Shown here piece after piece: positions 1 to 64,000 of a stretch of 64,000 nt of DNA (position 1 is its first letter; every line of letters begins with the position of its first letter). This stretch comes from Myxococcota bacterium (GTDB lineage: Bacteria > Myxococcota_A > UBA9160 > SMWR01), in contig DATBRV010000011.1 in the NCBI GenBank assembly GCA_036560145.1, positions 15,930-79,929 on the forward strand, in the 5' to 3' direction. The position numbers and the translations under genes were made by a program. The notes beneath the pieces were generated by a model. That model had not been told where the DNA came from, did no database searches, and saw nothing but the letters and a program-made list of their open reading frames with translations.

Positions 1-1
1 C

Positions 2-835
2 GAGCTGCGATATTGGCTCGCCGCCTGGGACGTCGCGCCGGAGCGCGACGTCCGCCTGCTCGTGGTCCCGCCGCCGCGCATGGTGGCGGAGCTCGAAGCC
101 GGCCGGATCGATGCCTTCTGCGTCGGCGAGCCGTGGAACAGCGTGGCTGCGCAGCACGGCAGTGGCACGATTCTCCTCACAGGCCACGAGATTTGGAGTC
201 ACGCCCCCGAGAAGGTGCTCGCGGTCTCCTACGACTGGGCAAGGCGGCATCGGGGCACGCACCGCGCGCTCCTGCGCGCGATCCTCGAGGCCGCGCGCTG
301 GTGCGACGACCCGGAGAACCAGCGCGATCTCGCGCACCGGCTTTCCGCCGGCGGCTACGTCGACGTGCCGGAGGACGCGCTGACGCCGGCTCTCGTCGGC
401 CCCCTGCGCACGGCAAGAGCCACATCCCAACCAGTGATGCCGGCGTTCTACGACTTCCACCGATTCGCGGCCGGCTTTCCCTGGCGCTCGCACGCCGCGT
501 GGATCATCACGCAGATGCTGCGCTGGGGTCAGATCGAAAAGCCGGTGGACGTACGGGCCGTGGCCGCCGCCGTGTATCGGAGTGATCTGCATCGCGAGGC
601 GGCCGAGGATCTGGGGCTTGCCTGCCCGACGCGAGACGAGAAGTCGGAAGGCGCGCACGCGGCGCCCTGGACGCTCGAGACGACGGGGGCGCCGATCGAC
701 ATGCCGCCGGACCGGTTTCTCGATGGCCGCGTCTTCGATCCGTTCGACGTCCCCGGCTACCTCACGGGCTTCTCGCAACACGAGTTGCGCGTTCCGCTCG
801 ACGAGCTGGCAGCCGCCCAAGGCCATCGCGGCTGA
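2..835 (+). CDS. nasS: NrtA-fold nitrate-binding protein, C-terminal 277 aa (5' end cut by window edge); probably the cytoplasmic nitrate/nitrite sensor NasS
   Basis: Frame 2 is open from base 2. The translation [35 protein letters not shown] parallels motifs of the downstream NrtA paralog ([25 protein letters not shown]). The gene lies directly upstream of an ANTAR-type leader, the usual nasT-nasS position. Confidence 0.6.
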   Translation, partial: ELRYWLAAWDVAPERDVRLLVVPPPRMVAELEAGRIDAFCVGEPWNSVAAQHGSGTILLTGHEIWSHAPEKVLAVSYDWARRHRGTHRALLRAILEAARWCDDPENQRDLAHRLSAGGYVDVPEDALTPALVGPLRTARATSQPVMPAFYDFHRFAAGFPWRSHAAWIITQMLRWGQIEKPVDVRAVAAAVYRSDLHREAAEDLGLACPTRDEKSEGAHAAPWTLETTGAPIDMPPDRFLDGRVFDPFDVPGYLTGFSQHELRVPLDELAAAQGHRG

Positions 836-1001
836 TCCCGAATCGGGCAGCGCGTGCGCACGCCGTGGGCACCTGCGCGTGCATCGGCACGCATCCGTTC
901 CCCGAGACCGTCGGAGAGCGCGCGCATGGTTGGCACGCTCCGTGAATGGGACGTTCGGCGGGCCTTCCCAACGACGCGGCGGCCCACCACGGGATTGAAG
1001 C

Positions 1002-1040
1002 GCGGATCAGTGGAGATCCGCTTGCGGACAAAGGCGTCCG
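1002..1040 (+). promoter_or_regulatory. Dual hexaloop hairpins in the nrtA leader RNA, matching the ANTAR (NasT-type) antiterminator target
   Basis: P1 is GCGGATC-AGTGGA-GATCCGC (1002-1021). P2 is CGGAC-AAAGGC-GTCCG (1025-1040). Both loops are 6 nt with A at position 1 and G at position 4, and the linker is 3 nt. The P2 3' arm is shared with the terminator stem. Confidence 0.6.
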
Positions 1041-1087
1041 ACCGAGCGCGGGAGTCGCGCTCGGCCGGGCGTCTTCGTTTTTGGGGG
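1036..1087 (+). terminator. Intrinsic terminator (attenuator) in the nrtA leader
   Basis: The stem pairs 1036-1050 with 1056-1070 (core CCGAGCGCG/CGCGCTCGG, one A.C mismatch, one G.U). The loop is GGAGT, followed by GTCTTCGTTTTTGGGGG. It ends 9 nt before the nrtA ATG. Confidence 0.6.
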
Positions 1088-1095
1088 TTCGAGGG

Positions 1096-2436
1096 ATGGG
1101 TGCAAGGCGGTCGCTCGCGCGACTCGGCTCGGCGTTGCTCGTCGCGGCTCTCCTGGGATCGGCGGCGCCTGCCGCGGCCGTGCCTCCCGAAAAGGACGAG
1201 CTCAAGCTCGGATTCATCAAGCTCACCGACTGCGCCCCCCTCGTCATCGCGAAAGAGCTCGGGTTCTTCGAAGAGGAGGATCTCTACGTCACACTCGAGG
1301 CGCAGGCCAATTGGAAGATCCTTCTCGACCGTGTGATCTCGGGCGAGCTCGACGGGGCCCACATGCTCGCCGGCCAGCCGATCGGAGCGACGATCGGAGT
1401 CGGGACGAAGGCCCCCGTCGTCACCGCGTTCAGCATGGACCTGAACGGGAACGCGATCACCGTATCGAACGCGATCTGGAAGCGGATGCAGGCGGCGGAC
1501 CCGAAGCTGGCCGGGCCAAGACCGTCGCATCCGGTCTCCGCCAGGGCGCTCGTGCCCATCGTGGAGGAGTTCAAGGCAAAGGGCGAGCCCATGCGCATGG
1601 GCGTGGTCTTTCCGCTCTCCACCCACAACTACGAACTCCGTTACTGGCTCGCGGCCGCCGGCATCAAGCCGGGTTTCTATACGAACGGCGACTCGACCGG
1701 GACGCGGGATGCCGACGTCCTGATCTCGGTCACGCCGCCCCCGCAAATGCCCAGCACGCTCGAGCAAGGGACCATCCAGGGCTATTGCGTCGGCGAGCCC
1801 TGGAACCAGCAGGCTGTCTTCAAGGGGATCGGTGTTCCGATCATCACCGACCTCGAGATCTGGAAGAACAATCCGGAAAAAGTCTTCGGCGTGACGGCGG
1901 GGTGGGCGCAGCAGCATCCCGAGACCCACGTTCGCGTCGTCAAAGCGCTGATCCGCGCCGGCCAGTGGCTGGACGCGAGCCCCGCGAATCGCAAGAAGGC
2001 GGTCGAGATCCTGGCGCGACCCGAATACGTCGGAGCAGACGCCGCGGTGATCGCGAACAGCATGACGGGATACTTCGAGTACGAAAAGGGCGATCGGCGC
2101 GAGATGCCCGACTTCAATGTCTTCTTCCGCTACTTCGCCACCTATCCGTACTACAGCGACGGCGTCTGGTACCTCACCCAGATGCGGCGCTGGGGTCAGA
2201 TCCCCGAGCCGAAGCCCGACGCCTGGTTCGACGCGACGATCCGCTCCGTCTACCTCCCCGCCGTCTGGCGCCAGGCCGCGGAACGCCTCGTCGCCGAGCA
2301 ACATCTGGCGCCCGCGGATCTGCCTGCGACCGACGGCTACAAACCGCCGGACTCCGGCTTCATCGACGGCGTCCCCTACGACGGACGCAAGCCCAACGCG
2401 TACCTGCGCTCGCTCGCGATCGGCCTGAAGGACTGA
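1096..2436 (+). CDS. nrtA: Nitrate ABC transporter substrate-binding protein (NrtA/CmpA family)
   Basis: ATG at 1096 gives a signal peptide [28 protein letters not shown]. The mature part starts [24 protein letters not shown] and carries [12 protein letters not shown] and GYCVGEPWN, typical NrtA motifs. Confidence 0.9.
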
Positions 2437-2449
2437 CCAGGAGGCTGCG

Positions 2450-3373
2450 ATGCTCGACGTTCGACAGCTGCTCCGCACGATTGGCGCTCCCGTGATGGCG
2501 CTCGCGCTCTTCGTCGCGCTGTGGTCCGCGGCGGCGGCGCGCATCGAGACGAGCATCGGCGCTCTGCCCGGGCCCGGGCAGGTCTTGCTCGCGGCGCGTG
2601 GGCTCGTGGCCGAGCATCGGGCGGAGCGCGCGCGAGAGGGCGAATTCACGACCCGGATGGAGGTGAAGAGGCGCGCCGCGCTCGCCGCGGGCGAGCCATG
2701 GCGGGATCGCCAATATGCCGGCAAACCCACCTATTTCGACCAGATCGCGACGAGCCTCGCGACCGTGTTCACCGGATTCCTGATCGCCTCGCTCGTCGCG
2801 GTTCCGCTCGGCGTGCTGTGTGGCACCAGTCCGACCGTCTACGCGGCGCTCAATCCGCTGATCCAGCTCTTCCGCCCGGTCTCACCGCTCGCCTGGCTCC
2901 CGATCGTCATGATCCTCGTGAGCGCGCTCTACACGAGCACGGATCCCCTCTTCGAGAAGTCGTTCCTGTCCTCGGCGATCACCGTCGCGCTCTGCTCGCT
3001 CTGGCCGACGCTCGTGAACACCGCTCTCGGTGTCGCCTCCGTCGATCCGGACCACCTGAACGTGGCGCGCGTGCTGCGTCTGCCGTGGTACGTGCGTGTG
3101 CGCAAGATCGTGATTCCGTCCTCGTTGCCCTGGATCTTCACGGGATTGCGCCTCTCGCTCGGTGTCGGCTGGATGGTGTTGATCGCGGCGGAGATGCTCG
3201 CGCAGAACCCGGGCCTCGGGAAGTTCGTGTGGGACATGTTCCAGAACGGCAGCAGCGAGACTCTCGCCCAGATCATGGTCGCCGTTTTCACGATCGGGGG
3301 GATCGGGTACGCGCTCGACCGGGGCATGATTGCGCTGCAACGGGCGGTGAGCCATGACGTCCGTGCGACCTGA
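2450..3373 (+). CDS. nrtB: Nitrate ABC transporter permease (NrtB, NitT/TauT family)
   Basis: Multi-TM protein with a long N-terminal loop and a BPD-type permease core (..[23 protein letters not shown].. [17 protein letters not shown]). Confidence 0.9.
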
Positions 3374-4193
3374 GGAGATCCGCAGCGGCGCGCGGCCCGC
3401 GGCGCTCGCCCTGCGCGGCGTCGCGAAGGGCTTCGGCCCGCGCGGGCGTCGCAGCGAGGTGCTGGCCGGCGTCGAGTTCGAGCTTGCGCCGGGCGAGTGT
3501 GTCGCGGTGCTCGGCTTCTCGGGGAGCGGGAAGACGACGCTGCTCTCGATCCTGGCGGGCCTTCTCCCGCCGGACGCGGGCTCCGTCGAGATGGACGGCG
3601 CGCCGGCTCCGCCCGCGGGCCCCGAACGCGGTGTCGTCTTTCAGAGCTACGCGCTGCTTCCCTGGCTCACGGTCGCGGGCAACGTGCAGCTCGCGGTCGA
3701 CGCCGTCCACCCGGAGCTCGGCCGGCGCGCCCGGCGCGCGCGCACGCTCGAGCTCGTGCGCGTCGTCGGTCTCGAGGCGGCGCTCGAGAAGCGTCCACGC
3801 GAGCTCTCCGGAGGCATGCGACAACGGGTGGCGGTCGCACGCGCGCTCGCGCTGGAGCCGCGAATCCTGCTGCTCGACGAGCCGCTCGGCGCGGTCGACG
3901 CGCTGACGCGCAGCTCGCTTCAGGCCGAGTTCGCGCGTCTCTTCGAGCGCTCGCACAAGAGCGTCGTCCTCGTCACCAACGACGTCGACGAAGCCATTCT
4001 GCTCGCGGACCGCATCGTGCCGCTGACGCCCGGGCCTCGTGCGACGCTCGGCGCCTCGTTTCGCGTCGCGCTCGCGCGCCCGCGCGATCGCACCTGGTTG
4101 AATCGCGACCCCGCCTTCAAGAAGCTGCGAAACGAGATCACGACCCATCTGCTCGAGCTCTCCGCGCGGCGTCCAGGCAGGGCGCGCCGATGA
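3354..4193 (+). CDS. ABC transporter ATP-binding protein (nitrate/sulfonate/bicarbonate type), first of two
   Basis: Walker [10 protein letters not shown], signature [15 protein letters not shown], Walker B LLLDEP. Overlaps the nrtB end by 20 nt. Confidence 0.9.
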
Positions 4194-5023
4194 GCGCCTA
4201 CCTCGAGCTGTTCGCGCTCGCCAAGGACTTCGATGGTCCCCAGGGGCGCACGCGCGTCGTGGAAGGCTTCGACATCGCACTCGCGCGCGGGGAGTTCGTG
4301 TGCCTGCTCGGCCACTCGGGCTGCGGGAAGTCGACCGTGCTCTCGATGGTCGCGGGCCTCACGGGGATCTCGTCCGGCGGCGTCGTGCTCGACGGCCGCG
4401 AGATCGACGGACCCGGGCCCGATCGCGGCGTGGTCTTCCAGTCGCCGAGCCTGCTGCCGTGGCTGACGGCGCTCGCCAACGTCCGGCTCGGCGTGGACCG
4501 CGTGTTTGCGGACCGCAGCGAGGCCGAGCGGCGCGCGATCGCTGCGGAAACGCTCGAGCGGGTGGGCCTCGGCGACGCGCTCGACCGGCGACCCGACGAG
4601 CTGTCGCAGGGCGAATGTCAGCGCGTGGGAATCGCGCGGGCCTTTGCGCTCGCGCCGAAGCTGCTGCTGCTCGACGAGCCGTTCGGGATGCTCGACTCGC
4701 TGACGCGCATGGAGCTTCAGGAGGTGCTGCTCGAGCTCTGGAGCCACGATCGCAAGACGGCGCTGATGGTCACCCACGACGTGGACGAAGCCCTCTACCT
4801 ATCGGATCGGATCGCGCTGATGACCAAGGGACCGAAGGCCCGGATCGGCGAGATCGTGGAAGTCGGTTTCCCGCGACCGCGCGAGCGCAGCGCCGTGCTC
4901 GAGCACCCGGACTACTACCAGCTCCGTGAACGCCTGCTGGATTTCCTCGAAGAGCAGGACGCGCGGCCCGAAGCCGAGCTGGTGAGCGACGCCGTCACCG
5001 GGCTCGGGGGAGTCGCCGCATGA
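4190..5023 (+). CDS. ABC transporter ATP-binding protein (NrtD-like), second of two
   Basis: An internal ATG at 4190 overlaps the previous stop (ATGA). Walker A GHSGCGKST, signature LSQGECQRVGIARAF, Walker B LLLDEP. Confidence 0.9.
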   Translation: MSAYLELFALAKDFDGPQGRTRVVEGFDIALARGEFVCLLGHSGCGKSTVLSMVAGLTGISSGGVVLDGREIDGPGPDRGVVFQSPSLLPWLTALANVRLGVDRVFADRSEAERRAIAAETLERVGLGDALDRRPDELSQGECQRVGIARAFALAPKLLLLDEPFGMLDSLTRMELQEVLLELWSHDRKTALMVTHDVDEALYLSDRIALMTKGPKARIGEIVEVGFPRPRERSAVLEHPDYYQLRERLLDFLEEQDARPEAELVSDAVTGLGGVAA

Positions 5024-7113
5024 GCGAAGCGTTGCGCGAGACCCGGAGCGTCTGCAGCTTCTGCGGCGTCGGATGCGGCGTGATCGTGACTTCGCAGGGT
5101 GACCGGATGGTCGGCGTGCGCGGCGACCCCGACCACCCGGCGAACCGCGGGGCGCTGTGCACGAAGGGCCTCGCGCTGCACGAGATGGTGTCCGGGGACG
5201 ATCGCCTCCGGGCGCCGCTCGGCCGCCGTGTCAAAGGCGGTCCGCTCGAGCGCCTCTCGTGGGAAGCGGCGGAGGATCGGCTCGCCGGCGCGCTGCGGGA
5301 GGCGCTGCGCGCGCGCGGCCCCGACGCCATCGGACTCTACCTCTCGGGCCAGCTTCTCACCGAGGACTATTACGCGCTCAACAAGCTCGCGAAGGGCTTC
5401 CTCGGCACGAACCACGTCGATTCGAATTCGCGGCTCTGCATGTCGAGCGCTGTGTCGGCGTATCAGCGCGCGTTCGGCGTCGACGGACCGCCGACCTGCT
5501 ACGAGGACCTCGACCACGCGGATCTCTACCTCGTGGTGGGTGCCAACATGGCGTGGTGCCACCCCGTGCTGTTTCGCCGGCTCGAGACGGCGCGCGCGTC
5601 GCGACGGCCAGCGCCGCGCCTGATCGTGCTCGATCCGCGTCGCACCGCCACGGCCGGCGTGGCTGATCTCCACGTCGCGCTGCGTCCCGGGAGCGACGGC
5701 GTCTTCCTCACGGCGGTGCTCGCCGAGCTCTGGCGGCGGGGCCGTCTGGACGACGCGTATGTCGACGCGCACACGGAGAATTTCGAAGCGCTCGAAGCCG
5801 TGCTCCCGGACTTCGGGCCGGAGCGTGTCGAGCGAGATTGCGGGATCTCGCAAGCGACGCTCGCATCCGTCGTCGACTGGTGGGCCGATGCGGGCGCAGC
5901 CCTCTCGCTCTGGGCGATGGGCGTGAACCAGAGCGCGCACGGAACGGACACGGCGAACGCGCTCATCAACCTGCACCTCGCCAGCGGCCAGATCGGTCGA
6001 CCCGGATCCGGCCCGTTCTCGCTCACCGGTCAGCCGAACGCGATGGGCGGGCGCGAGGTCGGGGCGATGGCGACCATGCTCTCCGCGCACCGCGACCTCG
6101 CTTCGGAGCGCGATCGCCTCGACCTCGCGTCGTTCTGGGGGAGCGGACCGATCGGCGCCACGCCAGGTCGGACCGCCGTCGAGCTGTTCGATCACGCGGC
6201 CGACGGCGGCCTGGACGTGCTCTGGATCGTCGCCACCAATCCGGCCGTGACGCTCCCCGACCAGGCGAGCGTTCGCCGCGCGCTCGAGCGCACACCGCTG
6301 GTGGTGCTCCAGGACGTGGTCGGCGGCACCGACACCGCGCGCTACGCCGATCTCCTGCTTCCGGCTGCCGGCTGGGGCGAGAAGTCGGGGACGATGACGA
6401 ACAGTGAACGCTGCGTCTCGCGGCTGAACGCGGCGGTGCCGCCGCCCGGCGAGGCGCGTCCGGATTGGATGATCGCGGCGGCGATCGCGGCGCGCATGGG
6501 CTTTGGGCACGCCTTCGCGTGGCGCAGCGAGACCGATATCTGGCGCGAACACACCGCGACCACCGCCGGGCGCGACTGCGACATGCTTGGCATGACCGCG
6601 GAGCGCCTGGCTTCCTCGCCGCTGCGCTGGCCGTGTCCCGACGCGTCGCACCCGGGGACGCTGCGGCTCTACGGGGACGGGCGCTTCCAGACCCCGAGCG
6701 GACGCGCCCGTTTCGTGGTCCCGCGCCGCCTGCGCGTGGCGGAGGCGCCTTCGGCCGGCACGCCGATCGCGCTGACGACCGGACGCGTTCGCGACCAGTG
6801 GCACACCATGACGAAGACCGGCCGCGTTGCGCGCCTGCTCGGCCACTCTCCCGTGCCGGAGATCGAACTGTCGCCCGCGGACGCGGCCCGGCTCGGCATC
6901 GGAGACGGGGACCTCGTGCGGGTCACGGCGTCTCGCGGCGGCTTCACGATGCCGGCGCGCATCACGGACGCCTTGCCGGAGGGTGTCGCGTTCGCGCCGA
7001 TGCACTGGAGCGATGCCACCGCCGAGGATGCTCTCGTGAACGGCGCGCTCGCCCCACAGATCGACCCGCACTCGAAGCAGCCCGAGCTCAAGCACGTTCC
7101 GGTGCGCGTCGAA
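5020..7113 (+). other. nasA: NasA module: molybdopterin (bis-MGD) assimilatory nitrate reductase
   Basis: N-terminal 4Fe-4S motif CSFCGVGCG..C, followed by LCTKG, YLSGQLLTEDYYALNKLAKGFLGTNHVDSNSRLCMSS and a C-terminal beta-barrel segment (GDLVRVTASRGGF..APMHW). Confidence 0.9.
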
Positions 7114-10100
7114 CGCCTCGCCGGGAAGGCTGCGCCGGCCGGCGACACGGCCGGCGCGCGCACCCTGTGCGTCTGTCGCGAAGTGACGTTCGACTCGGTG
7201 CAGACCGCCCTCGCGCAGGGCGCGGCGGGCGTCGGATCCGTCGGTCGCCGGACGGGCGCCGGAATGGGTTGCGGCTCGTGCGTCCCGGAGATCGCGGGGC
7301 TGCTCCGCCGCGCACCGGCCGCGCCCGGGCGCGAGCGGCTCGTCGTGATCGGAAACGGAATGGTCGGCCACCGCTTCGTCGAGTCTCTGGTCGAGCACGG
7401 CGGGGCGGAGCGCTACCAGGTCGTCGTGCTCGGCGAAGAGCCGCGCCCGGCCTACGACCGGGTGCACCTCTCGGATCTCTTCTCGGGCCGGACGCCAGCG
7501 GATCTCGCGCTCGCCTGCGCGGAGGAATATCTGGCGGACGGCGTCGAGCTTCGGGTCGGCGCGCGCGTCATGGCGATCGATCGCGACGACCGGAGCGTCC
7601 TCACCAGCGACGGCGAGCGCATCCCGTACGACGCGCTCGTACTGGCAACCGGCTCCTCGCCCTTCGTGCCGCCCATTCCGGGAACCGAGAAGCGCGGCGT
7701 CTTCGTCTACCGCACGATCGAGGACGTCGAAGCGATCCGCGCTGCCGCTGCCGGGGCGCGCACCGGCATCGTGATCGGCGGGGGGCTGCTCGGGCTCGAG
7801 GCGGCGAAGGCGTTGCGCGACCTCGGCCTCGAGACGCACGTGGTCGAGGCGGCGGCCCGGCTGATGCCCCGCCAGCTCGACGCCGCGGGCTCGGCCGCGC
7901 TCGTGCGGCGCATCGAGGCGCTGGGCGTTCGCGTCCATCTCGCCACGGCGATCGAGCAGGTGCTCGGCGACGACAGGGCGACCGGCCTGCTCCTCGCGGG
8001 CCGCAAGCAGCTCGCGGCCGAGCTGATCGCGATCTCGGCCGGCATCCGACCCCGCGACGAGCTGGCGGTCGCTTGCGGCCTCGCGCGCGCCGAGCGCGGC
8101 GGCGTCGCGGTGGACGACGAGCTGCGCACCAGTGACCCGCGCATCTTCGCGATCGGGGAGGTCGCTTCGCACCGCGGCATGGTCTACGGGCTGGCCGCTC
8201 CTGGCTACGCGATGGCCGACACGCTTGCGTGGAATTTCGCCTCGGAGCCAGCCGCCGAGGCGCGGCGCTTCGAAGGCGCCGACCTCTCCACGCAGCTCAA
8301 GCTCCTGGGCGTCGACGTGGCGAGCCTCGGCGACCCGTTCGCGGGTGGCGAGAGCGCGACGGCGGTCGTGTTCCAGGACCTGCGGCGCGATCGCTACGCG
8401 AAGCTCGTGATCTCGGACGACGGCCGCCGGCTCGCCGGCGGCATCCTGGTCGGCGACGTGAGCCAGTACGCGCGCCTGCTCCAGCTCGCGCGCGAGGGCC
8501 GGGAGCTTCCCGAGAGCACGGACGAGCTCCTCTTCGGAACCCGCGCGAGCGAAGCGGTGGACGCGAGCGACGCAGCTCAGGTCTGTTCCTGCAACAACGT
8601 GAGCCGCGGCTCCCTGCGCGGCGCGATCCGCGAGAACGCGCTCGACACGATTGCGGCGGTCAAGAAGGCGACCAAGGCGGGCACGGGCTGCGGGGGATGC
8701 CTGCCGATCGTGACGCAGATCCTGAACGCGGAGCTCGCGGCGGCCGGGCGGGCCGGAGAAAACCACCTTTGCGAGCACTTCGCCTACACGCGGCAGGAGC
8801 TCTTCCAGATCGTGAAGATCACGGGTAGCCGAAGCTTCGAGGCACTGCTCGCGAGCCACGGGCGCGGCGCGGGCTGCGAGATCTGCAAGCCGGCAGTGGC
8901 GTCGATTCTCGCGAGCTTGTGGAACGAGCCGATTCTCGGCCAGGATACGATCCAGGACAGCAACGACCGCTTCCTCGGGAACATCCAGCGCGGCGGCACC
9001 TACTCCGTCGTCCCTCGCGTCCCGGGTGGCGAGATCACCCCCGAAAAGCTCGTCGTGCTCGGGCAGGTGGCCAGCAGGTTCAGCCTCTACTGCAAGATCA
9101 CCGGCGGCCAGCGCATCGACCTGCTCGGCGCGCGCGTCGAGCAGCTCCCCGACATCTGGAAGGAGCTGGTCGAGGCGGGCTTCGAGAGCGGCCACGCCTA
9201 CGGCAAGGCCATGCGAACCGTCAAGAGTTGCGTCGGCACGACCTGGTGTCGCTACGGCGTTCAGGACTCGACCGGTCTCGCGATCCGCATCGAGGAGCGA
9301 TACCGGGGCATCCGCGCGCCGCACAAGCTCAAGGCTGCCGTCTCCGGCTGCATCCGCGAGTGTGCGGAGGCGCAAAGCAAGGACTTCGGCGTGATCGCGA
9401 CCGAGCGCGGCTGGAACCTCTACGTGTGCGGGAACGGCGGGTCGAAGCCCCGCCATGCGGAGCTTCTCGCCGCGGATCTCGACGAGCCGACGCTGGTTCG
9501 CTTCATCGACCGCTTCCTCATGTACTACATCCAGACGGCGGATCGATTGACGCGCACCGCGCGTTGGCTCGAGACGCTGCCAGGCGGAGTCGACTACCTG
9601 CGCAAGGTCGTGGTCGACGATCACCTCGGTGTGGCCGCGGAGCTGGAGAGCCAGGTGCAGCATCTCGTCGACACCTACGCGTGCGAGTGGAAGCAGGTCG
9701 TCGAGAGCCCGGAGCTCCAGAAGCGCTTCCGTCATTTTGCGAACGCGAGCGAGCCCGACGACACGCTGAGCTTCGTCGAGGAGCGAGGCCAGCGGCGCCC
9801 GGCCGACTGGGCGAAGCCGGTTGCGTGTGCCCCGCCCGACCCCGAAGCGCTTGCAGAAGACTCCAGCTGGGTGCCGCTCGCCTCGGTGGACGAGGTGCCG
9901 GCCGACGGCGGCGTCGCCGTGCGCTACGGCGACGTCCAGCTCGCCGTCTTCCACGTGGCCGCGCACGACGCCTGGTACGCCACCCAGAACCGCTGCCCCC
10001 ACACGGGGGACATGGTGCTGGGCCGCGGCATCGTGGGAGATCAGGGCGGCCGAGCCAAGGTCGCCTGTCCGCAGCACAAGAAGACGTTCGATCTGGAGAC

Positions 10101-11625
10101 CGGCTCGGGGCTCTCCGATCCGGAGTACTGCATCGCGACGTTCCCGGTGAACGTCGAGGAGGGAAAGGTGTACGTCAAGCTGCCGCCCGCGACGGTGCTG
10201 GCCCGGCTGCTCACCAGCGCCGCCTGCCTGCTCCTGCTGCTGCTCGCTCCCGGCGCCGGTCGCGCCGAGGATGGGGACGGCTTCTTCGCGTCGCCCTCGC
10301 TCTACTGGCAGTCGGGCGACCATCGGATCGACCTCGGCGCGAGCGTCCGCGCCCGCGGCGAGGGCTGGGACGCCTTCGCCGACGACACCGATTGGTACTC
10401 GGGGATCCGCACGCGCGTCCGCATGCAGTACGCCTTCAAGGAGAGGTTCATCGTCGCAGGCGAGTTCCAGGACGTGCGCCTCAACAGCATGAACGCGAAC
10501 GGCACGGGCGCGCTCGCGAATTATCGCAACGCGAACAAGGGCGGGGACAGCGCCCACGGCGACGACCTGCGCTCGCTCTACGTCGAAGGCCGGCTCCCGG
10601 ATTGGGGCTTCCTGCGCGTCGGGCGCCAGGATGTGAAGCTCGGACAGGAGGTGCTCTACCCGGAGCCCAACTGGCGCTATCTCAAGATGGCGCGCCTGGG
10701 CGAGCGGCTGGTCGGGACCGTCGGCTGGAGCCACGTCGAGCGCGCCTACGACGGCTTCGCGGGCGCCATCGAGCGCGGCGGCGTGCAGCTCTACGGCTTC
10801 GGCGCGCGGCCCACGACCGGCGTCTTCGAGGCCGAGGATGCGTACTCGGACTTCAGCGACATCACCGTCGGCGGCGCGACGCTCACCGTGAAGCGCGGCA
10901 CGCTGCTCGAGGCGAGCGAGATCGGCGTCTTCGGGCTCGGCTACCACGACGACCGGTCGATCTCGGGCGGCGGTCTTCCGGGCGACGTCGAGATCGGAAC
11001 CTTCGGCGCGCACTGGCTCGGCGTCTACCCGCTCGGCCCCGGCAACGCGGACGTACTCCTATGGGGCGCCGGTCAGTTCGGCGAATACAACGGGCTCGAC
11101 CATGCGGCGGGCGCCGGAATCGTCGAGGTCGGCTACCAGCTCCCGAATCTCTTCGCGAAGCCGTGGTTGCGCCTCGGCGTAAACGTCGCCTCCGGCGACG
11201 GCGACTCCGGCGACGGAGACCACACGACGTTCTTCAACATGCTCCCCACCAACCATCTCTACTACGGCTTCGCCGATCAGCTCTCGTTCCAGAATCTGAC
11301 GAACCCATTCGTGCAGCTCCGGCTGGCGCCGCACCCGATGCTCGCGATCAACTTCTTCGTACACTGGTTCGAGCTCACGAACTCGAACGACATGCGCTAT
11401 GCCGGGACCGGCGCGTATGACAAGTCCAGCTTCGGGTTCCCGGCGTTCCCGTCGGGCGGGCGCCACCACGTCGGCGTCGAGTACGACGTGGTCGCGACCT
11501 TCACACCGCACCGGACCACGACGATCGAGGTCGGCTTCTCGCACCTCGACGGGGGCGCCATGTTCAGCGCAGCCCCGTCGCGCGACGTCCAGTTCATCTA
11601 CACGTCGCTCGAGCTTCGCTACTGA
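5020..11625 (+). CDS. Stop-free 2,201-codon ORF: assimilatory nitrate reductase (NasA), BFD [2Fe-2S] domain, NAD(P)H nitrite reductase large subunit (NirB), Rieske small subunit (NirD), then a signal peptide and alginate-export-type beta-barrel porin
   Basis: A single frame runs from ATG 5020 (overlapping the previous stop) to TGA 11625 with no in-frame stop. Module-by-module motifs are given in the sub-features below. Confidence 0.85.
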   Translation: MSEALRETRSVCSFCGVGCGVIVTSQGDRMVGVRGDPDHPANRGALCTKGLALHEMVSGDDRLRAPLGRRVKGGPLERLSWEAAEDRLAGALREALRARGPDAIGLYLSGQLLTEDYYALNKLAKGFLGTNHVDSNSRLCMSSAVSAYQRAFGVDGPPTCYEDLDHADLYLVVGANMAWCHPVLFRRLETARASRRPAPRLIVLDPRRTATAGVADLHVALRPGSDGVFLTAVLAELWRRGRLDDAYVDAHTENFEALEAVLPDFGPERVERDCGISQATLASVVDWWADAGAALSLWAMGVNQSAHGTDTANALINLHLASGQIGRPGSGPFSLTGQPNAMGGREVGAMATMLSAHRDLASERDRLDLASFWGSGPIGATPGRTAVELFDHAADGGLDVLWIVATNPAVTLPDQASVRRALERTPLVVLQDVVGGTDTARYADLLLPAAGWGEKSGTMTNSERCVSRLNAAVPPPGEARPDWMIAAAIAARMGFGHAFAWRSETDIWREHTATTAGRDCDMLGMTAERLASSPLRWPCPDASHPGTLRLYGDGRFQTPSGRARFVVPRRLRVAEAPSAGTPIALTTGRVRDQWHTMTKTGRVARLLGHSPVPEIELSPADAARLGIGDGDLVRVTASRGGFTMPARITDALPEGVAFAPMHWSDATAEDALVNGALAPQIDPHSKQPELKHVPVRVERLAGKAAPAGDTAGARTLCVCREVTFDSVQTALAQGAAGVGSVGRRTGAGMGCGSCVPEIAGLLRRAPAAPGRERLVVIGNGMVGHRFVESLVEHGGAERYQVVVLGEEPRPAYDRVHLSDLFSGRTPADLALACAEEYLADGVELRVGARVMAIDRDDRSVLTSDGERIPYDALVLATGSSPFVPPIPGTEKRGVFVYRTIEDVEAIRAAAAGARTGIVIGGGLLGLEAAKALRDLGLETHVVEAAARLMPRQLDAAGSAALVRRIEALGVRVHLATAIEQVLGDDRATGLLLAGRKQLAAELIAISAGIRPRDELAVACGLARAERGGVAVDDELRTSDPRIFAIGEVASHRGMVYGLAAPGYAMADTLAWNFASEPAAEARRFEGADLSTQLKLLGVDVASLGDPFAGGESATAVVFQDLRRDRYAKLVISDDGRRLAGGILVGDVSQYARLLQLAREGRELPESTDELLFGTRASEAVDASDAAQVCSCNNVSRGSLRGAIRENALDTIAAVKKATKAGTGCGGCLPIVTQILNAELAAAGRAGENHLCEHFAYTRQELFQIVKITGSRSFEALLASHGRGAGCEICKPAVASILASLWNEPILGQDTIQDSNDRFLGNIQRGGTYSVVPRVPGGEITPEKLVVLGQVASRFSLYCKITGGQRIDLLGARVEQLPDIWKELVEAGFESGHAYGKAMRTVKSCVGTTWCRYGVQDSTGLAIRIEERYRGIRAPHKLKAAVSGCIRECAEAQSKDFGVIATERGWNLYVCGNGGSKPRHAELLAADLDEPTLVRFIDRFLMYYIQTADRLTRTARWLETLPGGVDYLRKVVVDDHLGVAAELESQVQHLVDTYACEWKQVVESPELQKRFRHFANASEPDDTLSFVEERGQRRPADWAKPVACAPPDPEALAEDSSWVPLASVDEVPADGGVAVRYGDVQLAVFHVAAHDAWYATQNRCPHTGDMVLGRGIVGDQGGRAKVACPQHKKTFDLETGSGLSDPEYCIATFPVNVEEGKVYVKLPPATVLARLLTSAACLLLLLLAPGAGRAEDGDGFFASPSLYWQSGDHRIDLGASVRARGEGWDAFADDTDWYSGIRTRVRMQYAFKERFIVAGEFQDVRLNSMNANGTGALANYRNANKGGDSAHGDDLRSLYVEGRLPDWGFLRVGRQDVKLGQEVLYPEPNWRYLKMARLGERLVGTVGWSHVERAYDGFAGAIERGGVQLYGFGARPTTGVFEAEDAYSDFSDITVGGATLTVKRGTLLEASEIGVFGLGYHDDRSISGGGLPGDVEIGTFGAHWLGVYPLGPGNADVLLWGAGQFGEYNGLDHAAGAGIVEVGYQLPNLFAKPWLRLGVNVASGDGDSGDGDHTTFFNMLPTNHLYYGFADQLSFQNLTNPFVQLRLAPHPMLAINFFVHWFELTNSNDMRYAGTGAYDKSSFGFPAFPSGGRHHVGVEYDVVATFTPHRTTTIEVGFSHLDGGAMFSAAPSRDVQFIYTSLELRY
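7162..7306 (+). other. BFD-like [2Fe-2S] domain linking the NasA and NirB modules
   Basis: TLCVCREVTFDSV...GAGMGCGSCVPEI shows the CxC...CxxC pattern. Confidence 0.8.
7336..9810 (+). other. nirB: NirB module: FAD/NAD(P)H, 2Fe-2S and siroheme-4Fe-4S nitrite reductase large subunit
   Basis: RLVVIGNGMVGHRF, EEPRPAYDRVHLS, YRTIEDVEAI, ICSCNNVSRG, KAGTGCGGCLP, CVGTTWCRYG and SGCIRECAEAQ are near-colinear with E. coli NirB as I remember it. No start codon precedes the Rossmann fold. Confidence 0.9.
9865..10182 (+). other. nirD: NirD module: Rieske-type nitrite reductase small subunit
   Basis: SWVPLASVDEVPADGGVAVRYGDVQLAVFH..NRCPHTGDMVLGRGIVGD..VACPQHKKTFDLETG..VEEGKVYVKL. It joins NirB through a Pro/Ala linker with no stop or start codon. 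Confidence 0.85.
10195..11625 (+). CDS. Alginate-export-family outer-membrane porin, a possible independent translation unit from an internal GTG (alternative GTG at 10168 behind GAGGAGGGA)
   Basis: GTG 10195 would give M-LARLLTSAACLLLLLLAPGAGRA/EDG, a canonical signal peptide. The body has alternating beta-strand character and the C-terminal residue is aromatic (..SLELRY), as in OMP beta-signals. Confidence 0.6.
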   Translation: MLARLLTSAACLLLLLLAPGAGRAEDGDGFFASPSLYWQSGDHRIDLGASVRARGEGWDAFADDTDWYSGIRTRVRMQYAFKERFIVAGEFQDVRLNSMNANGTGALANYRNANKGGDSAHGDDLRSLYVEGRLPDWGFLRVGRQDVKLGQEVLYPEPNWRYLKMARLGERLVGTVGWSHVERAYDGFAGAIERGGVQLYGFGARPTTGVFEAEDAYSDFSDITVGGATLTVKRGTLLEASEIGVFGLGYHDDRSISGGGLPGDVEIGTFGAHWLGVYPLGPGNADVLLWGAGQFGEYNGLDHAAGAGIVEVGYQLPNLFAKPWLRLGVNVASGDGDSGDGDHTTFFNMLPTNHLYYGFADQLSFQNLTNPFVQLRLAPHPMLAINFFVHWFELTNSNDMRYAGTGAYDKSSFGFPAFPSGGRHHVGVEYDVVATFTPHRTTTIEVGFSHLDGGAMFSAAPSRDVQFIYTSLELRY

Positions 11626-11664
11626 GGCAGAACCGGTGCGCGCCTTCCGCCGGAGTTCCGAGGT

Positions 11665-12288
11665 TCACGGCAGATAGGTTCCCAGGTAGCCCTTCACGAG
11701 GCGCTGGGTCTCCTCGACCAGCGCCTCGAAGTCGGGGCGCTCGTCGACCAGCGCGCGGTCCTGGAGCGCGTTGCCGGCCGTCACCACGGTGCGGCAGATC
11801 TCGAGCGCCTTGGCGCGCGAGATCCCGGCGCGGCCGAAGGCCGGATGCAGCGACATCAGGTCCGCGACGCGCTCGTTCGAGGCCGCCGTGACCTCCGCGA
11901 ACTCGGCCGTGAAGCGGATCGTGCGGAGCAGGGTCCGGTAGTCGGGCGACGCGCCGAAGAAGCCGACGGTCGCGCTCACGGTGCGGTCCACCGCCTCGCG
12001 CCAGGCAAGCCCCCGGCATTCGGCGAGCTGGCGCGCGGTCTCGCTGTCGGCTTCGTCCATCACGGTCTCGGCCACCGCGAGCAGCAGCGCGTTCTTGCTC
12101 GAGAAATACTGATAGACGGAGCCCACAGGAACGCCGGCGCGCTCCGCGATTCCCTCGATCGTGATCTCGGCGACCGGCTGCGCCTCCAGCTCGCGGCGGG
12201 CCGCGTCGAGGATCCGCTCGACCCGCTCGCGCGCGCGCGCCTGCTTGGGGATCCGCCGCCGCGGGCCCTCGGTGTCCGGTGCGCTCAC
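11665..12288 (-). CDS. TetR/AcrR family transcriptional regulator
   Basis: N-terminal HTH segment ERILDAARRELEAQPVAEITIEGIAERAGVPVGSVYQYFSSKNALL. GTG start at 12288. Confidence 0.9.
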   Translation of the reverse strand: MSAPDTEGPRRRIPKQARARERVERILDAARRELEAQPVAEITIEGIAERAGVPVGSVYQYFSSKNALLLAVAETVMDEADSETARQLAECRGLAWREAVDRTVSATVGFFGASPDYRTLLRTIRFTAEFAEVTAASNERVADLMSLHPAFGRAGISRAKALEICRTVVTAGNALQDRALVDERPDFEALVEETQRLVKGYLGTYLP

Positions 12289-12306
12289 GCCGTTGCTCCT
12301 CCGGCC

Positions 12307-12327
12307 GGAATCAGTCTACTTGATCCC
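12307..12327. promoter_or_regulatory. Imperfect inverted repeat in the TetR / downstream-gene divergent region (candidate TetR operator)
   Basis: GGAATCA-gtctact-TGATCCC (7-bp arms, 1 mismatch), nested inside CCGGAA...TTCCGG (12305-12343). Confidence 0.25.
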
Positions 12328-12355
12328 GCCGGCCGCTTCCGGATATGGTCGCGCG

Positions 12356-13012
12356 ATGCGCCCCCGCCCGTTTCGGACGCTGCTGATCGCCCTCCTCGCC
12401 GCGCTCGCGGCGATCCTCTGGTTCCGCTGGATGGCCTCCGCACCCGCGGATCCGCCGGCCGCGCCGCCTCCCTCCGACACGAACGTCGGTGGCGCGGCGG
12501 CTCCGGCTCCCGCGCGCGAGGAGGAGCCCGAGCCCCCCGCCGCGGCGCCGGATCCGGCTGCCGGCGAACTCGGCTCGGCGTGGGCTTCCGTGGATCTGGA
12601 GGAGATCCGCCGCGTGATGCCCGACAACCTGTACTGGCAGGTCGCGATGCCGACCGAGGACGCCCGCGTGCTCCGGGACCGCGAGGACGAGCGCGCTCGC
12701 TGGAACGTCGAGTACGGGAAGGTGCTGTCCGGAAACGCCAGCGAAGCGGAGATCATGGCGTACTACGCGCATCGGCAGCGGCTCTCGGCCGACTACGTCG
12801 AGTTCACCAGCTACGTGCTCGACCAGCACGGCGACGATCTCTCCGAGCAGGATGTCGAGCTGCTCGAGCTGGCCCGGCGCCTGCACCTGGCGCGTCTCGA
12901 GGAATACCCGCGCCAGCAGCAGGAGGCCTTCGACCGCAAGCGAAAGCAGGACCAGGCGCGCGCGGACTGGCTCGCCGACCAGGAGGCGTTCGGCGAGAAG
13001 GCGCCGCAATGA
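12356..13012 (+). CDS. Membrane-anchored helical protein with a Pro/Ala-rich linker (lipase-foldase-like architecture, function unknown)
   Basis: An internal ATG at 12356 gives MRPRPFRTLLIALLAALAAILWF (TM), then a ~45-aa P/A/E linker and a ~130-aa charged helical domain. The canonical Lif motif RxxFDY(F/C)L(S/T)A was not seen. Confidence 0.6.
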   Translation: MRPRPFRTLLIALLAALAAILWFRWMASAPADPPAAPPPSDTNVGGAAAPAPAREEEPEPPAAAPDPAAGELGSAWASVDLEEIRRVMPDNLYWQVAMPTEDARVLRDREDERARWNVEYGKVLSGNASEAEIMAYYAHRQRLSADYVEFTSYVLDQHGDDLSEQDVELLELARRLHLARLEEYPRQQQEAFDRKRKQDQARADWLADQEAFGEKAPQ

Positions 13013-13314
13013 ACGTGACTGGCGTTCATCTTTCCGGTGGGCGGGTACGGAGAGCGCGGCCGTCCGGGCTTTCGGCGCCGCACGGTGTCGCGAACACAAC
13101 CGTTCGAGATCGTTGAAGGAATCCGGCTGGCGCCGCCAGCTCTCGCTCCCCGCAGGGATCGAGAGCCGGCGCCCGGTCCTACGGGTTTCTAACTTTTTTT
13201 GTTGAACTCGGATCACGTTTCGTGCTCCACTCGGCCGACGTCGGCTTGGTGTCACACGCCGTGCGGCGTGCGGGTCCACCGGGCCGGATTGAGGGCCGAG
13301 GGGGAGGGCGCACG

Positions 13315-14616
13315 ATGAACCGGAAGACATTTGCGAGCCTCGCGATCGCGTTGCTGATCAGCGCGTGGCCGATCACGACGGCGCTCGCGATCGGGATCGA
13401 GGACGTCGTCGACGGCGGGAACAGCTACGCGTGGCAGGAAGTGCGGCTGCCCGGCACGATGTGCGGGAACGGCTCGCAGTACAAGTTCTACGTCTACGAC
13501 AGTCCCACATCGAACAATCTCCTGCTCTACTTCGAGGGCGGCGGCGCCTGCTGGGACTACCCGTCCTGCAGCGGACAGGCCGGCATCCTCGGCGCGGCGC
13601 ATCCGAACGGGATCCCCGACAACTACATCGCCGAGTTCCAGCCGCAGTACGTCTCGCCGCTGGTCAACGGCGCCGACCCGGGCATTCCCGGCCGAGCCAA
13701 GAAGGACATCGCCACCAAGGGCTACGACGTGGTGTACATGCCGTATTGCACGGGCGACGTGCACGTCGGAAACAACGTGGTCACCTACACGGATCCGGCC
13801 GGTGTGAATCCGCCCGTCACCTGGCGGCACGTCGGCTACAACAACACCCGCGCGGCCCTCGACTACCTGCACACCCGCTTCCCGACCGTCGGCAAGCTGC
13901 TGGTGAGCGGGTTCAGCGCCGGCGGCACCGCCACCAACGCCGTCTACTACCAGGCCCGGCGCACGCTCCTGCCCACCGTGAAGGGCTACATGCTGAACGA
14001 TTCCGGGCCGATCTTCCCGGCGCCCAACGCCACCTACAAGTCGCGCCCCCTGCACCAGCTGATCACCAGCCAGTGGGCGCTGGCTTCGCTCTACGCGCAG
14101 CTTCCCGCGACCTTCAACCCGAACGATTTCGGAAGCGTCACGGCCATGCTGGCGGGCGAGTTCCCGAACGACCGGCTGGCGTACACGGGCTACTCGAGCG
14201 ATTACAACTACTCCCGGTTCTCGTACGAGCGCTTCTATCCGGGGATCTCGCAGGCGACGGTGCTCGCGTACTGGCGGCAGGACCAGACGAATCTCGTCAA
14301 CGTGATGAAGAACTACCCCAACTACAGCTACCACATCCCGTGGCACCGCCCGATCAACGACAGCCACTGCTCGTCGATCATCACCTTCATCGGGAGCCAC
14401 GCCTGCTCGAGCATCCGGAAGAAGTACTGGTACGAGATCCCCTGGCCGCAGTCCTGGAAGTGCACGGGCACCTTCCGGCCCTTCGAGACCTTCCTCTCGA
14501 ACTGGCTGAACGGAAACCTTCAGCAGCGGATCGTCGAGACGGAGAACTACTACAACAACGAAGATCTGGGCATGCAGATCGTGGCGCCGCTGATCAACGA
14601 CGCCATCAGCGGGTAG
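13315..14616 (+). CDS. Secreted pectin-acetylesterase/Notum-family serine esterase
   Basis: GAGGGGGAGGG lies upstream of ATG 13315. Signal peptide MNRKTFASLAIALLISAWPITTALA; motifs YFEGGGACWDYPSC, YMPYCTGDVHVG and nucleophile motif SGFSAGG. G+C is visibly lower than in neighbouring genes. Confidence 0.8.
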   Translation: MNRKTFASLAIALLISAWPITTALAIGIEDVVDGGNSYAWQEVRLPGTMCGNGSQYKFYVYDSPTSNNLLLYFEGGGACWDYPSCSGQAGILGAAHPNGIPDNYIAEFQPQYVSPLVNGADPGIPGRAKKDIATKGYDVVYMPYCTGDVHVGNNVVTYTDPAGVNPPVTWRHVGYNNTRAALDYLHTRFPTVGKLLVSGFSAGGTATNAVYYQARRTLLPTVKGYMLNDSGPIFPAPNATYKSRPLHQLITSQWALASLYAQLPATFNPNDFGSVTAMLAGEFPNDRLAYTGYSSDYNYSRFSYERFYPGISQATVLAYWRQDQTNLVNVMKNYPNYSYHIPWHRPINDSHCSSIITFIGSHACSSIRKKYWYEIPWPQSWKCTGTFRPFETFLSNWLNGNLQQRIVETENYYNNEDLGMQIVAPLINDAISG

Positions 14617-14641
14617 GCGCGCGAACCGATCTGCGGAAGCC

Positions 14642-15301
14642 GTGCGTGCCTTCGGGCTCTTCGCAATCGTCGTCGTGTCGCTGACGCTCGCCGGGGTGGG
14701 CTCCCCCGGCGAGCCTCTCGCTCCGGCGCCCTTCACGCTCGAGCAGCGCTTCCTCGAGGCGGCCCGGCAGGGCGATCTCGCCACGCTCGAGAAGGCGCTC
14801 GCGCGCGGCGTCCCCATCCAGTCGAGGGACGACCTCGGCCGCAACGCGCTGCTGCTCGCGGCGCGCGACGCGGGGAGCCTCGAGGTGGTGCGCTTCCTGC
14901 GCGCCAAAGGAGTCGCGGTCGATGCGCCCGACCTGGGCGGCCGAGCGGCGATCAGCTGGGCCGCCGGCGAAGGGCGGATCGCGATCGTGCGCGAGCTGGC
15001 GGGGGCGGGCGCGCAGATCGACCGGCGCGACGTGGACGGACGCACGCCCTGCTTCCAGGCCGTGCTCGGCGATCACCGGGAGGTGGTGGTGTTCCTGCTG
15101 GATGCCGGAGCCGACGTGAACGCCGCCGATCGCTTCCGGGACACGCCGCTGATGCAGGCCTGCGCCAAGGGCTTCGATGCCATGGCGGCGCTCCTGCTCC
15201 AGCGCGGAGCCGATCCGGCGCTGAAGGATCAGGAAGGCCGGACCGCGCGCGATCGCGCCGCCAAGGGAGCCGACGCCTGCCTGGGACCGCGCTCGCTGTA
15301 G
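14642..15301 (+). CDS. Periplasmic ankyrin-repeat protein
   Basis: A signal-like N-terminus is followed by about 5 ANK repeats (GRNALLLAARDAGSLEVVRFLRAKGVAVD, GRTPCFQAVLGDHREVVVFLLDAGADVN, DTPLMQACAKG..). Confidence 0.85.
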   Translation: MRAFGLFAIVVVSLTLAGVGSPGEPLAPAPFTLEQRFLEAARQGDLATLEKALARGVPIQSRDDLGRNALLLAARDAGSLEVVRFLRAKGVAVDAPDLGGRAAISWAAGEGRIAIVRELAGAGAQIDRRDVDGRTPCFQAVLGDHREVVVFLLDAGADVNAADRFRDTPLMQACAKGFDAMAALLLQRGADPALKDQEGRTARDRAAKGADACLGPRSL

Positions 15302-15333
15302 GCCCTGCGCAGCGCGGCTCGCTCGGGGCGCGC

Positions 15334-16869
15334 CTGCACCCCTGGCTGCTCGCGGCGCTCGGCGGCGCGCTCTATTGCCTCGGCTACCTCGGTTTCGGCG
15401 TCTGGCCACTCGCGTGGATCTGTCTGGCTCCCCTCTGGCAGGCGCTCGAGGAGATCCGCGCGCGCCCGCTGCGCACGTCGGCGCTGCTCGGGTTCACGTT
15501 CGCCTGGGTCGCGCACGCGGGCGGCTACCGCTGGCTGTGGCGTCTGGTCGAGGTCTTCCTGGGCGGAAACCTCGTGCTCGGCGCTGCGCTCTGGCTCGCG
15601 CACTCGGCCTTCTTCGCGCTCGCCTTCGCGATCTACGCGGGGCTCTATCGCCGGGTGCGCCAGCAGGGGCGCTCGGTGGCGGTCGCGGGGATTCCGCCGC
15701 TGCTCGCGCTCGAGTGGCTATATCCGTCGCTCTTCCCGGTGCACCTGGGCGACACCCTGGTGGATCGGACGTTGCTGCTCCAGATCGTCGATCTCGGCGG
15801 GCCGCTGCTGGCGAGCGCGCTCGTCGCACTCGTCAACCTGGCGGTCTTCGAGAGCTGGCGCTGGCGCCGGCGCGAGCGTCCCCGGCCGGACGCGGTCTGG
15901 CTCTGCGCCGGGCTCGCCCTCTTCGCTTCGGCGGCCTACGGGATGGCGCGCATCGACGCCGTCTCGCGCTCGCTCGCAGGCGCGCCCTTGCTGAGGGTGG
16001 GCCTGGTGCAGGGAAACCTCGGCGTGCTCGAGAAGCGCCGCGAAGCCGCGCTCGTGCACCGCCGCTACCTCGAGCAGACCCGCGAGCTGCTGGCCGAGGG
16101 CGGCGAGCTGGATCTCGTCGTCTGGCCCGAGACCGTCTACAGCCGCGGGCTCAAGGGACCCTTTCCGATCTCGGGGGAGGGGATCCGCGAGGAGCTGCGG
16201 GTGCCGATCCTGTTCGGGGCGGCGACGGTGCGGACCGAAGGCGGGCGACGGCGCACGTACAACTCCGCGCTCCTGATCGGCGCGGACGGCGTGATCCAGG
16301 CCGGCTACGACAAGAACCTGCCCGTCCCCTTCGCGGAGAAGGTTCCCCTCGCCGATCGGATTCCCGCGCTCGCCGCCCTCTTCCCCCACGCCCAGGAGTT
16401 CGGCACGGGATCCGGCGCGCCGGCGCTGGCGCTCGGCCCCTGGCGGATCTCGACGCCGATCTGCTCGGAATCGGCGGAGCCGGCTTTCGTGCGCCGGATG
16501 CTGGCGCAGGCGGATCCGCATCTGATCGCGAGCCTCGCCAACGACGCCTGGTTCGGGGATTCCCAGGAGCCGTGGATCCACCTCGCGGTGGCGAGGCTGC
16601 GGGCGGCCGAGCACAAGCGCTTCCTGGTGCACGCCACCAACAGCGGCGTGAGCGCGGTGGTGGATCCCTTCGGGCGCGTGATCGCGCGCAGCGGCCTGCT
16701 CACGCGCGAGAACCTGCGCGCGACGGTCCGCCTGCGTGACGCGCAGACCATCTACGCGCGGCTCGGGGACTGGCCGGGCTGGCTGGCGCTGGCCGTCCTG
16801 CTGGCGACGGCTATTCGGAATCCCCGCGCTGCCCGAGCTGCGCGAGGTACGCCGCGTAGCGGGTGGTAG
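15334..16869 (+). CDS. lnt: Apolipoprotein N-acyltransferase; start uncertain (no ATG/GTG/TTG upstream of the conserved N-terminal TM segments; CTG 15334 used provisionally)
   Basis: The ORF track starts at GTG 15574. The same frame upstream encodes LHPWLLAALGGALYCLGYLGFGVWPLAWICLAPLW (Lnt TM1-2). The C-terminal CN-hydrolase domain carries VWPE, YDKNLPVPFAE, ICSE and SNDAWFG. Confidence 0.8.
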   Translation: MHPWLLAALGGALYCLGYLGFGVWPLAWICLAPLWQALEEIRARPLRTSALLGFTFAWVAHAGGYRWLWRLVEVFLGGNLVLGAALWLAHSAFFALAFAIYAGLYRRVRQQGRSVAVAGIPPLLALEWLYPSLFPVHLGDTLVDRTLLLQIVDLGGPLLASALVALVNLAVFESWRWRRRERPRPDAVWLCAGLALFASAAYGMARIDAVSRSLAGAPLLRVGLVQGNLGVLEKRREAALVHRRYLEQTRELLAEGGELDLVVWPETVYSRGLKGPFPISGEGIREELRVPILFGAATVRTEGGRRRTYNSALLIGADGVIQAGYDKNLPVPFAEKVPLADRIPALAALFPHAQEFGTGSGAPALALGPWRISTPICSESAEPAFVRRMLAQADPHLIASLANDAWFGDSQEPWIHLAVARLRAAEHKRFLVHATNSGVSAVVDPFGRVIARSGLLTRENLRATVRLRDAQTIYARLGDWPGWLALAVLLATAIRNPRAARAARGTPRSGW

Positions 16870-17395
16870 CCTGGCGGTAGGCGCTGCGCGCGGTTTCGCG
16901 CTGCTGGACGATGCGCGCGCGCGCGTCGCCGACCGGGTAGCCGCGCGCCATCATCTGCGAGTAGGCGGCGTTGGCGCCGTCGAGTCGCTGGCTGGCGACG
17001 ACGGCTTCTTCGCGGATCCGCTGCGCCTCCGCGCGCTCCGCGCTGCTGCCGAGGTCGGGAACCGGAGCCGGCGCGGCGACGGGCGCCGGCACGTCGGTCT
17101 CGGCCGTATCGAGCTCCACCGTCTTGCCCGTATCGGCGGCGTCGAGGCCCACCGTCTCGCCCGTGTCGACGGAGTCGAGGCTGTCCGTCTTGCCGGTATC
17201 CGCCGAGTCGAGGCTGTTCGTGTGGCCGGTGTCGGCCTCGTCGAGGTCGTCGGTCTCCCCGATGTCGACCGCGTCGAGGCTGTGGGTCCTGCCCTTGTCG
17301 ACCGCGTCGAGGTCGACGGTCCCGTCGTTCGCCTCCGCGACCACGCCGAACAGGACACCGATCCCGATCGCAGCCGCGCGCCGCAGCTCGCCCAT
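16811..17395 (-). CDS. Secreted acidic protein with about seven 11-residue D-x-x-D-T-G-x-T-x-x-L repeats and a helical C-terminal domain
   Basis: GGAGGA lies upstream of ATG 17395. Signal peptide MGELRRAAAIGIGVLFGVVAEA; repeats include DAVDKGRTHSL, DAVDIGETDDL, DEADTGHTNSL and DSADTGKTDSL. Confidence 0.7.
   Translation of the reverse strand: MGELRRAAAIGIGVLFGVVAEANDGTVDLDAVDKGRTHSLDAVDIGETDDLDEADTGHTNSLDSADTGKTDSLDSVDTGETVGLDAADTGKTVELDTAETDVPAPVAAPAPVPDLGSSAERAEAQRIREEAVVASQRLDGANAAYSQMMARGYPVGDARARIVQQRETARSAYRQATTRYAAYLAQLGQRGDSE
17108..17338 (-). repeat. Seven tandem 33-nt coding repeats
   Basis: Units begin at 17108, 17141, 17174, 17207, 17240, 17273 and 17306, each GTCGAGG(C/T)...; the period is exactly 33 nt. 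Confidence 0.9.
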
Positions 17396-17414
17396 CACGA
17401 TCCTCCCGAGGAGA

Positions 17415-17684
17415 TCAGCGCCCGGTCGATTCGCGGCGCTCTTCGCGGCGAGCCTCGCCGCCCGTTTCGACGACGCCGTCCGAATCGTCGTCGTCGCCCG
17501 CGTCGGAGGGCTGCCACTGCTGGCCGCCGCCGAGACCGTCGCAGGCATCGTCACCGTCGTCCATCGAGATCACGATCGACCCGTTGTTGCACTGGCACCT
17601 GGTCGAGGCCAGCGCCGCGCCCGGCAGGAGCAGGCAGATGAGCGCGAAAAGGCTCGCGAGGGCGAGGATTCTGGTGCGAAGCAT
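17415..17684 (-). CDS. Small secreted, highly acidic Cys-containing protein (hypothetical)
   Basis: ATG 17684 gives MLRTRILALASLFALICLLLPGAALA / STRCQCNNGSIVISMDDGDDACDG...DDDDSDG. It lies 20 nt upstream of the repeat-protein gene. Confidence 0.55.
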   Translation of the reverse strand: MLRTRILALASLFALICLLLPGAALASTRCQCNNGSIVISMDDGDDACDGLGGGQQWQPSDAGDDDDSDGVVETGGEARREERRESTGR

Positions 17685-17748
17685 GTGGCGAGGATCTCCG
17701 GGCATAGAGATCGCCGAAACAAGGCGCTGACTTGATTCCGGAGTGATT

Positions 17749-18489
17749 TCACCGCGCCTGGACGCGGCGCAGGTAGACGGCGGGAGGCAGGAACGCGAGC
17801 CAGGCGGACGCGGCGGAGACGAGGCCCAGGATCCCCACCGTCATCGCGCCCAGGGGCGCGGCCGGCAGATCGATTCCCAGGAAGGAGAGCACGAAGGAGG
17901 TCGTGTAGCTGACCGAGGCGCCGGCCATCGCGATCGTCCACAGCCGCACGCGGTCCGCGACCACCGGGTCGGCGAGGCCGATCGCGAGCCGCTTCTGGAG
18001 CTGGCGCGCGAACAGGCCGGCCTCCAGGCACGACCAGTAGAGGATGCCGAGGCCGATCACGACGCGCAGGTAGCCGGGCGCTCCCGGGTAGGGCTCGGCC
18101 GAGAGCGCGCTCGCGACCAGCCCGGGCCAGATGGCTTCGGCCGGGACCAGTAGCGCGAGTGCCGTAATGCAGCTTGCCATGGCGACCTCGACCAGGACGC
18201 TCGCGGGCCGGAACACGCGCCAGGTGAAGATGGCGAGGGCTGCGAAGCCGACGGTGTTACACAGGGCAGAGCAACCCAGGAAGAGACCGCGGACGTCGTC
18301 CGGAAGGGCGGTCACGACGCGGCCCACGGTGGCGAAGGGGTAGCCGAGCGCGCCCATCAGGAGCAGGCACAGGCCCATCGTGAATTCCGGGAGCTGTCGC
18401 CGGCTGCGGCCCAGCGCCAGCAGCCGCGGCCCGAGCACGAAGCTCACCAGCACGAAGGATCCGCCGCCGAACGCAGCCAGCCAGATCAT
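17749..18489 (-). CDS. Integral membrane protein, about 7 TM (hypothetical)
   Basis: Hydrophobic segments run throughout; I recognised no family motif. Confidence 0.7.
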   Translation of the reverse strand: MIWLAAFGGGSFVLVSFVLGPRLLALGRSRRQLPEFTMGLCLLLMGALGYPFATVGRVVTALPDDVRGLFLGCSALCNTVGFAALAIFTWRVFRPASVLVEVAMASCITALALLVPAEAIWPGLVASALSAEPYPGAPGYLRVVIGLGILYWSCLEAGLFARQLQKRLAIGLADPVVADRVRLWTIAMAGASVSYTTSFVLSFLGIDLPAAPLGAMTVGILGLVSAASAWLAFLPPAVYLRRVQAR

Positions 18490-18598
18490 GGCTTCCCCCT
18501 CCCGGAGGGTCTGGTTTCCAGGTCGGCCGATCGGGGCCGCCGGTTGAATCCGATCCGGGTCCCGATTCCGCGGGCGGCGGCTAGACTGCCCCGCGCCG

Positions 18599-20473
18599 AT
18601 GACGATCCGAATCGCCGGGCCCCGGTTCGTGGACGATCAGGGCCGAACGTTGATCCTGCGCGGGGTCAATCTGGGGGGCAGCAGCAAGGTTCCGGCCCGG
18701 CCGGACGGCGCGACGCACCTTCGCGACGGCTTCTTCCAGCACCGCGACGTCTCCTTCGTGGGCCGTCCGTTTCCGCTCGAGGAGGCCGACGAGCACTTCG
18801 CCCGCCTGCGCTCCTGGGGCCTCACCTTCCTGCGCTTCCTGGTCACCTGGGAGGCGATCGAGCACGCCGGCCCCGGCCGCTACGACGAGGCGTACTTCGA
18901 CTACGTGCGCGCCATCGTCGAATGCGCCGGCCGGCACGGCTTCGACCTCTTCATCGATCCCCACCAGGACATGTGGAGCCGCTTCTCGGGCGGCGACGGC
19001 GCGCCGGGCTGGACCCTCGAGGCGGTCGGATTCGACCTCGAGCAGCTCGCCGCGACTGGCGCGGCCGTGGTCCACGCGCTCTACGAGGGTCCCTTCCCCC
19101 GCATGATCTGGCCCTCGAACGAGAGCAAGCTCGCCACCGCCACCATGTTCACGCTGTTCTTCGGGGGGAGCGCATTCGCTCCCGAGACGCGGATCGAAGG
19201 CGAGCCTGCGCAGGAGTACCTCCAGCGCCACTACGTCGCTGCCTTGCGTCAGCTGGCACAGCGGCTCGAGGGTCTTCCCTGCGTGATGGGCTACGACACC
19301 CTGAACGAGCCGCTGCGCGGCTACCTCGGCTGGCCGGACCTGCGCGTCGCGGGAGGGATGGTGAAGGTCGGGCCCTGTCCGACTCCGTTCCAGTCGATGC
19401 TGCTCGGCGCCGGCCACCCGCAGGCGGTCGAGCATTGGGCCGCCGGCCCTGCCGGATTCCGCAGCCGCGGGGCGCAGACCGTGAACGCGGCGGGCGCTCG
19501 CGCCTGGCTGCCCGGCTTCGACTGCGTCTGGCGACGCAACGGCGTGTGGGACGTCGACAGAGACGGGACGCCGCGGCTGCTCCGGCCCGATCACTTCGCT
19601 CGGGGGAGGGCCGGCGCGGTCGACTTCTCCGAGCACCATTATCTTCCCTTCGCGCGCCGCTTCGCCGCGGCGATCCGCGGCGTCCAGCCGGGGGCCGCGA
19701 TCTTCGTCGAGAGCGCCCCCCAGCAGCCGCCGCCGCGCTGGCGGGATCCCGGCCTGGTGCATGCGCCGCACTGGTACGACGGGTTCGTGCTCTTCCTGAA
19801 GCGCTACAGCGGCTGGGTGGCCGTCGACAACCGCAGCCAGAAGCTGGTGTTCACCCCCTGGAGGATCCGGCGATCCTTCGCGGAGCAGCTGAAGGCGCTC
19901 CGCGACGAGGCCGCCCACGCGCTGGGCGGCGCGCCGACGCTGCTCGGCGAGTTCGGGATCGCCTTCGATCTCGCGGGCGGGCGCGCCTTCCGCGACGGCG
20001 ACTTCCGCGCGCAGGTGAAGGCGATGGACCGCACGCTGTGCGCGCTAGACGACGCCCTGCTCAGCGGCACGCTCTGGAACTACACGGCCGACAACCGCAA
20101 CGACCGCGGCGATCTCTGGAACGGCGAGGACCTCTCGATCTTCAGCCGGGATCAGCAGCGCGATCCCGGGGACCTGAACTCGGGGGGCCGGGCGCTCGAG
20201 GCCGTCGTGCGCCCGTACGCGCGCGCCGTGGCGGGCGAGCCTCTGCGCATGCATTTCGACCGCCGCCGCCGCGTCTTCGAGCTCGCATTCCGGCACGATC
20301 CGCGCGTCTCGGCGCCCACCGAGATCTTCGTCCCCGCCTATCAGTACCCGCACGGTTACCGGGTGACGGTCTCGGACGGATTCTTCGAAGCGATCCCCGC
20401 GCAGCAGACCCTCGCGTATCGTCACGGCGCGGAGCGGGAGACGCACACGCTGCGGATCCGGCCGGAGCGGTAG
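18599..20473 (+). CDS. Glycoside hydrolase family 5 (glucosylceramidase/endoglycoceramidase-related type)
   Basis: LILRGVNLGGSSK, FLRFLVTWEAIEH, DLFIDPHQDMWS, MGYDTLNEP (acid/base NEP) and LLGEFGI (nucleophile E). Confidence 0.8.
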   Translation: MTIRIAGPRFVDDQGRTLILRGVNLGGSSKVPARPDGATHLRDGFFQHRDVSFVGRPFPLEEADEHFARLRSWGLTFLRFLVTWEAIEHAGPGRYDEAYFDYVRAIVECAGRHGFDLFIDPHQDMWSRFSGGDGAPGWTLEAVGFDLEQLAATGAAVVHALYEGPFPRMIWPSNESKLATATMFTLFFGGSAFAPETRIEGEPAQEYLQRHYVAALRQLAQRLEGLPCVMGYDTLNEPLRGYLGWPDLRVAGGMVKVGPCPTPFQSMLLGAGHPQAVEHWAAGPAGFRSRGAQTVNAAGARAWLPGFDCVWRRNGVWDVDRDGTPRLLRPDHFARGRAGAVDFSEHHYLPFARRFAAAIRGVQPGAAIFVESAPQQPPPRWRDPGLVHAPHWYDGFVLFLKRYSGWVAVDNRSQKLVFTPWRIRRSFAEQLKALRDEAAHALGGAPTLLGEFGIAFDLAGGRAFRDGDFRAQVKAMDRTLCALDDALLSGTLWNYTADNRNDRGDLWNGEDLSIFSRDQQRDPGDLNSGGRALEAVVRPYARAVAGEPLRMHFDRRRRVFELAFRHDPRVSAPTEIFVPAYQYPHGYRVTVSDGFFEAIPAQQTLAYRHGAERETHTLRIRPER

Positions 20474-20490
20474 CCAAGCCCCGCCGCTGC

Positions 20491-20943
20491 TCAGACCGCC
20501 CGGCAGGCGAGCAGCACGCTCGCGACATACCAGGAGAGGGCCGCCCCGGCGATGGACAGGACGAAGAGCGCGACGGCGAGGGCCATCGCGGCGCGCGCCA
20601 TCGAGCGAGCGCGCGCTCCCGAAACCACGCGCACCGCGCCCCACCCCCAAGGGCCGGGCGGCGGGAAGCGTTCTTCCCGCAAGGCTCGGCGGCCGGAGGC
20701 GAAGATCGCGATGCCGAGCGCCCCGGTCGTCCCGAAGACGAGGGCGGCGACGCCGCGGAAGATTCCTGCGAGCTCGGCGCGGGCGCGGATCACGTCGTGC
20801 GCGGCGAGGGTCTGGATCTCATCGAGCCGCGAGCGCAGGACCTGTTGGAGCGCGAGGCCGAGCGCCACGGCGATCGCCAGGGTGAAGAGTGCGGCCAGCC
20901 AGGAACGGGGTTTGCCGGCGACCTGCACGTCGGGTGAGGCCAT
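20491..20943 (-). CDS. Small membrane protein (hypothetical)
   Basis: An internal ATG at 20943 gives MASPDVQVAGKPRSWLAALFTLAIAVALGLAL...; 3-4 TM segments. Confidence 0.55.
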   Translation of the reverse strand: MASPDVQVAGKPRSWLAALFTLAIAVALGLALQQVLRSRLDEIQTLAAHDVIRARAELAGIFRGVAALVFGTTGALGIAIFASGRRALREERFPPPGPWGWGAVRVVSGARARSMARAAMALAVALFVLSIAGAALSWYVASVLLACRAV

Positions 20944-21484
20944 GGCCTTCTCATCGGCTGGGCGGCGCCGCGGCCGAAGCGGGTTCCTGACCGCGCTGCT
21001 GGCCCTCGCGCTGCTCGCCCTCGCGGTTTCTTCTCCCGCCGCCGCGGAGTTCTTCGAGGGCCGCGTCGTCGCCGTCTTCGACGGGGACACGATCGAGGTG
21101 CTGGTCGGCCGCGAGCGCCGCCGTGTGCGCCTCGCCGGAATCGACACTCCGGAGCGGGGTCAGCCATGGGCCAAGAATGCCCGGCAGGCGCTCTCGCGGC
21201 GGGTCTTCGGCAAGGAAGTCCGCGTGAACGACGTCGGCACCGATCGCTGGGGCCGCACCGTGGGCGAGGTCTACGCCGACAACGTCTGCGTCGGCTGCGA
21301 GCTGGTGCGCGAGGGCAACGCCTGGGTCTACCGCCAGTACTCGGACGACGAGGTCCTCTACCAGCTCGAAGCCGAGGCGCGCGCCGCGCGGCGCGGCCTC
21401 TGGAGCCTGCCCGAAGCGCAGCGGGTGCCGCCCTGGGAGTGGCGGCATTCCCATTCCAGGTCAGGGTCGGGCGGAGCTCGGTGA
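20942..21484 (+). CDS. Secreted thermonuclease (SNase / micrococcal nuclease homolog)
   Basis: Signal peptide MAFSSAGRRRGRSGFLTALLALALLALAVSSPAAA, then VVAVFDGDTIEVL..VRLAGIDTPE..DRWGRTVGEVY..ELVREGNAWVY. Confidence 0.85.
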   Translation: MAFSSAGRRRGRSGFLTALLALALLALAVSSPAAAEFFEGRVVAVFDGDTIEVLVGRERRRVRLAGIDTPERGQPWAKNARQALSRRVFGKEVRVNDVGTDRWGRTVGEVYADNVCVGCELVREGNAWVYRQYSDDEVLYQLEAEARAARRGLWSLPEAQRVPPWEWRHSHSRSGSGGAR

Positions 21485-22174
21485 TTCGAGGGCGCGGACC
21501 AGCAGGCTGCGCAGCGCGCCGGTGTCGCGCAGCCGGGCGACGACCTGGTGCCCGCCTTCGCCATGGGGGTGCAGCGTCACGCCGGGAGCGCCGCGCATCC
21601 GCCGCGCGTGCAGGCTGTCGATCCGCGACTGCGAGCTGTAGTGCAGCTCGATCTGCGGCACGGCCGGAAGGCGGGGCAACGCGCCGCGCAGATCGAAGAC
21701 GTCCCAGCGCGCCTGGGGAAGCGCGTGAACCCTCGCGATCTCGCGCCGCCAGCGGCGATCCCAGAAGAGGAGCCGCCTCCAGCGGTCGATGAACGTCTGG
21801 GGAGAGATGGCGTGGACGGCATGCGCTCCCGCCAGCGCGCCCAGAAGAATGGCGGCGTAACCGCCCATCGAGTTTCCCACGAACACGAAGCGCTCGGCGC
21901 GCGACTCCTGCATCCGGGCGCGCAGGAACCGGGCGATCCCCGGCAGGTCTTCCGAGATTCCCGGCAGGCCCTCGTGATACCAGGCCTGGCGGAGATCCCG
22001 CACGAAGATCCGCTTGCAGTCGAGGTCGGCGGAGAGCTTGAAGAACTCGAAGGGCGGCATCCCCAGGGCGCCCGCGATCCCGCCGAAGGCCACCAGGAGC
22101 GCGCGTCCCGGAGGACTGAAATCGATGGCGACCGGAACGGTCGGTTCATCCAGCGCGGATCGGAGGTCCTGCAT
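21461..22174 (-). CDS. Alpha/beta-fold hydrolase (hypothetical)
   Basis: Internal ATG at 22174 and nucleophile elbow GNSMGG. Its 3' end overlaps the SNase 3' end by 24 nt. Confidence 0.65.
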   Translation of the reverse strand: MQDLRSALDEPTVPVAIDFSPPGRALLVAFGGIAGALGMPPFEFFKLSADLDCKRIFVRDLRQAWYHEGLPGISEDLPGIARFLRARMQESRAERFVFVGNSMGGYAAILLGALAGAHAVHAISPQTFIDRWRRLLFWDRRWRREIARVHALPQARWDVFDLRGALPRLPAVPQIELHYSSQSRIDSLHARRMRGAPGVTLHPHGEGGHQVVARLRDTGALRSLLVRALESPSSARP

Positions 22175-22247
22175 GCCGCCGTCCTCGATCGGAAGATCGG
22201 GCGCTTTCGTGTAGGCTTTCGACTCGCGAATCCGGCAGGAGATCCAG

Positions 22248-24125
22248 ATGGCCCGCAAGCTGTTGATCGCACTCGTGCTTCTCGCGGCGCTCGCCGCCTG
22301 CCTGGCCTTCTTCCTGCGCAACCAGCTGTTTGCGGCGCCGCCCGCGCCGCCCGAGCTGGCGCGCGTCGCGGATCCCAGCTCGCAGCGCACCCTGCCGGGA
22401 GGCGGCGAGGTGATCGGCTACACCGGGCGCTACGGGAGCCACGTCTGGCTCGGGATTCCGTACGCGGAGCCGCCCGTGGGCGAGCGGCGCTGGCGGGCGC
22501 CCGCGCCGCCCGCGCCGTGGAGCGGAACCCGGGAGGCGCTCGCCTTCGGGAATCACTGCCCGCAGATCGCGAGCCCGTTCGGGGGAGTCGCAGACGCGCC
22601 GGCCGGCTCGATCACGGGCGACGAGGATTGCCTCTACCTCAACGTGTATGCGCCGAGCATGCCGCAGGGCGCCGTGGCGCGCGCGAAGCTGCCGGTGCTG
22701 GTCTGGATCCACGGCGGCGGCAACGTCGTCGGGCTCGCGAACTTCTACGACGGCGGCCGTCTCGCGCAGAGCCAGGACGTGATGGTGGTGACGCTTCACT
22801 ACCGGCTCGGCCCCTTCGGCTGGCTCCGCCATGCGGCGCTGCGCGAAGGCGCTTCGCCCGCCGAGCAGTCGGGCAACTTCGCGATCCTCGATCTGGTGCG
22901 CGCGCTCGAATGGGTGCGCGAGAACGCGGCCAGCTTCGGCGGCGACCCGGGCAACGTCACCCTCTTCGGAGAGTCGGCCGGCGGCGCCAACGTCTTCTCG
23001 CTGTTGCTCTCGCCGCTCGCGAACGGCCTCTTCCACCGCGCCATCGCGCAGAGCGGCGGCGTCGACATGCGGACGCCCGCCGAGGCGGAGAGCTTCCGCG
23101 ACGATGCGCAGCCGGGCAGTCCCGGTTCGTCGAACGAGGTGCTCGCGCGGCTCCTGGTGGAGGAGGGCAAGGCGGCCGACGCGGCTTCCGCGAAGCAGGC
23201 GATCGCGTCGATGCCTGCGCCCGAGATCGCGGCCTTCCTGCGCAGCCGGACGGCCGAGCAGCTCTTCGCGGGCTACCCGGTGGAGCCCGACGAAGGAATG
23301 ATCGCGGCGCCGACCGTCTTCGCCGACGGCGTCGTGCTGCCGGCCGGCGACCCGCTGGCGCTCTTCGCGCGCCCCGACGGCTGGAACCGCGTGCCGGTGA
23401 TCGCGGGCACCAACCTCGACGAGCAGAAGCTCTTCATGTTCCTGAACCCGCTCTACGTCCGGAACTGGTTCGGCCTGCTGCCGCAGATCCGCGATCCCGA
23501 GCTGTACCTGGCGGCGGCGGACCTGCGCAGCGCGATGTGGAAGGCCACCGGCGCGGACGGCCCCGCGGCCGCGATCTGGACCACGCAGCCGAGGGTCTTC
23601 GTGTACCGGTTCGACTGGAACGAGGAGCCGAGCCTGCTCGGAATCGACCTCGGCGCCTTCCTGGGAGCCGCGCACGGCTTCGAGATCCCCTTCGTGTTCG
23701 GCCATTGGGACATCGGCGCGCAGGGCAACGTGATCTTTTCTGCCGCCAATCAGACCGGGCGCGAGGCGCTCGCGGAGCAGATGATGTCCTACTGGGCGAA
23801 CTTCGCGCGCACGGGGGATCCGGGGCGCGGGCGCAGCGGCGAGCTGCCGGGGTGGACCGCCTGGGACGGCCGGCCGGATGCGCACAAGTACCTGATCCTC
23901 GACACCGAGGCGGGCGGCGGCGTGCGCATGGGTTCGGAGCCGGTGACGGTCGAGAGCGTGCTCGCGTCCGTCGACACCGATCCGCGTCTCGCGACCCAGC
24001 GCGATCGCTGCTTCGTGTACCGCGAGCTGGCGCGCTGGGGTGGCCCTTCGGCAGTGCAGGAGTATCCGGCGTCCGGGCGTGCGGGATGCGCGGAGTATCC
24101 GTACGACGAGTTCCCCTGGGACTGA
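22248..24125 (+). CDS. Carboxylesterase type B family (membrane-anchored or secreted)
   Basis: GIPYAEPPVGERRW, EDCLYLNVYAP, VWIHGGGNVVG and FGESAGGANV. Confidence 0.9.
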   Translation: MARKLLIALVLLAALAACLAFFLRNQLFAAPPAPPELARVADPSSQRTLPGGGEVIGYTGRYGSHVWLGIPYAEPPVGERRWRAPAPPAPWSGTREALAFGNHCPQIASPFGGVADAPAGSITGDEDCLYLNVYAPSMPQGAVARAKLPVLVWIHGGGNVVGLANFYDGGRLAQSQDVMVVTLHYRLGPFGWLRHAALREGASPAEQSGNFAILDLVRALEWVRENAASFGGDPGNVTLFGESAGGANVFSLLLSPLANGLFHRAIAQSGGVDMRTPAEAESFRDDAQPGSPGSSNEVLARLLVEEGKAADAASAKQAIASMPAPEIAAFLRSRTAEQLFAGYPVEPDEGMIAAPTVFADGVVLPAGDPLALFARPDGWNRVPVIAGTNLDEQKLFMFLNPLYVRNWFGLLPQIRDPELYLAAADLRSAMWKATGADGPAAAIWTTQPRVFVYRFDWNEEPSLLGIDLGAFLGAAHGFEIPFVFGHWDIGAQGNVIFSAANQTGREALAEQMMSYWANFARTGDPGRGRSGELPGWTAWDGRPDAHKYLILDTEAGGGVRMGSEPVTVESVLASVDTDPRLATQRDRCFVYRELARWGGPSAVQEYPASGRAGCAEYPYDEFPWD

Positions 24126-24135
24126 GCGGGGCTCG

Positions 24136-25023
24136 TCAGGCGCCCTCGTCCACCAGCCCGCGCCGGCGGCGGATCCGCCCCTCGATCGCGGCGAAGACCA
24201 GGCCGTCGACCAGGATCCCGATCACCAGGATCACGATCATCAGGGCGATCAGCGCGGGCGCGTCGGAGAGCTCGCGCGCGAACTGGAGCTGGCTGCCGAG
24301 CGCGGGCCGCGACTCGATGATCACCAGCAGCTCGCCGGCCATCAGCGAGCGCCAGGAGAACGCCCAGCCTTGTTTGAGCCCGGCGACGTAACCGGGCAGG
24401 GCGGCGGGCAGCACCACGTGCCAGAGGCTCGCGAGCCCGCGCGCGCCGAGCACGCGCCCGGCGCGCAGCAGCAGCGGCGGGATGTGATCGATGCCGTTGA
24501 TGAGGCCATTCGCGATCGAGGGCGAAGCCCCCAGCACCACCACGAACAGGATCGCCGACTCGGAGAGCTTGAAGACCAGGATCGCGAAGGGGAACCAGGC
24601 GATCGAGGGCATGCTCTGGAGCCCGGTGATGAACGAGCCGAAGGCGCGGCGTAGGATGCGGCTGCGCGAGACAGCGACACCAAGAAGCGTTCCAATCCCG
24701 ATCGCCAGCCCGAAGCCCGCCGCCGCGCGCTGCAGCGTGGTGGCGACGGCGGACCAGAACTTCGCGGTCCCCATCAGCTCGCCGATTTCGGCGAAGACGC
24801 GCACGGGGCCGGGCAACACGTAGACCGGGCGCCAGCCGAGCCACACGATCGCCTGCCAGGCGGCCAGCACGAATCCCACCGCCGCCAGCTTCGGCCAGGC
24901 GGCGCGCCAGAAGACCCGGAGCTTGCGCTCGGGCTCGATGAAGGGGACGTCGAGCGCGTCGAGGCCCTCGATCTCCTGCTCGAGCGATTCGCTCTCCACG
25001 ATGGCCGAGCGGTCAACGCCCAT
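24136..25023 (-). CDS. ABC transporter permease (NitT/TauT family; SsuC/TauC-like)
   Basis: Six-TM BPD permease with RSLMAGELLVI. Confidence 0.85.
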   Translation of the reverse strand: MGVDRSAIVESESLEQEIEGLDALDVPFIEPERKLRVFWRAAWPKLAAVGFVLAAWQAIVWLGWRPVYVLPGPVRVFAEIGELMGTAKFWSAVATTLQRAAAGFGLAIGIGTLLGVAVSRSRILRRAFGSFITGLQSMPSIAWFPFAILVFKLSESAILFVVVLGASPSIANGLINGIDHIPPLLLRAGRVLGARGLASLWHVVLPAALPGYVAGLKQGWAFSWRSLMAGELLVIIESRPALGSQLQFARELSDAPALIALMIVILVIGILVDGLVFAAIEGRIRRRRGLVDEGA

Positions 25024-25792
25024 GTCGGCGCACCTCCTCGCGCAGCCGGTTGGTGATGGCGGCCGCCATTTCCGTGACGGGGACGGAGTCCGCGCTGCGC
25101 GGCCTCGGAAGGTCGATCGGGAACTCCGCCACCACGCGGCCGGGGCGGCTGGAGAGCAGCACGACCCGGTCGCCCAGCCGCACGGCCTCGCGCACGTTGT
25201 GGGTGACGAAGAGCACCGTGAGGCCCGTGCGGCAGCAGATCGCCTCGATCTCGTCGTGCAGCACGTCGCGGGTCATGGCGTCGAGGGCGCCGAACGGCTC
25301 GTCCATCAGCAGCACGTCCGCCTCCTGCGAGAGCGCGCGGGCGATCGCCACCCGCTGGCGCATGCCGCCCGAGAGCTCGTGCGGTCGCCGCTCGGCGAAC
25401 GCCTCCAGGTGGACCAGGCGGAGCAGATCGAGCGCCTTGCTGCGCCGCTCCGGCGCCGAGACGCCGCGGAAGCGCATGCCCATCTCGACGTTCTTCTGGA
25501 CCGTCAGCCAGGGAAACAGCGCCGGCTCCTGGAACATCAGCGCGACCCGGCGGCCGCCGACGTCGATCGTCCCCGAGCTGACCTGATAGATCCCCACGAT
25601 CAGGTTGAGCAGCGTGCTCTTGCCGCAGCCTGACGCGCCGAGCAGACACACGAAGCTGCCCTGCGCGACGTCGAGCGAAACCCGGTCGAGCGCCTGGATG
25701 GAGCTGTGCCCCTCGTGATAGGTCTGCGAGACGTTGCGGATCCGGATCGCCATCGGCTGGGCGGCGGATTCCGGCTGGGCGACGGCCTCCAC
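25013..25792 (-). CDS. ABC transporter ATP-binding protein (SsuB/TauB-like)
   Basis: [27 protein letters not shown] and LLMDEP. Confidence 0.9.
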   Translation of the reverse strand: MEAVAQPESAAQPMAIRIRNVSQTYHEGHSSIQALDRVSLDVAQGSFVCLLGASGCGKSTLLNLIVGIYQVSSGTIDVGGRRVALMFQEPALFPWLTVQKNVEMGMRFRGVSAPERRSKALDLLRLVHLEAFAERRPHELSGGMRQRVAIARALSQEADVLLMDEPFGALDAMTRDVLHDEIEAICCRTGLTVLFVTHNVREAVRLGDRVVLLSSRPGRVVAEFPIDLPRPRSADSVPVTEMAAAITNRLREEVRRHGR

Positions 25793-25799
25793 GTTCGCG

Positions 25800-26831
25800 C
25801 TAGTCCGAGACCGGCGGCTGGCCGGCCGCGGCGAGGATCTGGTTCAGCGGCCCGAGCTCGTAGATGCCGTCGAGCTTCACGGGATCCAGCAGCCCCACCG
25901 CGGTGGCGTCCGCGGCCGACTTGCGCAGCGAGGCGGCGATCGGATCCACCGTGAAGGTGAGCGTCGCCCAGGCGCGCTCGATCACGGCGGCGGGCAACGC
26001 CTTGCCGATCGACTTCTCGATTCCCGCGTTCACGATCTCGCGCGCTTTGGCGGGCTCCGCGTTCAAGAACCCGATCGCTCGCACGTGCGCGCGCAGGAAG
26101 CTCGCCACGATCTCCGGGTGCTGCTTCAGGAACGGCGTGCGCACGATCACGTGGGTCGTCACGAACTTCCCGTCCGGCCAGAGGGTCCGCTCGTCGACGA
26201 GCAGCGAGCCTCCCCCCTCCAGCAGCAGGCGCGTCGCCCACGGCTCGGGAACCCAGGCGCCCTGGATCTCCCCCGAGCGGAACGTCTCGAGCGTCTGCGC
26301 GTTCGGCTGCGGGAGGATGGAGACGTCGCCGCCTCCCTCGAGATCCGACTTCAGGCCGTGCTCCACGAGCCAGGCCCGCAGCGCGACGTCCTGCGTGTTG
26401 CCACGCTGCGGTGTCGCGAGGCGGGTTCCCTTGAGCTGCGCCGGCGTGCTGATCTTCGGGTCGACCACCAGGGCCGCCCCGCCCGAGGTGGCGCCCGCCA
26501 CGATCCGGATCGCCTCGCCCTGCGACTGCGCGAAGGCGTTGATGGCAGGATTCGGGCCGATGTAGCTGATGTCGAGGGCGTCCGAGAAGATCGCCTCGAC
26601 GGCCTCGGGCCCGGCGTTGAAGGTGCGCAGCTCGAGCTTCACCCCGTGCCCGAGCGCCTCGGCGAGATAGCCCTGCTCGATCGCCGCGATCGCCGGGGCG
26701 TGCGTGACGTTCGCGAAGTAGCCGAGCCGCAGGACCGGCGGCGCGGCGTCCGAGGCGGGCCCCTCACCGCAGCCGGCCAGGGCGATCGGAAGCGCCAGCA
26801 GAGCGCTGGCTGAGGCGCGCAGCATCGTCAC
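25800..26831 (-). CDS. ABC transporter substrate-binding lipoprotein (NMT1/SsuA/TauA-like)
   Basis: Lipobox LALPIALAGC, followed by LRLGYFANVTHAP. Confidence 0.8.
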   Translation of the reverse strand: MTMLRASASALLALPIALAGCGEGPASDAAPPVLRLGYFANVTHAPAIAAIEQGYLAEALGHGVKLELRTFNAGPEAVEAIFSDALDISYIGPNPAINAFAQSQGEAIRIVAGATSGGAALVVDPKISTPAQLKGTRLATPQRGNTQDVALRAWLVEHGLKSDLEGGGDVSILPQPNAQTLETFRSGEIQGAWVPEPWATRLLLEGGGSLLVDERTLWPDGKFVTTHVIVRTPFLKQHPEIVASFLRAHVRAIGFLNAEPAKAREIVNAGIEKSIGKALPAAVIERAWATLTFTVDPIAASLRKSAADATAVGLLDPVKLDGIYELGPLNQILAAAGQPPVSD

Positions 26832-26879
26832 CTGGTTCTCCTCCGCGGAATCCGGGCCCGGATTCGAGCGGGCGGGAGT

Positions 26880-27539
26880 CTACCGCGGCTGGCGCGAGAG
26901 GGCGGCGGCGAGCCAGCGCCAGGCGGCGGCGGGCGTCGGGGAGAGGACGAAGAGGCGGCCGCGCACCCGGCGCAGCTGGCGGCCGCGCGCGCGGGCCGCC
27001 AGCTCGTCGAGGATCCGCAGGGCCCGGTCCCGCGCGCCGATGCTCGCCAGCAGGCCGGCGAGCTCGAAGCCCGGCTCGAAGGCGGTCGGCTGGATCTTGC
27101 GCGCGCGCTGGAGCAGGGTGAGCGCATCCCCCCGCGTGCGGCGGGAGCGCAGGCGCCGGGAGCCGTCGACCAGCGCGTTCACGGCATCGACCGGCCGCCC
27201 GCGCGACACCTCGAGGTCGGCGAGCGCGAGCCAGAGACGGTGCTCCTTCGAGAGGTACAGGCAGGCCTCGCGGTAGACCCCGATCGCCTGGTCGACGAAG
27301 CCCTGCTGGCTGAGCTGCCCCGCGGCGCGGCGATAGCTCTCCCAGGCGTCCGCGGGCCGCCGGGTGCGCGCCAGCAGCGGCGCGATCCGGCGATGTACGA
27401 GCACGTCGTTCGGGTCGACCGCGAGGATCTCCTGGTAGAGGGCGATCGCGCGCTTGTGTCGCCGGCGGCCGGCGGCGCGCATCGCCCGGTCGAGAATCCG
27501 GGAGCGATCGTAGGAGCGCTTGCGGCCGAACCATCCCAT
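26880..27539 (-). CDS. TPR-like repeat protein
   Basis: Internal ATG at 27539. Helical repeat pattern (AIALYQEILAVDPNDVLVHRRIAPLL, ADAWESYRRAAGQL..). Confidence 0.6.
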   Translation of the reverse strand: MGWFGRKRSYDRSRILDRAMRAAGRRRHKRAIALYQEILAVDPNDVLVHRRIAPLLARTRRPADAWESYRRAAGQLSQQGFVDQAIGVYREACLYLSKEHRLWLALADLEVSRGRPVDAVNALVDGSRRLRSRRTRGDALTLLQRARKIQPTAFEPGFELAGLLASIGARDRALRILDELAARARGRQLRRVRGRLFVLSPTPAAAWRWLAAALSRQPR

Positions 27540-27662
27540 GCCCCGCCTTATCGGTGGGCCGGGCGCCGCGTTCAAGACCCCGGCGGCGCCATCGCGTCCG
27601 GCTGATTCGGGGGGGCAGGGGCGGGGCGGGCCTCGATCGCCGCGAGCCGGCCGACGGAAGCG

Positions 27663-27986
27663 TCATCCGAGGATGGCGAACGCGATCGCGGCGCCGATCG
27701 ACCACGCGACCAGGACGTTCAGGGCCATCAGCACGAGCCGCGCGGGAAGGCGGAGGCCGGCGAGCATCGGATACACGGGGCCGCTCAGTACGCTGAGGGC
27801 GACGAGGTAAGGCACCCCCTTGAGGGTGAGCATCGAGAAGAAGCCGCTCGACTCCGCCTCGATCGTGAAGAGGCCGGTCGCCACACCGAGCCACGGCGCG
27901 ATCACGAATCCCAGCAGCGCGGTTCCGAAAAAGACGAGCAGGCCGTATCCGGCGGCGTGAAGGTAGCTTCGGGTCTCGAAGCTCAA
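27663..27986 (-). CDS. Small 3-TM membrane protein (hypothetical; TTG start inferred)
   Basis: The hydrophobic tail of ORF 27663..28268 is taken as the real part. TTG 27986 lies 19 nt after the upstream stop. Confidence 0.4.
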   Translation of the reverse strand: MSFETRSYLHAAGYGLLVFFGTALLGFVIAPWLGVATGLFTIEAESSGFFSMLTLKGVPYLVALSVLSGPVYPMLAGLRLPARLVLMALNVLVAWSIGAAIAFAILG

Positions 27987-28005
27987 CGGCGGCTCGCGCT
28001 GCGGG

Positions 28006-28425
28006 TCACGTGGCGGCTCGCCGATGTAGCCCCCAGAGCACGAGAGCTGCGCACAGCAATGGCGCCACGACGCCGCCGATCGGGCTGATCCGAAGGATCG
28101 TCTCCGCCCAGGGCGACGCTTCGAAGCCGGCCCCGGCGAGGATCGGCTGGCTCGCCCCGACGATCGCGGAAAACAGCGGAATCCCCCAGTTCGCGTAGGC
28201 GCCGACGACGCCCGTCGCGTACGCGCACGTCGCCGCGCGACCCTCGAGGCCGAGTCGCGGCCACGCAACTCCGAGAACGATCAGGAAGATCGCGTTGACG
28301 ACCCCTTCGACGTGCGCCGCGACCCCCATGCGGGGATTCTCGAGCGCATACGCCGCCAGGCCGGTAAGGAGCCCGAGCAGGTAGAGGGCAAAGCCGTGCC
28401 GAAGCAGCCGCTGCTCGCGGTCCAT
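28006..28425 (-). CDS. Small 4-TM protein resembling the hydroxylaminobenzene-mutase (HabB-like) family
   Basis: ATG 28425 sits behind GGAGG. MDREQRLLRHGFALYLLGLLTGL..NPRMGVAAHVEGVVNAIFLIVLG..GAYANW; the family assignment is from memory only. Confidence 0.5.
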   Translation of the reverse strand: MDREQRLLRHGFALYLLGLLTGLAAYALENPRMGVAAHVEGVVNAIFLIVLGVAWPRLGLEGRAATCAYATGVVGAYANWGIPLFSAIVGASQPILAGAGFEASPWAETILRISPIGGVVAPLLCAALVLWGLHRRAAT

Positions 28426-28487
28426 GGAAGGGCCTCCCATGAAGGTGTCGCCCGGGAAGCAGCCTACTCCCGCCGGGCCCGCGGCGC

Positions 28488-29195
28488 TCACACCAGGCCG
28501 AGGGCGAGAGCGACGAAGCCCGGCCCCGACAATCCGGCGTGCAGGAAGGCCGCGAGCCAGGTGTTTCGCCGTCGCTGCGCGATCCAGGGAACCAGCACGA
28601 GGCTCGGCAGCAGGACGAGCAGGTTTCCCAGCCCGAAGGCGGTGTGGAACGCGCCCCAGAGAGCGGCGTTGAGAAGCCAGGCGCGCTCGCCCAGACGGGC
28701 CTGCATGCGCGGCAGCGAGATGCCCCGCCAGACGAGCTCCTCGCCCAGGATGTTGATGGGCCAATACACGGTCCACAGACCGAGCATCCACAGCCGGGGG
28801 CCGACCAGCGGTTGCACGTGCCGCGAGAACGGCGGATTGGGATCGAGGCCCAGCAGGAAGCACGAACGGAACGCGGCTGCGCTTCCGAGCGCGATGCCGA
28901 GCAGCCCCAGCCAACCCCAGCGCCAGTCGGCCGACGAGGGTCGGCGCAGACGGAGCCGATCGATCCAGTGCTGGCTGCGTCGCTCTCCTCGCAGGATCCG
29001 CGAGCCGCCCACGAGGATGGGTGCGAAGACCAGCGGCAGGGCGAGCAGCATCCAGGCGGCCATGGGATCCACGCCGGCCGCCGACAGCGCCGGCACGCCC
29101 CACCCGACGACGCCAGCCACCAGGCAGCCGCCTCCCAGGAAGAGGGCTACGTCGGGAAGCAGGCTGGGCGGCTCCGGTCGGGCGCCGTCGCTCAT
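28488..29195 (-). CDS. CPBP family intramembrane glutamic protease (CAAX/Abi type)
   Basis: EELVWRG....WGAFH....FLHAGLS motif series. Confidence 0.8.
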   Translation of the reverse strand: MSDGARPEPPSLLPDVALFLGGGCLVAGVVGWGVPALSAAGVDPMAAWMLLALPLVFAPILVGGSRILRGERRSQHWIDRLRLRRPSSADWRWGWLGLLGIALGSAAAFRSCFLLGLDPNPPFSRHVQPLVGPRLWMLGLWTVYWPINILGEELVWRGISLPRMQARLGERAWLLNAALWGAFHTAFGLGNLLVLLPSLVLVPWIAQRRRNTWLAAFLHAGLSGPGFVALALGLV

Positions 29196-29204
29196 CGGTT
29201 GCGC

Positions 29205-29633
29205 TCACCCCTGCGCAAGCGCGACGCCGGTGACGATGCAGATCCACAGGAGCAGGAGCACGGCCCAGCTGGAGAAATACGCCGCGATCCGGTGCTGGAG
29301 CTGGTTGCTTCCCGTGTGGATGTAGGTGTGCGCGCAACGCAGCGCGACGTAGAGCCAGGCGAGGCCGATCACGAGCGTGGTGGCCTGTCCCGTGACCATG
29401 GCCGACACGCAGGCGACGTAGAACAGGGTCGGGGCTTCGAAGAGATTGACGAAGTGACGCGCCAGCTTCGCGGAGGCCTCGGGCTCGCTCCCGTTCTGAT
29501 AGGTCTTGAAGTACGCAGGGTTCACCGCGCCTTCGCGGACGAAGCGAACGCGCGTGCGGAAGAGCCTCACCAGGGTCGAGAACGTGAGGAGCACCATCGC
29601 GAACATGGGATAGATGAGCGAATGATCCTTCAT
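29205..29633 (-). CDS. MAPEG family membrane protein
   Basis: 142 aa, 4 TM, with ARHFVNLFEAPTLFY and ALRCAHTYIH. Confidence 0.7.
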   Translation of the reverse strand: MKDHSLIYPMFAMVLLTFSTLVRLFRTRVRFVREGAVNPAYFKTYQNGSEPEASAKLARHFVNLFEAPTLFYVACVSAMVTGQATTLVIGLAWLYVALRCAHTYIHTGSNQLQHRIAAYFSSWAVLLLLWICIVTGVALAQG

Positions 29634-29699
29634 TTTGTCGGCTCCTCGTGCGGTCGTCGGTCGGTCATCTCTCCGAGCAGCCGCTCGGCCCCCTGGCGA

Positions 29700-30395
29700 T
29701 CACGGCAGCAGCCAGGCGTACCCTTCGCGCAGGGCCTTGCGGCCGCCGCTCTCCAGGATCTCGCCGTGGGCGACCACGACGCGATCGAAATCCCAGGCGA
29801 GGATGCGCTCGAGGCTTTGCCGCGCGGCGACGCGATCTCGGATCAGGAAGGGATCCAGCCTGGACGGACCGAAGCGCCCGTAGCTCCGGATCAGCTTCAT
29901 GAGCAGCCGTGTCGGCGCCGCCGCGCGCGGGCCGAAGTTGAAGGCGAGATCGCACAGGATCAGCGTGCGGCTGGCGCGGTGGAAGAAGGTCACCTCGTTC
30001 TCGTACGGCCTCCCGCGGAAGAAGGTCTGCTGCACCTCGTCCCGCCATTCCTCGGGCGCGTCGTCGCCGAGCACCGCCTCGAAGCGGAGGTCGGGGCGCT
30101 TGCGCTCGAGCCCGGGCCCCACCCAGAGGCGCGCCTCCGGGTAGACCTTCGCGACCTCGCCCGCGTACAGGTGATGGACGCGATTGGGCGCGACCACGTA
30201 GCGGACGCGGCCGAGCGCATCGAGCTCCGCGCGCAGCCCCTCGTCGAGAGCGACCGGGGAGTGGAGCAGCAGCCGACCGCCGGAGAGCCGGATCACGGTC
30301 ATCCGGGTTCCCACCGGCAGCCCGTAGAAGGTCTGCGGCCGATCCGCGACCCAGAGGTCCTTCGCCAACGCCCTCAGAGGATCGAGCGGGCTCAC
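29700..30395 (-). CDS. DUF4336-like protein (metallo-beta-lactamase-like fold)
   Basis: MTVIRLSGGRLLLHSPVAL..YVVAPNRVHHLY..TLILCDLAFN. GTG 30395 lies behind GGGAGGAAG and directly after the upstream TAG. Confidence 0.6.
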   Translation of the reverse strand: MSPLDPLRALAKDLWVADRPQTFYGLPVGTRMTVIRLSGGRLLLHSPVALDEGLRAELDALGRVRYVVAPNRVHHLYAGEVAKVYPEARLWVGPGLERKRPDLRFEAVLGDDAPEEWRDEVQQTFFRGRPYENEVTFFHRASRTLILCDLAFNFGPRAAAPTRLLMKLIRSYGRFGPSRLDPFLIRDRVAARQSLERILAWDFDRVVVAHGEILESGGRKALREGYAWLLP

Positions 30396-30396
30396 G

Positions 30397-30975
30397 CTAG
30401 GCGCCTTCCTCCCGTGCAGCATCGATCCATGCGGGCGCCTCGAATCCGGCATCCAGCTCGACCTGGAGCGAATTGAGCGCGGTCGCGATCAGCGTGTATT
30501 GGCCGATCGTGAAGACGATGTCGAGGAGTTGCTTGTGGCTGAAGTGGGCGGCCAGGGTCTTCCATGTCTCTTCGGCGATCCGACCGTCGTTCCTGGTTTC
30601 GAGACAGGCCCGCAACAGGGCGGCCTCGCTGCTCGACCAGGAAGCGTGATCCGGCCCCGACTCGATTCTCGCGACTTCGTCCGAGGTGAGCGCGCGAAGC
30701 GCCTCGCTGATCCTGGCGTGGTGCGACCAGGGGTAGATGGCTCGCCAGGCGAAGGAAGTCCCGAGGATCAGGAGCTGGCGATCCCGTGCGGGCAGGGACG
30801 AGTTCGGCATGACGTGCACGGCAAACGGCAGCCAGGCCGCGTAGAGATCCGGATGCGCGCCGAAGGTGAGGTGCATGTTGGGAACGTATCCGCCGAGCGA
30901 TTCGATTCGCTCGAACTCGGCCTCGGAGCGCGGATCCGCCTGGCGGCGCTCGATCGGCGGGATGCGCGCCTTCAT
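30397..30975 (-). CDS. Carboxymuconolactone decarboxylase (AhpD-like) family protein
   Basis: ATG 30975 lies behind GGAGGA. The helical CMD-type sequence includes ...RDRQLLILGTSFAWRAIYPWSHH. Confidence 0.65.
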   Translation of the reverse strand: MKARIPPIERRQADPRSEAEFERIESLGGYVPNMHLTFGAHPDLYAAWLPFAVHVMPNSSLPARDRQLLILGTSFAWRAIYPWSHHARISEALRALTSDEVARIESGPDHASWSSSEAALLRACLETRNDGRIAEETWKTLAAHFSHKQLLDIVFTIGQYTLIATALNSLQVELDAGFEAPAWIDAAREEGA

Positions 30976-30995
30976 TCGTCCTCCCGGGCGCTTCG

Positions 30996-31373
30996 TCAGG
31001 CCGCGCGCTTCGATGCCGCGGCCGTGCGGATCGAAAGCACGAGGCCCGCGAGCGCGATGGCGTACAGGATTCCCTTGACGAAGACGACCGTCGCGGTCGC
31101 GAGCCCGGAGACGTCCTGGGCCGCGCCGCGCTCGAGCTGGCCGAAGAAGCTGCCGTAGAGCCCGCCGCACAGGACGGCCCAGGCGGCGACCAGCAGCACC
31201 GGTCCGTTTTGCTTCCGGCGCGAGACCGCGCGCGCAGCGTACAGCAGCAGCGCGCCCGCGATGAAGTCGTCGACGTAGCCGGAGATGGTTTCGAAGTTGG
31301 TGCGGCGCCGGAGCGCCTCGAGCAGGGGAAGCGCGACTCCCATCGCGTAGGCAGCGGCCAGCTCGAAACGCAT
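30996..31373 (-). CDS. Small 4-TM membrane protein (hypothetical), first gene of the minus-strand operon
   Basis: MRFELAAAYAMGVALPLL...; hydrophobic throughout. Confidence 0.6.
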   Translation of the reverse strand: MRFELAAAYAMGVALPLLEALRRRTNFETISGYVDDFIAGALLLYAARAVSRRKQNGPVLLVAAWAVLCGGLYGSFFGQLERGAAQDVSGLATATVVFVKGILYAIALAGLVLSIRTAAASKRAA

Positions 31374-31491
31374 GCGCCCCTCCCGATGCCGGATCCTAGC
31401 CCTTCAGGCGCTTCGTGAAGAAGGCCAGGATCTCGGGACCGCCGTCGCAGCCAGGGTGCTAGGCTGGATTCTCGCGACGCCCGGAGGAGCC

Positions 31492-31926
31492 GTGGGTCTT
31501 GTACGCGCCGAGATCGAGATCGACGCCCCGGCCGAGCGGATCTTCGACATCCTGACCGACCTGTCAGCCTACCCCGAGTGGAATCCCTTCACGCCGCGGG
31601 TCGAATCGACGCTGCGCCGGGGCGATCCCGTGCACCTCTACGTCCGGCTGCGCGGGGAGCGGCTCGCACACCGCGTCGAGTACGTCACCCAGCATGACCG
31701 GCCGTCGCGCCTGTGCTGGGGGACGACGATCGGCCCGCGCTTCCTGCTCCGGGCGGAGCGATGCCAGACGCTCACGCCCATCGACGAACGCCGGACCCGC
31801 TTCGTGAACCAGGACGTTCTGCGCGGCTGGCTCGCGCCCCTCGTGATGCTCGCCTACGGCGGCGCCATGCAGCGGGGCTTCGAGTCGGTCGCCACCGCGC
31901 TCAAGAAGCGCGCCGAGTCGAGCTAG
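31492..31926 (+). CDS. SRPBCC (START/polyketide-cyclase-like) ligand-binding protein
   Basis: GGAGGA lies upstream of GTG 31492. VRAEIEIDAPAERIFDILTDLSAYPEWNPF. Confidence 0.75.
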   Translation: MGLVRAEIEIDAPAERIFDILTDLSAYPEWNPFTPRVESTLRRGDPVHLYVRLRGERLAHRVEYVTQHDRPSRLCWGTTIGPRFLLRAERCQTLTPIDERRTRFVNQDVLRGWLAPLVMLAYGGAMQRGFESVATALKKRAESS

Positions 31927-31940
31927 CGAAGGAGCCCCCC

Positions 31941-33041
31941 TTGTCCGATCAAACCGCCGCGCAGCGCCTGATGTCCGGGAAATCCTGGGAGGAGTTCTGC
32001 GACACGTTGAAGAGCGCCGGCAAGACCATCCTCGCCGAGGGCTCGCCCGAGAATCCGCTGGATCGCGCGGAGGGCTTCCGGTATCTGAGCCGCCTCGCCC
32101 GCGCCGCCCTCGAGACCTTCGTCGAGCACGCGGATCCGCTCGCGCCCGTCCTGCACCGCCCGGTGCACGAGACCGCGAAGATCGGCGCCGACAATCCGGA
32201 CAACTACTACCAGCACGCGACCCTCAGCGGGAAGCACGAGTACCGGATCACCGGCACGCGCGGCACGATCCACTATCTGGATTTTGCGACGCAGTCGAGC
32301 GGCGTCGCGAGCTCCGGCAGCTCGCGCCAGGGGGGGCACCTCGACGCGGCCGATCTCGAGATCGGGCCCGATGGCCGCTTCGAGATCCTGCTGAGCTGCG
32401 AGCCGAAGAAAGGCAACTGGCTGGCGATGACGCCCGACACCACCGCGCTGATCGTGCGCCAGACCTACCTCGACCGCGATCGCGAGCAGCCCGCGCAGCT
32501 CCGGATCGAGCGGCTCGGCGGCGACGGCAAGCCGACGCCCCTCACCCCGGAAGCGCTCGACGCCGGATTCAAGGCCGCCGCGGGTCTCGTGGTGGGCTGC
32601 GCCGCGCTCTTCTCGGGCTGGGCCCAGGGCTTCCAGAAGCACACCAACCAGCTTCCGAAGTTCAGCGACGCCATCTCGATGGGGGCCGGCGGCGACCCGA
32701 ACATCGGCTACTACCACAGCTACTGGAAGCTCGGCCCCGAAGAGGCGCTGCTGATCGAGGTGATGCCGCCCGCCTGCGAGCACTGGAACTTCCAGCTCGA
32801 CAACCACTGGATGGAATCCCTCGACTACCGCCACCACCGCATCCACATCAACAAGCACACCGCGCGGTACCAGCGAGACGGCAGCGTGCGGATCGTGGTG
32901 GCGCACCGCGATCCCGGCGTTCCGAACTGGATCGAGACCGCCGGCCACTCGCAGGGCACCATGTGCTTCCGCTGGATCCGCGCCGATGCGCATCCCCAGC
33001 CGGCGACGCGGGTCGTGAAGCTCTCGGAGCTGGAGGCTTGA
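31941..33041 (+). CDS. DUF1214-like protein
   Basis: GAAGGAG lies upstream of TTG 31941. ..EGFRYLSRLARAALE..AKIGADNPDNYYQHA.. Confidence 0.6.
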   Translation: MSDQTAAQRLMSGKSWEEFCDTLKSAGKTILAEGSPENPLDRAEGFRYLSRLARAALETFVEHADPLAPVLHRPVHETAKIGADNPDNYYQHATLSGKHEYRITGTRGTIHYLDFATQSSGVASSGSSRQGGHLDAADLEIGPDGRFEILLSCEPKKGNWLAMTPDTTALIVRQTYLDRDREQPAQLRIERLGGDGKPTPLTPEALDAGFKAAAGLVVGCAALFSGWAQGFQKHTNQLPKFSDAISMGAGGDPNIGYYHSYWKLGPEEALLIEVMPPACEHWNFQLDNHWMESLDYRHHRIHINKHTARYQRDGSVRIVVAHRDPGVPNWIETAGHSQGTMCFRWIRADAHPQPATRVVKLSELEA

Positions 33042-34291
33042 GCGCCGCGCCCGCCGCCGGATTCCAGCCCCCGCCGTTCCCGCTTCCGGTGCGGGTCGCG
33101 CTCACGGGCTGGCGCGCCCTGCAAGAGCTGGGACTGGCGCGGACCTCCCTCGACGAGGCGTCGCTGCTCGCGGCGGCGCGGCGCGAGAGCGGCCTGCGAG
33201 ATCTTGGCGACGAGTCCTTTCGGGGGCCGCTGCGCCAGCTGCTCGCGTCGTTGGAAGAGGAAGCCCACCTGCATCCGCTCGGCCGGCTGCTGCTCCGCCA
33301 GAGCCTGGTGCGCGCGCTGGTGAACCGCCTGCGCATCGAGGATCTCTGTCGCCGGCATCCGGAGATCGGCGAGCTGCCGGTCCGGGAGCCCGTCTTCGTG
33401 CTCGGGCTTCAGCGCACCGGCACCACCCTGCTGCACCGTCTGCTGACCTGCGAGCCCGCCCTTCGCCCGCTGCTCTCGTGGGAGGCGCTCAACCCGGCGC
33501 CATTTCCGGGTGTCATCCCGAGCGGAGGCCGCGACCCTCGCATGCGCCTCGCCGAAGTCGCCGAGCGCGGCCTGCGCTACCTCGCGCCGGAGTTCTTCGC
33601 GATCCATCCCGTCGAGGCGCACGCGCCGGAAGAGGACGTGCTGCTGCTCGACCTCAGCTTCATGAGCCCCACGGCCGACGCCACCCTGAGCGTTCCCCGC
33701 TACTCGGCCTGGCTGCGCGCCACCGATCAGCGCCCGTCGTACCAGATGTTCCGCCGCGCGATCCAGTTGTTGCTCTGGCAACGCCCCGGCCGCTGGCTCG
33801 GCAAGACCCCCCACCACCTCGAGAACCTCGACGCGCTGCTGGGCGTCTTTCCCGACGCGAAGGTGATCCAGACCCACCGCGACCCGGTGCGGGTGGTGGC
33901 GTCGTACGCGAGCATGATGGCCCACGGCCGGGCGATTTTCAGCGACCGCGTCGACGCCCGCGCGGTCGGCGCGCAGCTCGCCGGCCAGGCGGTGCGCGCC
34001 GTGACGCGCGCGATCTCGGTGCGCGACGCCGCGGCCTCTGGCGCGTTCCACGACGTCGCGTATCCGGACCTGCTCGCCGACCCGTTGAAGGAGATCCGGC
34101 GCATCTACGATTTTCTCGGGTTCTCGCTCGCGCCCGCGACCGAAGCCTCCATGCAGCGCTGGCTCGCCGCGAACCCCCAGAACAAGCGCGGCGTTCACCG
34201 CTACCGCCTCGAGGACTTCGGCCTGGACCGCGCGCAGCTCGAGCGGAGCTTCGAGCCCTATCGCCAGCGTTTCGGCGTGGCCGCCGAATGA
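33038..34291 (+). CDS. Sulfotransferase family protein (PAPS-dependent, Sulfotransfer_3-like)
   Basis: 5'-PSB loop VFVLGLQRTGTTLLHRLL. The start is provisionally TTG 33038, overlapping the upstream stop (TTGA). Confidence 0.75.
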   Translation: MSAAPAAGFQPPPFPLPVRVALTGWRALQELGLARTSLDEASLLAAARRESGLRDLGDESFRGPLRQLLASLEEEAHLHPLGRLLLRQSLVRALVNRLRIEDLCRRHPEIGELPVREPVFVLGLQRTGTTLLHRLLTCEPALRPLLSWEALNPAPFPGVIPSGGRDPRMRLAEVAERGLRYLAPEFFAIHPVEAHAPEEDVLLLDLSFMSPTADATLSVPRYSAWLRATDQRPSYQMFRRAIQLLLWQRPGRWLGKTPHHLENLDALLGVFPDAKVIQTHRDPVRVVASYASMMAHGRAIFSDRVDARAVGAQLAGQAVRAVTRAISVRDAAASGAFHDVAYPDLLADPLKEIRRIYDFLGFSLAPATEASMQRWLAANPQNKRGVHRYRLEDFGLDRAQLERSFEPYRQRFGVAAE

Positions 34292-34295
34292 GGAG

Positions 34296-35153
34296 GTGCG
34301 CGTGAGCGACATGCAAGGCCGCGTCTGCCTGGTGACCGGTGCCACCGACGGCCACGGCCGCGCGGTCGCCCGCGCGCTCGCAAAGCGGGGCGCCGACCTC
34401 GTAATGCTCGGACGCAGCCCCGAGAAATGCCGCCGCGTGCAGGCCGAGATCGCCGCCGAGAGCGGCGGCAAGAGCCCCGAGGTCCTGCTCTGCGATCTCG
34501 CCTCGCGCGAAGCGGTCGACCGCGCCGCCTCCGAATACCTCGCCAGCGGCAGGCCGCTGCACGTGCTCGTCAACAACGCGGGCCTTGTCAGCCAGACCCG
34601 CGAGTGCAACGCCGAGGGAATCGAGCTCACCTTCGCCGTCAACTACCTCTCGATGTTCCAGCTCACCCTGCGCCTGCTGCCGCGCCTGCTGGAGAGCGCC
34701 CCCGCGCGCATCGTGAACATCTCCTCCGACACCTATCGCATGGCCACGCTCGACTTCGCGGACCTCCAGCTCGAGCGCGGCTACTCCTTCATGCGCGCCT
34801 ACGGCCGCTCCAAGCTCGCCATCACGTACTTCACGCTCGAGCTCGCCCGCCGCCTCGCAGGCCGCGGCGTCACCGTGAACGCCGTCGATCCGGGGCCGGT
34901 TGCGTCGAACATCGGCGCCAACAACCCGGGCCTCGCCTACCGGATCGTCGCGCCGATCATCCGCCGTCTCTTCCCCAGCCCGGAGCGCGCCGCGCGCACG
35001 GCCCTGATGCTCGCCACCGACCCGAAGCTCGAAGCGGAGACCGGCGGCTACTACCGCTCCCTCCGGAGGCGGGAGCGTCCGCTGGTGTTCGACACGGCGA
35101 CCAGCGACCGGCTGTGGCGACTCAGCGCCGAGCTGACGCGCGTTTCGATGTGA
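34296..35153 (+). CDS. Short-chain dehydrogenase/reductase (SDR)
   Basis: VTGATDGHGRA, NNAG and YGRSK catalytic motifs. Confidence 0.9.
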   Translation: MRVSDMQGRVCLVTGATDGHGRAVARALAKRGADLVMLGRSPEKCRRVQAEIAAESGGKSPEVLLCDLASREAVDRAASEYLASGRPLHVLVNNAGLVSQTRECNAEGIELTFAVNYLSMFQLTLRLLPRLLESAPARIVNISSDTYRMATLDFADLQLERGYSFMRAYGRSKLAITYFTLELARRLAGRGVTVNAVDPGPVASNIGANNPGLAYRIVAPIIRRLFPSPERAARTALMLATDPKLEAETGGYYRSLRRRERPLVFDTATSDRLWRLSAELTRVSM

Positions 35154-35503
35154 GGAAGATCCTGGCGTTCGCCTGCGTCGTCGAGGTCGGCACCGGCCTC
35201 GCCCTGATGATCGATCCTGCCCTCGTCGTGAGGGCGCTGCTGGGCGCGATGATCTCCCCGATCGGGACGCTGCTCGGCCGCTGCTTCGGCATCGCGCTGC
35301 TCTCGCTCGGAGTCGCGTGCTGGCCGGGCCGGCTGCACGTCGCGAGCGGCTCGCCCGCCGTCCGGGCGATGCTGATCTACAACGCGCTGATCGCGTTGTA
35401 TCTCGCCTACCTCGGAACCATCGCGCATCTGGGCGGCGCGCTGCTCTGGCCGGCCGTCGTGCTGCACGGCGTGGTGGCGGGACTACTCCTGAATCGCCGC
35501 TGA
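35150..35503 (+). CDS. Small 4-TM membrane protein (hypothetical)
   Basis: GTG 35150 overlaps the SDR stop (ATGTGA). VRKILAFACVVEVGTGLALMI... Confidence 0.55.
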   Translation: MRKILAFACVVEVGTGLALMIDPALVVRALLGAMISPIGTLLGRCFGIALLSLGVACWPGRLHVASGSPAVRAMLIYNALIALYLAYLGTIAHLGGALLWPAVVLHGVVAGLLLNRR

Positions 35504-35956
35504 GAGCTGAAGCGCGACGAAGCCGAGCACTCCGGCGAAACACAGCAGGTGATCCCGGCAGATCGACCGCGCCAGCGCGCTCTGCCGTGCGGCCGGGTCC
35601 TTGCGGGCGCCCAGGCGCACCGCGTTCGGAACCACCCGCCCGACGGCGAGCAGGATCGGGGCGCCGGAGAGCAGCAGCGACGCGAACGCCCGCCAGCGCG
35701 GGCCCTGGCCCCCGGCGATCTGGACCGCCAGCGTGATCAGCGTGATCGCCATGGCCACCGCCACCAGGTGACCCATCGGCGAAGCGTCAGTGGTGACGCG
35801 GCGATAGTACCCGGCGATCGAGGCGAGCACGGGCTCCGGCAGCTCGGCGTCCGGCCGCCGCGAGCGCAGCACCTGGACGTCGAACATCAGGTCCATCCAC
35901 AAGACCGCCAGCAGGAACCCGCCGCAGGCGGCGAGGATCGCGGACGTGGTTGCCAT
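35483..35956 (-). CDS. Membrane protein (hypothetical)
   Basis: ATG 35956 gives MATTSAILAACGGFLLAVLWMDL...; 4 TM. Confidence 0.6.
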   Translation of the reverse strand: MATTSAILAACGGFLLAVLWMDLMFDVQVLRSRRPDAELPEPVLASIAGYYRRVTTDASPMGHLVAVAMAITLITLAVQIAGGQGPRWRAFASLLLSGAPILLAVGRVVPNAVRLGARKDPAARQSALARSICRDHLLCFAGVLGFVALQLSAAIQE

Positions 35957-36030
35957 AGTGACCTGCCTCCGCGGCGCCATGGCCGCTTTGGCATCGCCCG
36001 CTGGAGAACTTGCTACGCTGCCGCGCGTCG

Positions 36031-36510
36031 ATGAACGCTCTGCCCCTCAGCGACCTGGTGGCAGCCTTCCGCTCTTGCTCGCTCCCGCGCCAGCAGTGGA
36101 CGCATGTCGCCCACCTTCGCGTCGGGGCATGGCACGTGCACCATCACGGCGCCGCCCCCGCGCTCCCGATGCTGCGAAGCGGAATCCGGCGGCTGAACGA
36201 CCACCACGGAACCTTGAACTCGCCCACCAGTGGATATCATGAGACGATCACGGCCGCCTATGTGCGCCTGATCGAAGCCTTCCTCTTCGCATTCTACACG
36301 GAGGTTTCGCTCGAGCATCGGGTGGAGGCCCTGGTTGGAAGCTCTCTCGGAGAGAGGTCCGTTCTCTTCAGGTACTGGTCGCGGGACCTGTTGATGTCCG
36401 CGCGAGCGCGGACTGAATGGGTGCCTCCCGACCTGGGGCCGCTGGTGGTTCACCCGGAGGCGCTTTCACGGACGGGCGTGTGGAACCATGCGCAAGAGGA
36501 GTCGACATGA
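36031..36510 (+). CDS. Hypothetical protein
   Basis: ATG 36031. Contains HVAHLRVGAWHV...GYHETITAAY; I recognised no family. Confidence 0.5.
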   Translation: MNALPLSDLVAAFRSCSLPRQQWTHVAHLRVGAWHVHHHGAAPALPMLRSGIRRLNDHHGTLNSPTSGYHETITAAYVRLIEAFLFAFYTEVSLEHRVEALVGSSLGERSVLFRYWSRDLLMSARARTEWVPPDLGPLVVHPEALSRTGVWNHAQEEST

Positions 36511-36872
36511 AGAAGTGCCATCTCATCGCTGCATTCTCGGCATCGATCCTGATCGTCGCGGGCTGCACCACCACGGCCAAGTTCATCGTGCCCCCCGACA
36601 CCGAGCTGTACATCTACGAGCGCCCGGAACCCGTCGCGGTCGCGGCTGACGGAACGGTCACCACCCGGCCTTATTTCTGGACCGCCGCCGGTGGGGTTCC
36701 CTACTCACTTCGGAAGGACGGAGTCGTGGTCAAGGTGGGCAAACTGCGGACGAAGTTCCGCGTGGTTTCCCTCTTCTGGCCGCCCTTTGCTGAAGCGTAC
36801 TGGCCCATGGGACTGAATTCCTCGCTCACCTACGACCTCGTGAACGAGACGCAGGGAATCAAGAAGCGATAG
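36507..36872 (+). CDS. Lipoprotein (hypothetical)
   Basis: ATGA overlap with the previous gene; lipobox ILIVAGC. Lower G+C than the surroundings. Confidence 0.7.
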   Translation: MKKCHLIAAFSASILIVAGCTTTAKFIVPPDTELYIYERPEPVAVAADGTVTTRPYFWTAAGGVPYSLRKDGVVVKVGKLRTKFRVVSLFWPPFAEAYWPMGLNSSLTYDLVNETQGIKKR

Positions 36873-36996
36873 CGCGCGGCCCGGCCGCGGGCGGCGGTCC
36901 TGCCGCAGGAAACGAGCTGCATTCCGCAGGCTGCGCCGTTCGTGCAAGCTGTGGGGCCTGGCGGTCACCCGCCACCTACAGAAGGGAGATTGCGCG

Positions 36997-37308
36997 ATGA
37001 GCTACCGAGCCGTGGCTGGACTGCTGATCGGCGGGGCGATGTTCATTTTTCTCGCGATGTTCACCGTCTCGATGGCCACCAGCGGAAGCGCGGTGAGCGG
37101 CTTCGGCAACGGAGGCAACCGCGTGTACGCGGATCCGACGCGCGACGAGCTGGCGGAGCTGCTGGTCTCCACGGGATCGGCGCCCGAAGTCTCCGACGAA
37201 GCCCTGCGAGCGATCCACGAGGCGATCAGCCGTCGCGCAGCCGCCGGGGAGCTCGATGCGGCCCTGGTCGTGCTCCAGGTGGCAGCTCTCCAGCGCGAGA
37301 TCGAATAG
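36997..37308 (+). CDS. Small membrane-anchored protein (hypothetical)
   Basis: GAAGGGAGA lies upstream of the ATG. N-terminal TM GLLIGGAMFIFLAMFTV. Confidence 0.55.
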   Translation: MSYRAVAGLLIGGAMFIFLAMFTVSMATSGSAVSGFGNGGNRVYADPTRDELAELLVSTGSAPEVSDEALRAIHEAISRRAAAGELDAALVVLQVAALQREIE

Positions 37309-37313
37309 CGCGC

Positions 37314-37778
37314 CTAGCGGGTCAGCGGCCGATCGAGCTGCGTGCGCCACTTCGCCGGATCGGACCCCGACTCCGGACCCGCGAGGTAACACTCCCAGAG
37401 CTCCGCCGTCGGCGTGTGCCGCTCGGCCGCGATCCACGCCATGAACTCGCCCCACGCAGAAGCGAGCCCCTCGTAGGGTCCGTGGTAGACCGTGCGCGCC
37501 ACCCGCATGGCGGGCCGGTGGCTCGGCTGGATCCGGCCCGCGGCCGCGACGGGCTTCGCGACCGGCACGCCGATCTCGAAGTCGAAGACCTCCCCGGGCA
37601 TCTTCAGATGGTGCGTGAACCACGGCCCGGTGATGGCGATACGCTGGGCCGCGACGGCGGCCTTCAGCTCGCCGAGGCCCGGCCCCATCACCTTCTGGAT
37701 CTCCTCCCGAGGCACGGTGAGCCGGATCACGGCGATGGCCTGGGCGGCGGTCTGAACGATCTGCGGTTTGTCGATCAC
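37314..37778 (-). CDS. GyrI-like (SbmC/AraC effector-binding type) small-molecule-binding protein
   Basis: 154 aa; ..AIAVIRLTVPREEI....GPWFTHH...VYHGPYEGL...W; no HTH. Confidence 0.6.
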   Translation of the reverse strand: MIDKPQIVQTAAQAIAVIRLTVPREEIQKVMGPGLGELKAAVAAQRIAITGPWFTHHLKMPGEVFDFEIGVPVAKPVAAAGRIQPSHRPAMRVARTVYHGPYEGLASAWGEFMAWIAAERHTPTAELWECYLAGPESGSDPAKWRTQLDRPLTR

Positions 37779-37875
37779 GGGGGTCTCCTCGCAGGGGCGT
37801 CCGCGTCTTCAACCTGGATGACGTGCGAGCGGTGTGGAAATCGACAGGCGCGCCCGGGGAATTCTGCCGGTCCGA

Positions 37876-37892
37876 TTTGACGATGCGTCAGA
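37876..37892. promoter_or_regulatory. 17-bp palindromic operator, third copy (TTTGACGATGCGTCAGA)
   Basis: Matches 13-14 of 17 positions of the two sites at 45214-45251 and keeps the TGAC...GTCA/TCAGA symmetry. Lies 41 nt upstream of the DUF35 gene start. Confidence 0.5.
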
Positions 37893-37932
37893 TTTTTCTG
37901 GTAGGCTGTCGGGCGTGGCAGACGTCTTCCGG

Positions 37933-38325
37933 ATGCTTCCCAAGGTCACGTCGAAGAACGAGCACTTCTGGCGCGGCGGCGAGCGCGGCGAGCTGTGCTT
38001 TCTGCGCTGCCGGCCCTGCGGCCACTACATCCACCCGCCGCAGCCCCTCTGCCCCGCTTGCCTCTCGAAGGACCTGGCGCCGGCGGCCGTCTCCGGCCTC
38101 GCCACGGTCGCGACCTTCACGCTCAACCACCAGCCCTGGGTGCCGGCCCCCGATCATCCCTACGCGATCGCGATCGTCGAGATCGACGAGCAGCCGAGCG
38201 TGAGGCTGATGACGAACATCGTCGGCTGCCCGGCCGAAGCGGTGCGCATCGGCATGCGCGTGCGCGTCGTCTTCGAGCATCGCGAGGACGTGTACCTCCC
38301 GCTCTTCCAGCCGGTGGACGCCTGA
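37933..38325 (+). CDS. DUF35 OB-fold / zinc-ribbon protein (thiolase partner)
   Basis: FLRCRPCGHYIHPPQPLCPACLS is followed by an OB fold. Confidence 0.8.
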   Translation: MLPKVTSKNEHFWRGGERGELCFLRCRPCGHYIHPPQPLCPACLSKDLAPAAVSGLATVATFTLNHQPWVPAPDHPYAIAIVEIDEQPSVRLMTNIVGCPAEAVRIGMRVRVVFEHREDVYLPLFQPVDA

Positions 38326-39533
38326 TGGAGATCCTCGAGCGGCGCGCGGCGATCACCGGGATCGGGCAGAGCGACATCGGCCGGCGCCTGAACCGCGATC
38401 CGCTCGAGCTGACGCTCGACGCCTGCCTCGCGGCGATCGCGGACGCGGGCCTCACGCGCGAGGACATCGACGGCCTCGCCACCTACCCGGGCAGCATGGG
38501 CGGCGCGCCGGGCTTCTCCGGCGCGGGCATCACGGAAGTGCACGACGCGCTGCGCCTGAACCTCAACTGGTTTACCGGTGGTCTCGAACTACCCGGACAA
38601 CTTGGCTCGGTGATCAACGCCTGCCTGGCGGTGGCCTGCGGCCTCGCGAAGCACGTGCTTTGCTTCCGATCGGTCTGGGAGGCGACCGCGCAGGGGGCCG
38701 GCGGCCGCGCGCCGATCGGCGGCGGTGCGTCGTCCGAAGGGGGAGGGCGGGCGCCGCGCGCGGTGGGCTCCATGCTGGAGTTCACGCTGCCCTTCCGCGC
38801 CTACTCGGCCGCGAACTGGGTGGCGCTCGCCGCGCAGCGACACTTCCACGAGTTTGGCACCACCCGCGAGCAGCTCGCGCAGATCGCGCTCAACGCGCGC
38901 AAGAACGCCGCGGGAAATCCCAAGGCGGTCTACCGCGAGCCGATGACGCCGGAGAGCTACTTCGCGGCGCGCATGATCAGCACGCCGTTCTGCCTGTTCG
39001 ACTGCGACGTCCCCGTCGACGGCGCGACCGCGGTGATCGTCTCCCGGGCCGACGCGGCGCGCGATCTACGCCGCCCGCCGCTGCGGGTCGAGGCGGTCGG
39101 CTCGGCGCTGCACGGCCGGCCCTCCTGGGACCAGTTCGACGACCTCACCACGATGGCGATGCGCGACGCCGGCGCGATGCTCTGGACGCGCACGGACCTG
39201 AAACCCGCGGACGTCGACGTCGCCCAGCTCTACGACGGCTTCAGCTTCCTCGCGCTGGCCTGGCTCGAGGGGCTGGGCTTCTGCCGCAAGGGCGAAGGGG
39301 GACCCTTCATCGAGGGCGGCAAGCGGATTGCCCTCGACGGCGAGCTGCCGCTCAACACCAATGGCGGTCAGCTCTCGGGCGGACGGCTGCACGGCTACGG
39401 CTTCCTGCACGAGGCCTGCCTTCAGCTCTGGGGCGAGGGCGGCGCGCGCCAGGTTCCGGGGGGCCCCCGCGTGGCGGTCGCCGCCGCGGGCGGAGGTCCG
39501 CTGGCAGGCTGTCTGCTCGTGACGAGGCCGTGA
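38325..39533 (+). CDS. Thiolase-fold lipid-transfer-type protein (SCP-x/Ltp-like)
   Basis: TGATG overlap with the previous gene. MEILERRAAITGIGQSDIGRR...; C-terminal LNTNGGQLSGGRLHGYG. Confidence 0.8.
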   Translation: MEILERRAAITGIGQSDIGRRLNRDPLELTLDACLAAIADAGLTREDIDGLATYPGSMGGAPGFSGAGITEVHDALRLNLNWFTGGLELPGQLGSVINACLAVACGLAKHVLCFRSVWEATAQGAGGRAPIGGGASSEGGGRAPRAVGSMLEFTLPFRAYSAANWVALAAQRHFHEFGTTREQLAQIALNARKNAAGNPKAVYREPMTPESYFAARMISTPFCLFDCDVPVDGATAVIVSRADAARDLRRPPLRVEAVGSALHGRPSWDQFDDLTTMAMRDAGAMLWTRTDLKPADVDVAQLYDGFSFLALAWLEGLGFCRKGEGGPFIEGGKRIALDGELPLNTNGGQLSGGRLHGYGFLHEACLQLWGEGGARQVPGGPRVAVAAAGGGPLAGCLLVTRP

Positions 39534-40189
39534 TGGGGGATCCGGGCGCGCTTCCCGATCGACTGCGCCCGGCGCTCTCCGTCTTCTTCCAGCACGCGAG
39601 CCCGCGCGTGCTGAGCGCGCTGGTCGCTGCGGCGCTCGGCATCCGCGTGGCGCTCGGGAACTGGTCGGCCTGGGACGCCGCGATCCCGCTCATGCTCCTC
39701 TGCTTCTGGCCGCTCCAGGAGTGGCTGATCCACGTCTTCATCCTGCACTACCGGCCGGTGACGCTGTTCGGGCGCCAGCTCGACTTCAAGGTGCCGCGGC
39801 TGCACCGCGAGCATCATCAGGATCCCTGGCGCCTCGATCTGGTCTTCATCCCGATCCACGTGTTCGCCTACACGCCGCTCACGGTCGGGGCGCTCGTGCT
39901 GCTCGGCCTTCCGCAGCCGCAGCTGGTCGCGACGGGCCTCGCCGCGTATTACGCGCTCTCGCTCCACTACGAGTGGGTGCATTTCATGATCCACACGCGC
40001 TATCGGCCGCGCCTCGGCTACTACCAGCGCCTCGCGCGCAATCACCTGCTGCATCACTTCCGCAACGAGCACTACTGGTATGGCGTCACCATGCTTCAGG
40101 CCGACGGCTGGCTGGGCACGGCGCCGGTCCCGAATGAGGTGCCGAAATCGGAGACGGCCATGACGCTCGCGCCCCAGGCGGGGAGCTAG
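39533..40189 (+). CDS. Fatty acid hydroxylase / sterol desaturase family membrane protein
   Basis: TGATG overlap with the previous gene. His boxes HREHH, HFMIH and HHFRNEH. Confidence 0.8.
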   Translation: MGDPGALPDRLRPALSVFFQHASPRVLSALVAAALGIRVALGNWSAWDAAIPLMLLCFWPLQEWLIHVFILHYRPVTLFGRQLDFKVPRLHREHHQDPWRLDLVFIPIHVFAYTPLTVGALVLLGLPQPQLVATGLAAYYALSLHYEWVHFMIHTRYRPRLGYYQRLARNHLLHHFRNEHYWYGVTMLQADGWLGTAPVPNEVPKSETAMTLAPQAGS

Positions 40190-40192
40190 CCG

Positions 40193-41422
40193 GTGCGCGC
40201 GCTGGTGGTCGAGGCGGGCTTCGCGCGGCTGGCGGCCACGAAGGTCCTGTCCTGGCTGACGCCGCGCGCGTTCCTCGGGCCGCTCGCCCCGATCCGGCTG
40301 CGCGAGATCGCGGACCCGGAATTGCCCGCTCCGGACTGGGTGGTGCTGCGCACGCAGCTATGCGGCCTCTGCGGGAGCGACTACAAGCAGGTGTTCCTGA
40401 ACGGCCGCATCGACAACCCGATGACGGCTCTCGTCTCGTTCCCGCAGGTGCTGGGACACGAGGTGGTGGCGCGGATCGAACGGATCGGCCCGGGCGTGCG
40501 CACGCGCCGCGTGGGGGAGCGCGTGGTGCTGAACCCCTGGCTCTCCTGCGCGCCGCGCGGGCTCCCGCTCTGCGAGTGGTGCCGGCAGGGGGAACTCGCC
40601 CAGTGCCTCAACTTCACGCGCGGGACCCTGACCAGGGGCATCCACCACGGCAACTCGAGCCAGGCGACGGGCGGGATGGCGCCGCTGGTGCCGGCGCACG
40701 AATCGCAGTGCATCCCGATCCCCGACGAGATCTCGGATGAAGCAGCCGTGCTCGCCGACCCTTTCGCGGTGTCGCTGCACGCGATCCTGCACCATCCGCC
40801 GCCCGCGGGAGGGGCGGCGCTGGTCTACGGCTGCGGCACGCTGGGGCTGCTCGCGATCGCGATCCTGCGCTCGCTGCACCCCGCGGTGCGCGTGCTGGCG
40901 GTGGCGCGCTTCCCGCATCAGGCCGAGCTCGCGCGTCGCTTCGGCGCCGAGACGGTGCTGCCGCACCAGCCCGCGCGCGCGGTGATCGAGGGCGTCGGGC
41001 ACGCGCTCGGCGTCGAGCTGCGCGAGCCTTGGTACGGTCTCCCGATGCTGAACGGCGGCGCCGACGTGGTCTACGACACGGTGACCGCGCCGGCCACGCT
41101 CGAGGTGGGCGTGCGCGTGACGCGAACCCGCGGCCGGATCGTGGCGCTCGGCGTCGAGGTCCCGAAGGCCTTCGAATGGACGCCGCTCTACCACAAGGAG
41201 CTGGCGCTGGTGGGCTCGAATGCCTTCGCGTTCGAGACCTTCGAGGGCCGCCGCCAGCATGCGATGGAGTGGTACTTCGAGCTGATTCGGACCCGACGCA
41301 TCGACGTGACGCCGATCCTGACCCACCGCTTCCCGCTGGCCGATTACCGCAAGGCCTTCCTGGCCTGCCATGACCAGGGCGCGAGCGGCGCGGTCAAGGT
41401 GCTCTTCGACCGCTTCGACTAG
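40193..41422 (+). CDS. Zinc-dependent medium-chain alcohol dehydrogenase family protein
   Basis: CGLCGSD, GHEVVARI, structural-zinc Cys cluster C..C..C..C and GCGTLGL. Confidence 0.85.
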   Translation: MRALVVEAGFARLAATKVLSWLTPRAFLGPLAPIRLREIADPELPAPDWVVLRTQLCGLCGSDYKQVFLNGRIDNPMTALVSFPQVLGHEVVARIERIGPGVRTRRVGERVVLNPWLSCAPRGLPLCEWCRQGELAQCLNFTRGTLTRGIHHGNSSQATGGMAPLVPAHESQCIPIPDEISDEAAVLADPFAVSLHAILHHPPPAGGAALVYGCGTLGLLAIAILRSLHPAVRVLAVARFPHQAELARRFGAETVLPHQPARAVIEGVGHALGVELREPWYGLPMLNGGADVVYDTVTAPATLEVGVRVTRTRGRIVALGVEVPKAFEWTPLYHKELALVGSNAFAFETFEGRRQHAMEWYFELIRTRRIDVTPILTHRFPLADYRKAFLACHDQGASGAVKVLFDRFD

Positions 41423-41489
41423 GTCGCCCGGCCCTGCGCTCCGCCAGCGTCCGGTCGCCGCGAGCGCGGGCGCGTGGTAACACTATGCG

Positions 41490-42818
41490 ATTCGGAAATC
41501 GCTCTCGAAAAGGCTTGCGCTCGCGCTCTTCTCCACGGTCGTCTGCCTGTGCCTGGCGGAGATACTCGTCCGCTCGAGCGGCCTCTTTGCCGAGGAGCGC
41601 GCGGCGACGCGCTTGCAGGATCCGCCGGACGCCGACGGCCTCGACCCGCGGCGCCGGTTCCTGCTCCACCCCTTTCTCGGGTACGCCGGAAACCCCGCCT
41701 ACGACCGCGGATTGATCGGAGAGGCGGCGCTGCGCAGGACGTTCCCGGCGGCTCCGTCGTCGTACTACCTGCGCAACAGCCGGATCAACGCTCACGGGTT
41801 CCCGTCCGAACACGCGGACTACGCGGCGGAAACGGGCGGCTTTCACGTCGGTGTCTTCGGCGGATCGGTCGCCGAGCAGCTCGCAACCGTAGGCGGGGAG
41901 GCGCTGATCGCGGAGCTCGAGCGGCAGGCGCCGGAGCTCCGCGGACGCGTGCGCGTCTTCAATGCCGCGATCGGCGGCTACAAGCAGCCGCAGCAGCTGA
42001 TCGCGCTGATCCTGCTGACGCTCCAGGGCGTGCGCTTCGATGCGATCGTCAATCTGGACGGCTTCAACGAGGTCGCGCTGTCCCCCTCCGATGCGGCGGC
42101 GCGCTACAACCCGATTTTTCCCAGCCGCTTGCACTATCTCGCCATGCTGAACTTCGGACCGGACGCGAGCTCGGCGCACACGATCGAGCTCTACGCAGAC
42201 GTGATCGGCACGCGGCGCAGGGCGACGGAGTGGCGCTCGGCGGCGGACCGCGGACCTCTCGGTCGCTCGGAGCTGGCGCGCGCGGCGATCGGCCGGGCCG
42301 TTCTCCAGCTCAAATCGCGTGCGACACGGCTCGAGCAGGCGCTCCAGGAGGCGGCGGCCCCGCCCCCGGGCCTCGCGGCGTACGAGCCCGCCTGCCTGCG
42401 CGATCCCCAGGACGCCTGTTGGGATCTGATCGTCGACGTCTGGAGGAGGGGCTCGCTCGAGATGGCGGCGGTCGCTCGACAGATCGGCGCGCGCTACGTG
42501 CACGTGTTGCAACCCAACCAGTACGACGAGGGGAGCAAACCGCTGAGCGAAGGCGAAAGAGAAATCGCCTACCTTCCGGACGGCGACTGGCCGGCGGGCG
42601 TCCGGCGGGGCTACCCGATGCTGCGGGCCCAGATCCCTGGAATGCTCGCGCAGGGGGTGGCCGTGCTCGATCTCACGCAGATGTTCGCGTCCGTCGACGA
42701 GGACGTGTACGTCGACACCTGCTGCCATTACAATCTGCGCGGAACCAACGCGCTGGCGACCGCCGTCGCAGACCGGATCCTGCGGACGAAGCCAGTGCCT
42801 TCGGAAGGTGGCGGCTGA
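41490..42818 (+). CDS. Membrane-anchored SGNH/GDSL-like hydrolase (hypothetical); no canonical start upstream of the encoded TM helix (ATT 41490 provisional)
   Basis: The frame is open from 41481 and encodes IRKSLSKRLALALFSTVVCLCLAEILV before the first TTG (41613). FGGSVAE is a GDS-like block and DTCCHYN a DxxH-like block. Confidence 0.55.
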   Translation: MRKSLSKRLALALFSTVVCLCLAEILVRSSGLFAEERAATRLQDPPDADGLDPRRRFLLHPFLGYAGNPAYDRGLIGEAALRRTFPAAPSSYYLRNSRINAHGFPSEHADYAAETGGFHVGVFGGSVAEQLATVGGEALIAELERQAPELRGRVRVFNAAIGGYKQPQQLIALILLTLQGVRFDAIVNLDGFNEVALSPSDAAARYNPIFPSRLHYLAMLNFGPDASSAHTIELYADVIGTRRRATEWRSAADRGPLGRSELARAAIGRAVLQLKSRATRLEQALQEAAAPPPGLAAYEPACLRDPQDACWDLIVDVWRRGSLEMAAVARQIGARYVHVLQPNQYDEGSKPLSEGEREIAYLPDGDWPAGVRRGYPMLRAQIPGMLAQGVAVLDLTQMFASVDEDVYVDTCCHYNLRGTNALATAVADRILRTKPVPSEGGG

Positions 42819-42820
42819 GC

Positions 42821-43633
42821 ATGGCGGTGGCGAAGCATCGGTTCTCTCCGCTCCTGCTCCTTCCCGTCGGGCTCGCGGTCGGATGCGCGACGTCTCCGCC
42901 GCCGCCCGAGCTCTCTCCCGCCCAGCGCCGGATCGAGCGACTGCTGGTGGAGCTGCACCTTCCGGAGTATGCCGGACGGCTCGAGCACGCCGCGCTGAGT
43001 GTCGCCGGCCATCCCGAGGACGGAGACCTCGCGGACGACGTGCGCCTGCGGCCGCGCATCGAGACCCAGCTGGCCCCGGACGCGGTGGTCTCCGACGTGG
43101 TGCGCCGCGTCTCGGAATCCTTCGACGAGACGGCCGTCGCCGAGCTCGAGCGTTTCGGAGAGAGCCCGGCCGGCCGCAGGGTGCACGCCGCGTCGGCCGC
43201 TCCCTACTCGTGGTTCTCGCGGCTCGGCTATCGGATCTTCGGCGCTCCCAGCGACGAGTCCCCCGAGCGCGTGGCGCTCGCGCGCAAGCTCGACGAGCGC
43301 ACGCTCTCGAGCCGGGCCACCACCGACCTGTATCTGAGGATCTACGAGGCGATCGTCCGCTGGTACGCAGCGCGGGCCGCCATGGATCCCGAGGAGAGCG
43401 CCGCCGTGGGCGGGATCGACGGGCTGCTCGCGCGCGAGCGGGAGCGGGCCGACGCGGTCGCCGCGCAGCACGGCGTCCCCTTCACGCTCTACGCCTTCTC
43501 CGATCTCTCGACATCCGAGATCGAGGAGTACCTGGCCGTGGTCGAATCGCCGGCGGGGCAGTGGTTCGTGAAGTCGGTGCGCGAGGCGCTGGCCGAGACG
43601 ATCGATCTCCGGAGCCAGGCGATCTCGCGCTGA
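42821..43633 (+). CDS. Lipoprotein (hypothetical)
   Basis: ATG 42821; lipobox LAVGC. Confidence 0.6.
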   Translation: MAVAKHRFSPLLLLPVGLAVGCATSPPPPELSPAQRRIERLLVELHLPEYAGRLEHAALSVAGHPEDGDLADDVRLRPRIETQLAPDAVVSDVVRRVSESFDETAVAELERFGESPAGRRVHAASAAPYSWFSRLGYRIFGAPSDESPERVALARKLDERTLSSRATTDLYLRIYEAIVRWYAARAAMDPEESAAVGGIDGLLARERERADAVAAQHGVPFTLYAFSDLSTSEIEEYLAVVESPAGQWFVKSVREALAETIDLRSQAISR

Positions 43634-43647
43634 GGCCCGCCCCGGCC

Positions 43648-45195
43648 TCAGATCCGCCGCTCGCGTCCCGCCCAGTAGGGGTCGCGCAGCTTGCGTTTGT
43701 AGAGCTTGCCGTTCGGGTCCCGCGGCATCGCGTTGGTGAAGTCGATCGACCGCGGGCACTTGTACTTCGCGAGGCGAGTCTCGCACCAGGCCAGGATCTC
43801 GCGCGCCAGCGTCTCGCCGGCCGTCGCGCCCGGCGCCGGCTCGACCACCGCCTTCACCTGCTCGCCCCAGTCCTCGTCCGGAATTCCGAAGACCGCGGCG
43901 TCGCCCACCCTCGGATGCGAGAGCAGCACGGCCTCGATCTCGGCGGGGTAGATGTTGACGCCGCCGGAGATGATCATGTCGATCTTGCGATCACACAGGA
44001 AGAGGTAGCCGTCGGCGTCGAGGTAGCCGACGTCGCCCACGGTGAAGAAGTTGCCGATCCGGTTCGAGCGGGTCTTCTGCTCGTCGCCCTTGTAGGCGAA
44101 ATCCTGGAGCAGCTTGAGATACACCGTTCCCGGTTCGCCGGGGGGGCGGTCCTTGCCCTCGTCGTCGAGCACCCGGATCGCGGCGCCTTCCCAGGCCTTG
44201 CCCACCGTCCCCGGGCGCTCGAGCCACTCCTGCGGCGTCACCAGCGTGCCGCCCCCTTCGGTGGCGCCGTAGTACTCGTAGATCACGGGGCCCCACCACT
44301 CGAGCATGCGGCGCTTCACCTCGACCGGGCAGGGGGCCGCGGCGTGGAGCACGTTCTTCAGCGAGGAGCAGTCGTACTTCCGCCGCGTCTCCACCGGGAG
44401 CTGGAGCAGGCGGTGGAACTGGGTGGGCACCATGTGCGTGGTGGTGACGCGGTGCTTCTCGATCAGCTCGAGCGCGCGCTCGGGATCCCAGCGGTCCATC
44501 AGCACCACCGTGTGCTCGAAGTGGAGCGCGAACCAGCTGAAGGCGAGCGGCGCGGTGTGATACATCGGCGACGTGCACAGGTGCACGCCGTCCCCCCCCG
44601 GCGTGATGCCGAAGCGGGCGAGGTGGCCGGCCTGGAGCCCCGCCATCGCGTCGGGGTCCATCGGGATCAGGTCGCGCTTGATGCCCTTGGGCTTGCCGGT
44701 GGTGCCCGAGGTGTACTGCATGAACTGTCCGGCGCAGCGATCCGGCGGAAGTGTAGGGGGCTGGGCGTCCTTCAGCGCCGGGTAGGACGCGAAGCCCGGC
44801 AGCTCGCCCACCGCGATTCGCGCGGAGGCCGGGAGGCCCGCCTCGTCGGCGGCGGCGGTTGCGCGCCCCTCCTCCCGGGCGTCGGCGATGAACGCCCTGG
44901 CGCCCGAATCGCGCAGGATGTGCGCGATCTCGGGCGGCGCGAGGTTGGTGTTGAGCGGCGTGATGTACCAGCCGGCTTGCATCGCGGCCAGCAGCACTTC
45001 GAGAGCGGGCGCCGCGTTCGGGAGCAGCATGGCGACGACGTCGCCGCGCGAGAGCCCGCGGGCGCGCAGGGCGTGCACGAGCCGGTGGCTCGCCCCGGCG
45101 AGCTCTCCCGCGCTGACGATCCGCCCGTCGCTCTCGATCAGCGCGCGCCGGCCGGGTTCCGCCAGCGCCGCCTGCCAGAAGCCCCGAACCGGCAT
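43648..45195 (-). CDS. AMP-dependent acyl-CoA synthetase/ligase
   Basis: YTSGTTGKPKG, YGATEGG and GDVGYLDADGYLFLCDR. Confidence 0.9.
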   Translation of the reverse strand: MPVRGFWQAALAEPGRRALIESDGRIVSAGELAGASHRLVHALRARGLSRGDVVAMLLPNAAPALEVLLAAMQAGWYITPLNTNLAPPEIAHILRDSGARAFIADAREEGRATAAADEAGLPASARIAVGELPGFASYPALKDAQPPTLPPDRCAGQFMQYTSGTTGKPKGIKRDLIPMDPDAMAGLQAGHLARFGITPGGDGVHLCTSPMYHTAPLAFSWFALHFEHTVVLMDRWDPERALELIEKHRVTTTHMVPTQFHRLLQLPVETRRKYDCSSLKNVLHAAAPCPVEVKRRMLEWWGPVIYEYYGATEGGGTLVTPQEWLERPGTVGKAWEGAAIRVLDDEGKDRPPGEPGTVYLKLLQDFAYKGDEQKTRSNRIGNFFTVGDVGYLDADGYLFLCDRKIDMIISGGVNIYPAEIEAVLLSHPRVGDAAVFGIPDEDWGEQVKAVVEPAPGATAGETLAREILAWCETRLAKYKCPRSIDFTNAMPRDPNGKLYKRKLRDPYWAGRERRI

Positions 45196-45213
45196 GATCC
45201 TCTTTGCCCACGA

Positions 45214-45251
45214 TCTGACGCTGTGTCAGAATGTTCTGACGATATATCAGA
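45214..45251. promoter_or_regulatory. Two tandem 17-bp palindromic operators in a divergent promoter region
   Basis: TCTGACGCTGTGTCAGA (45214-45230) and TCTGACGATATATCAGA (45235-45251), 21 nt centre to centre. They fill most of the 62-nt gap between the divergent genes. Confidence 0.6.
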
Positions 45252-45257
45252 TTCGCG

Positions 45258-46247
45258 TTGGGATGGGAACCCTTGGCAATCGAATCCAGCCAGCCGGCCG
45301 CCTGGGATGCCGTCTCCGCCGGCGACGCGATCCCGGTCTTCGCGCGGACCACGGACCTCGCGAACTGGAACCGCTTCGCGGCGGTCAACGACGAATTCAT
45401 CCCGCTGCACATGGATGCCGACGCCGCCCGCGCCGTCGGGCAGCCGGACGTGTTCGGGATGGGGAACCTGCGGCTCTCCTACCTCCACAATCTGCTGCAT
45501 GCGTGGCTCGCCGGGCGCGGCGACATCGTCGAGCTCTCCTGCGAGTTCCGCGGGCTCAACTTCAAGGGGGACCGGCTCACGGCGCGCGGGCGCGTGATCG
45601 GCAAGGAGCGCGTGAAGACCGGCCCGGTGATCCATCTCGAGCTCGGCATCGAGAATCAACGCGGAGAGGAGACGACGCCCGGCGAGGCGACCGTGCTGCT
45701 CTTCGAAGCCGGCGGCGCGAAGATCCTTCCCGATCCCAAGCCGCTTCCCCCGCCCGAGAAGCCCGCCCCCGGCGCGCTGCTCGACGAGCGCACGCTCGGC
45801 TGGCTCGGCCGCGCGACGGAGCCGTTCGAGTCGCTTCCGGTCGGCGCCAACGACATCCGCCGCTGGGCGATCGCCACCCACCACCCGGAGCCGCCTCCGC
45901 CCGAGTTCACGGACCTGAAGGCGGCCGAGCGCGGACCCTGGGGCGGGCTGGTGGCGCCGCGCGACTTCAACCCGTTCGCCTGGATGACGCAGGACGCCCG
46001 GCGCGAGCCCTGGCTGCGCGGCATGGGCACGACGCCCGGCACCCGCGTGCTGAACGGCGGGCAGCGCAGCCGCTACTTCGCGCCGATCCGCCCGGGCGAC
46101 GTGATCACCTCGACCGCCTCGCTGAGCAACGCCTACGAACGCATCGGGAAGCTGGGCACGATGCTCTTCCTGGTGAACGAGACACGCTGGACGAACCAGG
46201 ACGGCCGGCTGGTTCGCGTCGGCAATCGCACCACGATCTACTACTAG
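45258..46247 (+). CDS. Double hot-dog MaoC-like (R)-hydratase/dehydratase
   Basis: NRFAAVNDEFIPLHMD in the N-terminal half and a second hot-dog in the C-terminal half. The TTG start is uncertain. Confidence 0.75.
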   Translation: MGWEPLAIESSQPAAWDAVSAGDAIPVFARTTDLANWNRFAAVNDEFIPLHMDADAARAVGQPDVFGMGNLRLSYLHNLLHAWLAGRGDIVELSCEFRGLNFKGDRLTARGRVIGKERVKTGPVIHLELGIENQRGEETTPGEATVLLFEAGGAKILPDPKPLPPPEKPAPGALLDERTLGWLGRATEPFESLPVGANDIRRWAIATHHPEPPPPEFTDLKAAERGPWGGLVAPRDFNPFAWMTQDARREPWLRGMGTTPGTRVLNGGQRSRYFAPIRPGDVITSTASLSNAYERIGKLGTMLFLVNETRWTNQDGRLVRVGNRTTIYY

Positions 46248-46269
46248 GCAGACCGGTCCGGAGAACGCC

Positions 46270-47403
46270 ATGCACGGGGACTACCGCGTCGTCGACGCCG
46301 ACGGGCACGTGATCGAGCCCGCGGATCTCTGGGAGAGGTACATCGACCCCGAGTTCCGCGATCAGGCGCCGCGCTGCTTCGGCGCGATGAGCGTCGACGT
46401 GCTCGGCCACCGGATGCCCGACGTTCCGGGCTGGAAGGAGGCCAGCACCAGCATCGCCACCAAACGGACGGGCGATCCGCGCTTCGCGTTCGCGGCCGAG
46501 CGCGACTTCGACGCCGCGAGCCAGGTGGAGGCGATGGACGTGGAAGGCATCGACATGGCCGTGCTGTATCCCTCGCGCGGCCTCTTCGCGGCCTCGGCCG
46601 ACGGGATCCCGCCGAAGCTCGCGGGCGCGATCTGCCGGGCCTACAACCGCTGGCTCGCGGAGTTCTGCAGCCATGCGCCGCGGCGGCTCTTCGGCGCGGC
46701 GATGGTCTCGCTGCACGACGGCGAAGTGGCGGCGCGCGAGGCGGCCCATGCCGTCGAGGAGCTCGGCATGAAGTCGATCTTCATCCGGCCGAACCCGGTG
46801 AACGGGAAGACCATCGACCACCGCGACTTCGACGAGTTCTACGCCGAGGCCGAGCGCCTGAACGTTCCGATCGCGACGCACGAGGGCGCCGGCGTGCACC
46901 TCCAGCAGTACGGGCGCGAGCGCTACGACAAGCTCTTCAAGGTCCACATGATCTGCCACGCGGTCGAGAGCATGGGCGCCTGCATGGACCTGATCGTGGG
47001 CGGCGTGCTGGAGCGGCACCCGAAGCTGCGCGCGGTCTTCCTGGAAGCCTCCTGCGGCTGGGCGCCCTGGTGGCTCGAAAGGATGGACGAGCACTTCGAG
47101 GGCTTCCACGGCTCGCGCGAAGCGACCCACCTGACGCGCAAGCCGAGCGAGTACTTCGCGCGGCAGTGCTTCGTCTCCGCCGAGGTCGACGAGCGCGCCG
47201 CGCAGTACGTGGTGGACGCCTTCGGGCCCCACAACCTGGTGATGGGGAGCGATTATCCGCACGGCGACGGGAGCTATCCACACGCCGTCAGCAAGTTCCT
47301 AGCCATCGACACGCTCTCGGACGACGTCAAGCGCAAGGCGCTCTGGGACAATCCGGTGCGCCTCTACGGGCTCGAGAAGGATGCGGCGTGCGCGTCGGTG
47401 TGA
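46270..47403 (+). CDS. Amidohydrolase-2 family metal hydrolase/decarboxylase (ACMSD-like)
   Basis: VVDADGHVIEP..., HEG, and SDYPHGDG at the C-terminus. Confidence 0.8.
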   Translation: MHGDYRVVDADGHVIEPADLWERYIDPEFRDQAPRCFGAMSVDVLGHRMPDVPGWKEASTSIATKRTGDPRFAFAAERDFDAASQVEAMDVEGIDMAVLYPSRGLFAASADGIPPKLAGAICRAYNRWLAEFCSHAPRRLFGAAMVSLHDGEVAAREAAHAVEELGMKSIFIRPNPVNGKTIDHRDFDEFYAEAERLNVPIATHEGAGVHLQQYGRERYDKLFKVHMICHAVESMGACMDLIVGGVLERHPKLRAVFLEASCGWAPWWLERMDEHFEGFHGSREATHLTRKPSEYFARQCFVSAEVDERAAQYVVDAFGPHNLVMGSDYPHGDGSYPHAVSKFLAIDTLSDDVKRKALWDNPVRLYGLEKDAACASV

Positions 47404-48287
47404 TCGGGCTCGGAAACATCGGCGGAGCGATCGCCGCTAACCTGGTCGCCGACGGCCATTCCGTGGCGGTCTTCGATCAGGACTCCGCCCGGGCCGCCGC
47501 GATCGCGGGCGCGGCGGCCGCCAGGTCTCCGGAGGAGGTCGCGCGCGCGTCAGAGACGTGCTTCCTCTCGCTGCCGACGCCGGCGGTGGTCCGCGCGGTG
47601 GCCGAGCAGTGGCTGCGCGGCGCCGCGCCCGGCAGCGTGCTGGTCGATCTCTCGACCAACGCGCCTGCGGCCGTGCGCGAGCTCGGCCGCCTGGTCGAGA
47701 AGCAGGGCTGTCACCTGCTGGAGGCCCCGCTCACCGGTGGCGCGCCGGGCGCCAAGGCGCGCACGCTGGTGTTCCTGGTGGGAGGCGATCCGGAGGTCTT
47801 CGCGCGCTGCCAGCCGCTGCTCGGCAAGCTCGGCCGCGCGGTCTTCCACTTCGGCCCGCTCGGGAAGGGCAACACCGCGAAGCTCGTGAACAGCCTGCTG
47901 GCGTTCACGTCGACCTGGGTCTCGCTCGAGGGGCTCGCGATCGCGGCCAAAGGCGGCCTTGACCTGCGCACCCTGGTCGAGGCGATTCGCACCGGTGGCG
48001 CCGGGAACTTCTTCATCGACCGCATGGTCGAGGGGATCAACCAGCGCGGGCGCCCGGCGCAGTTCGCGCTCGCGCTGGCGGCCAAGGACGCGGGCCTGGT
48101 GGTGGAGGTCGCGCGCGAGGCCGGCGTCCCCGCGCCGGTGGCTTCCCAGATCGCGCAGGTGCTGGCGGCGGCGACGCAGTCCGGTCTCGGCGAGCGAGAC
48201 TGGAGCGATCTCGTGCTGTGGATGGAGCAGGAAGCGGGCCTCGCCTTGGTGCTCCCGCCCAAACCCGTGGTTCCGGAGGTGAAATGA
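47388..48287 (+). CDS. NAD(P)-dependent 3-hydroxyisobutyrate/6-phosphogluconate dehydrogenase-like oxidoreductase
   Basis: GTG 47388 lies behind AAGGA. VGVIGLGNIGGAIAANL and GKGNTAKLVNS. Confidence 0.85.
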   Translation: MRVGVIGLGNIGGAIAANLVADGHSVAVFDQDSARAAAIAGAAAARSPEEVARASETCFLSLPTPAVVRAVAEQWLRGAAPGSVLVDLSTNAPAAVRELGRLVEKQGCHLLEAPLTGGAPGAKARTLVFLVGGDPEVFARCQPLLGKLGRAVFHFGPLGKGNTAKLVNSLLAFTSTWVSLEGLAIAAKGGLDLRTLVEAIRTGGAGNFFIDRMVEGINQRGRPAQFALALAAKDAGLVVEVAREAGVPAPVASQIAQVLAAATQSGLGERDWSDLVLWMEQEAGLALVLPPKPVVPEVK

Positions 48288-48724
48288 GCGAGGTCCGCAA
48301 GGCGAAGGTTCCCATCGAGCCCGGCTTCTTCACGGTGCCCGACGATCCCGCGACGCCGCCGCGGCTGCTCGGCTCGCGTTGCCGAGCCTGCGACGAGCAC
48401 TTCTTCCCGCGCCGGCAGGTCTGCGCGCGCTGTCTGGCCGACGGGACGGACGACGTCCTGCTCTCGCCGCGCGGCAAGCTCTACACCTGGACGTACGTGC
48501 ACTTCCCGCTCTTCGGGGCGAAGCGCGCCGATCACGCCGGCGGCTACGGGGTGGGGCAGGTGGATCTCCCGGAAGGGCCCCGGGTGATGGCGGTGCTTCA
48601 GGGCGAGTCCGGCGACTTCCGGATCGGGATGGAAATGGAGCTCGAGCTCGAGACGCTGCGCGAGAACAAGGAAGGGCAGGAGGTGGTGATCCATCGCTTC
48701 CGCCCCGTCGGAGACGCCCGATGA
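48284..48724 (+). CDS. DUF35 OB-fold / zinc-ribbon protein (second copy)
   Basis: ATGA overlap with the previous gene. GSRCRACDEHFFPRRQVCARC. Confidence 0.8.
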   Translation: MSEVRKAKVPIEPGFFTVPDDPATPPRLLGSRCRACDEHFFPRRQVCARCLADGTDDVLLSPRGKLYTWTYVHFPLFGAKRADHAGGYGVGQVDLPEGPRVMAVLQGESGDFRIGMEMELELETLRENKEGQEVVIHRFRPVGDAR

Positions 48725-49878
48725 AGCTCGACGACGTCGCCGTGCTGGGAGTCGGGATGACGCGATTCGGCGTCTACCGCGACCGCTCGAACATCGATCT
48801 CGCGCGCGAAGCGGGGCTCGCCGCGCTGCGCGACGCCGGCATCTCGTTCAAGGACGTAGGGGAGGCCTTCGTCGGGTACATCGCCGGAATGCCGATGACC
48901 GGGATCCGCGCCATGAAGGAGTTCGGGCTCACCGGCCTCCCGGTCACCCATGTCGAGAACGCCTCGGCCACCGGTCTGGTCGCCTTCCGCGACGCCGCCT
49001 GGGCGGTGGCGAGCGGGCGCTGCCAGATCGCGATGGCGCTCGGCTTCGACAAGATGACGGAGATGAGCGGCGGAATGCGAGCCGGGCGCGGCGTGGGCCG
49101 CGATTCGATCGACAGCGTGATCCTGCCGGCCGCCTACTTCTCGCTCTGGGCCATGCGGCGCATGCACGAGCGCGGCACCCGGCCCGAGCACTTCGCCGCG
49201 ATCGCCGCCAAGAACTGGAACTTCGGCGCGAAGAATCCCTGGAGCGACCGCCAGCCCGATCACGAGGTGACCGTCGAAGAAGTGCTCGCCTCGCGCAAGA
49301 TCGCGGAGCCGGTGACGGCGATGATGAGCTGCCCGGTCGACGACGGCGCGGCCTGCGCGATCGTCGCCACCAAGGAGCTGGCGAGGCGTCTCCAGCCCGG
49401 CCGGCCGCTGGTTGCGCCGATCGTCTCGGCGCTCCAGTCCGAGACCTACGCGCGCGGGCACACCTTCATGGGCCCCGTGGTCGGCCCGCCCAGCATGACG
49501 CGCGACACCGCGCGCGAGGCCTACGAGACCGCCGGCGTCGGCCCCGAAGACGTGAGCCTCACGCTGGTGCACGACGCCTTCGCCACCGAGGAGCTCGAGT
49601 ACTACGAGCTGCTCGGCTTCTGCCGCGAGGGGGAGGCCGAGAAGCTGGTCGAGGAGCGGCAGACGCACCTGGGCGGACGCTTCCCGTTCAACACCGACGG
49701 GGGTCTGATCGCGCGCGGCCACCCGGGCGGACCCACCGGTCTCGCGCAGATCTTCGAGCTGACCCGCCAGCTGCGCGGCGAGGCCGGCCCGCGCCAGGTC
49801 GCGAACGCGCGGATCGGACTCGCGCACCTGGTGGGCGGCGGCAGCGTCTGCACCATCAGCATCCTGCAAAAGGAGTAG
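48721..49878 (+). CDS. Thiolase-fold lipid-transfer-type protein (second copy)
   Basis: ATGA overlap with the previous gene. VAVLGVGMTRFG, ENASATG and FNTDGGLIARGHPGGPTG. Confidence 0.85.
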   Translation: MKLDDVAVLGVGMTRFGVYRDRSNIDLAREAGLAALRDAGISFKDVGEAFVGYIAGMPMTGIRAMKEFGLTGLPVTHVENASATGLVAFRDAAWAVASGRCQIAMALGFDKMTEMSGGMRAGRGVGRDSIDSVILPAAYFSLWAMRRMHERGTRPEHFAAIAAKNWNFGAKNPWSDRQPDHEVTVEEVLASRKIAEPVTAMMSCPVDDGAACAIVATKELARRLQPGRPLVAPIVSALQSETYARGHTFMGPVVGPPSMTRDTAREAYETAGVGPEDVSLTLVHDAFATEELEYYELLGFCREGEAEKLVEERQTHLGGRFPFNTDGGLIARGHPGGPTGLAQIFELTRQLRGEAGPRQVANARIGLAHLVGGGSVCTISILQKE

Positions 49879-49880
49879 TC

Positions 49881-50270
49881 ATGGCGGGCGAAGAGGAGCT
49901 GCGCGCAAAGGGCCGCGAGGTGATGGCGAAGCTGTGGGGCGAGCGCGCCGGGAAGGGTGGCGGCGGCCCGCCGGGCGCCCAGATCGCGCCGGAGTTCTTC
50001 GATCTTGTGACGCAGTTCTGCTTCGGAGGCTTCTGGTCGCGCCCGGGCCTCGACGTGCGCAGCCGCAGCCTGGTGACGGTCGCCCAGCTCGCCGCGCTCG
50101 GCCGCACCGACGAGCTCAAGGCGCACCTCGTCGGCGCGCTGCACCTCGGCATCCGGCGCGAGGAGCTGATCGAGGTGCTGATGCACACCTCGCAGTACGC
50201 CGGCATCCCCGCGGCGGTCTCTGCGCTCAACGCCGCCGCCGAGATCCTGAAGCCGCCCGCGGGTTCTTGA
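49881..50270 (+). CDS. Carboxymuconolactone decarboxylase family protein
   Basis: AAGGAG lies upstream of the ATG. GFWSRPGLDVRSRSLVTVA...LMHTSQYAGIPAA. Confidence 0.8.
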   Translation: MAGEEELRAKGREVMAKLWGERAGKGGGGPPGAQIAPEFFDLVTQFCFGGFWSRPGLDVRSRSLVTVAQLAALGRTDELKAHLVGALHLGIRREELIEVLMHTSQYAGIPAAVSALNAAAEILKPPAGS

Positions 50271-50316
50271 CAGCGGCGACGCTCCCGGGAGTATCCTCCG
50301 GGCGGAGGTACCCCCC

Positions 50317-50733
50317 ATGGCCGTGAAGTGTCGCTTCGTCGATTACTACGCCGTGAAGCTCGCCGACCGCCCGGGAACGGCAGCCAAGGCGCTCGGCGTC
50401 TTCCGGCGCGCGCGCGTCGCGCTCGAGGCGGTCCACGCCTTCCCGGAGGGCCGCGGCTGCCAGCTGGACCTGGTGCCGACGCGGCGCGCCGCCTTCCTGC
50501 GCGCGGCGCGCGCCGGCAAGCTGCGGACCTCGGGCCGCAAGCGGGCGCTGCTGATCGAGGGCGACGACCGCACCGGCGTGCTGGCCGGCGTTCTCGACGA
50601 GATCGCCGCCGCCGGCGTGAACCTCACCGCCGTGACGGGCGTGCGCGCGGGCAAGGGCCGCTTCGGGGCGATCCTGTGGGTGAAGCCGCGGGACCTGCGC
50701 CGGGCGGCGAAGGCGCTGGGCGTTCGGGGCTAG
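50317..50733 (+). CDS. ACT-domain-like small protein (hypothetical)
   Basis: Two ~65-aa halves of beta-alpha-beta-beta-alpha-beta type (GDDRTGVLAGVLDEIAAAGVNL). Confidence 0.45.
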   Translation: MAVKCRFVDYYAVKLADRPGTAAKALGVFRRARVALEAVHAFPEGRGCQLDLVPTRRAAFLRAARAGKLRTSGRKRALLIEGDDRTGVLAGVLDEIAAAGVNLTAVTGVRAGKGRFGAILWVKPRDLRRAAKALGVRG

Positions 50734-51212
50734 TCCTCGGGCGCGGCGGGGACGCCGTCTTTGTATGGCTGGCGGGCCTTCCACTGGCGGAACTCCTCGG
50801 TCTGGATCCGCCGGCAGCGCTGGCCCGCCGAATTGCACTTGGTGTCGTAGCGGTGCTCCGGCTTCTCGTCCGGGGCGGCTTTGGGCGGCCGGGAGAGGTT
50901 GGGGATCTTGGTGGTCCCGCGCTTCGGCTGCGTGAGGTCGCGGTTCTTGCGGCGGAGCTGCTCGAGCCGGTGGTTCGGCGAGGTGATCGTGCCCGGCTCG
51001 TCGCTGCCCTCGACGACGTTCACCGTGCCCTTCCCCGGATCGTTCGGGGGCCTGCCGACCTGATACCGGAAGCGAGGCGGCACCTTCTCGAGGCTCGAGG
51101 TGAAGTGGGGCTGCCCCTTCTCGTCGGTCCAGCGGTAGATCTCCGCCGCCGCGCTTCCCCCGACCAGGAGCGCGAGGACCGCCCAGGCTGCGACGCACAC
51201 GGGTCGACGCAT
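50730..51212 (-). CDS. DUF4124-domain secreted protein
   Basis: A signal peptide is followed by EIYRWTDEKGQPHFT. Confidence 0.75.
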   Translation of the reverse strand: MRRPVCVAAWAVLALLVGGSAAAEIYRWTDEKGQPHFTSSLEKVPPRFRYQVGRPPNDPGKGTVNVVEGSDEPGTITSPNHRLEQLRRKNRDLTQPKRGTTKIPNLSRPPKAAPDEKPEHRYDTKCNSAGQRCRRIQTEEFRQWKARQPYKDGVPAAPED

Positions 51213-51264
51213 CCCTGGATCATCGAATGAACCGGAACCCGGCTTTAGGCTCGGGGCGCGCGGC

Positions 51265-52878
51265 TCAGCCTTCCAGGGCGCGCCGTTTGGCCCAGCGGTA
51301 GTCGGGCTTTCCCGCCGGGGTGCGGACGATCTCGTCCACGCAGACGAGGGCGCGCGGCACCTTGTAGCCCGCGATCCGCTCCCGGCAGTGAGAGGCGAGC
51401 TCCTCCAGGCTGGGCGCGCGGCCCGGGCGCGGCGTCACCAGCGCTGCGACGCGTTCGCCGAAGCGCGCATCGGGGACGCCGACCGCCACCGCGTCGAAAA
51501 CGTCCGGGTGTGACTTGAGCGCCGCCTCCACCTCCTCGGGGTAGATCTTCTCCCCTCCCGAGTTGATGCAGACCGAGCCGCGTCCGAGCAGCACCAGCGT
51601 GCCGTCCGCTTCCAGCGTGGCGAAGTCGCCCGGGATCACCCAACGCACGCCGTCGATCACCGGGAAGGTTTGCGCCGTCTTGACGGGATCCTTGTGGTAG
51701 CCGAGGGGAACGTGGCCGCGGCGCGCCAGGCGCCCCACCACGCCCGAGCCGGGCGCCAGCGGCCGGCCGTCGTCGCCGAGCACCGTCGTCTCCTCGTGCA
51801 GCGTGAAACGCGGGCCGGCCGGAGGGCCCGCGAGGTCGAGCACGGTGCCGTTGTAGCCCGTCTCGGAGGCGCCGAAGCTGTCGAGGATCAGCGCCTTCGG
51901 GAGTTGCTCGCGCAGCTGCTGCTTGACGGCCTTCGAGAGGATCGCGCCGCCCGAGCCCACGATCGCGAGCGACGAGAGCTCGAAGTTCGCGCCCGGCGCG
52001 GCGAGCGCTTCGGCCAGCGGACGCCCCATCGCGTCGCCCACGATCGAGAGCGAGGTGACGCGCTCGCGCTCGACCAGGCGCCAGATCTGGTTCGGGTCGA
52101 AGCTCGCGCCGGTGTAGAGCACCAGCGTATTGGCCGCGAAGAACGCATTGAACGTCGTCCATTGGCCACCGCCGTGCATCATGGGCGCGATCGCGAGCAG
52201 CGTGGCGCGCGGCTCCTTCGCGGCGTTGCCGGCGATCGCCTCGGGACGGCGGATCGGCTCGCCCCCGAAGTTCCCGCCGCCCAGCGCCGCGAAGAAGATG
52301 TCCTCCTGCCGCCAGAGCGTGCCCTTCGGCATCCCCGTGGTGCCGCCGGTGTAGAGCACGTAGAGGTCGTCGGGCGAGCGCGGTCCGAAGCCGCGGGCGG
52401 GGGAGGCGGCAGCGAGCGCCGCTTCGTACGCGACGGCGCCGAGCGCCGAGACGTCGGCGTCGCTCCCGTCCTCCAGGCAGATGAAGTGGCGCAGCTTGGG
52501 GAGGCTCTCCCGGATCCGCAGCAGGCGGGGGGCGAAGCGGCGTTCGAAGATCAGCGTCACGAGATCCGCGTCGTCGAGCACGTAGCGGAGCTCGTCGTCG
52601 ACGTAGCGGAAGTTGAGGTTGATCGGTGCGGCGCGCATTTTATAGGCCGCCAGCATCGATTCGATCCACTCGGCCCGGTTCTGGGCCAGGATGCCGATCC
52701 AATCGCCGGGCCGGTTGCCGCTGGCTTCGAGGTGGTGGGCCAGTCGGTTGGAGCGCTCATCGAGCTCGCGATAGCGCAGGCGTGCCTCGCCGGCGACGAG
52801 CGCCATCCGCTCCGGCGCCGCGTCGGCCACGCACTCGTAGAGATCGGCGAGGTTGAACTGCAAGCCGTCGCTCGTCAC
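51265..52878 (-). CDS. AMP-dependent acyl-CoA synthetase
   Basis: GTG 52878 overlaps the upstream stop (GTGA). YTGGTTGMPKG, GASETG and SGGEKIYPEEVE. The remainder of track ORF 51265..54039 is a shadow extension. Confidence 0.85.
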   Translation of the reverse strand: MTSDGLQFNLADLYECVADAAPERMALVAGEARLRYRELDERSNRLAHHLEASGNRPGDWIGILAQNRAEWIESMLAAYKMRAAPINLNFRYVDDELRYVLDDADLVTLIFERRFAPRLLRIRESLPKLRHFICLEDGSDADVSALGAVAYEAALAAASPARGFGPRSPDDLYVLYTGGTTGMPKGTLWRQEDIFFAALGGGNFGGEPIRRPEAIAGNAAKEPRATLLAIAPMMHGGGQWTTFNAFFAANTLVLYTGASFDPNQIWRLVERERVTSLSIVGDAMGRPLAEALAAPGANFELSSLAIVGSGGAILSKAVKQQLREQLPKALILDSFGASETGYNGTVLDLAGPPAGPRFTLHEETTVLGDDGRPLAPGSGVVGRLARRGHVPLGYHKDPVKTAQTFPVIDGVRWVIPGDFATLEADGTLVLLGRGSVCINSGGEKIYPEEVEAALKSHPDVFDAVAVGVPDARFGERVAALVTPRPGRAPSLEELASHCRERIAGYKVPRALVCVDEIVRTPAGKPDYRWAKRRALEG

Positions 52879-53846
52879 TGCGCGGGGGCGGACTCCTCGT
52901 CCGGCGAGTCGACGACGCGCACCGTGTTTGCATCCAGATCGAACAGGCTGATGGCCTTCGCGCGCTCCGTCGTCAGGGGCCCCAGATCGGTCTCGTAGAC
53001 GTCCCCGTCCTGGTTCACGAGGAAGGTCATCACGCCGGAAACGCCGTAGGTCGCGGGGTAGGCGATCAGCCCGAAGCCGCCGATCAGCTGACCCTTGGCG
53101 AGGTAGCTGTAGGGCCCCCCGGGCGCGCGCGTGCCCTGGCCCTCGAGGATCCGGTAGAAGTAGCCGTGATAGGGCGCCGGCGCTTCGCCCGTGCCGAGCT
53201 GATAGCCCTCCGCGTTCGCTGCATCGAACAGGGGCCCCAGAGGGCTCGGCTCTTCGCCCTCGGCGGTCGGCCAGAAGAGGCCGTCCTTGCGGCCAGGCGA
53301 GCTCGTGAAGAAGCGCGCGTAGTGCAGCAACGGAGACTTCTCGGGGTTGCGCACGTAGTACTCGCGCTGCGCATCCACGTAGGCGAGGGACGCCTGGATC
53401 GCGGACAGCTCGTTGCGGCCGATCCGGCGGCTCACGATCTCTTCCTCGCCGGCCTTGCCGTCGAAGCGCCAGCCGGCGGCGTCCTTCACGATCGGAATCG
53501 GAAGCGGCCACTGGTCTTCGCCGACTTCGAGCTCGGCGCGTGTCGCCGCGGTCTTCAGGATCCGGTGGCCGGATTGGTATCGCTCGACGAAGCCCTCGGC
53601 GGCGTTGCGGTCGGCGACCGGATCGCCGGACTCGATCAGACCCTTCTCGTCGGCGCCGAAGAGGGCGTAGAGCGAGGTCTTGTCGTCCGACTGGAGGGCG
53701 GCGATCAACGCCTCCACCGCCGCTTCGGGCGTCTCGAAGTGCTTCTGTGCGGGCTCGGCCGCGAAGGCGCCGCCGGCCGGCAGCGCCGCCGCCAGCAGTC
53801 CGGCGGCGAAGCACGACGCAAGAACGCGGATGCTGCGCGCAGTCAT
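52875..53846 (-). CDS. DUF2950 family secreted protein
   Basis: GGAGG lies upstream of ATG 53846 (alternative ATG 53885 overlaps the upstream stop). Signal peptide; HGYFYRILEGQG..APGG..GGFGLIAYPATYGVSGVMTFLVN. Confidence 0.8.
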   Translation of the reverse strand: MTARSIRVLASCFAAGLLAAALPAGGAFAAEPAQKHFETPEAAVEALIAALQSDDKTSLYALFGADEKGLIESGDPVADRNAAEGFVERYQSGHRILKTAATRAELEVGEDQWPLPIPIVKDAAGWRFDGKAGEEEIVSRRIGRNELSAIQASLAYVDAQREYYVRNPEKSPLLHYARFFTSSPGRKDGLFWPTAEGEEPSPLGPLFDAANAEGYQLGTGEAPAPYHGYFYRILEGQGTRAPGGPYSYLAKGQLIGGFGLIAYPATYGVSGVMTFLVNQDGDVYETDLGPLTTERAKAISLFDLDANTVRVVDSPDEESAPAQ

Positions 53847-53881
53847 CTTGGCTACCTCCAGCGTGATCGGAATGCGCCCGC

Positions 53882-55159
53882 TCATCGGCCTCGCCCCCCG
53901 CCGCCGCCGCGCCCGCCGCCACCGCCGCCTCGCGATCCGCCTCCGCCTCCCCGCGAGCCGCCTCCGCCGCTGAACCCGCCTCGGGATCCGCCGCTCGACC
54001 CACCCCAGCTCTTGGCGCTCTTCTGGCTGGCCTGGCCACGGCTGGAGTCGCGCCGCGCCTGGCTCCCGCTGCGGTCGCCCTGGAAGGCGGGAGAGCCCGC
54101 GCCGCGGTCCATCGAAGAGGGACGATTCTTGCCCTGGCTTCCCAGGCCGCTCTGGCCAGCGCCTCCGCCCGGCCGCTGGCCGCCGCTCGGCTTGGCGCGA
54201 TCGAGATCCCGCTGCACCGCGCCGGTGCCCTGCTTCGCCATCTGCTGGCGGCCCTGCTCGGCGCGGCCGCGGAACTGGTCGCGCGAGGCGGCGTTCTGGC
54301 GATCGCCCTTTCCGTACTTCTGCTGGCTCGCCTTGTCCCGGTATCCGACTCCCTTGCGGTGCTCGCCGTTGTGCTCCCACTTCTTGTTGCTGATGTCGTT
54401 CCGGTTGATGTTGGTGTTCCGGTTGAAGTTGTTGTTGACGTCGATGTCGATGTCCCCGTTACCCCAGTTGCAATTGCCCCAGAGCGCGCCGCCCACCGCC
54501 ATGCCGACGCCGAAAGAGAGAAGAGCCGTTCCCCACACGTACCCCGGCGGGTAGGGGTAGTAGGGCGGGTAGGCGGGGTAGGGCCAGGTGCCGTAGACGA
54601 CCGTCGGGTTGTAGCTGGGGACGTAGACGACCTGCGGGCTCGCCGGCACGATCTGGATGATGGTCGTGGTGCTGCTGCCCGCCGGGGCCGGCTCGACGGT
54701 CACCGTCTGCTGCTCGGTGGTCTCGAGATTCCCCTCGGCCTTCGCCCTGGCGCGCAGCCGCTGCACGCCGTCCATCACGTCCTTCTGCTGCGCGAGGAAG
54801 ACGTCGCCGAGCTTCTGGGTCCAGTCGAGCTTCTCGTTCATCAGGTCGAGGACCTGGGGGAAGGCGGTCAGCGACTTCACGCTCGCGTCCCAGGTCTGCT
54901 TCAGGAGCGCGTCCTCGAGCGCCTTGTCCTTCAGGTCCGGGTTCTCCTTGCGCCAGCGCGCCGCCTCGACGATCTCCAGCGGATACGTCGACGCCATCAG
55001 CACCTGGGCGAGCAGCGAGTCGGGGTAGAGCGCGACGGGCGCCACCACCTGATCGATCTCCTCGGCCGAATACTGAGCGGCCTCCTGCGCTGACGACGCC
55101 GATCCGACGCCATTCAGTGTCATCAGCACCGCCATCAGGCGCGCCAGAATGCGACTCAT
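53882..55159 (-). CDS. DUF3300 family secreted protein with an Asn-rich segment and an RGG-rich C-terminal tail
   Basis: GGAGGA lies upstream of ATG 55159. VAPVALYPDSLLAQVLMASTYPLEIVEAARW is the typical DUF3300 N-terminus. Confidence 0.85.
   Translation of the reverse strand: MSRILARLMAVLMTLNGVGSASSAQEAAQYSAEEIDQVVAPVALYPDSLLAQVLMASTYPLEIVEAARWRKENPDLKDKALEDALLKQTWDASVKSLTAFPQVLDLMNEKLDWTQKLGDVFLAQQKDVMDGVQRLRARAKAEGNLETTEQQTVTVEPAPAGSSTTTIIQIVPASPQVVYVPSYNPTVVYGTWPYPAYPPYYPYPPGYVWGTALLSFGVGMAVGGALWGNCNWGNGDIDIDVNNNFNRNTNINRNDISNKKWEHNGEHRKGVGYRDKASQQKYGKGDRQNAASRDQFRGRAEQGRQQMAKQGTGAVQRDLDRAKPSGGQRPGGGAGQSGLGSQGKNRPSSMDRGAGSPAFQGDRSGSQARRDSSRGQASQKSAKSWGGSSGGSRGGFSGGGGSRGGGGGSRGGGGGGRGGGGGRGR
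53885..54007 (-). repeat. Low-complexity Gly/Arg/Ser-coding tract (RGG-type tail)
   Basis: Encodes SWGGSSGGSRGGFSGGGGSRGGGGGSRGGGGGGRGGGGGRGR. Confidence 0.8.
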
Positions 55160-55221
55160 GCTGCTCCTCCCTTGCCGGGCCAACAGTAGAACACCTTCTC
55201 CGCGTGTGAGACAATGGGGCC

Positions 55222-56892
55222 GTGCCGACCCACCAGGAGATCGAGGCGCAGCTCACCGGCCCCGGGGCCCCCTTCGAGATCGTGGTCGAGCCGGTGCTGG
55301 GCGTTCCGACCCGCGTCTTCAAGGAGCGGGCGCGCTCGCTGCGGGCGCTCCTCGAGGGCTCGGCCGCGTTCGGCGACCGGGAGTACCTCGTCCAGGGCGA
55401 CCTGCGGCTCTCCTTCGCGCAGCACGCCCGGGTGGTCGCCTCCGTCGCCAAGGGCCTCTCCGAGCGTTACGGGATCGGGAAGGGCGATCGCGTCGCGATC
55501 CTGGCGGCCAACTGTCCCGAGTGGATCGTCTCGTTCTGGGCGGCGCTCTCGCTGGGCGCGATCGCGGTCGGCCTCAACGGCTGGTGGGCCGGCGACGAGA
55601 TCGTCTACGGGCTCGAGGATTCGGATCCGAAGCTGCTGATCGGCGACTCAAAAAGACTTGCCCGGATCACGGGCCGCCCCTTGCGGATCCCGGTCCTCGA
55701 GATCGAGCAGGACTTCGAGAAGCTCTGGAGCCACGATCTCGACGCGGCGCTGCCGCAGGCGGCGATCGACGAGGACGACGCCGCCACCATCCTGTATACC
55801 AGCGGCACCACCGGCCGGCCGAAGGGCGCCGTCAACACGCACCGCAACATCATCGCGCTCTGCCGCGTCCAGATGTTCCACGGCGTGCGAAGCCTGATGC
55901 TCAGCGCGGGGCAGGGCGCGCCGCCGGCGCTCTCGACCGGCGCCTGCATGCTGATGAACACTCCCCTGTTTCACGTCTCGGGGCTGTACGCCGGCGCCGT
56001 CACCCTGCTCTCGACCGGCGTCAAGACCGTCTGGAGCACCGGCCGCTTCGATCCCGCGCAGGTGCTGGAGCTGATCGAGCGCGAGAAGGTCACCAACTGG
56101 GGACCGATGGGCACCATGATCCATCGGGTTCTCAACCATCCCGACCTCGGGAAGTACGATCTCTCCAGCCTGCGCAACGTCGGCTCCGGCGGCGCGCCGC
56201 TCTCGCGCGAGCTCCAGCAGCGGATGCGAGAGGCGTTTCCCCAGATCCGCTCGCAGATGGGGCTGGGCTACGGGCTGACCGAGAGCACCGCGCTGGCGAC
56301 CCTCAACGCCGGCGCCGAGCTGGAGGCGCACCCGGAATCGGTCGGGCGCCCGCTGCCGACGATCGAGATCGAGATCCGCGACCCGGAGGGCTCTACCCTG
56401 CCCGAGGGCCGCGAAGGCGAGATCCACATCCGCGGCCCGCTGGTGATGAAGGAGTACTGGCGCAATCCCGCGGCGACCGCGCAAACGATCCTGCCCGGGC
56501 GCTGGCTGCGCACCGGCGACATCGGCTGGATCAAGGACGGGCGCCTCACGATCGAGTCGCGCAAGCGCGACCTGATCCTGCGCGGCGCCGAGAACATCTA
56601 CCCTGCCGAGATCGAGCTGTGCCTGGAGGCGCACCCCGACGTGCGCGAGGCCGCGGTGGTGGGCGTCGACCACCCGGAGCTCGGCCAGGAGGTGAAGGCG
56701 ATCGTGGTGCCGGCGCCCGGGCGCCGGCCCGACCCCGAGGATCTCGCGCGCTTCGTCGCCGGGCGCCTCGCCTACTTCAAGGTTCCCTCGCGCTGGGAGC
56801 TGCGCGACGAGCCGCTCCCGCGCAACGCGACCGGCAAGGTCCTCAAGCAGGTCCTCACCGGCGACGCCGCCAACACCTTCGTCGACGAATAG
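55222..56892 (+). CDS. AMP-dependent acyl-CoA synthetase/ligase
   Basis: YTSGTTGRPKG, YGLTEST and GDIGWIKDGRLTIESRKRD. Confidence 0.9.
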   Translation: MPTHQEIEAQLTGPGAPFEIVVEPVLGVPTRVFKERARSLRALLEGSAAFGDREYLVQGDLRLSFAQHARVVASVAKGLSERYGIGKGDRVAILAANCPEWIVSFWAALSLGAIAVGLNGWWAGDEIVYGLEDSDPKLLIGDSKRLARITGRPLRIPVLEIEQDFEKLWSHDLDAALPQAAIDEDDAATILYTSGTTGRPKGAVNTHRNIIALCRVQMFHGVRSLMLSAGQGAPPALSTGACMLMNTPLFHVSGLYAGAVTLLSTGVKTVWSTGRFDPAQVLELIEREKVTNWGPMGTMIHRVLNHPDLGKYDLSSLRNVGSGGAPLSRELQQRMREAFPQIRSQMGLGYGLTESTALATLNAGAELEAHPESVGRPLPTIEIEIRDPEGSTLPEGREGEIHIRGPLVMKEYWRNPAATAQTILPGRWLRTGDIGWIKDGRLTIESRKRDLILRGAENIYPAEIELCLEAHPDVREAAVVGVDHPELGQEVKAIVVPAPGRRPDPEDLARFVAGRLAYFKVPSRWELRDEPLPRNATGKVLKQVLTGDAANTFVDE

Positions 56893-56937
56893 GCCGCAAG
56901 CGAAGCGCGCAGCGAGCCGCAGGCGAGCGAAGTTCAC

Positions 56938-57897
56938 TCAGGCCGGCTGACCGGGCTTCCTCGCGATCACCCGCTGATTCGACGTTTCGTATCCCAGGCG
57001 CGCGCGCAGCCAGTCGAACGGCACGAAGAACGCGAGCAGCAGCGGGTTCTGGTAGTGGAAGAAGCGCACGATGCCCGCCGGCCAGCCGCGGTCGAGCAGG
57101 TAGTTGTGCAGCGAGATGGTCCAGCTCGAGGTGCTGATCAGATATTCGCTGCGCGCGATCTGGAAGCCGGCCGCCTCGAGCATGCGACGGAGCGAAGCGG
57201 TCGAGAAGAGATTCCAGTGGCGCGGGAAGTGATAGTGGCCCCACCAGCGGCCCTGGAACCAGCGATGATCGAGGCCGCCCAGGTTCGGGGTCTCGACCAC
57301 GAAGACGCCCCCGGGACGGAGCAGCCTGAAAACGGCCCGCGAGATCGCGACGGGATCCTCCACGTGCTCGATCAGCTGGAGCATGATCACCGCGTCGAGC
57401 GTTCCCTCGGCGACTGGGAGATCTTCGATCCGGCCGGCGTAGGCCTCGAATCCGAGCGCGCGGCAGCGCGCCGCGGCGGCCTCGTCGAAGTCGATGCCCA
57501 CCAGCTCCCACTCCGGCGCGCCGAACTCGCGGAGCAGCGAGAGGAAGCGGCCGTCGCCGCAGCCGACGTCGAGCAGGCGCCGCGGCCCCGCGCCGACCAG
57601 CGCCCGGTAGAGGCGCACCTTGCCGGCCTCCCAGCGGCGGCGCAACCGCGCCACCAGCGGATTTCCGGGTCCGGCGAAGGCGTAGTAGTTCGGCGGATAG
57701 ATGACGGAGAGGTCGGAAGCGGCCGGACGCGGGCTCAGATACTCGTGCGCGCAGGCGAGGCAGCGGAGGAAGCGGAACTCGTTGGGCGCCGTCGAATACT
57801 CGAAATCGAAGCCCGACGCCGCCAGCTCCGCGTCGCCCGAGCCGCACAGCGCGCAGCGCGTCTCAACGAGAGCGAGGGGGTTCGATCGGAACGCCAT
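56938..57897 (-). CDS. Class I SAM-dependent methyltransferase with an N-terminal Cys4 zinc ribbon
   Basis: CALCGS...CLACAH and LLDVGCGDGRFL. Confidence 0.8.
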   Translation of the reverse strand: MAFRSNPLALVETRCALCGSGDAELAASGFDFEYSTAPNEFRFLRCLACAHEYLSPRPAASDLSVIYPPNYYAFAGPGNPLVARLRRRWEAGKVRLYRALVGAGPRRLLDVGCGDGRFLSLLREFGAPEWELVGIDFDEAAAARCRALGFEAYAGRIEDLPVAEGTLDAVIMLQLIEHVEDPVAISRAVFRLLRPGGVFVVETPNLGGLDHRWFQGRWWGHYHFPRHWNLFSTASLRRMLEAAGFQIARSEYLISTSSWTISLHNYLLDRGWPAGIVRFFHYQNPLLLAFFVPFDWLRARLGYETSNQRVIARKPGQPA

Positions 57898-58639
57898 GCT
57901 CTCTCAAGTAGTCGATCTTCTCCCGGAACACCGCACGGTAGCCGTGCCACGGAATCGCGGGCCAGAGGTGATGGATGGCGTGGTAGTTGTGCCCGAGCAC
58001 GAGCGGCGTGAGCCAGGCGCGATCGACGATGCGCGTTCCCTGGAAGCGGCCCGGCGGCAGGCCCGCGTGCGGCAGGTAGTTGATGTACCAGTCCATCACG
58101 AGCTTCGCGATCACGACGGGCAGCAGCCAGAGCCAGAGCAGGTCGCGCAGCGCGCCCAGCCACCAGGCCAGCGCGAAGAGCCCGCCGACCGCGGCGACCG
58201 AGACGGCGTCCGAGATCCGCTCGCCGGGCTGGCGGGGATCCCGGGTCAGCAGCTTGCGCGCATAGCCGAGCGCGCGCGGGTAGCGCAGCGGGAGCTTCCA
58301 GAGCGGCCCGTCGGTGTAGACGAAGTTCGGGTCCTCGGGCTCGTTGAGCCGCGCGTGGTGCTCGAGGTGGATCCAGCGCTGCATGAAGTAGGGCGTCATG
58401 TAGGGGAACATGCCGAGCACGCCCACCGCGTGATTGACCCAGGTCCGGTGCGACACGTTTCGGTGGACGCCTTCGTGCCAGATCGTGAAGGCGAGGTGGA
58501 TCGCGATCGCCGCGATCGCGACGTGAACGGCCAGCGGCAGCGGCGAGACGCGGTGCCAGGCGAAGTTGCCGATCAGCACGAGATACATCGTGAGCAGGAG
58601 GGCGAGCGTCGGCCAGTCCGTTCTTCGCGACGCGGCCAT
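57863..58639 (-). CDS. Membrane fatty-acid-desaturase-family di-iron enzyme (small, CrtW/desaturase-like)
   Basis: His boxes HEGVH, HLEHH and HNYHAIHH. The 3' end overlaps the methyltransferase start by 35 nt. Confidence 0.8.
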   Translation of the reverse strand: MAASRRTDWPTLALLLTMYLVLIGNFAWHRVSPLPLAVHVAIAAIAIHLAFTIWHEGVHRNVSHRTWVNHAVGVLGMFPYMTPYFMQRWIHLEHHARLNEPEDPNFVYTDGPLWKLPLRYPRALGYARKLLTRDPRQPGERISDAVSVAAVGGLFALAWWLGALRDLLWLWLLPVVIAKLVMDWYINYLPHAGLPPGRFQGTRIVDRAWLTPLVLGHNYHAIHHLWPAIPWHGYRAVFREKIDYLREHGVPIEPPRSR

Positions 58640-58640
58640 G

Positions 58641-58659
58641 ATTCGATAAGCTTACGAAT
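58641..58659. promoter_or_regulatory. AT-rich inverted repeat in the desaturase/methyltransferase divergent region
   Basis: ATTCG-ATAAGCTTA-CGAAT contains the 8-bp palindrome TAAGCTTA. It starts 2 nt from the desaturase ATG. Confidence 0.3.
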
Positions 58660-58704
58660 CTCGTTCCGGTCAGTCAATTTGGCGGCCGCCAGGGGCGCTC
58701 CTCG

Positions 58705-59595
58705 ATGACGCAGCAGCGCGACGCGCGATGTCCCATGTGCGGCAGCCCAGACGCGGAGCTGCGCTACCGGCTTTCGCACTTCCACGTACTTGGCTGCCGC
58801 GGTTGCGCGCTCGTCTATCTGTGGCCGCAGCCCACCCCGGAGCAGATCCGGGCCATGTTCTCGACGCTCTACACCACCGGCGCGGGCTCGGTGCCCGAGC
58901 TCCGCGACTACTTCGGGTTCTGCTACGACGATGTCCCGAGCAACCCGCTGGTCCAGAGCTACGAGCGCTGGCTGGCCGCGCTGGAGCGCGTCCGCAAGCC
59001 GGGCCGGCTGCTCGACGTGGGTTGCGGCACGGGGCTCTTCCTCGCCGTCGCGCGCCGCCGTGGCTGGCAGCCGTTCGGCATCGACGATTGCGCCGAGGCC
59101 ACCCGGCATGCGCGCGAGCACTTCGGCCTCGACGTCTGGGACGGCGAGTTCGCGGACTTCGCGTCCGGGGACCGGCGCTTCGACGCGATCACCGGCTGGG
59201 ACATCATCGAGCACTCGCGCTCGCCGCTCGCGCTGCTCGAGACCGTCGCGCGCTGTCTCGCGCCCGGCGGCGTGGTGGGCCTCTCGACCCCGAACCAGCG
59301 CAGCATCCTCGACGTGGTGGCCGGCGCGCTCTACCGGCTGAGCGGAGGCGCCCTCCGGGCGCCGCTCGAGAAGTTCTACATCGAGCAGCACTTCCTCTAC
59401 TTCACGGCCGAAACGCTCGCGCAAGCCCTTGGCCGCGCGGGGCTCGCGGTGGTGGAGAGCCGGCGCGAGCTCACGGACCTGCGCCGGCTCACGCTCTCGC
59501 CCGCGGCGCGGCTGCTCTTGCACGGCCTGTTCGGCGTGGCGCGCGTGACGGGCCTCCAGAACCGGCTCTTCGTGATGGCCCGCGCCGCCGGGTGA
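58705..59595 (+). CDS. Class I SAM-dependent methyltransferase with an N-terminal Cys4 zinc ribbon (paralog of 56938..57897)
   Basis: CPMCGS...CRGCAL and LLDVGCGTGLFL. Confidence 0.8.
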   Translation: MTQQRDARCPMCGSPDAELRYRLSHFHVLGCRGCALVYLWPQPTPEQIRAMFSTLYTTGAGSVPELRDYFGFCYDDVPSNPLVQSYERWLAALERVRKPGRLLDVGCGTGLFLAVARRRGWQPFGIDDCAEATRHAREHFGLDVWDGEFADFASGDRRFDAITGWDIIEHSRSPLALLETVARCLAPGGVVGLSTPNQRSILDVVAGALYRLSGGALRAPLEKFYIEQHFLYFTAETLAQALGRAGLAVVESRRELTDLRRLTLSPAARLLLHGLFGVARVTGLQNRLFVMARAAG

Positions 59596-59674
59596 AGCTT
59601 CGCTCGACTCGGGCGCTCCCGGGCTGATACCCTGCGCCGGTTCGAAAACCGCCGCCGGAGCCGACGCGCTCTCC

Positions 59675-60397
59675 ATGCTGGCCCGCGCCCTCGTCGTTCT
59701 TCCCACCTACAACGAGGCGGAGAACGTGCTGCCGCTCACGCGCGCGATCCTGGCGATCGACGCCACGCTCGACGTGCTGGTGGTCGACGACGCGAGCCCG
59801 GACGGCACCGGAGACCTGGTCGAGGCCGAGCGCTCCCACGAGCCCCGGCTCTCGCTCCTGCGGCGCGCGGGGAAGCTCGGTCTCGGCACCGCCTATCTGG
59901 CGGGCTTTCGCTGGGGCCTGGACCGCGGCTACGGACGCGTCCTCACCATGGACTGCGATGGCAGCCACCATCCCCGCTACATCCCCGCTCTGCTGGCGGC
60001 GCTCGGCGGGGCCGACATGGCGATCGGATCCCGCTACGTGCCCGGCGGCGGGATCGTGAACTGGCCGCGGCCGCGGCGCGCGCTCTCGGCGTTCGCGAAC
60101 ACCTATGCGCGCGTGCTGCTGCGGCTGCCGGCGCGCGACTGCACCTCCGGCTTTCGCGTCTATTCGCGCAAGGTGCTGGAGAGCGTCGATCCCTTCGCGA
60201 TCCGGTCCTCCGGCTATTCCTTCCTGGAGGAGATGGCGTGGCGTGTGGCCCGCTGCGGCTTCCGGATCGCCGAGGTCCCGATCGTCTTCGAGCAGCGCAC
60301 GCTCGGGGTCTCGAAGATCGACTCCTCCGAGATCTACCTGGCGGCCTGGCGCGTGCTCGTGCTGGCGCTGCGCCCGCCGCCCGTCCCGCGAAGGTAG
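59675..60397 (+). CDS. GT2 polyprenol-phosphate mannosyl/glycosyl transferase (Ppm1/DPM1-like)
   Basis: VVLPTYNEAENV, VVDDASPDGT, MDCDGSH and SGFRVY. Confidence 0.85.
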   Translation: MLARALVVLPTYNEAENVLPLTRAILAIDATLDVLVVDDASPDGTGDLVEAERSHEPRLSLLRRAGKLGLGTAYLAGFRWGLDRGYGRVLTMDCDGSHHPRYIPALLAALGGADMAIGSRYVPGGGIVNWPRPRRALSAFANTYARVLLRLPARDCTSGFRVYSRKVLESVDPFAIRSSGYSFLEEMAWRVARCGFRIAEVPIVFEQRTLGVSKIDSSEIYLAAWRVLVLALRPPPVPRR

Positions 60398-60477
60398 GAG
60401 TGTCGGCCGTCACAATGCCCCGCCGGGCCAGGGACGATCTCTGGGTCCGGGGCGCAGGGTTGCGCTTGGAGCCGAAC

Positions 60478-60792
60478 ATGGGTGACGTCAAGCAATTCGA
60501 CTTCTCCGTATTCACGGACCAGCAGCTCCTGCACCTGCATGCGCAAGTGCGGGCCGAGATCACGCGCCGGCAGCTCGCCGCCAAGCGGCTCAAGGTCCGC
60601 TATGGCCGCTCGGTCGAGATCGAGGGTCCGAAATACCGGAACCCCCAGAACTCGGCCGAGACCTGGTCCGGGCGCGGCAAGCGACCCCATTGGGTCGAGA
60701 TCGCGCTCGCGCGCGGCGCCTCGCTCGAGAGCCTCGCGATCGACGACAACCACCCCGTTCCGCACGCCCGAGATCCCCGCCGCCGGCGCTAG
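60478..60792 (+). CDS. H-NS family nucleoid-associated DNA-binding protein
   Basis: A coiled-coil N-terminus is followed by KYRNPQNSAETWSGRGKRPHWV (H-NS C-terminal DNA-binding motif). Confidence 0.8.
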   Translation: MGDVKQFDFSVFTDQQLLHLHAQVRAEITRRQLAAKRLKVRYGRSVEIEGPKYRNPQNSAETWSGRGKRPHWVEIALARGASLESLAIDDNHPVPHARDPRRRR

Positions 60793-60849
60793 CCGCCCGC
60801 CCGACCCACCGCGCAGGGCCCGCTAGACTGCCCGGTCGGGAGGGTTCCG

Positions 60850-61854
60850 ATGGCGTCCGCGGTCCAGAACTGGGGCGAGATCCTGCGCACGCAGAATCTT
60901 CCGCCCGATCGGCCGATGGATCTGGTCTCGCGCTGGCTGCTGATCACGCGCGCGAGCGTCTTCCCGATGACGCTCACCTCGGGCGCGGTCGGCGGCCTGC
61001 TCGCGATCGGCGCGCCCCACAACCACTGGCTCTACTTTTCGGCCGCGCTGCTCGGGCTGCTGCTCGCGCACGCGGCCAACAACATGATCAACGACTACTT
61101 CGACCTCGAGGGAGGGGTCGACACCCAGGACTACGTGCGCGCGCTCTACGCGCCGCATCCCGTGCTCTCGGGCCTGATCTCGAAGACCGGCCTGCTGATC
61201 GCGATCGCGATCGTGAACCTCATCGATCTCGGCCTGCTGGTCTTCCTCACCGAGCGGCGCGGCTGGCCGGTGGCCCTGTTCGCGCTGCTGGGCCTCTTCA
61301 TCAGCGTCTTCTACGTGGCGCCGCCGCTCCAGCTCAAGCACCGGGGATTCGGCGAGCCGGGGGTCTTCGTGGTCTGGGGCCCCCTGATGATCGGCGGCAC
61401 CTATTACGTCACGGCGGGGACGCTGCCGCCCTGGGTGCTGGTCGCGAGCCTTCCCTACGCGCTGCTCGTCACGACCGTGCTGATGGGCAAGCACGTCGAC
61501 AAGCTGGAGGCCGACACCGCGAAGGGCATCCGCACGCTGCCGGTGATCCTGGGCCGCGAGCGCGCGCTCTTCCTCACCCAGCAGCTGCTGGTCAGCTTCT
61601 TCGTCTTCGTGATCTGCCTGGTGCTGACGGGCACGCTCTCGGTCTGGACGCTGCTGGTGCTGCTGGCGCTGCCGCAGCTGTGGAAGGTGCTGAAGGTGCT
61701 GACGCAGCCGCGCCCCGAGGCGGCCCCGCCGAACTATCCGTTGTGGCCGCTCTGGTACGTGGCCTGGTGCTTCCTGGTCACGCGCCGCGCGGGGGCGCTC
61801 TTCGTGCTCGGACTGATCCTCGAGGCGATCTATCCGGTGCGCCTGCCGACCTGA
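60850..61854 (+). CDS. UbiA-superfamily aromatic prenyltransferase (MenA-like)
   Basis: NNMINDYFD (NxxxDxxxD), second Asp-rich block KHVDKLEAD, 8-9 TM. Confidence 0.8.
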   Translation: MASAVQNWGEILRTQNLPPDRPMDLVSRWLLITRASVFPMTLTSGAVGGLLAIGAPHNHWLYFSAALLGLLLAHAANNMINDYFDLEGGVDTQDYVRALYAPHPVLSGLISKTGLLIAIAIVNLIDLGLLVFLTERRGWPVALFALLGLFISVFYVAPPLQLKHRGFGEPGVFVVWGPLMIGGTYYVTAGTLPPWVLVASLPYALLVTTVLMGKHVDKLEADTAKGIRTLPVILGRERALFLTQQLLVSFFVFVICLVLTGTLSVWTLLVLLALPQLWKVLKVLTQPRPEAAPPNYPLWPLWYVAWCFLVTRRAGALFVLGLILEAIYPVRLPT

Positions 61855-61856
61855 GC

Positions 61857-63533
61857 ATGTCCGGCCCGATCCGCTCGCTGCTCGACAGCCGCCGCGACCA
61901 GATGCTGCCGATCCTCGCGTCGGCGGAGAGCGACCGGCTGCGGCGCTTCGGGCAGATGCGCTCCTTCGCCGCCGGCGAAAGGCTGGTCGGGATCGGCGAG
62001 GTGGGACACGGCCTCACCGTGATCCTGGGCGGCGAGGTGGCCATCACCCATCGCGACGGGCGGGGCCGCAGCCAGACCATCGTCACCCACGGCGCGGGCT
62101 CCTTCATGGGCGAGCTCGCGCAGCTCTCGGGTCGCCCGTCCCTGGTCGACGCCCACGCCGTGGGGCCGGTCGAGGCGGTGGTCATCTCGCCGGAGCGGCT
62201 GCGGGCCCTGCTGGTGGCGGAGGCCGAGCTGGGCGAGCGGATCATGCGCGCCCTGATCCTGCGCCGTGTCAACCTGATCCAGCAGGGAGCCGGCGGACCG
62301 GTGATCCTCGGCCGCGCCGAAGACGGCGACGTGCTGCGGATCGCCAACTTCCTGTCCCGCAACGGCCACCCGCACCAGTCGCTGGATCCCGAGAGCGATC
62401 CCGAGGCGAGGGCCCTGATGGAGCGCTTCGCGCTCGACCCGGGCCAGCTCCCGATCGTGCTGTGTCCCGGCGGTCAGCTGCTCGAGAACCCCAGCGAGTC
62501 CGAGCTCGGCCGATGTCTGGGCCTGGTCGGCCCGATCGATCCCACCCGCATCTTCGACGTCGCGATCGTGGGCGCCGGCCCGGCCGGCCTGGCGGCCGCG
62601 GTCTACGCGGCGTCCGAGGGGCTTTCCGTCCTGGTGCTCGACCGCCAGGCCTTCGGCGGCCAGGCCGGCGCCTCCTCCCGGATCGAGAACTACCTGGGCT
62701 TTCCGACCGGCATCAGCGGGATGGCGCTGATGGCGCGCGCCTTCAATCAGGCCCAGAAGTTCGGGGCCGAGATGGCGATTCCGGACGACGTGGTCAGCCT
62801 GGACGACGGCGCGGGAACCGGGGGCGGCGGATTCCGGCTCTGCCTCGCCAGCCAGGAATGCGTGAGCGCCCGCGCGCTGGTGATCGCCAGCGGGGCCCGC
62901 TACCGGCGGCTCGCGGTCGAGGATTTCGGTGCCTTCGAATGCACGTCAATCCATTTTTGGGCTTCGCCGCTGGAAGGACGCCTGTGCGCCGGCCAGGAGG
63001 TGGCGGTGGTGGGCGGCGGCAATTCCGCCGGCCAGGCGACGGTCTATCTGGCGGAGCAGGTGGCCAAGGTCTGGCTGCTGGTGCGCGGGGCCAGCCTGGG
63101 CGCGAGCATGTCGCGCTATCTGGTCGACCGGATCGCGTCGCTTCCGAACGTCGAGGTGCTGACGCAGGCGCAGGTCAGCGGGCTCGAGGGCCGCGGCGGC
63201 ACGCTCGAGGCGATCCGCTGGCGAAGGGGTGCCTCCGGCCACGAGACGCGGCGCCCGATCCGCCATCTCTTCCTCTTCATCGGCGCGGATCCCAACACCG
63301 ATTGGCTGTCACGCTCGGGTGTAGCGCTCGACGACAAGGGTTTCGTGCGCACGGGCGGGGAAGCCGGTGGCGATCGCCGTCTGCTCGAGACGAGCCGGCG
63401 CGGCGTATTCGCCATCGGCGACGTCCGCTCCGGCTCGATCAAGCGCGTCGCCGCCTCCGTCGGCGAGGGCGCCCAGGTGGTCGCCGCGTTGCACGCGTTC
63501 CTGGCGGATTTCGCATCCGTACCGGGAAATTGA
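61857..63533 (+). CDS. Cyclic-nucleotide-binding domain fused to a thioredoxin-reductase-like FAD/NAD(P) oxidoreductase
   Basis: The ATG lies 3 nt after the previous stop. cNMP-like FMGELAQLSGRPS, then IVGAGPAGLAAAVYAASEG, GGGNSAGQA and FAIGDVR. Confidence 0.8.
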   Translation: MSGPIRSLLDSRRDQMLPILASAESDRLRRFGQMRSFAAGERLVGIGEVGHGLTVILGGEVAITHRDGRGRSQTIVTHGAGSFMGELAQLSGRPSLVDAHAVGPVEAVVISPERLRALLVAEAELGERIMRALILRRVNLIQQGAGGPVILGRAEDGDVLRIANFLSRNGHPHQSLDPESDPEARALMERFALDPGQLPIVLCPGGQLLENPSESELGRCLGLVGPIDPTRIFDVAIVGAGPAGLAAAVYAASEGLSVLVLDRQAFGGQAGASSRIENYLGFPTGISGMALMARAFNQAQKFGAEMAIPDDVVSLDDGAGTGGGGFRLCLASQECVSARALVIASGARYRRLAVEDFGAFECTSIHFWASPLEGRLCAGQEVAVVGGGNSAGQATVYLAEQVAKVWLLVRGASLGASMSRYLVDRIASLPNVEVLTQAQVSGLEGRGGTLEAIRWRRGASGHETRRPIRHLFLFIGADPNTDWLSRSGVALDDKGFVRTGGEAGGDRRLLETSRRGVFAIGDVRSGSIKRVAASVGEGAQVVAALHAFLADFASVPGN

Positions 63534-63574
63534 TAAACTGCTCCCCCCAATCGAAAGCGGAAGGGACCTGAAAG

Positions 63575-64000
63575 ATGAGCGAAGCCTGGATCATCGATGC
63601 GGTGCGCACCCCCCGCGGCCGGGGCAAGGCCGGGGTCGGCGCGCTCTCCGGGGAGCACCCCCAGGAGCTGCTCTCGCAGTGCCTGAACGCGCTGCGGGAT
63701 CGCAACGGAATCTCGGTCCGCGACGTCGAGGACGTGGTGGCGGGCTGCGTGAGCGCCTTCGGCGAGCAGGGCGCCGACATCGCCCGCAACGCCGTGCTCA
63801 ACGCCGGTTGGCCCGTGGACAGCGCCAGCGGCGTGACGCTCAACCGCTTCTGCGGCTCCGGCCAGCAGGCGGTGAACTTCGCCGCGATGGGCGTGATGGC
63901 CGGCCAGCAGGATCTGGTGATCGGCGGCGGGATCGAATCCATGTCCCGCGTGCCGATGGGCTCGGGAGGCGGGGGGCTCGACGGCGACAACCCGCACCTG
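63575..64000 (+). CDS. Acetyl-CoA C-acyltransferase (thiolase), N-terminal 142 aa (3' end cut by window edge)
   Basis: [18 protein letters not shown]... and the active-site region [11 protein letters not shown]. Confidence 0.85.

What the first reader, a model, noticed from the sequence alone, without database searches (positions are those of the whole stretch)
5020..10182. Nitrate reductase, nitrite reductase large subunit and Rieske small subunit encoded as one polypeptide
- The NasA module ends in a BFD-like CxC..CxxC domain.
- It then runs, about 10 codons later, into the NirB Rossmann motif VVIGNGMVGHRF with no stop and no plausible start codon between them.
- NirB continues through a short Pro/Ala linker into a NirD Rieske domain.
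- NasA with a C-terminal 2Fe-2S domain, and NirB-NirD fusions, are each known separately.
- A single ~1,720-aa chain would carry every cofactor site for the eight-electron reduction of nitrate to ammonium. Those sites are bis-MGD, 4Fe-4S, two BFD-type 2Fe-2S, FAD/NAD(P)H, siroheme-4Fe-4S and Rieske.
- I do not recall such a chain being characterised. It would imply intramolecular electron sharing and channelling of toxic nitrite.
Basis: partly seen in the sequence, partly recalled or inferred. Interest (0 to 1): 0.7.

Follow-up and report, generated by a model that had tools for sequence, protein, structure and literature searches.

The report
Nitrate-to-ammonium enzyme fused to porin

Summary
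The NasA–BFD–NirB–NirD fusion is real. There are no stops, every cofactor motif is intact, and about 23 related protein clusters from Myxococcota MAGs share the architecture.

The ORF does not end at 10182, where the codon is CTG. It runs 5020–11625 (2201 aa, 236 kDa). After the Rieske domain, the conserved tail "KLPPATVLAR" runs into a 20-residue hydrophobic segment ending in G-R-A, and then into an AlgE-like 18-strand β-barrel.

Unfused relatives carry the porin as a separate, overlapping gene with its own ATG, Shine-Dalgarno and signal peptide. In the fused forms the stop, start, SD and charged N-region are gone. The hydrophobic core and cleavage site remain.

The fused form occurs on at least 10 independent contigs in two subclades that are 75% identical. 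These form one clade (199/200 bootstraps). All modules are under purifying selection (dN/dS 0.05–0.41).

Best reading (inferred, about 0.55): this is a polyprotein split at an internal Sec signal peptide. It would yield a 186.5-kDa, possibly membrane-tethered NAD(P)H nitrate-to-ammonium reductase and a 49-kDa porin.

I found no paper describing either fusion. GenBank labels the relatives "NirB".

The parts
1..835 (+). 3' part of a nasS-like nitrate/nitrite sensor gene (NMT1_2). The gene starts before the window. The nasT-like Response_reg+ANTAR gene lies further upstream in the identical loci L006 and L007.
   Evidence: Pfam NMT1_2 1.4e-31; gene order in L006/L007
836..1095 (+). Leader before nrtA, with a long GC-rich hairpin followed by TTCGTTTTT (about 1031-1083). 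It looks like a terminator and is the expected kind of target for NasT antitermination.
   Evidence: RNA fold and sequence; analogy with the Paracoccus nas leader (PMC5424462). z-score only -1.7. Function inferred.
1096..2436 (+). nrtA-like periplasmic nitrate-binding protein. The mechanical ORF starts at 946. Relatives are called at 446 aa, which corresponds to ATG 1096.
   Evidence: Pfam NMT1_2 1.1e-94; gene calls in L006/L007
2450..3373 (+). nrtB-like ABC permease
   Evidence: Pfam BPD_transp_1; SD pairing -10.3 kcal/mol
3354..4193 (+). nrtC-like ABC ATPase
   Evidence: Pfam ABC_tran
4190..5023 (+). nrtD-like ABC ATPase. Its TGA overlaps the ATG of the fused gene (ATGA).
   Evidence: Pfam ABC_tran; sequence
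5020..11625 (+). The whole four-module ORF: 2201 codons plus TGA, 235.9 kDa
5020..7119 (+). Module 1 (aa 1-700): Mo-bisMGD assimilatory nitrate reductase (NasA/NasC/NarB type). It has the N-terminal 4Fe-4S motif C12/C15/C19/C47 and the Mo-ligand motif NSRLCMSS.
   Evidence: Pfam; NCBIfam NasA/NasC models at 1e-146/1e-135 but below equivalog cut-offs; motifs
7168..7341 (+). BFD-like 2Fe-2S domain 1 (CxC..CxxC, aa 717-754) and a 20-residue linker (VPEIAGLLRRAPAAPGRERL) into the NirB Rossmann strand. No stop.
7342..9819 (+). Module 2 (aa 775-1600): NirB. Contains FAD and NAD(P)H GxGxxG motifs, a second BFD-like 2Fe-2S domain (1189-1227), and the siroheme/4Fe-4S cysteines Cx5C 1404-1410 and Cx3C 1444-1448.
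   Evidence: NCBIfam NF011565 1094 bits above cut-off 883, TIGR02374 1005 bits; Pfam; motifs
9820..10182 (+). Pro/Ala linker and module 3 (aa 1616-1721): NirD/NasG-type Rieske domain with both ligand pairs (CPH...CPQH, aa 1659-1686)
   Evidence: TIGR02378 112 bits above cut-off 74.65; Pfam Rieske_2; motif
10183..10266 (+). Junction (aa 1722-1749). PPATVLAR is the conserved NirD tail and serves here as the positively charged n-region. LLTSAACLLLLLLAPGAG is the hydrophobic core and the most hydrophobic 15-mer in the protein. G-R-A is followed by the predicted signal-peptidase I site between A1749 and E1750. AlphaFold models a single helix here.
   Evidence: Cleavage is inferred, not shown.
10267..11625 (+). 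Module 4 (aa 1750-2201, 49.4 kDa): AlgE-like 18-strand outer-membrane beta-barrel ending in ...LELRY, followed by the stop codon TGA
   Evidence: Pfam Alginate_exp 106 bits; AF2 barrel pLDDT mostly >90; best PDB fold match AlgE 3rbh, E 3.6e-15
10168..10197 (+). Candidate internal start codons. GTG 10168 is Val1717 of the EEGKVYV motif and is preceded by GAGGAGGG. GTG 10195 is Val1726 and has no SD.
   Evidence: SD pairing -12.3 and +0.1 kcal/mol respectively. The first is conserved in unfused relatives too, so it may only reflect the protein motif.

Best explanation
The gene is the last cistron of a nitrate-assimilation operon (nasS/T-like regulators, nrtABCD, then this gene). It encodes a polyprotein.

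The first 1721 residues are a covalent version of the Paracoccus-type NasC-NasB-NasG system:
- NAD(P)H reduces the single FAD of the NirB module.
- Electrons then pass through the 2Fe-2S centres (two BFD-type and one Rieske) to the siroheme-4Fe-4S site, which reduces nitrite to ammonium.
- Electrons also pass to the 4Fe-4S/Mo-bisMGD site, which reduces nitrate to nitrite.

The chain then continues, with no stop codon, through a 28-residue segment and into an AlgE-like porin. That segment has the h- and c-regions of the porin's own Sec signal peptide. Its n-region has been replaced by the tail of NirD.

I propose the following sequence of events:
1. The hydrophobic segment emerges from the ribosome and inserts N-in/C-out into SecYEG.
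2. The porin part is translocated.
3. Signal peptidase I cuts after G-R-A (A1749|E1750).
4. The 49-kDa barrel goes to BAM and the outer membrane, where it is probably a nitrate/nitrite-permeable anion channel.
5. The 186.5-kDa enzyme stays in the cytoplasm, at least initially tethered to the inner membrane by its C-terminal helix, next to the NrtABCD importer.

Shown: the single ORF, its domains and motifs, its conservation, its origin from two overlapping genes, the loss of the porin's own start signals, and purifying selection on every part.

Inferred: the electron path, Sec targeting, cleavage, tethering and porin substrate.
For: 1. There is no stop between NirD and the porin in any frame.

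2. Reproducibility:
- The protein is identical on two other assemblies.
- In-frame homologues exist at 89%, 87-94%, 81% and 75% identity (L004, L088, P0121, L001/HVH20708.1, P0242, L005, L089, L090).

3. The ancestral state is visible:
- In L002, L093, L008 and L095 the porin is a separate ORF in another frame. In L002 it overlaps the enzyme gene by 11 nt and has its own ATG and a normal signal peptide MRSRALWLCAALVGLAHA|S.
- About 120 stand-alone porin clusters exist, against 5 fused ones.

4. The junction is the same in all fused forms:
- The NirD tail ...LPPxxxLAR is also present in unfused proteins.
- It is followed by exactly 20 residues of hydrophobic core plus an AxA-type site.
- The sequence of that core has diverged (LLTSAACLLLLLLAPGAGRA, LLAAIASLLILLSGPASPRA, MLAGIVGALLFAFAPGAARA), but its character and frame are kept.

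5. Start signals:
- Real starts in this clade pair with the anti-SD at -5.8 to -12 kcal/mol.
- The junction start candidates in fused loci pair at +0.1 to -1.7, weaker than the in-ORF background mean of -3.2.

6. Purifying selection:
- dN/dS within subclade A: NasA 0.21, NirB 0.14, NirD 0.13, junction 0.23, porin 0.22.
- dN/dS within subclade B: 0.19, 0.19, 0.05, 0.14, 0.41.
- dS is about 0.3-0.4 in both.

7. Fused forms are one clade among nas-linked loci: enzyme 191/200, porin 158/200, concatenated 199/200. The arrangement has therefore survived divergence to 75% identity.

8. Structure:
- AF2 gives a Rieske domain, one helix over the junction and a confident barrel.
- The best PDB match is AlgE.
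- Only about 10-20 residues separate the helix from the first barrel strand. That is too short to span a periplasm, so a functional outer-membrane barrel requires cleavage (inference).

9. Electron sharing:
- No other reductase is in the operon.
- The sister 5-module variant carries an extra FAD reductase that the 3- and 4-module forms lack.
- In Paracoccus, NasC receives NADH electrons via NasB and NasG (PMC5424462).

10. The Bradyrhizobium cytochrome b/c1 fusion is noted in PMC4013037. Its cleavage at an internal signal peptide is from my own knowledge of the Thony-Meyer/Hennecke work and was not re-read here.
Against: - No experimental or proteomic evidence for processing exists, and no dedicated signal-peptide predictor was available.
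- A GTG inside the conserved EEGKVYV motif (10168) sits 5 nt after GAGGAGGG (-12.3 kcal/mol). It could start an ordinary pre-porin (MYVKLPPATVLAR + core), so the porin may not depend on the polyprotein.
- Every fused locus also has some ATG/GTG/TTG within five codons of the core, though without an SD.
- In P0121 the -3 residue of the aligned site is Pro, so the exact site may differ between lineages.
- Stand-alone porins (P0122, P0124-P0127, P0125) nest inside the fused clade in a broader porin tree, where all-fused monophyly is 0/200. The fusion has therefore been undone, or arose more than once. That argues it is not strongly advantageous.
- The trees are simple NJ trees. Some enzyme-porin pairings used were inferred from equal contig lengths.
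- The NasA module scores below NCBIfam's equivalog cut-offs, so its substrate is inferred from motifs and operon context.
Confidence: 0.55

Rival explanations
1. Two products by two initiations. The functional porin is translated mainly from an internal start, either GTG 10168 behind the SD-like GAGGAGGG or GTG 10195 (TTG or ATG in relatives). It would then be an ordinary pre-porin. The missing stop merely gives the enzyme a long C-terminal extension on a fraction of molecules, which is then exported and cleaved anyway or degraded. The fusion would be a tolerated accident of a 37-nt-type deletion in an overlapping gene pair.
For: - The SD-like site before GTG 10168 pairs at -12.3 kcal/mol and is conserved in all fused loci.
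- Every fused locus keeps a start-type codon near the hydrophobic core. TTG, a rare Leu codon at 70% GC, appears in L004 and L088 exactly where the window lacks it.
- Unfused porins nest within the fused clade.
- L002 has GCGCTC repeats 37 nt apart, whose deletion would give exactly this in-frame junction (reading).
Against: - Ribosomes that translate NirD cannot terminate, so the 2201-aa chain is made regardless and its fate still has to be explained.
- The GGAGG/GTG motif is equally conserved in unfused relatives, where it encodes E-E-G-K-V. It is therefore explained by the protein.
- The junction-proximal candidates have no SD.
- The fused state was kept through divergence to 75% identity, with purifying selection on the junction.
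Confidence: 0.27
2. Uncleaved membrane protein. The hydrophobic segment is a permanent transmembrane anchor and the C-terminal domain stays attached. The result would be a cytoplasmic enzyme with a periplasmic or inner-membrane-proximal beta domain, and no outer-membrane function.
For: - The core plus c-region is exactly 20 residues in all fused lineages and slightly more hydrophobic than in unfused signal peptides. This is compatible with a stable membrane helix.
- P0121 has Pro at -3 of the aligned site.
Against: - Small residues at -1/-3 are kept in the other five lineages.
- The C-terminal module keeps all barrel features, the terminal aromatic residue and purifying selection typical of a working porin.
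- A barrel cannot reach the outer membrane on a 10-20-residue tether (inference).
Confidence: 0.08
3. Decaying gene. Loss of the stop codon inactivated the porin, or both parts, and the locus is on its way to becoming a pseudogene.
For: The fusion is a minority, derived state.
Against: - dN/dS is 0.05-0.41 in every module at dS about 0.3-0.4 in two subclades.
- There are no internal stops or frameshifts in 10 or more contigs.
- All cofactor motifs are intact.
Confidence: 0.04
4. Assembly or consensus error. A stop codon or frameshift at a junction was lost in assembly, as in the first reader's refutation scenario.
For: None found. One relative (L018, a long-read MAG) does show many frameshifts, and P0031 looks like a frameshifted call. 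Such errors therefore do occur in this kind of data.
Against: - The same protein was recovered from three independent assemblies with 1-2 nt differences.
- Diverged in-frame versions come from JGI, NCBI and ENA.
- About 23 clusters share the NasA-NirB-NirD junctions.
Confidence: 0.02

Closest known systems
Paracoccus denitrificans NasC-NasB-NasG assimilatory nitrate/nitrite reductase system (also K. oxytoca NasA/NasB, Rhodobacter Nas)
   Same: - Same three catalytic and redox parts: a Mo-bisMGD nitrate reductase without its own NAD(P)H site, an FAD/siroheme NirB-type nitrite reductase, and a NirD-type Rieske protein.
- NasC is reported to receive NADH electrons via NasB and NasG (PMC5424462).
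- Same regulators (NasS/NasT-like) and a leader with a terminator-like hairpin.
   Different: - Here the three are one polypeptide, in the order NasC-BFD-NasB-NasG, with a BFD-type 2Fe-2S domain at the seam.
- Transport is by NrtABCD rather than the NasA/NasH MFS transporters.
- The chain also continues into a porin.
- Activity and electron path are not tested here.
NirB-NirD fusions (Klebsiella NasB, fungal NiiA, many Myxococcota and Planctomycetes)
   Same: The NirB-linker-NirD part is this known fusion (PMC4013037). Polyangiaceae and Kofleriaceae MAGs and Blastopirellula have it, with NasA as a separate gene.
   Different: An N-terminal NasA+BFD module and a C-terminal porin are added.
Other nitrate-nitrite reductase fusions in databases: Nitrospiria NasA-NirB (MFI5303448.1, 1568 aa), NirB-NasA (P0037, 1590 aa), Symbiodinium microadriaticum 'nasD' model (2365 aa, NirB-NirD-NasA-BFD plus other domains), and Solirubrobacterales NasA-FAD reductase (about 1220 aa)
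   Same: Nitrate and nitrite reductase modules, or a nitrate reductase plus an NAD(P)H reductase, in one chain.
   Different: - Domain orders and contents differ: no BFD at the seam and no Rieske in Nitrospiria, and the reverse order in the others.
- Identity is 38-49%, so these are independent fusions.
- None has a porin, and I found none characterised.
AlgE (Pseudomonas aeruginosa alginate export porin; PDB 3rbh, 4afk) / Pfam Alginate_exp
   Same: - Pfam family member.
- Best structural match, an 18-strand barrel.
- Many invariant Arg residues in the family alignment, as expected for an anion-conducting pore.
   Different: - Only 13-15% identity, and no sequence-level PDB hit.
- No alginate genes nearby. 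It is embedded in a nitrate operon, or next to cytochrome c genes in some relatives.
- The substrate is presumably a small anion such as nitrate/nitrite. This is inferred only.
Bradyrhizobium japonicum FbcH cytochrome b/c1 polyprotein (internal signal peptide cleaved to give two proteins)
   Same: One bacterial ORF, an internal signal-peptide-like segment and two mature proteins in different locations. The fusion is noted in PMC4013037. Its processing is from my own knowledge.
   Different: - FbcH joins two subunits of one membrane complex.
- Here a soluble multi-cofactor cytoplasmic enzyme would be joined to an outer-membrane barrel with an unrelated fold and destination.
- Processing is unproven here.

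Membership tests
NAD(P)H nitrite reductase NirB | Scores above the curated NCBIfam cut-off for the large subunit | tested here: met
   NF011565 1094 bits (cut-off 883); TIGR02374 1005 bits (cut-off 578)
NAD(P)H nitrite reductase NirB | FAD and NAD(P)H GxGxxG motifs, BFD-type CxC..CxxC, siroheme/4Fe-4S cysteines Cx5C and Cx3C | tested here: met
   aa 775-783, 918-927, 1189-1227, 1404-1410, 1444-1448
NirD/NasG Rieske small subunit | Scores above the TIGR02378 cut-off and has the Rieske ligands CxH...CxxH | tested here: met
   112 bits (cut-off 74.65); CPH...CPQH at aa 1659-1686
Assimilatory nitrate reductase NasA/NasC/NarB (Mo-bisMGD) | Molybdop_Fe4S4 + Molybdopterin + Molydop_binding domains, the 4Fe-4S cysteines and the Mo-ligand Cys | tested here: met
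   Pfam; C12/C15/C19/C47 and NSRLCMSS
Assimilatory nitrate reductase NasA/NasC/NarB (Mo-bisMGD) | Scores above an NCBIfam equivalog cut-off for a nitrate reductase | tested here: not met
   NasA_Halo 489 bits against 1000; NasC 452 against 1100; Fdh-alpha 503 against 666. The substrate is assigned from the operon context (nrtABCD, NirBD) and motifs, not from a curated model.
Assimilatory nitrate reductase NasA/NasC/NarB (Mo-bisMGD) | Nitrate reductase activity | not testable with these tools
   Requires an enzyme assay
Paracoccus-type composite NasBGC system | The nitrate reductase has no NAD(P)H/FAD module of its own, and no separate reductase is encoded | tested here: met
   Domain map; operon content; contrast with the 5-module relatives, which carry an extra Pyr_redox_2 module
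Paracoccus-type composite NasBGC system | Electrons from NADH reach the Mo site via the NirB FAD and the Rieske centre | not testable with these tools
   Inferred from PMC5424462 and the domain content
Alginate_exp / AlgE outer-membrane barrels | Pfam PF13372 score above the gathering threshold | tested here: met
   106.4 bits against 25.2, covering profile positions 3-390 of 395
Alginate_exp / AlgE outer-membrane barrels | 18-strand beta-barrel fold closest to AlgE | tested here: met
   AF2 mean pLDDT 86, barrel mostly >90; 3rbh_A E 3.6e-15, TM 0.64 on the target
Alginate_exp / AlgE outer-membrane barrels | Part of an alginate biosynthesis/export gene cluster | tested here: not met
   Neighbours are nitrate-assimilation genes and a TetR gene. 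It is a family member by fold but not an alginate exporter.
Sec (type I) signal peptide | Positively charged n-region, hydrophobic h-region, and small residues at -3/-1 | tested here: met
   R1729; LLTSAACLLLLLLAP, the top hydropathy peak of the protein; G-R-A. The same pattern is found in five of six fused lineages. This was manual evaluation only, with no predictor.
Sec (type I) signal peptide | Located at the N-terminus of the translated product | tested here: not met
   It lies at aa 1722-1749 of the ORF. It would be N-terminal only if an internal start is used.
Bacterial polyprotein split at an internal signal peptide (FbcH type) | A single ORF without a stop, with an internal signal-peptide-like segment between two otherwise independent proteins | tested here: met
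Bacterial polyprotein split at an internal signal peptide (FbcH type) | Proteolytic processing into two mature proteins | not testable with these tools
   Needs expression, fractionation and N-terminal sequencing

The most novel reading that the evidence does not exclude
A single bacterial ORF is a three-compartment polyprotein. An internal Sec signal peptide, created when the tail of NirD replaced the n-region of a porin's signal peptide, exports and releases an outer-membrane nitrate/nitrite channel. At the same time it converts the complete NAD(P)H nitrate-to-ammonium reductase into a C-terminally anchored inner-membrane protein beside its ABC importer. Uptake channel and eight-electron reductase would then be made in fixed 1:1 stoichiometry and the enzyme placed at the membrane.
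Probability: 0.4. Interest if true: 0.85.

Novelty: new variant of a known kind. Interest (0 to 1): 0.68.

Why it matters
Enzymology:
- A natural single chain carrying Mo-bisMGD, two 4Fe-4S, three 2Fe-2S, FAD and siroheme would be a compact test-bed for how one NAD(P)H site feeds two catalytic sites.
- It could also show whether nitrite is passed on without release. This question is open for the multi-subunit Nas systems.

Cell biology:
- A conserved fusion of a cytoplasmic enzyme to an outer-membrane barrel through a retained signal peptide is very unusual in bacteria.
- If the chain is processed, internal signal peptides can act as natural polyprotein breakpoints outside the cytochrome bc1 case, and a signal peptide can be recycled as a membrane anchor.
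- If it is not processed, it is a well-dated example of a tolerated stop-loss between overlapping genes.

Annotation:
- GenBank and IMG label these 1700-2200-aa proteins simply "nitrite reductase large subunit NirB". That hides both the nitrate reductase and the porin from gene-based nitrogen-cycle surveys.

Tried and rejected
- Literature: six full-text searches found no paper on a NasA-NirB-NirD chain, on a nitrate-operon Alginate_exp porin, or on this polyprotein. "Fused nitrate reductase" hits were M. tuberculosis narX or unrelated. PMC6688271 was read, and its "fusion protein" refers to XoxG:J and MerT:P.
- A PDB sequence search with the porin profile gave no hit. Only the fold search worked.
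- Rfam, tRNA and promoter/terminator scans found nothing in the window or at the gene's 3' end.
- A first tree on 657 columns of NirB-NirD was unresolved, with fused monophyly at 86/200. A broad porin tree gave 0/200, because stand-alone porins nest inside. Only the full-length, nas-linked, concatenated set was decisive, at 199/200. I therefore dropped an interim idea of two clearly independent fusions, but kept later un-fusing or recurrence as open.
- Frameshift-based termination of NirD was rejected, because no frame has a stop near the junction.
- The genome-contig scan mostly returned ordinary nirBD loci of Burkholderiales and Cytophagales. These were useful only as the all-separate baseline.
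- L018 (a long-read MAG) was discarded because of multiple frameshifts.
- DNA for P0122 and P0124 could not be fetched.

Full report
**Observation**

The + strand carries one ORF from ATG 5020 to TGA 11623-11625, encoding 2201 aa and 235.9 kDa. The finding's end at 10182 is not a stop. Bases 10180-10182 are CTG, and no frame has a stop nearby. The start overlaps the stop of the upstream ABC ATPase gene (ATGA) and has a Shine-Dalgarno pairing of -8.6 kcal/mol.

Pfam maps the domains in this order:
- Molybdop_Fe4S4, Molybdopterin and Molydop_binding (NasA-type)
- Fer2_BFD
- Pyr_redox_2, Rubredoxin_C, a second Fer2_BFD, NIR_SIR_ferr and NIR_SIR (NirB)
- Rieske_2 (NirD)

NirB and NirD score above NCBIfam's curated cut-offs. 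The NasA part matches assimilatory nitrate reductase models strongly but below their equivalog cut-offs. All cofactor-ligand motifs are intact.

**Is it real?**

The identical 2201-aa protein is encoded on two other contigs, assembled from two other samples, with 1 and 2 nucleotide differences over 6606 nt.

A search of 5.8 billion proteins gave:
- Four clusters with all four modules, 2201-2218 aa. These are the window itself, one at 89% and two at 75% identity. One is GenBank HVH20708.1, [quoted passage not shown].
- About 23 clusters of 1715-1786 aa with NasA-BFD-NirB-NirD and no porin.
- Two clusters of about 2190 aa with an extra FAD/NAD reductase module.

Further in-frame four-module loci came from the metagenome scan (L088, L089, L090) and from the porin search (P0121). 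Consensus error is excluded.

**Context**

In the window and all relatives the gene order is the same:
1. A Response_reg+ANTAR gene (NasT-like)
2. An NMT1_2 gene (NasS-like)
3. nrtA, nrtB, nrtC and nrtD
4. The fused gene

This is a nitrate-assimilation operon with no separate reductase or ferredoxin gene. The leader before nrtA contains a long hairpin followed by a T-run. This resembles the terminator hairpins of the NasT-controlled Paracoccus nas leader (PMC5424462).

Other Myxococcota (Polyangiaceae and Kofleriaceae MAGs) have NirB-NirD fused but NasA separate, at 36-39% identity. Burkholderiales have all three separate.

**The NirD-porin junction**

Unfused relatives show the ancestral state. 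In L002 the enzyme gene ends ...VFVWLPPEKVLARALETTGAGDAE*. The porin gene starts 11 nt before that stop, in another frame. It has GGAG upstream and a normal signal peptide, MRSRALWLCAALVGLAHA|SRGEE. L093, L008 and L095 are similar. About 120 porin clusters of this clade are stand-alone proteins of 465-500 aa.

In the fused forms the conserved NirD tail ...KLPPxxxLAR runs directly into the hydrophobic core:
- Window: LAR-LLTSAACLLLLLLAPGAGRA|EDGDGF
- P0121: LAR-LLAAIASLLILLSGPASPRA|EEQDGF
- Subclade B: LAR-MLAGIVGALLFAFAPGAARA|QEAPAPPPDGF

What has been lost is the stop, the porin's ATG, its SD and its charged n-region. What has been kept is exactly 20 residues from LAR to the AxA-type site. 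This stretch includes the most hydrophobic 15-mer of the whole protein.

L002 has GCGCTC in the NirD tail and again in the porin signal peptide, 37 nt downstream (my reading). A deletion between such repeats would produce exactly this in-frame junction. This is a plausible origin and is inferred only.

**Translation signals**

Real starts in these loci pair with the 16S anti-SD at -5.8 to -12 kcal/mol. These include the unfused porins L002, L093, L092, L008 and L096, as well as nrtB, nrtC, nrtD and the fused gene itself.

The start-type codons at the junction of fused loci pair at only +0.1 to -1.7 kcal/mol. These codons are GTG 10195 in the window, TTG in L004 and L088, and ATG in subclade B. 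The pairing is weaker than the in-ORF background mean of -3.2.

There is one caveat. GTG 10168 (Val of EEGKVYV) follows GAGGAGGG and pairs at -12.3 kcal/mol. It is equally conserved in unfused relatives, where it simply encodes the NirD motif. It could nevertheless start an ordinary pre-porin. Whatever happens there, ribosomes translating NirD have no stop and must make the 2201-aa chain.

**Selection and history**

Within each fused subclade dS is about 0.3-0.4, and all parts are under purifying selection.

| Module | dN/dS, window vs L004 | dN/dS, L001 vs L005 |
|---|---|---|
| NasA | 0.21 | 0.19 |
| NirB | 0.14 | 0.19 |
| NirD | 0.13 | 0.05 |
| Junction | 0.23 | 0.14 |
| Porin | 0.22 | 0.41 |

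The trees give the following picture:
- With full-length enzymes and nas-linked porins, the four-module forms are one clade: enzyme 191/200, porin 158/200, concatenated 199/200.
- A shorter alignment was unresolved.
- A broad porin tree places some stand-alone porins inside that clade. P0122 has an upstream gene overlapping it by 11 nt. P0124 and P0125 lie next to cytochrome c and Tll0287-like genes, and P0124 shares downstream synteny with subclade B.

The simplest reading is one old fusion, retained to 75% identity, with later separation or relocation of the porin in some descendants. Recurrent fusion is not excluded.

**Structure**

AlphaFold2 on aa 1611-2201, with a 97-sequence alignment, gave mean pLDDT 86. 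The model has three parts:
- A beta-rich Rieske domain
- One helix over residues 116-132 of the query, which is the junction core
- A confident barrel, with most 10-residue blocks above 90

The best PDB matches are AlgE structures (3rbh, E 3.6e-15, TM 0.64-0.69 on the target), followed by OprD/Occ porins. Sequence search of the PDB found nothing. Only 10-20 residues separate the helix from the first strand.

**Mechanism**

Shown:
- The ORF, its domains and its motifs
- Loss of the porin's own start signals
- Conservation and purifying selection

Inferred, step 1 (the enzyme): the N-terminal 1721 residues work like Paracoccus NasC, NasB and NasG joined together. One NAD(P)H/FAD site would feed both the siroheme site and, through the 2Fe-2S centres, the Mo site. 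Three observations support this:
- No other reductase is present in the operon.
- The 5-module relatives have an extra reductase that this form lacks.
- PMC5424462 reports that NasC receives NADH electrons via NasB and NasG.

Inferred, step 2 (the porin): the junction segment acts as an internal Sec signal peptide.
- The porin is translocated and cut off after G-R-A by signal peptidase I.
- It is then assembled in the outer membrane as an anion channel.
- The 186.5-kDa enzyme remains cytoplasmic, at least transiently anchored by the leftover helix.

A functional barrel, which is implied by purifying selection, cannot sit in the outer membrane on so short a tether. Cleavage or separate initiation is therefore required. 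I give the polyprotein model about 0.55 and the internal-start model about 0.27. The two are not mutually exclusive.

**Comparison with what is known**

- NirB-NirD fusion is known, in Klebsiella NasB and fungi (PMC4013037).
- NasA with a C-terminal 2Fe-2S domain is known.
- NasA-FAD reductase chains of about 1220 aa are common in Solirubrobacterales.
- Nitrate-nitrite reductase fusions in other orders exist as database entries: Nitrospiria NasA-NirB, P0037 NirB-NasA, and a Symbiodinium "nasD" gene model.

I found no paper describing any of these nitrate-nitrite fusions or the porin fusion.

The closest functional analogue of the enzyme is the Paracoccus NasBGC system. The closest analogue of the proposed processing is the Bradyrhizobium cytochrome b/c1 polyprotein. 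Its fusion is cited in PMC4013037, and its processing is from my own knowledge.

**Verdict**

This is a new variant of known kinds. The enzyme fusion is a moderately interesting covalent version of a known system. The conserved read-through into an outer-membrane porin via a retained signal-peptide core is the surprising part, and it can be tested directly.

Noticed in passing
L008 1341-8891; L095 2-6130; proteins P0019, P0022, HVP28995.1: This is a five-module sister form. NasA is followed by an extra Pyr_redox_2/Rubredoxin_C NAD(P)H-FAD reductase and a BFD domain, then NirB-NirD, about 2190 aa in all, with the porin as a separate overlapping ORF. The 3- and 4-module forms look like this form minus the extra reductase, or the reverse.
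   Followed up: partly
C-termini of P0006-P0024 (e.g. ...SCGARCGG, ...ACGAGCDSCAGG, ...CGSGEGCSGCGG): Most three-module proteins end, after the conserved LPPxxxLAR tail, in short variable Cys/Gly-rich tails (CGxxC-like). They might bind metal or be assembly handles. The fused forms have replaced this tail with the signal-peptide core.
   Followed up: no
L096 766-3312; P0124 contig: Close stand-alone relatives of the porin sit directly after a trio of cytochrome c-type/Tll0287-like genes instead of nas genes. P0124 keeps the same downstream neighbours (VIT1, DUF2277, PP2C, oligopeptide ABC) as fused subclade B. This suggests the upstream nas block was swapped for a cytochrome block.
   Followed up: partly
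window 836-1095 (hairpin about 1031-1083, then TTCGTTTTT): There is a terminator-like hairpin in the leader between the nasS-like gene and nrtA. This is the expected place for NasT (ANTAR) antitermination. The fold z-score for the whole leader is only -1.7.
   Followed up: partly
window 4915-11013, minus strand: A 2032-codon stop-free antisense ORF mirrors the fused gene, and another + frame is open from 8919 to 11420. At 70% GC this is the usual shadow-ORF effect and not a gene.
   Followed up: no
P0032 (Symbiodinium microadriaticum 'nasD', 2365 aa): This eukaryotic gene model contains NirB-NirD-NasA-BFD followed by Glycos_transf_3 and methyltransferase domains, at 45% identity to the window protein. 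It is either a real dinoflagellate multi-enzyme chain or a merged or contaminant bacterial operon.
   Followed up: partly
P0031 (1422 aa); L018: P0031 joins an NrtD-like ABC ATPase to NasA-NirB and then degenerates into Arg-rich out-of-frame sequence. L018 (a long-read MAG) shows NirB and the porin broken over several frames. Both look like indel errors and show what artefactual fusions look like in these data.
   Followed up: partly
window 11665-12288 (-), 13222-14616 (+): Downstream of the operon are a divergently oriented TetR-family regulator and, further on, a weak pectinacetylesterase-like ORF. There is no obvious link to nitrate assimilation. No tRNA or Rfam family was found anywhere in the 64-kb window.
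   Followed up: no

Follow-up and report, generated by a model that had tools for sequence, protein, structure and literature searches.

A stop-less reading frame joining an assimilatory nitrate/nitrite reductase to an AlgE-like porin is probably one gene for two proteins

How can a cofactor-loaded cytoplasmic reductase and an outer-membrane porin be encoded without a stop codon between them? This question is raised by the window, i.e. the whole 64,000-nucleotide stretch of DNA analyzed here, in which a frame-1 ORF of 2201 codons extends from position 5020 on the forward strand and stays stop-less until the TGA at 11623-11625. The original prediction that no stop separates the NirD module from the porin was thus confirmed. 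The ATG of the large ORF overlaps the TGA of a second ABC ATPase gene (ATGA, 5020-5023), and the end of the operon is marked by a convergent TetR-family gene. The features concerned are listed here.

946-2436, forward strand: nrtA-like periplasmic nitrate-binding protein, upstream operon gene (Pfam NMT1_2, E = 1e-94)
2450-3373, forward strand: ABC transporter permease, nrtB-like (Pfam BPD_transp_1)
3354-4193, forward strand: ABC transporter ATPase, nrtC/D-like (Pfam ABC_tran)
4200-5023, forward strand: second ABC ATPase, approximate start (ABC_tran at aa 257-396 of ORF 3497-5023)
5020-11625, forward strand: single ORF for NasA-like module, NirB, NirD, signal peptide and porin (stop-less frame, profile matches)
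5020-7119, forward strand: molybdopterin nitrate-reductase module, NasA/NasC-like, aa 1-700 (Pfam Molybdop_Fe4S4, Molybdopterin, Molydop_binding)
7333-9813, forward strand: NirB module, aa 772-1598 (full-length profiles TIGR02374 and NF011565)
9865-10182, forward strand: NirD core, aa 1616-1721, ending in VEEGKVYVKL (TIGR02378, Pfam Rieske_2)
10158-10170, forward strand: candidate internal porin start, GGAGG at 10158-10162, 5-nt spacer, GTG at 10168-10170 (predicted precursor MYVKLPPATVLARLL..)
10183-10206, forward strand: PPATVLAR, apparent remnant of a clade-specific NirD C-terminal tail (LPPxxxLARxL conserved in unfused NirD)
10195-10197, forward strand: GTG, second candidate start of the original prediction (not conserved)
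10207-10266, forward strand: predicted signal-peptide hydrophobic core and cleavage region LLTSAACLLLLLLAPGAGRA (sequence, AF2 helix, homologue motif)
10267-11622, forward strand: mature outer-membrane beta-barrel porin, Alginate_exp family, last residue Tyr (Pfam, AF2, Foldseek)
11665-12288, reverse strand: convergent TetR-family regulator (Pfam TetR_N, TetR_C_15)

Every module of the ORF, which was intact over 6.6 kb, gave a full-length profile match. Both NirB profiles exceeded their cut-offs over the full length (TIGR02374, 1025 bits versus 578; NF011565, 1112 bits versus 883), as did the NirD equivalog profile TIGR02378 (positions 1-105 of 105, 104.8 bits, cut-off 74.65). Pfam Rieske_2 was matched at positions 1-104 of 104, and the NirD profiles stopped exactly at VYVKL, nt 10182. 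The NasA/NasC module stayed below the NCBIfam equivalog cut-offs (NF041323, 485 bits versus 1000; NF047855, 448 bits versus 1100), and aa 1-700 were assigned as NasA-like only from domain-level Pfam matches and operon context. Fused NirB-NirD nitrite reductases exist in the form of Klebsiella NasB and fungal NiiA, in which NirD is the C-terminal module of NirB as in the window. Unlike these, the window protein has a nitrate-reductase module fused in front, a trait of the clade (P0137, 1737 aa; L088, 1744 aa), and its NirD bears an extra LPPxxxLARxLG tail. Because the DNA has a G+C content of 70% and its antisense strand holds a stop-free ORF of 2032 codons, the long open frame alone is weak evidence. 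The element that does not appear to be due to chance is the recurrence of the same-frame stop-less junction in distinct sequences.

The downstream part matched Alginate_exp (PF13372) with 106.4 bits, far above the gathering threshold of 25.2, over profile positions 3-390 of 395. Its AF2 model (pLDDT 82.6, pTM 0.80) was an 18-strand AlgE-like barrel, and the top 17 Foldseek matches of the model were all AlgE (best 4azl/3rbh, E from 6e-15, TM 0.57-0.68). According to profile and model, the porin appears to be complete and AlgE-like. The likeness does not extend to sequence or surroundings: identity to AlgE was 13-15%, a search of PDB sequences with the porin gave no sequence-level match, and alginate genes were absent near it, the neighbors being nrtABCD-like, nasA/nirBD-like and tetR. 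Relatives of the porin were located behind nirD or in cytochrome clusters. As the porin lies last in an operon for nitrate uptake and reduction, its substrate is likely nitrate or nitrite, not alginate.

After the NirD core, frame 1 reads PPATVLARLLTSAACLLLLLLAPGAGRA/EDGDGFF (the slash marks the predicted cleavage) and proceeds through the full Alginate_exp domain to the terminal LELRY, in line with the original description of a signal peptide followed by a barrel with a terminal aromatic residue. The codon positions originally given (GTG 10168, GTG 10195, AAG 10177, and GAGGAGGGA at 10156-10164) were all correct. No stop was present in any frame within 300 nt past the junction. The frame-2 stop lies before it at 10148-10150 and the next ones follow only at 10490 (frame 2, 308 nt on) and 11418 (frame 3, 1236 nt on), so that, as stated originally, no alternative-frame stop rescues the junction. 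The placement of the natural NirD C-terminus at VYVKL held for the generic profiles, which end there, but not for this clade, in which the conserved tail LPPxxxLARxLG follows and its LPP, L112 and L116 were invariant in 7 relatives. The PPATVLAR segment of the window thus appears to derive from the NirD tail and to serve now as the charged N-region of the signal peptide.

The signal-peptide segment was helical at residues 10-24 in the AF2 model. By inspection, an n-h-c signal peptide internal to the ORF was recognized, with a predicted signal-peptidase I site, G-R-A/E, between 10266 and 10267. The small-x-small site, R-LLTSAACLLLLLLA-PGAGRA/E in the window, had equivalents in the relatives L007, L001 and L008, likewise assigned by inspection, and APGAxRA was common to the window and the signal peptides of the stand-alone homologues P0005 and P0216. 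In L001 and L004, position -3 of the putative cleavage site is Pro, which is unfavorable. In a small, related sample, fused signal peptides had longer hydrophobic cores than unfused ones, and these cores were also the more hydrophobic.

The origin of this arrangement was traced by comparing the junction in related genomes, as originally proposed. Fused relatives were stop-less, whereas unfused ones had a stop and about 76-80 nt extra. In distant relatives, nirD has a tail of 10-30 residues that contains LPPxxxLARxLG and in many cases a Cys-rich stretch behind it; the tail ends at a stop, which the porin start overlaps by 4-16 nt in another frame. At the DNA level, the unfused set comprised 8 sequences with 10 loci (L010, L011/13, L012, L014, L015, L017, L018/19, and L044). 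In all 10, the porin ATG or GTG overlapped the nirD tail and stop, and the porin had its own Shine-Dalgarno (SD) motif. The same layout was seen in L088 with a 16-nt overlap and, from gene coordinates only, in the P0137 and P0002 contigs with 11-nt overlaps. In L011 and L088, the junction was net 76-80 nt longer than in the window. These layouts resemble translationally coupled overlaps of the ATGA/GTGA type, in that the porin start precedes the last base of the nirD stop by 4-16 nt and the SD lies within the nirD tail. The window lacks that stop, SD and start, and both genes lie in one frame.

From this comparison we infer that the unfused overlapping layout is the ancestral state. In the ancestor, nirD would already have been the last module of a NasA-NirB-NirD fusion, ending in a short tail and a stop that was overlapped in another frame by the start of a translationally coupled porin gene. 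A net loss of about 76-80 nt would have taken out the distal part of the tail together with the stop and, from the porin gene, its ribosome-binding site, its start codon and its first residues. NirD (LPPATVLAR) would thereby have been joined directly to the core of the porin signal peptide.

A stop-less junction in the same frame was found in metagenome contigs of five distinct sequence lineages (L007, L001, L004/5/6, and L008/L009), which came from different metagenome projects and were 78-91% identical to the window at the DNA level; L008 and L009, two almost identical contigs, come from different samples. Comparison of these sequences argues that the fusion in the window is real and inherited and not a sequencing error. 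The fused layout persisted to a dS of ~0.5. Within the fused set, dN/dS was 0.25-0.30 for the porin and 0.12-0.24 for NirD, so selection seems to have acted on both parts after fusion, and both halves appear to remain under purifying selection and to be still functional. The porin of L008/9 was placed in another porin lineage (bootstrap 298/300), and the NasA-NirB-NirD-porin fusion therefore possibly arose twice.

Since there is no stop at or near the junction in any frame, ribosomes finishing NirD must enter the porin. Given that several uncultured bacterial lineages have inherited the fusion, a single gene probably supplies each of two cell compartments with a protein. The reading that we favor, with about even confidence, is an inherited fusion of once-coupled genes whose read-through chain is exported by Sec and split by signal peptidase, with additional initiation at GTG 10168. 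On leaving the ribosome, the hydrophobic segment LLTSAACLLLLLLA would engage SecYEG like the anchor of an N-in/C-out membrane protein, and the porin part of ~450 residues would be threaded into the periplasm. Signal peptidase I would cut after APGAGRA (10266/10267), and the BAM machinery would insert the freed porin into the outer membrane. The reductase part of 1749 residues would stay cytoplasmic, held by its C-terminal helix at the inner membrane beside the NrtABCD importer. The motif GGAGG-N5-GTG (10168) would provide extra free precursor MYVKLPPATVLARLL.., processed at the same site. Two mature proteins would then come from one ORF, an assimilatory nitrate/nitrite reductase in the cytoplasm and an anion channel in the outer membrane. 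In this scheme, both the export and the cleavage of a signal peptide that follows 1720 residues of cofactor-loaded domain are steps that we infer from sequence.

A comparable layout was found in a family unrelated to the window fusion. Its 18 protein clusters (703-719 aa) consist of a TorD/NarJ-like chaperone, the segment KKxR-LPVLAxxLL..PAWA/Q and an Alginate_exp porin, and the ORF closes a molybdoenzyme operon; the hosts are probably Acidobacteriota. The layout is kept down to 55% identity, which indicates that the layout is viable. The original statement that a reductase-barrel fusion cannot sensibly exist is contradicted by this independent family as well as by the purifying selection on the window fusion. 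No conserved Met or Val column precedes the signal peptide in the family, and P0274 and P0277 lack any Met or Val within 24-27 residues upstream of it. No clear SD was found before the signal peptide in three DNA examples. Because in each of the three an in-frame GTG or ATG precedes the hydrophobic core by 8-17 codons, internal initiation is possible in this family too.

The original prediction that both GTGs could start the porin, as part of a scheme of real tail plus internal initiation, held in part. GTG 10195 was replaced by GCG in L001, GTC in L007 and CGG in L008, and its use as a start is unlikely. GTG 10168 is a good candidate, with which the scheme is compatible: it was the only one of the 102 in-frame ATG/GTG codons of the ORF with GGAGG 4-9 nt upstream, and it lies at a local minimum of mRNA structure. 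The motif GGAGG-N5-GTG was identical in the window, L007, L001 and L008/9, i.e. in 4 of 4 intact fused lineages, and both of its elements were altered in the pseudogene L004. As the EEGKV motif with GGAGG and GTG also occurred in 4 of 10 unfused relatives, conservation in the fused loci is no proof of start use. Initiation here probably adds free porin. Bacterial genes with nested in-frame starts are well known (infB, clpB, and cheA). The window resembles these Escherichia coli genes in having an SD and an in-frame start, here a GTG, inside a long ORF and in the prediction that the short product corresponds to the C-terminal part of the long one. The known isoforms share compartment and fold, whereas the short product of the window would be an exported outer-membrane protein of unrelated function.

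The same features raise the question of whether GTG 10168 is the only productive route, the read-through tail never being exported and being tolerated or trimmed by cytoplasmic proteases. This account, which we consider rather doubtful, would draw on the unique SD and start with their conservation and open mRNA, and on a predicted product with normal charged, hydrophobic and cleavage regions; a motif pre-existing in some unfused relatives could also explain why the deletion was tolerated. Against it, a signal peptide and 450 unfolded barrel residues on each reductase should harm the cytoplasm, and the layout nevertheless persisted. Moreover, no sequence feature bars SRP or SecA from recognizing this signal peptide in an internal position, and the chaperone-porin family shows neither a conserved start column nor a clear SD.

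Alternatively, the locus might be decaying, the deletion having crippled porin expression, reductase function or both, with the window not yet further damaged. Degradation was clear in three fused-type relatives: L001 is without nasA and the 5' end of nirB, contains indels and has a transposase gene near the start of its contig; in L004-6, nirD is truncated and a TGG codon of the porin has become TGA; and L051, of the fused type, has an internal 1008-nt deletion. In the unfused loci, the part that was read ran from nirD to the porin and showed no comparable damage. A tolerated lesion is nonetheless improbable, considering the full-length modules of the window, the uninterrupted ORFs of L007 and L008/9 and the low dN/dS of both parts.

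It is very unlikely that the product stays uncleaved, with the hydrophobic segment as a permanent anchor and the porin part periplasmic without forming an outer-membrane barrel. On the Hessa scale, 19-residue windows of the segment score about zero or lower in the window, L007 and L001 and would be transmembrane-competent. However, the porin keeps the hallmarks of a BAM substrate (C-terminal aromatic residue, complete AlgE-like barrel) and evolves under constraint, and the small-x-small site after Pro/Gly is conserved. Only ~8 residues lie between the cleavage region and the first barrel strand; these cannot span the periplasm, and the outer membrane would be out of reach for a chain left uncleaved. 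That two ordinary adjacent genes lost a stop or frameshift through an error of assembly or sequencing is next to impossible given the independent assemblies (including L008/L009) with the same architecture, and the originally suggested one-base loss such as AAG from TAG fails to explain a difference of ~76-80 nt. Equally far-fetched is the other original option, an unconventional end of reductase translation by programmed frameshifting, ribosome drop-off or mRNA cleavage, since the nearest alternative-frame stops are distant, a search of Rfam matched no element and no terminator-like hairpin was found at the junction.

The original prediction did not take into account that signal peptidase could split a read-through product at its internal signal peptide. 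A precedent is FbcH of Bradyrhizobium japonicum, reportedly described by Thony-Meyer, James and Hennecke (PNAS, 1991, 88:5001), which is said to give rise to cytochrome b and cytochrome c1 by cleavage at an internal signal peptide. As in FbcH, two adjacent operon genes of the window form one conserved stop-less ORF with two modules, and the exported downstream partner has a signal peptide in mid-precursor, with a small-x-small site assigned by inspection; one gene would yield two proteins, the cleavage being reportedly demonstrated for FbcH and only predicted for the window. FbcH differs in that its upstream partner is an integral membrane protein, with both products remaining in one inner-membrane complex. 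In the window, a soluble cytoplasmic enzyme of ~185 kDa, rich in cofactors, takes the upstream place, and the porin downstream of it would go to the outer membrane. A tentative generalization, possible though short of probable, is a class of polyproteins spanning cytoplasm to outer membrane, in which an enzyme or chaperone is joined to an anion porin and split by signal peptidase, with at least two origins. These would be the NasA-NirB-NirD-porin fusion and the TorD-like-chaperone-porin family; in such a class the cytoplasmic partner would be tail-anchored at the inner membrane, and both partners would be made 1:1.

As the original prediction had stated, the reading frame that contains NirD was open through the porin, and all coordinates given there agreed with the sequence. 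This is frame 1 of the plus strand, open from ATG 5020 to TGA 11623-11625 (2201 codons). The start codon overlaps the TGA of the upstream ABC-ATPase gene as ATGA. The operon comprises an nrtA-like gene, a permease, two ABC ATPases and the large ORF, and is followed by a convergent tetR gene. Profile searches resolved the ORF into four modules.

Modules of the large ORF (plus strand, codon positions)
aa 1-700, molybdopterin nitrate-reductase module
aa 772-1598, NirB (TIGR02374, 1025 bits)
aa 1616-1721, NirD (TIGR02378, profile positions 1-105 of 105)
aa 1770-2191, Alginate_exp porin (profile positions 3-390 of 395)

The linker between NirD and porin reads PPATVLARLLTSAACLLLLLLAPGAGRA/EDGDGFF, the slash marking the predicted cleavage site. 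A PDB sequence search with the porin gave no match, so a fold search was needed. Modelled with AlphaFold (pLDDT 82.6), the C-terminal 485 residues gave a helical signal peptide and a complete barrel, and the best PDB matches to the model were AlgE structures. NasA, NirB and NirD form a single polypeptide of ~1720-1745 aa with stop-free NasA/NirB and NirB/NirD joins (window 5020-10182; unfused relative L088, 782-6016; homologous protein P0137). All members of the clade share this joining, with or without the porin fusion. Antisense to the large gene lies a stop-free ORF of 2032 codons (4915-11013, minus strand). Such a frame is expected because of the 70% G+C content and the codon bias; it is not a gene, and open frames alone accordingly have little meaning in this window.

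Relatives were collected by tblastn and by scanning metagenomes with an alignment of NirD sequences, and the frames were then walked at each junction. This uncovered a clade with this porin directly behind nirD, in which the two genes are either fused (same frame, no stop) or unfused (nirD stop overlapped by the porin start).

Junction state of the relatives and identity to the window
L007, fused, same frame, no stop; NirD 94%, porin 87%
L001, fused; NirD 89%, porin 81%
L004 (= L005 = L021) and L006, fused; NirD 81%, porin 85%
L008/L009, fused; NirD 90%, porin 70%
L010, L011/13, L012, L014, L015, L017, L018/19, L044 and L088, unfused; identity lower

The closest database protein, P0001 (81% identity over the query), is encoded on contig L001, whose junction (..VYVKLPPATALARLL..) lacks a stop just as the window does. 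L008 and L009 are one sequence from two samples. A point mutation or assembly error that removed a stop had been proposed; this was refuted because fused relatives from different projects have the same stop-less junction, and the unfused relatives differ by ~76-80 nt rather than by one base. The observation itself was confirmed and its interpretation refined. Within the fused set the porin had a dN/dS of 0.25-0.30, or 0.42-0.48 when compared with L008, and NirD one of 0.12-0.24; selection therefore kept both halves after the fusion. The named homologues were from Myxococcota MAGs. The only relative from the GTDB genome scan, L003 (61-4052; 'delta proteobacterium' MAG, isolate MFD10007.bin.2.102, assumed to be a long-read assembly), has the order nirB-nirD-porin with NirD ending in ..GVLTCGAGCD and a TGA immediately before the porin, and its many frameshifts make it usable as a hint only. 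A homology search with a short junction query (150 candidates) added little.

VYVKL had been taken as the natural end of NirD. This does not hold in the unfused relatives, where NirD runs on with LPPxxxLARxLG, in which LPP and two Leu are invariant, and often with a Cys-rich stretch, the whole tail measuring 10-30 residues.

LPPxxxLARxLG extension of unfused NirD
L011, 3767-3856
L015, 4875-4964
L044
L088, about 5945-6016
P0137, C-terminus

The Cys-rich stretch, e.g. GC..GC....CG, is missing from several relatives and from every fused form. At unfused loci the porin starts in a different frame with an ATG or GTG 4-16 nt ahead of where the nirD stop ends, and a GGAGG-like motif is located within the nirD tail; this overlap is classic translational coupling. 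The P0137 contig (1737-aa NasA-NirB-NirD) and the P0002 contig have 11-nt overlaps, by gene coordinates only. The fused junction is a net 76-80 nt shorter than those of L011 and L088, and reads as NirD tail as far as ..LAR, where the porin signal peptide takes over with its core and cleavage region; the cleavage region, ..APGAxRA, also occurs in the stand-alone homologues P0005 and P0216. The make-up of the junction and its net shortening indicate that the fusion arose by a deletion, which would have taken the stop together with the distal part of the tail, as well as the Shine-Dalgarno motif, start and first residues of the porin. The unfused contigs nearest to the window are those of P0002 (JGI 3300056388), P0137 (JGI 3300043331) and P0004; microhomology at the breakpoints of the deletion, in LAR or GC repeats, is a guess. 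The signal peptide described as textbook is a hybrid whose charged N-region is recycled NirD tail.

In the NirB/NirD tree the fused loci formed one clade in only 116 of 200 bootstraps. In the porin tree all fused porins grouped together in none of 300, and L008 joined P0004, P0006 and P0007, all of them stand-alone porins, in 298. Two separate fusions, or a single one combined with recombination, would account for this. Stand-alone porin homologues of 67-72% identity were found behind Tll0287-like and cytochrome c genes rather than nirD (L087 766-3312; P0004 contig, gene coordinates only), and therefore the porin family moves between redox operons.

Two routes to the porin, read-through with processing and internal initiation, are not exclusive. 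On the sequence, read-through from NirD into the porin is certain, because there is no in-frame stop and the other frames are open for 308 nt and 1236 nt; as originally predicted, no alternative-frame stop near the junction rescues it, and a frameshift was rejected as well. After 1729 residues the nascent chain would present a normal signal peptide, which, by analogy with N-in/C-out membrane proteins, would be expected to engage SecYEG and then be cut at the predicted site G-R-A/E. With a spacer of only ~8 residues between the cleavage region and the first strand of the structural model, the chain could not get to the outer membrane uncleaved. Internal initiation could occur at the candidate start GGAGG-N5-GTG (10158-10170). 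Of the ORF's 102 in-frame ATG/GTG codons, none but GTG 10168 has a perfect GGAGG 4-9 nt upstream, and predicted mRNA structure reaches a local minimum at this motif. The window, L007, L001 and L008/9 carry it unchanged; it is altered in the pseudogene L004, where GGAGG and GTG 10168 are both changed. Yet 4 of 10 unfused relatives likewise have the EEGKV motif with GGAGG and GTG, which makes it look older than the fusion and not like an adaptation to it. GTG 10195, the second start proposed, was rejected since it is not conserved. An Rfam search of the junction returned a sub-threshold snoRNA match only and no known RNA element, and a scan of 9500-11900 for terminators and promoters of the sigma-70 type found none. 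Fused signal peptides appeared more hydrophobic than unfused ones in a small, related sample.

The stable layout of a second family, which is independent of and unrelated to the NirD-porin fusion, tips the balance toward processing of the full-length chain being a real mechanism. The distant porin homologue P0182 (706 aa) consists of a TorD/NarJ-like chaperone domain (PF02613), then KAKKPRGVLPVLASILFFCLLLLPAWA/Q and an Alginate_exp barrel. This layout was found in 18 protein clusters (703-719 aa), one of them on a 227-kb NCBI contig, and is kept down to 55% identity.

Chaperone-porin fusion ORFs
L089, 8001-10121
L090, 8001-10142
L091, 5083-7197

In the alignment of this family no Met/Val position ahead of the signal peptide is conserved, and in two members the 24-27 residues upstream of it lack both Met and Val; all three DNA examples have some in-frame GTG or ATG, without a clear Shine-Dalgarno motif. 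The order cytoplasmic protein, internal signal peptide, outer-membrane porin is thus evolutionarily stable. Judged by the source names of stand-alone homologues, the family is probably from Acidobacteriota. The chaperone-porin ORF closes a type-II DMSO-reductase-like operon; the P0182 gene is preceded by genes for cytochrome b, multihaem cytochrome c, a 1145-aa molybdoenzyme, an Fe-S subunit and an EB_dh haem subunit.

Literature searches yielded nothing relevant on a nirD-porin link, Alginate_exp porins in nitrate clusters or bacterial internal signal peptides, and no account of an outer-membrane barrel joined to a soluble cytoplasmic enzyme. FbcH of Bradyrhizobium japonicum comes nearest as a precedent, a single gene that reportedly gives rise to cytochromes b and c1, whereas for the window we infer the split. 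If the chain is split at the internal signal peptide, this would be a natural bacterial case of one translation product serving cytoplasm and outer membrane, extending the single textbook case to soluble enzymes and β-barrels. Sec and signal peptidase would then be able to act behind a very large folded domain, the assimilatory nitrate/nitrite reductase would be tethered at the membrane beside its ABC importer, and the ratio of reductase to outer-membrane channel would be fixed, a simple way to substrate channelling. Internal initiation alone would still make this a clear natural case of a deletion locking two genes in one frame. For annotation, the finding warns against treating such 'impossible' fusions as frameshifts and correcting them automatically. 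The results also point to Alginate_exp porins as the way by which nitrate, nitrite and related oxyanions cross the outer membrane inward in several uncultured phyla.

Three fused-type relatives were degraded.

Degraded fused-type loci
L001, 1-4600: nasA and the first ~170 nt of nirB replaced by unrelated DNA
L004, 1608-3215 (same as L005/L021 and L006): remnant, homology beginning abruptly inside nirD at window 10012
L051, 1642-2600: window 9330-10066 joined to 11075-11305, window 10067-11074 deleted

The nirB gene of L001 contains a 6-nt insertion and deletions of -1 and -2 that are 158 nt apart; a Transposase_20 gene lies near the start of this contig. L092 (P0390) was considered as an unfused sister of L008 and rejected: in the stretch 1-939 it is 96% identical to L008 up to ..LARMLA, the exact fusion point, and the sequence thereafter is unrelated, with a COX2-like gene behind nirD. 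Either recombination had its breakpoint at the junction or the contig is a chimera. In the L004 porin a conserved Trp codon is changed from TGG to TGA (L004 1983-1985, window 10393-10395); the L004, L005/L021 and L006 records could be assemblies of one sample. In L051, which shares its sample with L007 and L005, the 3' part of the porin gene directly follows the nirB end and the initial 67 codons of nirD.
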